From contig NW_021829875.1 of assembly GCF_006345805.1 (NCBI RefSeq), positions 1 to 35,210 on the forward strand: 35,210 bases of DNA. Reading direction: 5' to 3'. Positions 1 to 35,210 of this stretch are shown here, piece after piece. The notes under the pieces were generated by a model. That model was not told the DNA's origin and ran no database searches. It saw only the letters and a list, made by a program, of their open reading frames with translations. Source of the stretch: Octopus sinensis (taxonomy: Eukaryota). The first letter of the stretch is position 1. Every line of letters starts with the position of its first letter. The translations under genes were made by a program, and so were the position numbers.

Positions 1-300
1 GAAAAGATAAATCCGGAGAAGAAGCACACTCTAAGATGTAGAGCAGTGTATATTTTAAAACCGGGGAAGGCCAGTTTCCGGGATTACCCTTGGTCTCCGG
101 TCCAAAAAGGATTTAGCTTCATGGCGTATCATTAGACCCCAAAACCTGTTGGCCTAAGACCTCTTCTAAATATGGAGGGTAGAAAAGCCCTTCACCTCAT
201 ACGCCTAATCACGTCCAATAGCTTTTCCAGCTGCATACGGGTGTATAGTTCGTTGGATGACGTGGGGATGTTATTGCTAGAGTAGCCGAGGCAAATTCTT
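1..300 (-). mobile_element. Decayed Penelope-like retroelement, N-terminal region of ORF
   Basis: Minus-strand translation LGYSSNNIPTSSNELYTRMQLEKLLDVIRRMR*RAF...GFG...KLNPF resembles the PLE pre-RT motif (YSLKNIP...Y...L.EK....I.RMRWKA). It contains stops. Confidence 0.6.
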
Positions 301-344
301 TCATATTTATGGGAGACCCGTGGTTTCAGTGAATATGTAGAAAC

Positions 345-1625
345 GCTTTTCTCTTTTCTTTTTCTCTCTCTCTCTATGTCTCTTAGTATTTGTTCTCTCT
401 TTCTCTTTCTTTCCTTCCTCTCTTTTTATCTCTCTTTTCTTTTATCACTTTCTCTCCTGCTTTACTTTTCTCTCTTCTTTATCTCTCTCCTTTTTTCCCC
501 CTCTTTCTCTCTTTGTCTCTCTCTTCCTCTTTCTCTCTGTTATCTCTTTTCTCTGGCAATTTTTCTCTTCTCTTTTTCTCTCTTCCTCCCTCTCCCTCTC
601 TTTCTCTGTCTCTTTGTCATTTCCTTTTTCTTTTCTTTCCCTCTTTTCCTTTTCTCCCTTTAAGGGACTTACTTTTTTCTTTTCTCTCCTCTCTTGCCTT
701 CTCACTTTCTTTTCTCTCTTTCTCCCTCTTTCTTTTCTCTCCTCTCTTGCCTTCTCACTTTCTTTTCTCTCTTTCTCCCTTTCTTTTCTCTCCTCTCTTG
801 CCTTCTCACTTTCTTTTCTCTCTTTCTCCCTCTTTCTTTTCTCTCCTCTCTTGCCTTCTCCCTTTCTTTTCTCTCTTTCTCCCTCTTTCTTTTCTCTCAT
901 TCTCTTTATCCCTTTTTCGTCTCGTTATCCATCTCTTTCTCATTTCTCTCTCTTTCACTGTTTGTTTTTCCTCTTTCTTCCTCTCTCTCTCTCTCTCCCT
1001 TTTTCTCTCTTTATTTCTCTCAGTCCCTTTTTCTTCTCTTACCTTCCATCTTTCTCTCTTCCTCTTTTTCTATTCTCGCTCTCTCCCTCTCTGCTTCTTT
1101 TCTCTCTCTTTTTATTTTCTGCTTTTCCTTCTCCCTATCTCTCTCTATCTTTTTCTTTTCACTCTTTCGCTCGTTTTCTTTGTCTATTCTCTCTTTCTCT
1201 CTCATTTCCTCATTGTCTTTTCTCTCTCTCTTTCCTTTCTTCTTCTCACTCTTTTGTTTTCTGTCTTCCTTTCTCTATTTCTCGTTTTCTTTCTCTCTTT
1301 CTCCCCCCCCCTTCTTCATCTCTTTCTTCCTCTTGTTTCTTTTTCTCTCTCTCTTTCTTTTCTCGCTTTTCTCTCCTTCTTTCTCCCTCTCGTTTTATTT
1401 TTATCCTTCTTCCTCTCTCCCACTCATTCATTTCTCTCTTTCTTTTCTCTCTCGTTTTCTTTTTCCAATCTCATTCTCTTTATCTTTTCTCTCTTTTTTT
1501 CTCTCTCTCTTTCTGTTTCTTTTCTCTTTTCGTCTTCTCTATAGTTCTCTCTATATTTTCTTTTCTTTCTTCTATTTTTCTCTTCCTCTCTTCTTTTTTC
1601 TCTTTCTTTTTCTTTCTCTCTTCTG
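345..1625. repeat. ~1.3 kb polypyrimidine (CT-rich) tract with an internal ~50-bp minisatellite (~4 copies, ~675-898)
   Basis: Almost purely C/T on the + strand. The unit ttctctcctctcttgccttctcactttcttttctctctttctccct recurs. Confidence 0.95.
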
Positions 1626-1815
1626 CTTGTTTCAGTCATGAGACTGTGGCCATGCTGGGGCTCCTCCTTGATTTTGTCTTTTATGTGTGGTACCTTTTCT
1701 GTCTGATGAGCAGCAACCTCTAGCCCTCTTTTGCTTAAGTGCTAAGTAACAGGGATGCAAATACACCAACACCGGTTATCAATTAGCAGTTGGGGACACA
1801 CACTAACATAGATAC
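1622..1815 (-). mobile_element. Degenerate SINE family A, 3' part
   Basis: ttgtttcagtcat..gactgtggccatgctgg is the reverse complement of the tail of the intact copy at 27151-27551. Confidence 0.7.
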
Positions 1816-1876
1816 ACATGCATACACACAAACCCCACTCAATAATACACACACATCTGCTTGGCAGTATACACAC

Positions 1877-1904
<28 letters not shown>

Positions 1905-1907
<3 letters not shown>

Positions 1908-3198
1908 AGAGTTAATAACACCCATAAGGATGTGCTTTATCTATTCACCAAAGTGAATGGTTGCCTTGTCCAGGAGAAACCAATGTTGTCAGATGTTATC
2001 CCTCGTTCATCGGATGTTTCGACTCTGAAACGTAACATCCTACCATTGGTGGGTCAACAGAGGTGGCCAATTCACTGCTCCTCAACTCCTCAAGCCTTCC
2101 AGCGTTAATCTTCTCTCTTACACCAAAGCCAGCAAAAGGCTCTTTCAGTTGCCTCTCCCATCCGTGCACACCCACTCTTCCCTCCTTACCTCTCATTACA
2201 GTTGCTGTAAAAATCCTCCATGCCGACTGGACAAAGAATCCCCTACAGCCAACCTCCACTAGGAAAATCCATACCTGCCATACCTTCTCCCTGCAATTCT
2301 GCAGAATGTTCTTATATCTGTCACACTTCCGTTCATGGGCCTCGTTACAACCCGCTCCCCACGTGACTGTTCGTTCAATTATGATAATTTTCTCAGCTTT
2401 TTCAGACCACAGGACCACATCAGGCCTCAGGGTTGTATGGACAACCTGGGGAAACTGCAATCTCTTCCCTAAGTCTACCTTCATATCCCATGGTTGAGAC
2501 CCTTGCAGCAAGCTATGTTTTGCTTTTGCTGGCTTTACTGGTTTTTCTCCCTCTTTCACGAACTTAATTGTGGCAGATATCTTCCCTTGGTGATGATGTT
2601 TCTTACACCTTTACTGCTCCAGGTTGTGAGCAAGTATTTGTATCTGCCTTGAGAAAGTGTTATTCTTCACCCTGCCAAGATGTGTGCCAGAGTGCCCCTT
2701 TCCCACAAAGTCTACGCAGCTGGTCTTCCCTCAAACCTTATCTGTGCAGGTTTGATGGTGTCGGGAGTGTGTCATACACCGCTCGATGCAGGAAGGAGAT
2801 GTGCAAAGGTTCCAGCCTCCACAGGTCAGTCCATGTGAGCTTCCTCTCAGGGAGATCCCATTTAGTCCATACACCCAGAGATACCAACTCCACAGCTCTT
2901 GATTTCCTTTTAGCTTCCTCCTGGTTCCACATTGCTTTCTGAGTCATAGCCCGCCTCTCCCTGGTGTCTGCTTTCTTCTATTGTTGGAAATAGGAAGACC
3001 CAAGTCCCTTGCGACCCCAACATGTAGCTCCAATTATGGCGCGTAGCTCCAGCATGCCTTCAGCCTGAGCGACAGCGGTGGTAGTTGCCCACACTTTGTG
3101 GTAATACCTGCATGTCTGACAAGCTCGTCCTTAGAGTCTCTGTACATCATTACATTACATTTCGCTACTTTAAATTCCTCCACTACAGATGACAGGGA
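1905..3198 (-). mobile_element. 5'-truncated HERO-clade non-LTR retrotransposon (post-RT region, restriction-like endonuclease, 3'UTR), frameshifted
   Basis: LSSVVEEFKVAKCNVMMYRDSKD (~3195-3125). GVWTKWDLPERKLTWTDLWRLEP..ISFL.RAVYDTLPTPSNLH (ORF 2738-2947). WDMKVDLGKRLQFP..TTLRPDVVLWSE..KIIIIE.TV.W..GC.EAHERK..RY...VEVGCRGF (ORF 1996-2559) is the PD-(D/E)xK RLE signature typical of HERO. Confidence 0.85.
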
Positions 3199-3359
3199 AA
3201 AATGTCGATGATGAGGATTAGAGAAAAGAGTGAAGAAAGAAATGAAATATCATGGAACAATATATGTGGCTACTTTTCATATTGTGTATAAAACATTTCA
3301 TATTGTGTATAAAATAATAAACAATCAAATTTGAGAAGGCAATAAACAGAACAACTTAC

Positions 3360-3439
3360 TATTGTTGGATCCTTTCTTATTAATTTTTTAAACCCTTCAA
3401 TGTCATCCTCCGAAATTTTCTGTCTGATATTCGCTATGT
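3360..3439 (-). pseudogene. Exon paralogous to the first coding exon of the ankyrin gene at 32669; ATA at the ATG position (pseudogene, or start codon supplied by an unseen upstream exon)
   Basis: Acceptor ttttattcaaaag|AC and donor ATA|gtaagttgttc. Translates to (D)IANIRQKISEDDIEGFKKLIRKDPTI versus MDIKKIKEKIESGDIEGAKSMIESRSDR. Flanking introns align with 32130-32870. Confidence 0.65.
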
Positions 3440-3984
3440 CTTTTGAATAAAATCAGTCGAAAAAGAAAGAAAACAAAACAGTTTTAAAAAAACTTATAAA
3501 ATAAGTTAAACAACAATAAACAGAAGTTGATGGTTCTAAAATCTTGCATAAGATAACATTGATATTGTAAACTTCAGTTTATCTAAAGTATTATTCATAG
3601 CTGAATGTTCTTCTTGACACTAATAAGCCTAACAACAGTCATTGAGTTGTGTCTTTAGGTTAGCTACATTCCTCTGCTTACATCTTGAGCTATAAATCTG
3701 TGGATCATACTCCAGCTAGGGTGGGGGACACTTTATATAAAAAAACAAATTGATTCTCTAAAGAAAAGCAAATTTATGAAAACTAGTAAAAGAATCAATG
3801 AAACGGAGTTTGTTCAATAAAACGTCCTGTATTGATCTTTGATTTGATCTCATCTACTTTGCTAATATTTCGACAGACACTATCAACAAGCGCTTACTTA
3901 ATAAACTTTTGCAAATATCTTTATGACTACTTCATAATTATTTAATAAATTTCCATTATGTGTATACGTATATATATATATACT

Positions 3985-4140
3985 AACATCATCATCATCA
4001 TCATAACCGCATACCGTCCACCTTCCATGCCTTCATGAGTAAGATGGACGACAGGAGCCATACAGGTAGAAAAAACTACCCTGGGCTACTGTCTATTTTA
4101 TCAGGTATTTTACTGCTGGATGACCTTCCAAACGCCAACC
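3985..4140 (-). mobile_element. Degenerate RTE-tail-related short element
   Basis: (cat)n followed by ccgtccaccttccatgc...gctggatgaccttccaaacgccaacc, similar to the RTE 3' end at 5966-6130. Confidence 0.55.
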
Positions 4141-4149
4141 AAAAGTTTT

Positions 4150-4258
4150 GACCCACTGTATGACACCTTGGGCAAGTACCTTCTTCTAAATCCCATGACT
4201 AATCAAGACTTCTGAGTGGATTAAATAGAGATAATCTGAGAGAAGCCCATCGTACACC
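4150..4258 (+). mobile_element. Degenerate SINE family A (part of the duplicated block; mirror at ~31485-31610)
   Basis: ctgtatgacaccttgggcaagtaccttctt...ctgagtggattaa...gagaagccc. The same diagnostic decay is present in the mirror copy. Confidence 0.7.
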
Positions 4259-4671
4259 GCTGGACAAAATCTGAGGACCAGTGAAAACAACTGCCAAAAT
4301 GAAGTGTTTGTGTGTGTGTGTGTGTGTGCATACATATATGTGTGTGTGTGTGTGTGCATACATATATGTGTGTGTGTTTGTGTGTATGTGTGTGTGTGTG
4401 TATGTTTCCATTTGCTTTTACTGAAAATTGCTCAGCTATGAACGATTAGATTATCATTTTCCCTGTTAATAGACAAACCATTGGAATAAGTGATCCCTTG
4501 AACAACAGGTAAGGGTTAATAACATGAAGGGGATCCATATGCAAAAAGAATGGATTGATAATATACTCATACAACCCATGGTAGTATGGAGAAAAGGTGT
4601 AAAATGATTGCTTTATATGCATAAACGTACATATATAAGTCTATGTATGTGTATACTCGTGTGCATGTGTG

Positions 4672-4880
4672 AGTAGCTGTATGGCATAGTGATTCGGGTG
4701 TTACCCTCACAATAGCTAGATCGTGGGTTTGATTCTTGCAATGCCCTTCCTTTCCCAAGACTTCCGAATGTTCGCCTGCTTTCCTAACCAGTGGAGTGGC
4801 ATCATTCAAAACGTAAAACGATGCAAAGCACATTGTGACAAGTGATGTGTAACATCTGACAGTGTATTTGATCATTTGAC
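4672..4880 (+). mobile_element. tRNA-derived SINE (third family), degenerate
   Basis: A-box-like tggcatagtg and B-box-like gggtttgattc, followed by a body ggcatcattcaaaacgtaaaacgatgcaaagcacattgtgac. Confidence 0.5.
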
Positions 4881-4892
4881 TACATGATTATA

Positions 4893-5938
4893 TAGACCTG
4901 TTGAGGCAAGTGAAAATCAAATCAAATCAAATCAAATCAAATCAAACCAAATCAAAATAGATGAACATCAATGGAATTTGTATCTTTGTGGTACCAGTAC
5001 CGTTGGCACACAAGAAAACCATCCGAATGTGGCCGTAGCCAGTACCGCATCGACTGGCCTCTGTGACGTGGGCACATAACAAACACCATCCGATCGTGGC
5101 CGTTCGCCAGCCTCATCTGGCACCTGTGTCGGTGGCACATAAAAACACCAACCGAAGACCCGGCAAGACTAGTCAGGCCATAACCCGTGGCCCCTACTTG
5201 GGACGTAGTCAGTCCACCTGTGCATACCTTCCTTCCTTCCTGTGACACTTGTGAAGACCTGTTGAGGCAAGTGAAAATCAAATCAAATCAAATCAAATCA
5301 AATCAAAATAGATGAACATCAATGGAATTTGTATCTTTGTGGTACCAGTCCACCTGTGCATACCTTCCTTCCTTCCTGTGACACTTGTGAAGACCTGTTG
5401 AGGCAAGTGAAAATCAAATCAAATCAAATCAAATCAAATCAAATCAAATCAAAATAGATGAACATCAATGGAATTTGTATCTTTGTGGTACCAGTGCCGG
5501 TGGCACACAAGAAAATCATCCGAACGTGGCTGTAGCCAGTACCGCATAGACTGGCCTCCGTGCTTTGGGGACGTAACAAACACCATCCGATCGTGGCCGT
5601 CCGCCAGCCTCATCTGGCACCTGTGTCAGTGGCACATAAAAACACCATCCGAGCGTGGCCGTCTGCCAGCCTCGTCTGGCACCTGTGTCGGTGGCACATA
5701 AAAACACCATCCGAGCGTGGCCGTTCGCCAGCCTCGTCTGGCACCTGTGTCGGTGGCACATAAAATCACCCACTACACTCTCGGAGTGGTTGGCGTTAGG
5801 AAGGGCATCCAGCTGTAGAAACACTGCCAGATCTGACTGGCCTGGTGCAGCCATCGGGCTCCCCAGACCCCAGTTGAACCGTCCAACCCATGCTAGCATG
5901 GAAAACGGACGCTAAATGATGATGATGATGATGATGAT
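4893..5938 (+). mobile_element. Tandemly reiterated RTE 3'UTR (non-coding) with (CAAAT)n runs, ~60-bp internal repeats and a (GAT)n tail
   Basis: agacctgttgaggcaagtgaaaatcaaatc restarts at ~4894, ~5255 and ~5391. It ends gctagcatggaaaacggacgctaaa(tga)n and is homologous to the 3'UTR of the LINE at 5966-6467. Confidence 0.85.
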
Positions 5939-5965
5939 ATATATATATATGTGTGTGTGTGTGTG

Positions 5966-8900
5966 ATCATCATCATCATCATCGTTTAACGTCCGTTCTC
6001 CATGCTAGCATGTGTTGGACAGTTCGACCGGGGATCTGGGAAGCCAGAAGGCTGCACCAGACTCCAGTGTTATCTGGCAATGTTTCTACAGCTGGATGCC
6101 CTTCCTAACACCAACCACTCCATGAGTGTAGTGGGTGCTTTTTACGTGCCACCTGCACAGGTGCCAGGCGAGGCTGGCAACGGCCACGGTCGGATTGGTG
6201 TATTTTACGTGCCACCGGCACGGAGACCAGTCGAGGCGGCGCTGGCATCGGCCACGAGTCGGATAGTGCTTTTTACGTACCACCAGACCAGGGATCCTGG
6301 CTGGTTCAATTCGATTTCTATTTCGATTTCGCTTCCCCCAACATGTCTTCGCAAGCAAAGGGGGTTGGCATGGGTGTCTGTCGTCGGATGAGGTTCTATA
6401 TCGACTTCGCTTGCCTCAACAGGTCTTTGTGTCCAAGGGAGGAAAGGAATGCATAAGTGGGCTGGGCTCACTTGACCTGCCTGGTCTTCTCACGTACAGC
6501 ATATTTCCAAAGGTCTCGGTCGCTGGTCATTTCCTCAGTGAGGCCTAAAGTTCGAAGGTCGTGCTTCACCACCTCGTCCCAGGTTTTTCTGGGTCTACCT
6601 CTTCCACGGGTTCCCTCAACTGCTAGGGATTGGCACTTTCTCACACACCTATCTTCATCCATTCTCGCCACATGACCATACCAGAGCAATCATCTCTCTT
6701 GCACACCACAACTGATGCTTCTTAGGTACAACTGATGCTTCTCAAGGTACTAACGCTCTGTCGAGTATGTACACTGACATTACACATCCATCAGAGCATA
6801 CTGGCTTCATTCCTCACAAGCTTACGCATGTCCTCAGCAGTCACGGCCCATTTTTCACTGCCATGTAGCATGGCTGTTCGTACACCTGCATCATACAGTC
6901 TGCCTTTTACTCTGAGCGAGAGGCCTTTAGTCACCAGCAGAGGTAAGAGCTCCCTAAACTTTGCCCAGGCTATTCTTATTCTAGCAGTTACACTTTCAGC
7001 GCACCCACCCCCACAACTGACTTGGTCACCTAGATAACGGAAGCTATCAACAACTTATAGTTTTTTTCCCCTGGAAAGTGACGGAAGTTGTTTTCTGCAG
7101 ATTTTCGGAGGTTAATGCTCCCGAGCATCTGCCACATACAAAAACTATCTTCCCAGTTAGCCTACCTTTGACATTGCTGCACCTCTTATGTGTCCATAGC
7201 TTACACTGGGTACATCTTATAGAGTTTCTACCCACACCTTTTCTACAGATTGAACAGGGCCATCTTCCTGAAGACATTTGTGGATTGTCTACCTTCCAAC
7301 TTATTACGACTTTGGTTTTAGCTAGATTGACTCTAAGGCCCCTCGATTCTAGGCCCTCCTTCCACACCTGGAACTTCTCCTCCAGTTCTGATAGTGACTC
7401 AGCAATTAGAGCAAGGTCGTCAGCATAGAGGAGCTCCCAGGGGCAACCTGTCTTGAATTCCTCCGTAATTGCCTGGAGGACTATGATAAATAGGAGGGGG
7501 TTGAGCACTGAACCCTGGTGGACCCCAACCTCTACTTTGAATTCTTCTGTGTACATGTTGCCAACCCTAACCTTACTTACGGCATCTCTGTACATGGCTT
7601 GCACAGCCCTCACCAGCCATTCATCTATCCCTAGTTTCCTCATTGACCACCAGATAAGGGATCGGGGGACCCTATCAAAGGCTTTCTCCATGTCAACGAA
7701 AGCCAGGTACAGGGGCTTATCTTTGGCTAAGTATTTCTCCTGCAGCTGCCTTACCAGGAATATAGCATCAGAGGTACTTTTCCCTGGCACGAACCCAAAC
7801 TGCATCTCATCTAAACTAACTCTCTCTCTAATTAGTTGGGCTATGACCCTCTCCGTAACCTTCATCACCTGATCCAACAGCTTGATACCTCTGTAATTAT
7901 TTGTATCTAGGGCATCACCTTTACCTTTGTAGCAGTTGACTAGTATGCTGCCACACCAGTCATTCGGTATGACTCCTTCGTGTATCACCTGGTTGACTAT
8001 ACGGGTGACTAGGTTATAGCCGACACTGCCAGATATTTTGAGCATCTCTGCAGTAATTCCTGATGGGCCTGGGGCTTTCCCTGTCTTCATGCTTCTAATT
8101 GCTTTAACTACCAAAGAATTTTCAACTCGGATGGCTGGTCCCTCTGTTGGGTTGACATTCGGCAGACTCTCTTTATCCCATTCATTTTCTTTATTCAGCA
8201 ACCTTTCATAGTGGCATCTCCAAACCTCTCTCTTTGCATCCTCATTTAGCGCAAGTGAACCATCATCCGTGCGAACACACTTCTCTCCTACCACATCACG
8301 ATTCTCTCTCACACACTGTCTTGCAACATGAAATACCTCAAGTCTTTCATCCTCACGGCTCAGAACATTGGCAAATTTTTTCTTATCCGCTTCCCCTCTG
8401 GCTAAATAAACCTGTCTCCTAGCTTCCCTTCTGGCTGTCTGATACAATTCCCTGCTACCACCGTTCTTCCAGTCCTTCCAAGCCTGTCTCTTTTGTCTAA
8501 TAGCCCTGTCAACCACAGTGTTCCACCACCATGTTACTCTGGGTCGAGCTGGTACTTTGCTCCATCCACAGATCTGGTCAGTGGCTGTCAGCAGATTGTC
8601 CCGTAGAAATCTCCAGTTGTCTTCCACATTAAATGAAGCTATATCCCCTTCTATTTTGTCAAAGGCTTCGAGTAATATGTCTCTAAATCTCTGTCCATTT
8701 GCAGGATCTTTAAGCTTCCAGACCCTTCTCCTCCAAGCTGGTCTTCTTCTGGGCAACCATTTAGCTCTGATCCTGAAGTCGCTAACTACTAATCTATGTT
8801 GAGGAGTACATTCTTCGCCTGGAAAGGTTTTGGCATTTGTAAGCAGCCCTCTTTCCCTTTTTCTGGCAAGGATGTAGTTAATCTGGCTAGTGTGTCTGCC

Positions 8901-9370
8901 AGAACGGTAGGTGACTAGGTGAGAGGTGGGTTTCCTGAAGTTGGTATTGCAGACCATAAGGTCATTTGCATCGCAGAACTCCAGCAGCCTGGTTCCCTCC
9001 TCATTACGAGAGCCAAAACCGTAGCCTCCATGAACGCCATGGAAGCCCCCGACATGCCGACCAACATGTCCATTAAAATCCCCTGCCACGAAGAGAAGGT
9101 CACTGTCATATGTCAACGAGGTAGTCCGCAATAGGGTGTCATAGAATTGGTCTTTTTGTCCTTCCGGTAGCCCTGGTTGAGGGGCATATGCCGAGATGAT
9201 GGTAGCTGAACTATGGTGAATGACTAATCTAATTTTAATTACTCTGTCACTTACTCTGACTACCTCGATTACCTTATCTACCCATTTCTCCGCAAGAAGT
9301 ATACCCACGCCCCCGACCCCGTCAGTGTTCCCTGCCCAAAAATCTTGTACCTGTGTTCCTTGCCTGTGAG
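5966..9370 (-). mobile_element. RTE-clade LINE, 5'-truncated within the APE domain, with full 3'UTR and (GAT)n tail
   Basis: Continuous APE-RT-thumb coding on the minus strand down to the stop near 6468, then a 3'UTR with 60-bp repeats ending in gatgatgat at ~5966. Confidence 0.95.
7047..9308 (-). CDS. RTE ORF: apurinic endonuclease + reverse transcriptase + Cys/His-rich finger (frameshifted at both ends)
   Basis: ISAYAPQ, AGDFNGHVG, N.EG.RLL.FC, NTNFRK, HRLV (APE). K.GKAPGPSGI, NYRGIKLL, QFGF.PGKST, DMEKAFDRV, GVHQGSVL.P.LF, YADDL (RT). The frame shifts at the A-run near 7060; the C-terminus continues as WYGHVARM..GRGRPRKTW (6468-6689). Confidence 0.93.
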   Translation of the reverse strand: MGILLAEKWVDKVIEVVRVSDRVIKIRLVIHHSSATIISAYAPQPGLPEGQKDQFYDTLLRTTSLTYDSDLLFVAGDFNGHVGRHVGGFHGVHGGYGFGSRNEEGTRLLEFCDANDLMVCNTNFRKPTSHLVTYRSGRHTSQINYILARKRERGLLTNAKTFPGEECTPQHRLVVSDFRIRAKWLPRRRPAWRRRVWKLKDPANGQRFRDILLEAFDKIEGDIASFNVEDNWRFLRDNLLTATDQICGWSKVPARPRVTWWWNTVVDRAIRQKRQAWKDWKNGGSRELYQTARREARRQVYLARGEADKKKFANVLSREDERLEVFHVARQCVRENRDVVGEKCVRTDDGSLALNEDAKREVWRCHYERLLNKENEWDKESLPNVNPTEGPAIRVENSLVVKAIRSMKTGKAPGPSGITAEMLKISGSVGYNLVTRIVNQVIHEGVIPNDWCGSILVNCYKGKGDALDTNNYRGIKLLDQVMKVTERVIAQLIRERVSLDEMQFGFVPGKSTSDAIFLVRQLQEKYLAKDKPLYLAFVDMEKAFDRVPRSLIWWSMRKLGIDEWLVRAVQAMYRDAVSKVRVGNMYTEEFKVEVGVHQGSVLNPLLFIIVLQAITEEFKTGCPWELLYADDLALIAESLSELEEKFQVWKEGLESRGLRVNLAKTKVVISWKVDNPQMSSGRWPCSICRKGVGRNSIRCTQCKLWTHKRCSNVKGRLTGKIVFVCGRCSGALTSENLQKTTSVTFQGKKTISC

Positions 9371-9399
9371 TGTGTTACTTGTATATGTATATATAATAT

Positions 9400-9960
9400 A
9401 CCTTCAGCAAATCCTTCAGTGAGGTGAAAGCTCTCCATCCTGCTCTTAACCTTCGCAACATCTCATTCTCCATCTTTCACCTCTAGTCACTTCTTGACCG
9501 AGATAGACATAGCTGTCCACCTCTTCTATTTCATCGCTTCCGACTGCTAGATGACCGATTGATACGCCTTCAGACCCTATGTACTTGGTTTTCATACAGT
9601 TGATCTTCAAGCCGAGTGCCGAACCTCTCGAATCCAGTTCGTCCAGCAATGGTCTACAGGTGATCGGCGATCTCCACTGTCAGCGTTATGTTGTAACGCT
9701 GATGTTGGGAATCTGGCTAAGAGATCACACATGGAATGAGGAAATCTGGAATAGATCTGAAGTGAAGGACATCATCGCCGAAAACCACTAAGTAAATCTA
9801 CAATGGGCTGGTCATGTCGCAAGGTTCACAGAACATCGGTGGACCTGTGCAGTTGTATGGTGGTACCCGTGCAAACGGAAGTGACCACTCAGGAAGACCT
9901 CCAGTCAGATGTGAAGATGATTTAATAAAAATGTTTAGAACAGAAAAAATAGGAGAGCAG
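9400..9960. mobile_element. Older RTE fragment with inverted 5' part (minus ~9400-9690, plus ~9690-9960)
   Basis: Minus: LDELDSRGSALGLKINCMKTKY...EEVDSYVYLGQEV. Plus: MLGIWLRDHTWNEEI...QWAGHVAR...RW...GRPP.R.EDD. Confidence 0.8.
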
Positions 9961-10059
9961 GAGAGGAAGGGAGCAAATTTTATGGGTAGCGGAGCCAAAT
10001 CGGTACCAGACAGCCTGGCCGATATATATATATATACACTCACGAGTAACATCACCACC

Positions 10060-10720
10060 ACACCACTATCAGAACACCCCTGCACACTGTTCAGCTCACT
10101 GCCCAAACCACACACCATCATGCACACAACAGCTCCTACACACATGCACTGACGTATATACATGTGCACACACCATTCAAACAAACATATTAACTGCTAC
10201 ACACAACCGTTTGCATACACACACACAAGCACAAGCTATATGCAGCTTCACACACATACAAATACACGAAACACTATTCTACACAATGCCCACATTAGGA
10301 TACTTCTACATATATGCACACATGCGCTCCCTTACGTACATGCAGACCCACATAATTTTAAGCTCCCCCAAACATACATTCACACGCACTCGTCCCCTTT
10401 TACACACGCACATCCACACACACTTCTTAAATGCACACTCGCCCTTACGCAACCTAGTTCAGCAGGGGCAGCGTTATTTGCCCCCTTTATCTCAAACTCT
10501 TTCTTCCAGGAATTTCATCATGTTCAACCGTTCATTCCAACACATTTTCTCTCTCTCCTTTATTTTCGTTCCCTCTCCATTTTCACCCTCAATCCTTTCT
10601 GTCGAAGAGCGTAGGTTCTAAACATCAAAGACTTCCCCATTTTTTCCCGAGCGTCAAACTAATACACCTTCTTGTTGTGCCCTCACCTGTCTTCGTCTTT
10701 TGTTTTCTGTAAATTTGTGT
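10060..10720 (+). mobile_element. Non-autonomous Penelope-derived element (CA-rich body plus terminal repeat with hammerhead-like relic)
   Basis: Reverse complement of 30495-30880 (gaacacccctgc..a.tgttca.ctca; tgttgtgcc.tcacctgtcttcgtcttttgttttctgta). The partner copy carries PLE coding remnants. Confidence 0.6.
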
Positions 10721-10829
10721 GTGTGTGTGTACGTGTGCGTGTGTGTGTGTTTGCTTAAGATTGGAATTTAGAACTTTTTCTTGTGAAGAGTATCTACTAG
10801 TAATCTTTAACTAAGATCTTAATACATAA

Positions 10830-10901
10830 GCATTACGAAAGATGTTTGATGAATACATTTGTGTACACTACACGCCGAGACAAAGGCCGGGTGGCTGCTA
10901 G
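10830..10901 (+). mobile_element. Possible Helitron 3' terminus
   Basis: GC-rich cgccgagacaaaggccgggtggctg followed by CTAG|T. The hairpin is weak. Confidence 0.35.
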
Positions 10902-11200
10902 TATATATTATACACACACATACATGCATACATACGCATAGCAGACTTAATAACATAGGCTAAAAGAAAAATAACAGAGGGAGGAAGCGGAGGCATTGAA
11001 ATAAACACTGGGTTTACAATTTGAAGTTCGGAAGTGTGGAAGTTGTAAAGATAATTTATGGACAGGTCAGAAAGAAAGCTAAAACAGCAAAAGGAGTGGG
11101 AGGGAGTTACTGTTACAGACACTAAATACATGAAACTTGACTTTATCACTTTTACACACACACACACATATTTAATTTATAGACACACATTAATTTATAG

Positions 11201-11395
11201 GGTACTACCTAAGAAGAGTGGTCCCGGTGCGCGCAATCGCGTACTAGCGCATCCGAGCTAGCTAGTCGATCTTTACTTTGTGTTTTTGTGTTTCATTTAC
11301 TTTGCTAGGTAGTCGTTGTAGGATCGACTAGTCACGACTAGCTAGCGCGGATGCGCGAGTACGCGAGTGCGAGCACCAGGACCACTCTTCTTAAT
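11201..11395. mobile_element. MITE family 1 (palindromic), right TIR truncated
   Basis: ggtactacctaagaagagtggtcccggtgcg...ggaccactcttcttaa, the same family as 28503-28700. Confidence 0.85.
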
Positions 11396-11763
11396 TAAAT
11401 GGTATCCAGTTTCCACAGCGGAGAAATCCACCCTTGTTAAAACATATACACAAAACCCTACCATTTCAGGCTGACTTAATAGAGACCCTACTCTGTGTTA
11501 CCTCCATCTCTGTTCCCGCCAGAAAGTTCCCTTGTAAGTTTCGTAACGAAAAACAAAATCATTAATTTCCTAATTGGATCACGCACATTTACGATAATTA
11601 ATATCGTATCATTAATTTATAGACACACAGACAGAGTTTAAGATGAAAGGATGTTCACTGAAGCGTTAAATGGCCCCAAATGAAATTAAAATGCCTCACC
11701 TCAGTTTAGTTTTGAACGGTAGCAACGTACCCGGGGTCCCAATTAATTTCAAATTTTCTGTTG

Positions 11764-11805
11764 CCGGAAGTAGATTAAAGGTCGGATAGGAGATGGCAAG
11801 TAAGT
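11764..11805 (+). promoter_or_regulatory. Candidate promoter/first exon: ETS motif, ATG GCA A and splice donor
   Basis: ccggaagt at 11764-11771 and ATGGCAA|gtaagt (ATG at 11793, perfect donor at 11800). Short motifs only. Confidence 0.35.
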
Positions 11806-12050
11806 GGAGATAACTCTCGAAATTTTATTTTGATCTAAAATACTTTTCTTTTATTTCAAAGTTTCTAATATTTACATTCTTTGTTTAGAAAGCATCTTTC
11901 CCAATGTAATTCCTCCCCCCTCTCTCTCTCCTTCTCTCTCTTCCCTCTTTCTCTGAGGACTTCACACTCTATAAGGATTCTCTCATATACATACATACAC
12001 ACACGCATACACATATATCTCCCACATAAATATATGTATAATTCTATGTC

Positions 12051-12095
<45 letters not shown>

Positions 12096-12133
12096 CGCTA
12101 TTCTATCTCTCTCTCCTTTATATATATATATAT

Positions 12134-12261
12134 CCTGGCGCAGCGCAACCACCACAGGTGCCAAGACAGCTGAGGAGAGACGGATTCAGTCAGCAGAACA
12201 GAAACGCCAGGTGCGGAAAGCCAGAGCACCTGCACCAAGCCAGAGCACATCCCCTAACCAC

Positions 12262-12262
<1 letters not shown>
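12134..12262 (+). mobile_element. RTE LINE C-terminal fragment
   Basis: WRSATTTGAKTAEERRIQSAEQKRQVRKARA resembles the C-terminal helix of RTE ORFs. Confidence 0.65.
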
Positions 12263-13188
<926 letters not shown>

Positions 13189-13260
13189 TTCCCTACCAAG
13201 AGCATTTATTTGAAATTCAGTATATTGTATTCTCATTGAATATATTTCATTAACCATACA

Positions 13261-13298
<38 letters not shown>

Positions 13299-13301
13299 TA
13301 C

Positions 13302-13379
<78 letters not shown>

Positions 13380-13517
13380 TTATTTGAGACAAAACCACTA
13401 TTTTGCAAAACAAACAAGGAAAGACTTAATCAATACATAAAATTTAATAAATAGTCAAAAAAACCGCCACTACAATATATATAAGGAACTTATATATATA
13501 TATATATATATATATGT

Positions 13518-13673
13518 AAGCGCAGGAGTGGCTGTGTGGTAAGTAGCTTGCTAACCAACCACTGGTTCAGTCCCACTGCGTGGCACCTTGGGCAAGTGTC
13601 TTCTGCTATAGCCCTGGGCCGACCAATGCCTTGTGAGTGGATTTGGTAGACGGAAACTGAAAGAAGCCTGTCG

Positions 13674-13725
<52 letters not shown>

Positions 13726-13907
13726 TGTGTGTCTGTGTTTGTTCCCCTAGCATTGCTTGACAACCGTTGCTGGTGTGTTTACGTCCCCGTCACTTAGCGG
13801 TTCGGCAAAAGGGACCGATAGAATAAGTACTGGGCTTACAAAGAATAAGTCCCGGGGTCGATTTGCTCGACTAAAGGCGGTGTAAAGAGAGTAAAAGAGA
13901 AAGAGAG
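13518..13907 (+). mobile_element. SINE family A (tRNA-like head, CORE-like ccttgggcaag, internal microsatellite)
   Basis: gcgcaggagtggctgtgtggtaagtagcttgc...gttcagtccc...ggcaccttgggcaagtgtctt...gtaaaagag. Confidence 0.9.
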
Positions 13908-13926
13908 TATATACATATACATATAT

Positions 13927-14111
13927 ATTTCTTTATTGCCCACAAAGGGCCAAACATAGAGGGGACAGACACCAGTGCGTAACTGGTACTTTATTTACCG
14001 ACCCCAAAAGGCTGAAAGGCAAAGTCGACCTCGGCGGAATTTGAACTCACAACGTAACGACAGACGAAATACGGCTACGCATTTCGCCCAGACTGCTAAC
14101 GTTTCTGCCAT
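13927..14111 (-). mobile_element. SINE family B
   Basis: Reverse complement of ggcagaaacgttagc...gagttcaaattccgccgaggtcgactttgcctttca, with an internal deletion. Confidence 0.9.
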
Positions 14112-14120
14112 GCGTGTATA

Positions 14121-14156
<36 letters not shown>

Positions 14157-14234
14157 ATCTATATATACATAATACACAAGTATGTCTGTGTGTGAATTGT
14201 GTTGTCTGTGTGTGTGTGTGTGTGTGTGTGTATG

Positions 14235-14760
14235 ATCATGTTGCTACAATGCATAGACGTTGGCCAATAAAACCGCAACGCGCCTTTAACAACAAAATGT
14301 GTTCGGCTTTTATTGCTCACGAAATCCAAAACGATTTCAATGGGTTAATAATATACAATCAACATGCGTAGGTGTTGCCCACCCTTTCTCTCTTCCTATC
14401 TCTCTCTCTCTCTCTGTCACACCCATACATATACACATAGCTCTTTGGACAATTAAGGTAAAACTAGGTCACAGCTGTAATTTCAGAAATTCCTCTGAGT
14501 GAAGGAGTGACAGAATATTGAGAGATAAGAATGAAAGGCAACCAACAAAGAGAAAATACAATGAGTCGCTTTATTGGCTGCCCTGAATGACCTCCTGCTT
14601 AACATTAAATATATTCTTAAGAACTGAATACAATTTATTCATCCGCGCGACCCAGAGCCAGAATGAAATGGCTTTTGGGAGTCCTACACCTGGAATATTC
14701 TGTCTTTCTGCAAGGTACAGATTTTTCTTGTCTTATATCTTGTCATAAGATAGAGTTTAC
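14235..14760 (+). other. Non-TE-looking segment paralogous (direct) to ~27780-28480; possible promoter/5'UTR exon
   Basis: Shared blocks cgttggcca[a/t]taaaac, gatttcaatgggtt, taggtcaca, gaaggagtg[a/g]cagaatattgagaga and tgaatacaatttattcat, with a GT donor-like site at a homologous position (~14714 / ~28430). Confidence 0.75.
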
Positions 14761-14914
14761 GTATCTGTGTATGGATAGGTGGATAGATGCATGTTTATAT
14801 ATTATTGTTATGTTACAATACAACATAGAGATTCGTTACCCAGACATAAACAGACAAATTGATGAAATCACGAACGTAGATTCAGTTGTATATACACTGA
14901 CATCCATGCTTTTA

Positions 14915-15470
14915 AATGTCTCTCTGCCTGCCTCTCTGCCTACCTATCTATATCTGTCTCTATCTATTCATATATCTGCCTCTCTCTCTGTCTCTCTCTC
15001 TCTCTATTTACATACTATTTCTCTCTCTATCGTTCTCTCTATCTTTCTCTCTCTCTCTCTCTCTATCTACCTCGTTATCTTTCTATCTGTCTTTCTCTTT
15101 CTTTATCTATCTCCCTCTCTATCTATCTATCTCCCTATCTCTCTCTATCTATTTATCTCCTCTCTCTCTCTATCTATCTATCTATCTCCTCTCTCTCTAG
15201 CTATCTATCTCCCTCTCTCTCTCTCTATCTATTTATCTCCTCTCTCTCTATCTATTTATCTCCTCTCTCTCCATCTATCTATCTCCTCTCTCTCTCTCTA
15301 GCTATCTATCTCCCTCTCTCTCTCTCTATCTATTTATCTCCCTCTCTCTCTAGCTAGCTATCTCCTCTCTCTCTAGCTATCTATCTCTCTCTCTCTCTAT
15401 CCATTTCCCCCTCTCTCTATCTATCTCCCTCTCTCTCTTTCTATCTCCCTCTCTGTCTATCTATCTCCCT
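14915..15470. repeat. Compound (CT)n/(CTAT)n microsatellite
   Basis: Direct inspection. Confidence 0.95.
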
Positions 15471-15486
15471 CGCTACGGAAAATGGG

Positions 15487-16014
15487 ATTTTTTGTAGCGG
15501 TGTCAAATGAAATTGTCACCCATGGTTATGACCCTAGTATCGATCTATTGCATTTCAATCTATTTTAGGGTTAGGTTTAGAGTTATGGTTAGGGTTAGGG
15601 TTGGAGGAAGGAGAAGGGTATCTTTTTTTCTTCACAAATGTAAATAAACCCAATCTGTTTCTTAAACGAGGGACATATTCATACAGCACGGAATGTTAAA
15701 ATTGCTGAAATGCTCGAAATTAAAGTCGAAATATCTTACAACATATAGAATTTTCTCAATAGTAGAAGACACTTGCCCAAGGTGCCACGCAGTGGGACTG
15801 AACCCGGAACCATGTGGTTGGTAAGCAAGCTACTTACCACACAGCCACTCCTGCGCCTATTTATTTACATTTCTGAACAAAAAAGATACCCTTCCACCCA
15901 CCCCTAACCCTAAAACAGATTGAAATGCAATAGATTGATACTAGGGTCATAATTATGGGTGACAATTTCATATGACACCGCTACAAAAAACTGCCGTTCA
16001 AACCGAAAAGATCC
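15487..16014. mobile_element. MITE family 2 with long TIRs containing TTAGGG-like runs; SINE A head nested at 15759-15858 (-)
   Basis: tttttgtagcggtgtcaaatgaaattgtcaccca..tgaccctagtatc..ttagggttagg is mirrored by cctaaccctaa..gatactagggtca..tgggtgacaatttcatatgacaccgctacaaaaaa. Confidence 0.9.
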
Positions 16015-16015
16015 A

Positions 16016-16218
16016 AAAAATTATTTATTTTGTGTTTTATTTACTTTGCTAGGAAGTCGTTGTAGGATCGACTAGTCACGACTAGCTAGCACGGACACAA
16101 AATAAATAATTTTTTAAAGCAAAGTAAATAAAACTCAAAAACACAAAGAAAAGATCGACTAGTCATGACTAGCTAATGCGAGTGCGCGCACCGGGACCAC
16201 TGTTCTCAAGTAGTACCC
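16016..16218. mobile_element. MITE family 1, internally rearranged
   Basis: The central block is in forward orientation, then aaaaattatttattttgtgt is mirrored as acacaaaataaataattttt, then comes the reverse-complemented left half ending ggaccactgttctcaagtagtacc. Confidence 0.8.
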
Positions 16219-16829
16219 CATGGTTTTTATGAAATGAACTATTTTGACTTTCTTCTTTTTTTTGTGTTTGAGGGGAATAAAAAAATCTTTTTAGTCAATT
16301 GATATTTTATTTAGGTTTTTAGTCGCACGACACACTTTAGAATTCTTAATCAATTATACAAACCTTCTTGATAAGCCATTCTGTATATCTGTATTTTTAT
16401 TTGCATGTATATTTTTTACCTACTGTATTTTTTTTATATATGTATTCTTTTTATATGTTTAAAGGCCAGGGTAGTATTTAGATATGATCAAATGTTTGAT
16501 AAGAGACGGTGTTATGTATAAAGTTGTTGACTCGAATTTCATGTTTCTTCTCTGATCGATGTTTCTTTATCTCTCTCTGTCTCAATTACACTTGAGCACT
16601 TCCTTTTTGCAGCCTTATAAACCCTCTTTATCTCTATAAAAAGCGGCAAAAATTATATATGTGTGTGTGTATATGTGTGTGTGTGTATATGTGTGTGTGT
16701 ATATAATCAGAGGTGAAAGGTTCAAATCTAGTCCCCAGATTCAAGAGGTCGTAACGTAATCCCTTTAGTCAGCTGATAGAAACGATTTATCTAAATTAAG
16801 AGAGGACATCATCTGTGACATTGCCAATT

Positions 16830-18650
16830 TGTTATCTCTCTGGCAGTCATACAAAATGTACCAGTCAAATACTGGGGTAAAAATCAATCCATTAACACCA
16901 GTCCAATATAATCAGCATATTACGTTCATTTCTCCAAGTTTGTATGTGTCAGACGACTCCTCCCACAGTCGTTGTGGTTGTTGTTGGTCAGGTTTAATCG
17001 CTTGTTTTCTTCACTTGAATTCCAGGCACTTCTTTATCCAAATTTCTTTTACCATATCCCTTCTAAATCTATACTATATTGTGCACTATCACAGATTCTT
17101 CTGAGACCCAGTTTTCCCTAACCCCAGGTTTTCAACACATTAACATTACATTTCTAGTGAAATATGCTCACCTCATTTCTTACCAGTTTTCATGCATCCT
17201 CTACATTAAATGCATCATTGCACTTTACAAATACACATCATGCAATCTCTCCTTCGTTTGGAGACAGAATCCCTTAGTTGTCAGTAGACATAACAGTTCC
17301 CTGTACATTTTCCATCACATTTTTCCTCTAAGCACTGCACTTTGAGAATAGACCTCCACCCACCCACTTCTAATTATGTCTCCTAGGTTAGAGAAACTAT
17401 AGGTCTTTCATACTTGTTCTTACTACAAACTAATCCCGTGTATCTGCTACTTAAAAAGTCCTTCCCCAACCCTAACCCGTCCTCCCTGTAAACTTGCCTG
17501 TGATACCACTGCACCTATTGTGTTGTTTAGATAAACCATATAGAATTCCTATTAACCCCTTTTCTCTCCCCTGCATATAAATTGTGATAACTTTCCAGAT
17601 GATGTAGATGTTGAGGATGCAGGGATTCTTTCAGGACCCAAGTGTTGTGTAGGTGTACGGTGTAGATGTTCTGTTATTGCTTACAAACTAAAACTTTTCT
17701 CATTGCTTTGTTTACTCTTGGGCCTCTCCTGTAGGAGATTCTTTTGAAATTGTGGCCTTCAGCCAGTGAAGTAATTCCTTTTTAGGAATCAGTATTCCAA
17801 AACTAACTTTTGAGCTGGTATCTTCTATAATATGTAATATGTACCTAACAGTGTTATATTTTTACTTTGTGCCGTTGAAGTCATTCCCCACTTTCGAGAT
17901 ATTTCTGAATTTTGATAATCTTTAATTATTTACTAATGATAGGAGGGACCACATCACAGATGACTATTTCACTCTTTGAATATGGGATGTTATCAAAACG
18001 ACTGAAATTGAGTTCTCTGAAGGTCTCTTGGAGTAACGCATCCAGCTTCGGAATTTGGTGTGTCTCCAGGCCAAACGACTGCTTCTCTGCATTGAGAGGT
18101 CACAGCTGCTTCAATACTACCGGCATGTGATTAAAATGTCCCAGAAAAGAATCAAAAGAGGGATTCATCGAGCTGAGACAACTGACAAGAGACCTAGGGT
18201 TAAACCAAGAAAAATGTTTTGCATAAAACCCATTGTTTCAATCGGTTGTGCTTGGAAATCCTCTCAGAATGTCTAATCAAGGTTACTTTAGATAGGATCG
18301 TATAAAGGAGGTGCCTGAGGACTCTACCCCTATAACCTTCCTATGAAGAGAAGGCAAAGCATTTGAATGGATAGAGATGAAATGGTGTAACTATTGTTGG
18401 TTGTCTTTGTTGATTCTTGAGCTTTTCGTATACTGCTGCCCACACAAACACTTCTCCTGCCAGTTTTACCAGAAGATTTCTCATGTGTTACTTTCAATTT
18501 TATTCGATTTTAAAATGTTTTTCTCAATTCCAGCTTTTATTTCAACTTGTTTGTTATTTTTCTCAAAATCTTTAGAAACAGATAACAATGACTTCTAATT
18601 TCCGTGTTTCTTCAGTATTTCTTATTCGTCTATTCACGTAATTTCTTTGT
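16830..18650 (-). mobile_element. Heavily decayed Helitron RepHel N-terminal/Rep region
   Basis: Across frameshifts and in the expected order: PFKCFAFSS*EG (YNSAFAFTSxG), RFDNIPYSKSEIV (RYNxPxxxEVA), SSRY...KYERPIVSLT (SPRYM..YGKPDLFITF), RELLCLLTTKGF, YRFRRD (YxYRRR), LYDCQ (KYDCHINVE). Confidence 0.6.
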
Positions 18651-18835
18651 CAAATCTATAATTTACAGTTCACAGGTTTTATATTATCGTTAATGCTTTT
18701 TCAATTATTTCCTGTTGCATCTTTTGCAGGAAGGGAATTAGAAATTACACAAGATGACCTGGAAATCATCAAGATTGACCATTCGTACAGCGTTATGGAA
18801 CAAGGCTCTCAGATGCTGCTCAAATGGTTTCAAAG

Positions 18836-19136
18836 TTGGAATCCCTGAGATTGATCCTGCAAAAGAACACAAGCAACCCCAGCAGCAATAATAAGATCTT
18901 GGAAGCAGATGATAACGTAGCCTGTGTCATTCAATGGTCTTGTTAGCATCTAAATTCTTCAATAACCTAATGCAGCCTCTTGTCTTTTGTGTGAGAATAT
19001 GTCCATGGAAATCGTGATGGTAGGAGTTGTTGATGAATTTGATAGGTACAGAGCTTCAATATCAACTGTATCTGAGCTTCTGCATATCTTTACTTCGCCA
19101 AGTATCCTGGTCAATAATGAATTCATTTACAAACTG
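18836..19136 (+). repeat. Direct copy of 21211-21516 (Helitron helicase piece)
   Basis: Identical except for five single-base deletions in this copy. Confidence 0.95.
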
Positions 19137-20446
19137 CTGAAACTTCGATGCAAGCTGTGATTTTAGAATCTGAGTTTCCTCACATTTTGTTGTGAAATCA
19201 TAAGTGGTTGCCACATGTCCATGTAATGCTGGCAGTTTGTTACTGTTATTGTTGTGTTTAGTGGTTCTTTCTTGCCTTTCACAGTTTCCTCATGGAAAAA
19301 GCTTGCTGTGTTGTTAACACAAGTATTATCATTTGTGCATTTGGCTGAGTGATTTTCTTTTAAAGGGTGAAACATTTCTTTCAACAACGTAACTTGCTGG
19401 CATGATTGTGTTTTTTCTGTCAAACTTGAGAATGTAAGCATTTCTTATTCCAATATTTTAATTTAGTCTCTTTGTGTAGCCTATCGAAAGATCTTCTCTG
19501 GCCTGTCTATAGAATTGGTGTAAGTCTTGGGTCAGGTCGAAAGTCCTCTCCTTTGCCTCCTCTCGTTGACTCAAATAAGCCCTGGAGATGTGGCTGTTAT
19601 TTCTAGCAGGTTAAAATGTTTGGGAATGCTGTTGATGACACAACAATGAAAGTGTGTTAATGTGTTACTATTGCTTAATTCTGTTAGGAAGGGAGCAGGG
19701 GAAAACTGAAATTAAAAGAAAAATCAGAATCGTAATTTAATCTTGCTGCAGAAAATATAAGAATTTGAGAAAGAATTTCTTGGAAAATTACTTTGGATTT
19801 GAGGATGATATTGTCTCTAAAAATAAGGAATGGACACATTTGTTATCCTCAGTGGCAGAAGGGAAGATGAAAATAGTTAAATAAATAGATTGCTTATTAT
19901 TAGTATTGTAGTAATATAGTATTGTAGATTGCTTATTATTCGGATATTAGTATTGTAGTATCTACGAGGTGGCGATCTGTCAGAAGGGTTAGAAAGTCAG
20001 ACTAAACGCTTAGCGGCACTTGTCCGTCTATACGTTCTGAGTTCAAATTCCGCCGAGGGGTCAATAAATTAAGTACCAGTTTGCACTGGTGTCGATTTGT
20101 AATCGACTTCATCCGTTTGTTGTCTTGTTTGTCCCCTTGTGTATAGCCTCTTGTGGGTAGTAAAGAAATAGGTATTTCGTCTGCTGCTACTTTCTGAGTT
20201 TAAACTCCACCGAGGTCAACTTTGCCTTTTATCCTTCCGGGGTTGATAAATTAAGTACCTGTTGCGTACTGAAGTCGATCTAATCGATTGGCCCCACTCC
20301 CCAAAATTTCGGGACTTGCACCTAGACTAGAAAAGATTATCAGTAGTGTAGTGATTGAATTCAAATAATGCCGAAGTCAACTTAGTCTTTGATTCTTTCA
20401 GGGTCAATAAAGTAGGTACCAGTGTGTACTGGGGCGGAGGTAATTG
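19134..20446 (-). repeat. Inverted copy of 22099-23422 (Helitron-like piece, AT-rich spacer and SINE B cluster)
   Basis: ctgctgaaacttcgatgcaagc...ggggcggaggtaattg is the reverse complement of caattacctccgcccc...gcttgcatcgaagtttcagcag. Differences are mostly small indels. Confidence 0.95.
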
Positions 20447-20944
20447 GTTTCAAAGTTGCGATCCAGCGAAACGTACATTAAAAGAAGCTCTTTTAGAAAC
20501 CGAATGTTTCACGGCGCTTCAATGTTTATTATCAGACTTCAGTTGAATTTCGTGTAAATATTGCTGTTGTTTAACCCCAAGTCTACCTTCACCACACACA
20601 TACCTATGATTAAATGCCTTCCATCCAGGACCATCATGTTTTCCTTGTCTAATGTGTCATTCTTTAAGATGATAAGTGATGAATAGAGTAGGATCCGGCT
20701 ACTAATTCTAGCAGATATATTTACCACATGGAGATCCCTTTATTTGTTTAGCTCCCTTTTTGTTGGAGATTAACTTTGGAAATAAAGATTGAAATTTCAT
20801 TTGTTGTTGGCGTTGTTGTTGTAAGCCCCGGCATGTCCCTAAATACGTCCATTGTTATATAAACAGTTTAAATATCCTGTGGGATGTTCCCAAAAATGAA
20901 GAGTGTAATTCCATTTAGTGAAACATACTTAAAATGCATATTTG

Positions 20945-21775
20945 TTTTCAAGTAGAACCTCCTTGTTGACAGAATTGTCAGTAAATATACAGTTTCTATT
21001 TCTCACAGCCAATAGTTTTACATTAGGCTTCATCCAAACTCTAGAAAGTGAAACTTACAGCTGACCAGGGAGAAGAATTGTGTTGGAAGATATATTCCAA
21101 TTTGTTTAAATGCCTGTCTCTGTGCCTTGTTGCATGTCAAGGGAAAGAGTGGTTCCACAGGAAATTGTTTGTATGGTAACTATGAATGGGAACTCCATTC
21201 CTTGACCCATTTGGAATCCCTGAGATTGATCCTGCAAAAGAACCACAAGCAACCCCAGCAGCAATAATAAGATCTTGGAAGCAGATGATAACGTAGCCTG
21301 TGTCATTGCAATGGTCTTGTTTAGCATCTAAATTCTTCAATAACCTAATGCAGCCTCTTGTCTTTTGTGTGAGAATATGTCCATGGAAATCGTGATGGTA
21401 GGAGTTTGTTGATGAATTTGATTAGGTACAGAGCTTCAATATCAACTGTATCTGAGCTTCTGCATATCTTTACTTCGCCAAGTATCCTGGTCAATAATGA
21501 ATTCATTTACAAACTGTGATATTTCATTTGTTGGAGTAATAATGGGTCTGTTTGCAAGCCACATGGGGCTGTGAAATTATTTGCAAGACAACATCACATA
21601 AACTTGACAGGCCAAAGTTGTAAAGCAGGTTGATTTTGGATGCACCTAGACTTTGTTCGACAGAAGTATCACCATTTCCTGCATCAAAATGGTGATTAAC
21701 AAACTCTTTTTCATCAGAATGACCTTTTGCAAGAAGTCTTAGATTAGTTCTATCTTCATTATTTCTACTCAATCC
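20945..21775 (-). mobile_element. Decayed Helitron PIF1-like helicase C-terminus
   Basis: EKEFVNHHFDAGNG, ITPTNE...VNEFII, RSSDTVD, KNLDAKQDHCNDT (RNLD..GLCNGT), KQFPVEPLFPLTCNKAQRQAFKQIGIYLP..FFS..GQL*VSLSRV (motifs V/VI), TDNSVNKEVL. Confidence 0.85.
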
Positions 21776-21782
21776 TCAAGAA

Positions 21783-22019
21783 ATTATTTCTTTACTGCCT
21801 ACAAAGGGCTAAACATAGAGGGGACAAACAAAGACAGGTCAAGGTATTAAGTCGATTACATCGACCCCAGTGCGTAACTGGTACTTAATTTATCGACCCC
21901 GAAAGGATGAAAGGCAAAGGTGACATCGGCGGTATTTGAACTCAGAACGTAACGTCAGACGACATACCGCTAAGTGTTTGGCCTGGCGTGCTAACGATTC
22001 TGCCAGCTCGCCGCCCTTG
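21783..22019 (-). mobile_element. SINE family B
   Basis: Ends gctaacgattctgccagctcgccgcc and has the full body. Confidence 0.9.
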
Positions 22020-22098
22020 AGTGATAATATTATTAACAGAATTATCATTATAATGCTTTCAATGCACAGGGCCAGAAAGTTCGTGGGAGGGGGTAAGA

Positions 22099-22580
22099 CA
22101 ATTACCTCCGCCCCAGTACACACTGGTACCTACTTTATTGACCCTGAAAGAATCAAAGACTAAGTTGACTTCGGCATTATTTGAATTCAATCACTACACT
22201 ACTGATAATCTTTTCTAGTCTAGGTGCAAGTCCCGAAATTTGGGGGAGTGGGGCCAATCGATTAGATCGACTTCAGTACGCAACAGGTACTTAATTTATC
22301 AACCCCGGAAGGTAAAAGGCAAAGTTGACCTCGGTGGATTTTAAACTCAGAAAGTAGCAGCAGACGAAATACCTATTTCTTTACTACCCACAAGAGGCTA
22401 TACACAGAGGGGACAAACAAGGACAGACAAACGGATGAAGTCGATTACATCGACACCAGTGCAAACTGGTACTTAATTTATTGACCCCTCGGCGGAATTT
22501 GAACTCAGAACGTATAGACGGACAAAGTGCCGCTAAGCGTTTAGTCTGACGTTCTAACCCTTCTGACAGATCGCCACCTC
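22099..22580 (-). mobile_element. Tandem SINE family B cluster (mirror at 19966-20446)
   Basis: Repeated gtacttaattta and gaactcaga motifs, with head ttctgacagatcgccacc. Confidence 0.85.
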
Positions 22581-22859
22581 GTAGATACTACAATACTAAT
22601 ATCCGAATAATAAGCAATCTACAATACTAATAATTACTACAATACTAATAATAAGCAATCTATTTATTTAACTATTTTCATCTTCCCTTCTGCCACTGAG
22701 GATAACAAATGTGTCCATTCCTTATTTTTAGAGACAATATCATCCTCAAATCCAAAGTAATTTTCCAAGAAATTCTTTCTCAAATTCTTATATTTTCTGC
22801 AGCAAGATTAAATTACGATTCTGATTTTTCTTTTAATTTCAGTTTTCCCCTGCTCCCTT

Positions 22860-23422
22860 CCTAACAGAATTAAGCAATAGTAACACATTAACACACTTTC
22901 ATTGTTGTGTCATCAACAGCATTCCCAAACATTTTAACCTGCTAGAAATAACAGCCACATCTCCAGGGCTTATTTGAGTCAACGAGAGGAGGCAAAGGAG
23001 AGGACTTTCGACCTGACCCAAGACTTACACCAATTCTATAGACAGGCCAGAGAAGATCTTTCGATAGGCTACACAAAGAGACTAAATTAAAATATTGGAA
23101 TAAGAAATGCTTAACATTCTCAAGTTTGACAGAAAAAACACAATCATGCCAGCAAGTTACGTTTGTTGAAAAGAAATGTTTCACCCTTTAAAAGAAAATC
23201 ACTCAGCCAAAATGCACAAATGATAATACTTGTGTTAACAACACAGCAAGCTTTTTCCATGAGGAAACTGTGAAAGGCAAGAAAGAAGACAAGACAACAC
23301 AACAATAACAGTAACAAACTGCCAGCATTACATGGACATGTGGCAACCACTTATGATTCACAAACAAAAATGAGTGAGGAACTCAGATTCTAAAATCACA
23401 GCTTGCATCGAAGTTTCAGCAG
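22860..23422 (+). mobile_element. Possible Helitron Rep-helicase linker remnant (orientation opposite to the other Helitron pieces)
   Basis: ISRAYLSQREE / GEDF...TGQRRSFDRL loosely resembles IGRxYxVSPxEGERFYLRLLL..GxTSFxDL, and TITVTNCQ...MWQ resembles IL..CxP..LW. The match is weak. Confidence 0.4.
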
Positions 23423-23589
23423 AACTTCACATTTTACATACGTAAAGCAAAGCATGAAAGAACAAACCCAACAAGGGTTGAGGAAAACGACTACTGACAA
23501 CATGTGGCATTCTTTCGATATGAGTCCCATTTATATCACGTGTAATTGTTTACATTTAAGAAGACGTCAATTCCGTAAAATTTTAATTT

Positions 23590-23668
23590 TTTTTATATAT
23601 GTGGGGTTAGGGTTAGGGGTGGGGGAAGGGTATCCTTTTTCTTCAGAAATGTAAATAAACCCAAGTGA
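23590..23668. mobile_element. MITE family 2 fragment
   Basis: ggggttagggttaggggtgggggaagggtatcctttttcttcagaaatgtaaataaaccca, as at ~15590-15650. Confidence 0.7.
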
Positions 23669-23894
23669 CAGTTATGTTACTAGTACCGAATGATCGCCCA
23701 ACATGTTATCTGCGATCAACGAAATGCTGAGAGAACCACTAGGATACATACGTTACATTAAATACATATATACATTTATACATACGTGCACATAGATACA
23801 CGCACATATACATATATATACATCCATACACACAAGCAAATTGATACATACACAGGTATACAAATATACATAAACATATATACATATGTACATA

Positions 23895-24024
23895 CGTAGT
23901 GGCCGTATGGTAAGTAGCCTGCTTACCAACCACATGGTTCTGGGTTCAGTCCCACTGCGTGGCACCTTGGGTAAGAGTCTTCTACTAAAGCCTCGGACCA
24001 ACCAAAGCCTTGAGAGTGGAATGT
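23895..24024 (+). mobile_element. SINE family A, 5' part
   Basis: gtggccgtatggtaagtagcctgcttaccaaccacatggttctgggttcagtcccactgcgtggcaccttggg. Confidence 0.9.
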
Positions 24025-24131
24025 ATATATTATATGTATATATATATATATAATATATATATACCTAACCTTTATTACCCTTAAGGACCACAAAGCTGAA
24101 TTTCTCTCTCTCTCTCTCTTCTCTCTCTATA

Positions 24132-24168
<37 letters not shown>

Positions 24169-24746
24169 GACATGTATATATGTGTTTATATGTATATATA
24201 CGTATACGCACAAAGACAGTCGTACATCACCCACAAGCACATGCGCACACACACTCCTAAAGTATTATATACACGCATGCACAGTCACACATAGCGGCAC
24301 ATAGAAATTGAAACAGTGTGCACCGGCGCCACCGACAGCAATAACAACATGAAGCCTTTTGACCTAATTCACACTAACTTTGTCAACAAAATACAAACCC
24401 CAAATTAATGGGAATTTAATGATATAATTTCAAACTAATTAACGACAGAAAATATTTATGAAAGATTAATGTATAGCAAGTTAATAGCGACAAACAGACA
24501 GACAAAGACGTGTGTGTGTGTGGGGGGATATGCAGAGCCTTAGAATGTTCGATAAGTTACCTTGTGCTAATCCTTCCAACTCTCTGATTTCTCAGTTCAA
24601 ATCCCATCAACATCTTCTTCCTTCGTTTCAGGGTTTCAAGATCCAGTTCTGGGGTTGATGCTTCCTTTTCTCCAACTTTATCTTTCCGTTGGCCCCTTTC
24701 TCTCATTCAGGAAGAAATGAGATGATGCCTGACATGGAAGAGGATG

Positions 24747-24866
<120 letters not shown>

Positions 24867-25107
24867 CAAACATATTAGAGGGATGACCTGTAAGCGGACA
24901 TCCATTATGCTAGAAGTAGATCCGCTATGGTCTTACCACTAAGAAAGAAATGTTCTCAAGAAAAATTACCAAACACCAGAACGTAGCGAGCAAGACAAAT
25001 GAAAAGATACGATATATATTTATATGTATATACATATTATATATATATATATATATATAATATATATATATATAAATATGTATATACATATAAATATATG
25101 ACCCCGC

Positions 25108-25188
<81 letters not shown>

Positions 25189-25971
25189 ATATTATGGTGA
25201 ATGAAGAAATGGGGGGTTTCCTTGACAAGGCAGGCTTAGATGAACACACACACACATATAAAACATAATATAATATTTTTTTCTGCCACCCAACGGTTCT
25301 CACTGCAGTAGCCACTGACAGCCGAACGATCAAACGCACACACGTACACAAAAAATGTTTTCTACCCCTACGCCAGCACACACATATATAGAACAGTAGA
25401 CACACACACGTCTCTAAGTAGATTTTTTCTCGCCCCTTATAAAACATCCATATTCCTTAAATAGTCAGAACTTTATTCTCGGTCACAAAGAACATCTACA
25501 CACCCTCACCCACATGATTGACCGATGCCTGACCTGTTAAATTCTTCAGCCACCGGTTCTCAACATACTCTGATAAACAGTTTCGCCATGGGCTCTTAGG
25601 AGCCTAGTTCGATTTGTTGCTCGCAGCCTCTGTTCTGTTTTGTTTTTTCCAACGGATTTCCTATTTTCTTCCTGAAGAGAAAGACACAATATGGTCCCAT
25701 TATTCAATCGGATTTTGGTAAATTGTGCCTTTCGAAACACGTGTAGAATGAATTAAAAACGATTCTGTTCAATCTGCGTTCAGCTCCATTTCTTCAATTC
25801 ACCAATAATATTTTAATATTTTAATTTCAATTATCCGCACCAACGCACGGTTGCAACACCATATGGTTGTACCTCCAATCGTGCTGTTTACTGCTGTGAT
25901 TTTTGCTACCAAGGTATCGGTTAAACTTTTGATTAATCTACTACAAGATTATTCATCTTTCTATTTCACAT

Positions 25972-26003
<32 letters not shown>

Positions 26004-26005
26004 AT

Positions 26006-27062
26006 ATATCAACAATTGGGGGTAAAAATAATTAATTAATCAATTTCACCAAGTGTTCAGTATGTAAAAGGACCATTTAAGGCGAATTCAAAATATTACA
26101 TTATATAATTAGGGCTTAGTAAAATAAATTACTTGCCACATACTGAACTAAGTAGAAATAGCAGCCAAAAAAATTTTCTTAGCATTTCTACTACTTAAAG
26201 AAAAATTTCTCTCAGATAATGTTTACTCTAGACAGCTCACGAAGGTTTGGGGGTAAATACAGAAAAATATCACAAGTACATAGATCGTTTGAGTACGTCA
26301 ACGTTTCAAGATTAGCCAAATAAAATCAGCATTTCTATCGTCAGCTCAAAATTTCTTAATTTGGATTTGGAAACACTAAAAAGAAGGAACTTTACCTATC
26401 AGCGAACTACTCGCTTCAGATGAACCACTCCAACTAACAGTGTCAACAAATTCAAAATGCGCAGGCGTAAAATTCTGCACTCCCCATTCCACGCACGTGG
26501 TCTATCTAGCAAACATTATATTTTAACCGCGAGAACCGAGGTAGTATGACCGAGAGAAATGAATTATAATATCAACAATTGAGGGTAAAATTAATTAATT
26601 AATCAATTTCACCAAGTGTTAAGTATGTTCTCGCGGTTAAAATATAATGTTTGCTAGATAGACCACGTGGGTGGAATGGGGAGTGCAGAATTTTACGCCC
26701 TGCGCATTTTGAATTGTTGACACTGTTAGTTGGAGTGGTTCATCTGAAGCGAGTAGTTCGCTGATAGGTAAAGTTCCTTCTTTTTAGTGTTTCCAAATCC
26801 AAATTAAGAAATTTTGAGCTGACGATAGAAATGCTGATTTTATTTGGCTAATCTTGAAACGTTGACGTACTCAAACGATCTATGTACTTGTGATATTTTT
26901 CTGTATTTACCCCCAAACCTTCGTGAGCTGTCTAGAGTAAACATTATCTGAGAGAAATTTTTCTTTAAGTAGTAGAAATGCTAAGAAAATTTTTTTTGGC
27001 TGCTATTTCTACTTAGTTCAGTATGTGGCAAAGTAATTTATTTTACTAAGCCCTAATTATAT
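26006..27062. mobile_element. Penelope-related element with inverted duplication and partial direct terminal repeat
   Basis: ~26101-26535 is the reverse complement of 26628-27062, and ~26006-26065 is repeated at ~26569-26627. It shares motifs with the 12.3-13.2 kb unit (ctatttcta..gtatgtggc; catac[t/c]gaa..tac..gg; attt[t]tacc). CTGACGA...GAAAC occurs at 26819-26860. Confidence 0.7.
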
Positions 27063-27110
27063 ATATATATATACATACATATATATTATATATATATATA
27101 TAATATATAT

Positions 27111-27150
<40 letters not shown>

Positions 27151-27154
<4 letters not shown>

Positions 27155-27551
27155 AGTGGCTGTTTGGTAAGTAGCCTGCTAACCAACCACTGGTCCCGGG
27201 TTCAGTCCCACTGCGTGGCATCTTTGGCAATTGTCTACTGCTATAGCCCCGGGCCGACCAATGCCTTGTGAGTGGATTTGGTAGACAGAAACTGAAAGAA
27301 GCCTGTCGTATATATGTATTATATATATGTGTGCGTATGTGTTTGTGTGTCTGTGTTTGTCCCCCTAGCATTGCTTGACAACAGATGCTGGTGTGTTTAC
27401 GTCCCCGTCACTTAGCGGTTCGGCAAAAGAGACCGATAGAATAAGTACTGGGCTTACAAAGAATAAGTCCCGGGGTCGATTTGCTCGACTAAAGGCGGTG
27501 CTCCAGCATGGCCGCAGTCAAATGACTGAAACAAGTAAAAGAGTAAAAGAG
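27151..27551 (+). mobile_element. SINE family A, full-length
   Basis: Head ggagtggctgtttggtaagtagc through tail ggcggtgctccagcatggccgcagtcaaatgactgaaacaagtaaaagag. Confidence 0.92.
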
Positions 27552-27701
27552 TATATATGTGTGTGTGCGTATGTGTGTGTACACATATACATAAGAAGCC
27601 CGTCATATATATATATATTTATATTTATATGTATATACATATAAATATATGAGCCCGTGGTATATATATATATATATATATATATATTTACACACACACA
27701 G

Positions 27702-27779
<78 letters not shown>

Positions 27780-27781
<2 letters not shown>

Positions 27782-28480
27782 GTTACTACATTGGCGTTGG
27801 CCATTAAAACAGACAACACACATTTAACAATAAACGGTGAAATGCTTTTATTACTCACAAGATACAAAGAGATTTCAATGGGTTTAATCGACATACGTGG
27901 GCCTCTCTCTTTCTCTCTCATAGTTTTTCAAACAACTATGAAAAATTTAGGTCACACCAAATGAACTGAATTAGACTTTGAGCGGGTAAATAGTACAAAC
28001 ACCATTCAGCTTAAAATCGATAAACACATATGAGAAATTCACGTAAATGAAGGAGTGGCAGAATATTGAGAGAGAGAATAATGAAAGGAGATACAAAGAA
28101 TAAACAGATAAAGAAGAAGAAAAAAAGCAATGACTGCCATAACGTATCTCCTGCTAAAGTTACACTATATTTAATTATGTAATTGAATACAATTTATTCA
28201 TTCTCGCGAACCAGAACAGACTGGAACGGATTATTAAAGACTGGAACGGATTATTAAAGACTGGAACGGATTATTAAAGACGGGAACGGATTATTAAAGA
28301 CTGGAACGGATTATTAAAGACTGGAACGGATTATTAAAGACTTGAACGGATTATTAAAGACTGGAACGGATTATTAAAGACGGGAACGGATTATTAAAGA
28401 CTTCCACTGCTGAAAATATTTTGCCTTGCGGTAAAGTAAAGATTTTTCGACTCTTATAAGTTAAGATAGAATTAATTTAT
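27780..28480 (+). other. Segment paralogous to 14235-14760, upstream of the ankyrin gene
   Basis: See shared blocks listed for 14235-14760. Confidence 0.75.
28218..28402 (+). repeat. 20-bp minisatellite (ctggaacggattattaaaga) x9
   Basis: Units start every 20 nt from 28221 to 28381. Variants differ only at positions 2-3 (ctg/cgg/ctt). Confidence 0.97.
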
Positions 28481-28502
28481 CAATTAATGTATGTATGTAT
28501 GT

Positions 28503-28700
28503 AGGTACTACTTAAGAAGAGTGGTCCCGGTGCGTGCACTCGCGCATCCGCGCTAGCTAGTCGTGACTAGTCGATCCTTACTTTGTGTTTTATTTACTTT
28601 GCTAGGTAGTCGTTTTAGGATCGACTAGTTACGACTAGCTAGCGTGGATGCGCGAGTGCGCAAGTACGCGCACGGGGACCACTCTTCTTAAGTAGTACCT
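28503..28700. mobile_element. MITE family 1, intact (198 bp)
   Basis: TIR aggtactacttaagaagagtggtccc[g/c]gtgcg (32 bp, one mismatch), with further internal symmetry (ctagctagtcgtgactagtcgatcc). Confidence 0.92.
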
Positions 28701-29207
28701 GTATTATGTATTATGTATGTATATCTTTTCTAATGGCTTGAGACTCGAACCCCTCTCGTTTCTCCTCCGGTGTTTCGTGTGACAACAGGTGGACTTGCCT
28801 CGTCGTTTGAAACCGGAGTTTTATTTCTCGTTACTGTCGTGTCACCACGGCATTTCTTTGGCATTGGTGCCTGTCCTGCCTCTTTCCATGGCCCTCCCAC
28901 TTCTGGAGCGTCGGACTTCAGATTATTGAAAAATATTATGTTGTCTTCTACGCATCACACTGAATGTTCTGAAATAAAATATCTAAAAAATCCACAATAA
29001 ATCCCGTCACATGTAATTCATTTTTGTTGTTTCGAAATTCAATGACGTCTTCTTATTTCATTCATTTACCAAACTTCATAAAAATCGGTCCAGCAAATTT
29101 TCAATTATATTTATCTTTATGTGGGTCTATGTGTGTACACTCATAGATACGCAAACATATTTACGTACACCTATGGATGTGCGTGCATATACTTGTGTGT
29201 GTGTATA

Positions 29208-29556
29208 TAGGCGGCGAGCTGACAGAAACGTTAGCACGCTGGGCGAAATGCTTAGCGGCATTTCGTTCGCCGTTACGTTCTGAGTTCAAATTCCGCCGAG
29301 GTCGACTTTGCCTTTCATCTTTTCGGGTTCGATTAATTAAGTACCAGTTACACACTGGGGTCGATGTAATCGACTTAATCCCTTGGTCTGTCTTTGTTTG
29401 TCCCCTCTGTGGGTAATAAAGAAATAGGTATTTCGTCTGCCGGTACATTCTGAATTCAAATCCGCCGAGGTCGACTTTGCCTTTCATCCTTTCACCCGTT
29501 TCTCTGTCCTTGTTTGTCCCCTCTATGTTTAGCCCCTTGTGGGTAATAAACAAATA
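29208..29556 (+). mobile_element. SINE family B with duplicated 3' part
   Basis: ggcggcgagctgacagaaacgttagcacgctgggcgaaatgc...gagttcaaattccgccgaggtcgactttgcc (the latter motif occurs twice). Confidence 0.92.
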
Positions 29557-29720
29557 TATACTGGTATGTGTGTGTTCGTGCATTGACGTTGTTTACATTT
29601 CGTACATCGACGAAATATGTGAAAACTTGTTAATCTTGGGAAAGGACATATTTTGAAAACATGAATTTAATATTGACTAATAATAAAGGGGTGGAACTGA
29701 ACCCGTGTGTGTGTTAATAA

Positions 29721-29837
29721 TGACTCACCCTGTGTGGGAAGAAGCTTACTTCCCTCATTACTGTGTGGACGGGTTCTTCTTGTGACGCCTTTGTATACCA
29801 ACGTCGTGAATTATTGAAGCACAGCTACCAGGTAAGA
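29721..29837 (+). promoter_or_regulatory. Candidate non-coding first exon of the ankyrin gene
   Basis: AP-1-like TGACTCA (29721), Inr-like TCATT (29755) and a strong donor ccag|gtaaga (GT at 29832). There is an in-frame stop upstream if joined to 32667. Confidence 0.35.
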
Positions 29838-30142
29838 CATTTGTTTTGGGGGGATTTAGTGGGGGTTTGTTGCGCGTGTTTATTTATATTCGTCGAACAA
29901 GAAATCTCCACAGAGTTCCTGGCAAATTCTCTGCATGTGTGTGTGAAGTCTCACTTAACGGTGGGAAGTGTGTTTGGTGGGGCGTATCCCTCCTAAAACT
30001 GTGCTTCATTTTTGTGACTGTTTTGTGCCCTTGCCAGGGGGATTACCAAGTTGGCCAGGAGTAATAGGACAGCCAGAAGAATTTGCTGTTTTGTTTCAAC
30101 TGTTTCTCGTCTTCTTCCTTCCTTCCTGTATGTTTGCTCTCC

Positions 30143-30216
30143 TATAGCCCCGGGCCGACCAAAGCCTTGTGAGTGGATTTGGAAGATGGAAACTGAAAGA
30201 AACCCGTTGTGTGTAC

Positions 30217-30268
<52 letters not shown>

Positions 30269-30490
30269 TGTGTGTGTGTGTGTTCTTTTATTCTTTTATA
30301 TGTTTCAACCATTTGACTGAAGCCATGCTGGAGCACCGCCTTTTAGTCAAAGAAATCAACCCAGGACTTATTCTTTGAAAGTCTGGTACTTATTCTATCA
30401 GGTCTTTTGCCGAACCACTAGGTTATGGGGACGTAAACACACTAACAGTGATTGGCAAGTGATGAAGTGAGGACAAACACACACACACAC
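30143..30490. mobile_element. Two SINE A fragments (plus 30143-30215, minus ~30283-30490)
   Basis: ccccgggccgaccaaagccttgtgagtgg and gccatgctggagcaccgcc...ggggacgtaaacac. Confidence 0.85.
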
Positions 30491-30494
30491 ACAC

Positions 30495-31130
30495 TTCAAT
30501 GTACAGAAAACAAAAGACGAAGACAGGTGAAGGCACAACAGGCAGGTGAATTAGTTTGGTGCTTGGGAAACAAATGGGAAAGTCTTTGATGATTCAAGCC
30601 TACAGTCTTCGAGAGAATAGATTGAGAGGAAAATATGGGGAAAGAACGAAAAGAAAAGGAGAGAAAATATGTACCGAATAACAGTTCAACATAATGAAAT
30701 GACCAGAGGAAAGGGGCTTAGTGAAAAAGTGTTATTAACGGTGACCCTTTTGAAGTAAGGAGTGAAAGCATGTGTGTGCACATGTGTGTGCGTTAGTGCA
30801 TTGAGTGTGTGTGGGTGTGTGCATAATGGTGTGTGGTGTAAGCACTGAGTTGAACACTGCGCAGGGGTGTTCGTATGTGTCTATCTCAAATGCCATCTTA
30901 TCGTCCTTAGGGTACATTCTGCATACGTAATTACCTTTATCTGGTTTGACGACCGGCTGGTGTCATTCCTGACTTCCCGTCCAATCCTTGTAATCAGCGC
31001 TGGTGAAACTTTCTTTGGCCAACAGGTCGATTTCTTTCAATCCATATGCTTGAGGGTCTTTAAAGGATTTCGGTTTTGCTGATAGCTTGTTGTGAAAGAC
31101 CTTACTTCTGGACCTCTGCAATTCTACTTA
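30495..31130 (-). mobile_element. Internally deleted Penelope-like element (pre-RT remnant, CA-rich body, terminal repeat)
   Basis: VVKPDKGNYVCRMYPKDDKMAFEID resembles PLE IKPADKGN.VV.M...Y..K. The downstream part is the reverse complement of 10060-10720. Confidence 0.6.
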
Positions 31131-31299
31131 GTTCAAAATCTGTCGATATTTTAGCTTTGCCTATTGTTGGTGTGAAATACAGGGCGTAACTAGCAATTGC
31201 TGACACAGTGAAAGCTTGAACATAAATGCCAGAATTTTTATAGTTTATACAAAATTTAATTGTTTTATTTTTCATGGCCTTAAATTTTTGAGCAGACAA

Positions 31300-31766
31300 A
31301 ATATTGTTCGTTTTCATACAATGCATATTTTCAGCACTAAATGATAAACATTTCTTTAGGTTTTCGTGTTTTCTTTTGTTGTTTGCCAGTTTAGAATCTG
31401 TGATGAAAAATAGTCAAACATCGATCTGCAAGGAGTTCATTTCAGCAGTTTTTGCACTGGTCCGTAGTTTATTTTGCAGCAGTGTACGAAGGGCTTCTCT
31501 CTACTTATGTCTACTTAATCCACTCAGAAGCATTGATTAACCATGGGATTATAAAAGAAGGTACTTGCCCAAGGTGTCATACAGTAGAAATGAACTGAAA
31601 CCCATGTAATATATATTCACAAATACATACATACATATTACGTATGTATGTTTGCATGGGTTGGACAGTTTGACTGAGGACTGGCGAGTCAGAAGGCTTC
31701 ACCAGGCTCCAATCTGATCTGGCAAAGTTTCTACAGCTGGATGCCCTTCCTACATATATATATATA

Positions 31767-31858
<92 letters not shown>

Positions 31859-32875
31859 TAGATAGATAGATAGATAGATAGATAAAGTGCGTGTCTATTT
31901 TCATTAATTTATGCATGTATATGTGTGTGTACATGTATGTGTACACACACACATACATATGTGTGTGTGTATTGATCGAAACAATTTGAATAATATATAT
32001 ATTATTCAAATCAGCTTCATTCGGATTCTGTACTACATAAATCCGAATCAAACTTATATTTGAATAATAAATGTAATTTCCAAGAAAAGTGTTGAGTGCC
32101 CGTTCTTTCATTTGTCCAATCATATATAAATATGAGGGAAATTTGTTGAGTAGTTATCAAATTAACAAATAGTCATAAAATAAGATTTCTAAAGTCACAT
32201 GTTGATAGTGTCAATCGAAATAGTATTGAAATAGATGAGATCAAATCAAAAATTCATACAAGAGGATTTATTAGACAAACATTATTTTCTGTGGATAATT
32301 TAATTATTTTTCCGAAATTTACCTTTCTTCGTAGCGTCAATTTCTAGTTTATGTGAAGTCTGTCCCCTCAGCTGATCACCGGACTGTACATTCCAATATT
32401 CAGGGTTTAATTGTAACCACTCGGACTGTAATAAGCAGAGGAATGTAGCTAACCTAGAGACACAACACAATGACTGTTGTTAGGTTTATTAGTGTCAAGA
32501 AGAACATTCAGCTCTAAATAATACTTTAGTTAGCCTGACCTTTCCAATATTTATGTTGTCTTATGCAAGATTTTAGAACCATCAACTCGAGTATATTGTT
32601 ATTTACTTCATTTTATAAGTTTTTAAAAACTTTTACTTTCTTTCGTTTGCATTTTTTATTCAAAAGACATGGACATTAAAAAAATCAAGGAGAAAATTGA
32701 ATCTGGGGACATCGAAGGTGCGAAAAGCATGATAGAAAGCCGTTCAGACAGAGTAAGTTGTTCATTGTATTGCCTTCTCAAAGTTGGTTATTTGTTTATT
32801 ATTTGATACACAATTTGAAACCTTCCTAACGAACCACATGTATTTGTCCATATTTCATATCTTTCTTCACGTCTT
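31300..32875 (+). other. Right arm of inverted segmental duplication (partner 3215-4450)
   Basis: See left arm. It is interrupted by an independent RTE-tail insertion at ~31650-31752 and by microsatellites. Confidence 0.9.
32669..32752 (+). CDS. Ankyrin-repeat protein, first coding exon
   Basis: Polypyrimidine tract and caaaag|acATG, then MDIKKIKEKIESGDIEGAKSMIESRSDR, then a phase-0 donor AGA|gtaagt compatible with the next exon. Confidence 0.75.
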
Positions 32876-32889
32876 TCTACTATTTTGCA

Positions 32890-33090
32890 TCGTTGGTAGT
32901 TTTTATAAATCCTGAACCAAACCTTGAAGCATGCCAGAGTTGATGGAATGTGAGGGAGAGAGAAGCCCATCATCACACACTGCAAGGGAGTATTCTGGCA
33001 GGAAATACTCAGTCCAAGAGGTAGATCGGGTCATTAGATGAGTGATTACGGTGTCAAGAAGTTCTCTTGCCACAAACAAGGGTTTCTTGG
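32890..33090 (-). mobile_element. CR1/L2-like LINE RT remnant (intronic)
   Basis: WTEYFLPEYSLAVCDDGLLSPSHSINSGMLQGLVQDL resembles W...FL..R...V...G..S....V.SGVPQGSVLGP. Confidence 0.6.
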
Positions 33091-33550
33091 TGATAGGGCC
33101 GACACGATTTCTTTTACAGAAGTTGTCAAACATTTGAAAATACTGGTGAGTCACGTAGGAATCAAACCCCAGCTTGATCTAGCTTTATACAACTGTACTG
33201 GTGTCAATTGAATATACAGAGAAAGTTATTCTCCCTCTGTTTTCACTTTTAAGGAACAAAGATGATGGTTGTTTATGACTTTTTACTTGAAATCTGAAAA
33301 ATTAATAGTCAGCAGATGGGATACTGTGAGGAAGAATATAGATCAGGGCTTCCCAAAGAGGGTAGTACAACCCATGGGAATAGGCTGTGGAATGGAAAAT
33401 TTTACAAGGACTCTCTCTTCCCTCTCTCTCTCACTCTCTCTGTCCCCTCTCTCTCTCTCTCGCTCTCTCTCCTCTCTATCTCTCTCTCGCTCCCCCTCCC
33501 TCTCTCTCTCCTTTGATATATTTCAAAAGCCTTTACTTTCTTCACTTCAG

Positions 33551-33702
33551 ATTAACCTAAGAGATTCAAACGGTAAAACTTATCTGATGGCTGCTTCTGC
33601 AGAGGGCAACATAGTTTTAATAAACTTGTTAATAGATGCTGGAGCAGATTTGGACAAGAGAGACACAAGGGGTCGGACAGCTTTTTATCATGCTGTGTTT
33701 GG
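33551..33702 (+). CDS. Ankyrin-repeat protein, ankyrin exon
   Basis: Acceptor cttcacttcag|, then INLRDSNGKTYLMAASAEGNIVLINLLIDAGADLDKRDTRGRTAFYHAVFG, then donor GG|gtaagt. Canonical G.T.L..A..G....V..LI..GAD...D..G.TA pattern. Confidence 0.9.
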
Positions 33703-34139
33703 GTAAGTTCAGAATTACCTAAAATCTCCAGATCTGTTTTTGTTTCTCGATTTCTTCCAATTTCAGACAGGTTAAATATCCAAAGATGCCATAGTAGTAG
33801 CAGTGGAACAACAGGATGACAACATGACAACAGTAACCAACAACAACTTCTTATTTTTATCCATGTATCCAATTCGTTATGCATTATTGAAGCATAAAAA
33901 CGTTTTCTGAGATTTGCTGTCAAAACAAAATATTTTTTGATTTGGAGATAATCTTTGAAAGGCAAACATTCTTAAGATTGACCCAGTGTGATGCAGCATC
34001 CTCTGTTAGTATTGATTATGGAGGGATGAAACAAATTTCCTCCAAAGAAGATTCTGTTTCAGCTCTAAGACAGGACGAAAGATTTTGTTGCTTGTTATGG
34101 CAGCAAGAATCTGTAAACTTTCTCTCAATGATTTTATCT

Positions 34140-34570
34140 CACTTGTGCATGTATACATGTGTGTGTATGTATGTGTATGTATTTATGCATGTGTGTGTAT
34201 GTATGTATGCATGTGTGTGTATGTATATAAGCATGTGTGTATGTGTGTGTATGTATGTATGCATGCGTGTATTTACGCATGCGTGTATGTATGCATGCGT
34301 GTATGTGTGTGTATGTATGTATGCATGCGTGTATTTACGCATGCGTGTATGTATGCATGTGTGTATGTGTACGCATACATTTGTGTGTGTATGTATGCAT
34401 GTGTATGCATGTATGCATGTGTGTATGTATGTATGCATGAGTGTATATGTATGTATGCATGTGTGTGCGTGTGTATGTATTTATGTATGTGTGTGTATGT
34501 ATGCATGTATATATGTTGGTATGTATGTGTGTATGTATGTGTGTATCTATGTGTGTGTGTGTATATGTAA
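34140..34570. repeat. Compound (TG)n/(TATG)n/(TGCA) microsatellite
   Basis: Direct inspection. Confidence 0.95.
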
Positions 34571-34769
34571 GCAGCAGCAGCGTAGCCATCGTTAATGACT
34601 TCTCTCCCACCAATGATAAGGGCTACAATAACAACAACAGCATCTTCACCATCCTCGACAGTGGCGACACCATTACTGCCGCCACCACAATCACCACCTC
34701 CGACAACGCCAAAACCAGCAACCCAGCCCCAACACCAACGATGACGGCAGATATAGACACATCGCCGAC

Positions 34770-35110
34770 AGAACCTGCCCACGGGGAAACATCGGACGTT
34801 CCGGGAACCCCTTTCAAGCGATATCTCTCCAACCAAGAACTTTCTTCAGAGAAGGAGATACGCGACATCATTAGCCAGCCAAGTATGGCAGCTGAGATAC
34901 AATGATATTCCATACTTGATTTCATGGAAAATTCTCGAAAACCCAGGCCCTTACATCAACGGCACACAACGATGTAAATTATGCATAGCAGAATGGGAGA
35001 AAATCCTAAAGGACTCCCTCAAACCAGGGTACATCCTTAACTCCAGTACAGAGCTTCTCGGGCCATGTTTACACTTCAGGAAATTCTTGCTAGCCTTTTG
35101 GAGCCCAAAA
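34770..35110 (+). mobile_element. Penelope-like GIY-YIG endonuclease C-terminal remnant
   Basis: GTPFKRYLSNQELS then, after a frameshift, ISWKILENPGPYINGTQRCKLCIAEWEKIL...LNSSTELLGPCLHFRKFLL (PLE W.I.....Y.....RC.LC..EK..I....LNK.SEL...CRH..KF). Confidence 0.8.
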
Positions 35111-35210
35111 GATGGCAGTGCAGCTGGAAGTCGATAGCCAATGGCCAAAGGAGATAATCCCCATTGTGAGACATTTCTTCCTCCATAGTATTAAGAAGCC
35201 TTGAGCCAAC

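What the first reader, a model, noticed from the sequence alone, without database searches (positions are those of the whole stretch)
18730..20546. Death-domain exon split by a chained, locally templated insertion with microhomologies and a 14-bp duplication
Removing 18839-20458 rejoins two halves into one in-frame death-domain exon (...QMLLK-WFQS-CDPAKRTLKEALL...*). TGGTTTCAAAGTTG is present on both sides (18825-18838 and 20445-20458). The insert is not a transposon. It is a direct copy of 21211-21516 followed by an inverted copy of 22099-23422, with overlaps TTG, CTG and TG at the three junctions. This fits serial template switching (MMBIR/FoSTeS or Pol-theta-type templated insertion; established mechanisms, assignment inferred) that inactivates a death-fold gene. 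The copies differ from their templates mainly by 1-bp indels, so a long-read chimera or poorly polished haplotype is a real alternative.
Basis: partly seen in the sequence, partly recalled or inferred. Interest (0 to 1): 0.8.

Follow-up and report, generated by a model that had tools for sequence, protein, structure and literature searches.

The report
Locally templated insertion splitting octopus death-domain exon
In this octopus assembly, the last exon of a death-domain gene relic is split by a 1.6 kb patchwork copied from DNA 0.7–3 kb downstream; this is a known kind of copying error, the Octopus vulgaris reference lacks it, and raw reads must still show it is real.

Summary
TGGTTTCAAAGTTG flanks a 1.6 kb insert. 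The insert is a direct copy of 21211-21516 joined to an inverted copy of 22099-23422, with 3, 3 and 2 bp junction microhomologies.

New evidence:
- **Empty site.** The window is an Octopus vulgaris-complex genome. The collinear reference locus (OX597842.1) and a paralog 200 kb away both have the exon uninterrupted.
- **Exon identity.** It is the terminal exon of an ankyrin-RING-death-domain family and encodes death-domain helices 2-6. No upstream family exon lies within 18.7 kb, so "gene inactivation" is overstated.
- **Age.** The insert shares all 12 substitutions that separate this lineage's templates from the reference, so it is very young.
- **Quality.** Its 22 private changes are 19 one-base deletions, two other small changes and one substitution. 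That is four times the flank indel rate and looks like consensus error from low read support.
- **Extra lesion.** A 9 bp deletion flanked by ACA lies 16 bp right of the insert.

Best reading: a real chained template-switch insertion of the MMBIR/FoSTeS type (about 0.6). Main rival: a chimeric molecule or read artefact (about 0.3). It is a new example of a known kind, of modest interest.

The parts
18730..18838 (+). 5' part of the terminal death-domain exon, after the acceptor AG at 18728-18729. It encodes GRELEITQDDLEIIKIDHSYSVMEQGSQMLLKWFQS.
   Evidence: Reading frame. The encoded peptide matches O. vulgaris P0001 residues 28-64 exactly, and the DNA is identical to the exon in L001.
18825..18838 (.). 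Left copy of the 14-bp duplication TGGTTTCAAAGTTG. Its last three bases, TTG, are the J1 microhomology with the bases at the start of template X.
18839..19136 (+). X', a direct copy of template X (21211-21516, counting the shared TTG). It has five private 1-bp deletions and no substitution. The last three bases, CTG (19134-19136), are the J2 microhomology.
19134..20446 (-). Y', an inverted copy of template Y (22099-23422). Private changes: 14 one-base deletions, one +TT, one complex patch (19259-19264) and one substitution (19995). The last two bases, TG, are the J3 microhomology.
20445..20458 (.). Right copy of the 14-bp duplication
   Evidence: The single copy at the empty site in L001 is shown.
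20459..20546 (+). 3' part of the exon, CDPAKRT(-3 aa)LKEALLETECFTALQCLLSDFS, with the stop at 20544-20546. At about 20475 it lacks 9 bp (ACACCTCAA, flanked by ACA) that every relative has.
21211..21516 (+). Template X, 665 bp downstream of the stop codon. It is present at the same place in the O. vulgaris reference and in the paralog.
22099..23422 (+). Template Y, which contains SINE-like modules. With Y' it now forms a 1.3-kb inverted repeat around a 1652-bp spacer (20447-22098).
   Evidence: (I1, I4)
9039..9122 (+). Sequence identical to coding exon 1 of the O. vulgaris gene model P0001. That model splices this exon to the death-domain exon. It lies antisense to the LINE reverse-transcriptase ORF at 7050-9374(-).

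Best explanation
A very young insertion allele in an Octopus vulgaris-complex genome, made in vivo by chained, microhomology-primed copying of nearby DNA (the MMBIR/FoSTeS kind of event).

**Proposed path (inferred from the junctions)**
1. A growing 3' end left the exon after ...AAAGTTG (18838).
2. It re-primed on TTG 2.4 kb ahead and copied 306 nt (X).
3. It switched at CTG to the opposite strand at 23422 and copied 1324 nt back to 22099 (Y, inverted).
4. It returned at TG to a point 14 nt behind where it had left. That re-copies 12-14 nt and makes the duplication.
5. It possibly slipped once more, about 30 nt later, skipping 9 nt at an ACA repeat.

**Equally possible variant.** A break with 14-nt complementary 3' overhangs, whose two ends each primed on the same downstream strand and were then joined at CTG.

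**Consequence.** The frame now ends ...KWFQSWNP*, so the last two helices of the death domain are lost. The exon is an orphan terminal exon of an ankyrin-RING-death-domain family, so little function is likely to have been lost.

**Shown:** the anatomy, the empty site, the local templates, the microhomologies and the youth of the copy. **Inferred:** that it happened in vivo, and the order of the switches.
For: - **Empty site.** It is present in the collinear O. vulgaris reference locus. L001 15665-20993 matches window 13491-18838, and L001 20977-25399 matches window 20442-24805. Paralog L002 also has the exon uninterrupted.
- **Templates.** Both lie within 3 kb and are intact at their boundaries in both assemblies.
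- **Microhomology.** It is present at all three junctions, chance about 4-6e-4, which argues against blunt ligation or in-silico joins.
- **Junction context.** The junctions lie in unique sequence or inside a SINE-like copy, not at long shared repeats, which argues against a repeat-driven misassembly.
- **Origin of the copy.** The insert carries all 12 substitutions and 3 indels that separate this lineage's templates from the reference. It was therefore copied from this genome's own templates.
- **Linked deletion.** A 9-bp deletion flanked by ACA sits 16 bp right of the insert and is absent from L001, L002, P0003 and every family protein. Only 4 non-repeat indels longer than 5 bp occur in 26.7 kb, so this proximity has p about 0.01. 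It sits in a flank whose consensus should reflect most reads.
- **Published signature.** Insertions near their template, microhomology-flanked, sometimes with several templates and switches: PMC8421209.
Against: - **No independent support.** No read-level or second-assembly evidence exists for any junction. The junction-ORF look-up and the metagenome scan found nothing.
- **Poor consensus in the insert.** It has 21 private small indels in about 1608 bp (1.3%) against 0.32% window-specific indels in the flanks (P about 1e-7). Its indel:substitution ratio is 21:1 against 15:25 in the flanks (P about 7e-6). It has 22 private changes against 6 in its templates.
- **Errors next to a junction.** One uncorrected deletion lies 30 bp from J1. 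That is what a path carried by very few reads would look like.
- **Reference lacks it.** The O. vulgaris reference does not have the insertion, and the source assembly's methods are unknown.
Confidence: 0.6

Rival explanations
1. Technical artefact. The insertion exists only in one or a few chimeric molecules or reads, for example polymerase template switching during library preparation or amplification. Alternatively it sits in an assembly path that the bulk of reads do not support, and the animal's genome has the uninterrupted exon.
For: - The insert's private differences are almost only 1-bp deletions in short runs, at four times the flank rate and with one substitution. This is typical of unpolished long-read consensus.
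- An uncorrected deletion lies only 30 bp from J1, where junction-spanning short reads should have fixed it.
- The reference assembly and the paralog lack the insert.
- In-vitro strand-displacing polymerases are known to make local, often inverted, microhomology-joined chimeras (own knowledge: Lasken and Stockwell 2007).
Against: - Three microhomology junctions with an exact return 14 nt behind the departure point is not what ligation or in-silico chimeras give.
- The junctions are not in long repeats.
- Most long-read assemblers drop paths carried by a single read (own knowledge).
- The nearby 9-bp deletion lies in a flank that all reads should polish, and it is best explained as part of the same event.
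- A heterozygous young duplicate is also expected to be badly polished, because short reads map better to the cleaner template copy.
Confidence: 0.3
2. RNA-mediated insertion by a LINE machinery with twin priming. A minus-strand transcript running from 23422 down to 21211 is reverse-transcribed at a staggered nick. This would give a direct 3' segment (X), an inverted 5' segment (Y), an internal 582-nt loss and a 14-bp target-site duplication.
For: - A 14-bp duplication is in the usual range for LINE target-site duplications.
- The topology fits twin priming if the RNA is minus-strand: inverted 5' part plus direct 3' part, with microhomology at the inversion junction (description of twin priming in PMC2837659).
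- LINEs are present nearby: reverse-transcriptase ORF at 7050-9374(-).
Against: - There is no poly(A), microsatellite tail or LINE 3' end at the expected end. The insert starts GGAATCCC right after the duplication.
- The source lies only 0.7-3 kb from the target, which is unexpected for retrotransposition in trans.
- No annotated transcript covers the source region in the O. vulgaris locus.
- The internal loss of 582 nt appears large for twin priming (own knowledge).
Confidence: 0.04
3. Insertion of a mobile element (DNA transposon, Helitron or composite element) that happens to have a second copy downstream.
For: A flanking direct duplication is present. Y contains SINE-like modules that recur in the window.
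Against: - The insert ends (GGAATCCCTGAG... and ...GGCGGAGGTAATTG) are not inverted repeats.
- The insert is two separate pieces of the downstream region in opposite orientations, with 582 bp of the source skipped.
- The right end cuts through the middle of a SINE-like copy.
- No other copies of X or of the unique part of Y exist in the window or in L001-L003 beyond the orthologous or paralogous positions.
Confidence: 0.01

Closest known systems
FoSTeS / MMBIR complex rearrangements and MMBIR-linked templated insertions (Lee et al. 2007 and Hastings et al. 2009, own knowledge; PMC8421209)
   Same: The insertion is copied from nearby sequence. It uses more than one template and both orientations. 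Each junction has 2-3 bp of microhomology. The copying returns to the original locus with a small duplication, and there may be an extra small slip next to the breakpoint.
   Different: The events catalogued from short reads are mostly tens of bp, with templates within 100 bp (PMC8421209). Human disease cases usually involve kb-to-Mb copy-number changes. Here the tracts are 306 and 1324 nt and the templates lie 2.4-4.6 kb away. Dependence on replication or a break is not shown.
Polymerase-theta-mediated end joining and synthesis-dependent MMEJ with templated insertions
   Same: 3' ends prime at microhomology on nearby DNA. Copied tracts, direct or inverted, end up between the two ends. A two-ended version fits this geometry: both tracts would be copied from the same strand and then joined at CTG.
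   Different: Reported templated tracts are usually short, well under 100 nt (own knowledge). Pol theta makes at least as many substitutions as frameshifts, whereas the insert has 19 one-base deletions and one substitution.
LINE-1 twin-priming insertions (PMC2837659)
   Same: A target-site duplication of about 14 bp. An inverted segment joined to a direct segment from one source. Microhomology at the internal junction.
   Different: There is no poly(A) or LINE tail. The source is adjacent to the target, and the content is non-LINE genomic sequence.
Ankyrin-repeat, RING (zf-C3HC4_3) and C-terminal death-domain proteins of octopus, annotated 'MIB1/MIB2-like' or 'ankyrin-3-like'
   Same: The split exon is 94% identical to the terminal exon of O. 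vulgaris P0001 and 72-85% identical to P0003 and P0002. It is homologous (E 1e-15 to 1e-38) to the C-termini of full-length family members whose death domains pass Pfam's cut-off.
   Different: Only the last exon is present at this locus. The helix-1 exon, the RING and the ankyrin repeats are not found within 18.7 kb upstream.

Membership tests
Death domain (Pfam PF00531) | Sequence match to the family profile at or above the curated cut-off | tested here: not met
   The rejoined peptide scores 15.4 bits (E=0.02) against a cut-off of 22.6. P0001, P0002 and P0003 score 18.2, 16.7 and 22.3 bits over profile positions 20-72 of 86. The sequence is a partial domain, so a sub-threshold score is expected.
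Death domain (Pfam PF00531) | Clear homology to proteins whose death domain passes the cut-off | tested here: met
   A profile of P0001-3 finds 53 proteins (25 at E<=1e-10). Eight of the ten homologs scanned score 39-49 bits on PF00531 at the aligned C-terminus. The best PDB sequence matches are the Fas, ankyrin-1/2/3 and RIPK1 death domains.
Death domain (Pfam PF00531) | Six-helix bundle fold | tested here: met
   AlphaFold2 model of P0003 from a 31-sequence alignment: mean pLDDT 68.7, and 74-84 per 10-residue block over most of the exon-encoded part; six helices. The top 23 Foldseek PDB matches are all death domains (ankyrin-G, FADD, Fas, TNFR1, RAIDD, RIPK1), with TM 0.48-0.60 and probability 0.72-1.0, but E-values of only 0.04-1. 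Confidence in the model is moderate.
Death domain (Pfam PF00531) | A complete domain encoded at the locus (helix 1 onwards) | tested here: not met
   In full-length relatives the preceding exon supplies ...HLHxVxxKLGxKWxxL. No such exon was found in window 1-18700 by tblastn with 53 family proteins at E<=5.
MMBIR/FoSTeS-type templated insertion | The inserted sequence is a copy of nearby genomic sequence | tested here: met
   X' matches 21211-21516 and Y' is the reverse complement of 22099-23422, both 97.5-97.7% identical, with the differences almost all 1-bp indels.
MMBIR/FoSTeS-type templated insertion | Microhomology at every junction | tested here: met
   TTG, CTG and TG. Joint chance is about 4-6e-4.
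MMBIR/FoSTeS-type templated insertion | An ancestral uninterrupted site exists | tested here: met
   L001 (O. vulgaris OX597842.1) and paralog L002 read ...CTCAAATGGTTTCAAAGTTGCGATCC... without a break.
MMBIR/FoSTeS-type templated insertion | The event is present in the organism's DNA (arose in vivo) | not testable with these tools
   No reads and no second assembly of the same animal are available. The exact-ORF look-up and the metagenome scan returned nothing.
LINE twin-priming retrocopy | Target-site duplication of about 7-20 bp | tested here: met
   A 14-bp duplication.
LINE twin-priming retrocopy | Poly(A) or LINE 3' tail at the end of the direct segment | tested here: not met
   The insert begins GGAATCCCTGAG directly after the duplication and ends ...GGTAATTG. 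There is no A or T run and no simple-repeat tail.
DNA transposon | Terminal inverted repeats and a unit copied as a whole | tested here: not met
   The ends are not complementary. The insert is two non-adjacent source pieces in opposite orientation.
Pol-theta templated insertion (TMEJ) | Short templated tracts, typically under 100 nt (own knowledge) | tested here: not met
   The tracts are 306 and 1324 nt.

The most novel reading that the evidence does not exclude
A real germline or haplotype allele recording a four-step template-switch chain: a forward jump of 2.4 kb, a strand switch, a return 14 nt behind the departure point, then a 9-nt slip. It lies inside a tandem array of ankyrin-RING-death-domain genes. 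It also creates a 1.3-kb inverted repeat around half an exon, which could seed further inversions. If such events are common in octopus genomes, they could be one source of the heavy local rearrangement and gene-family turnover seen in cephalopods.
Probability: 0.5. Interest if true: 0.4.

Novelty: new member of a known kind. Interest (0 to 1): 0.3.

Why it matters
**If real.** This is a clean, fully sequence-resolved example of chained microhomology-mediated template switching in a cephalopod. The templates, the empty site and a likely extra slip are all visible. It is useful as a worked case and as a search pattern for similar structural variants in long-read mollusc assemblies. It does not reveal a new mechanism, and the gene it hits is probably already a relic.

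**If an artefact.** It flags a class of local chimeric insertions that can break exons in annotated assemblies. The signature to look for is an excess of private 1-bp deletions with no substitutions relative to a nearby template.

Tried and rejected
- **Transposon.** Rejected: no terminal repeats, a two-piece origin in two orientations, and a right end in the middle of a SINE-like copy.
- **Repeat-driven misassembly.** Rejected as the main cause: the junctions share only 2-3 bp, not long repeats.
- **Deletion in the reference rather than insertion here.** Rejected: the paralog and all family proteins are continuous, and the site carries a duplication.
- **Error-prone repair synthesis as the source of the 1-bp deletions.** Considered and set aside. 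Nineteen deletions against one substitution, at 1.3% per base, in runs of 2-5 bases and in some non-run contexts, fits consensus error better than any polymerase I know of (polymerase fidelities from own knowledge).
- **Independent support for the junctions.** An exact look-up of the junction-spanning ORF and a metagenome scan for the 24-mer shared by the filled and empty alleles both found nothing. These collections probably do not hold octopus reads, so the results are uninformative.
- **tRNA and Rfam scans of the window.** No matches.
- **Pfam on ORFs inside the insert and templates.** No matches.
- **Source species and assembly.** Not determined. Substitution divergence from the O. vulgaris reference is 1.0%. 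The reported within-individual heterozygosity is 1.22%, and the O. sinensis split is dated at 2.5 My (PMC10700109). A conspecific haplotype or a sister species are both possible.
Full report
**1. What is in the sequence**

The window is AT-rich animal DNA (39% G+C). It is full of TG/TA/CT microsatellites and carries a LINE reverse-transcriptase ORF and SINE-like repeats.

At the reported coordinates every sequence statement holds.
- TGGTTTCAAAGTTG is present at 18825-18838 and again at 20445-20458.
- Between the two copies, 18836-19136 is a direct copy of 21211-21516 (X).
- 19134-20446 is the reverse complement of 22099-23422 (Y).
- The three junctions overlap by TTG, CTG and TG. Under blunt joining, overlaps this long at all three junctions have a probability of about 4-6e-4.
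- Joining 18838 to 20459 restores one frame, GRELEITQDDLEIIKIDHSYSVMEQGSQMLLKWFQS|CDPAKRTLKEALLETECFTALQCLLSDFS*, preceded by a splice acceptor at 18728-18729.
- In the interrupted state the frame reads ...KWFQSWNP and stops.

**2. Whose genome, and is there an empty site**

The rejoined peptide finds three Octopus vulgaris proteins, 72-94% identical and all uninterrupted.

The locus encoding the best one is L001 (GCA_951406725.2, OX597842.1:15819567-15850656, reversed). It is collinear with window 1-30535 at 94.7-99.2% identity.
- L001 15665-20993 aligns to window 13491-18838.
- L001 20977-25399 aligns to window 20442-24805.
- The 1.6 kb insert is therefore absent there, and only one copy of the 14-mer is present.
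- Templates X and Y sit at the corresponding downstream positions in L001 (21759-22067 and 22655-23980).

A paralogous locus 200 kb away (L002, about 94% identical) is also uninterrupted. So this is an insertion in the window's lineage, not a deletion elsewhere.

Substitution divergence between the window and L001 is 1.0%. That is close to the 1.22% heterozygosity reported for the reference animal. O. sinensis is said to have split 2.5 My ago (PMC10700109). The window is therefore another O. vulgaris-complex haplotype or a sister species. I could not tell which.

**3. What the exon is**

Alone, the rejoined peptide is below Pfam's Death cut-off (15.4 against 22.6 bits). The three octopus proteins score 16.7-22.3 bits over profile positions 20-72 of 86. 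Family-level evidence is stronger.
- A profile of the three proteins finds 53 proteins in the 1.84-billion-protein library.
- The longer ones have ankyrin repeats, a zf-C3HC4_3 RING and a C-terminal Death domain scoring 39-49 bits.
- The same profile's best PDB matches are the death domains of Fas, ankyrin-1/2/3 and RIPK1.
- A moderate-confidence AlphaFold2 model (mean pLDDT 68.7; 74-84 per 10-residue block over most of the exon-encoded part) is a helical bundle whose top 23 Foldseek PDB matches are all death domains.
- The insertion falls right after the helix containing ...MLLKWFQS, so the last two helices are lost.

The "gene", however, is thin.
- In full-length relatives the preceding exon supplies helix 1 (...KLGxKWxxL).
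- tblastn with all 53 family proteins finds no ankyrin, RING or helix-1 exon in the 18.7 kb upstream.
- The O. vulgaris model (P0001, 95 aa) splices the exon to a first exon at window 9039-9122. That exon lies antisense to the LINE RT ORF at 7050-9374(-).
- Between the two paralogous exons there are 6 non-synonymous and 2 synonymous differences, which looks neutral.
- A new family member starts downstream at 32669-32758, with an ankyrin exon at 33548-33703.

I read the split exon as an orphan terminal exon in a tandem gene array. "Inactivation" of a working gene is not shown.

**4. How young, and how good, is the insert**

I aligned the insert, the window templates and the L001 templates three ways.
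- **Shared with its templates:** the insert shares all 12 substitutions and 3 indels by which the window templates differ from L001. It was copied from this lineage's own templates.
- **Private to the insert:** 19 one-base deletions, one +TT, one messy patch (19259-19264) and a single substitution, in about 1608 bp.
- **Private to the templates:** 6 changes.
- **Flank background:** polarised with paralog L002, the window-specific changes in the flanks are 15 small indels and 25 substitutions in 4706 bp.
- **Comparison:** the insert has four times the flank indel rate (Poisson P about 1e-7). Its indel:substitution ratio is inverted (Fisher P about 7e-6). The 22:6 asymmetry against its templates has P about 0.004.

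The deletions lie in runs of 2-5 bases or outside runs. That is the pattern of residual long-read consensus error, not of evolution or of any repair polymerase I know (own knowledge). So the insert path was built from less, or less polishable, read evidence than its surroundings. One deletion lies only 30 bp from J1.

This fits two situations:
- a heterozygous young duplicate, where short reads map preferentially to the cleaner template copy;
- a path carried by very few reads.

**5. A nearby extra lesion**

Sixteen bases to the right of the duplication the window lacks ACACCTCAA. The deletion is flanked by ACA and removes three residues (TPQ or equivalent) that L001, L002, P0003 and every family protein keep. 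Only four non-microsatellite indels longer than 5 bp separate the window from L001 in 26.7 kb. Such proximity has a chance of about 0.01. The deletion lies in unique flank sequence that all reads should polish. I take it as weak evidence that a low-processivity polymerase continued past the return point and slipped once more, so that the whole lesion is one biological event.

**6. Mechanism**

*Best explanation (about 0.6): serial microhomology-primed template switching in vivo, of the MMBIR/FoSTeS kind.* The steps are:
1. leave the exon at 18838;
2. prime at TTG and copy X forward;
3. switch strands at CTG and copy Y backward;
4. return at TG, 14 nt behind the departure point;
5. possibly skip 9 nt at ACA.

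A two-ended variant fits equally well. A break with 14-nt complementary 3' overhangs would let both 3' ends prime on the same downstream strand, one at 21211 and one at 22099. They would extend in the same direction and be joined at CTG. The published signature of such events is proximity of the template, flanking microhomology and sometimes several templates (PMC8421209).

*Rivals.*
- **Artefact from a chimeric molecule or read (about 0.3).** The consensus-error signature supports it. The three-junction precision, the microhomologies and the linked 9-bp deletion argue against it.
- **LINE twin priming (about 0.04).** The duplication and the topology fit (PMC2837659). There is no tail, and the source is adjacent to the target.
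- **Transposon (about 0.01).**
- **Pol-theta-type insertion.** It is disfavoured by tract length.

**7. Other structural differences**

The window and L001 differ by several other structural variants within 30 kb. A 1.6 kb haplotype-specific insertion is therefore not out of character for this genome.

**8. Verdict**

The anatomy and the kind of mechanism hold, gene inactivation is overstated, and whether the insertion is real remains open.
- It is a new example of a known kind of mutation.
- Interest is modest (0.3). It would rise somewhat if reads confirm the allele, and more if the 1-bp deletions turned out to be real.

Noticed in passing
window ~20475 (between 20474 and 20475): A 9-bp in-frame deletion (ACACCTCAA, flanked by ACA) relative to L001, L002 and all family proteins, 16 bp right of the insertion. 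It may be part of the same event.
   Followed up: partly
window 19134-20446 and 22099-23422: The insertion creates a 1.3-kb inverted repeat around a 1652-bp spacer. The spacer holds the 3' half of the exon and template X. If real, this is a substrate for later inversion or fold-back rearrangement.
   Followed up: no
window 7050-9374 (-) and 9039-9122 (+): A 775-codon open frame with an RVT_1 reverse-transcriptase domain (a LINE). The first coding exon of the O. vulgaris model P0001 lies antisense inside it, so that gene model looks TE-derived.
   Followed up: partly
window 9747-10660 versus L001 10710-12988: The two assemblies hold unrelated sequence here, 914 bp against 2279 bp. The L001 segment has about 84-bp terminal inverted repeats (98% identical), so it looks like a DNA-transposon polymorphism.
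   Followed up: partly
window 4895-5936: About 1 kb of diverged tandem and inverted repeat units (262-nt units, 94% alike) is largely missing at the corresponding position in L001.
   Followed up: partly
window 32669-32758 and 33548-33703 (+): The N-terminal exon and first ankyrin-repeat exon of the next ankyrin-RING-death-domain family member. The locus is a tandem array of this family.
   Followed up: partly
window 28178-28442: A minisatellite of a 20-bp unit (AGACTGGAACGGATTATTAA), about 12 copies, 96-100% alike.
   Followed up: no
window 26167-26456 and 26707-26996: Inverted repeat arms of 290 nt, 99% complementary, 250 nt apart. A matching structure is in L001. It may be a foldback or MITE-like element.
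   Followed up: no
window 19967-20446, 13968-14110, 21785-22015, 29209-29556: A recurrent SINE-like module (…TTCAAATTCCGCCGAGGGGTCAATAAATTAAGTACCAG…), 72-88% alike between copies. ARAGORN and Rfam find no tRNA or known RNA family in it.
   Followed up: partly
window 18015-18057, 18373-18525, 23558-23587: Small clusters of 1-3 bp indels relative to L001 in otherwise unique sequence, which suggests patchy consensus quality in one or both assemblies.
   Followed up: no
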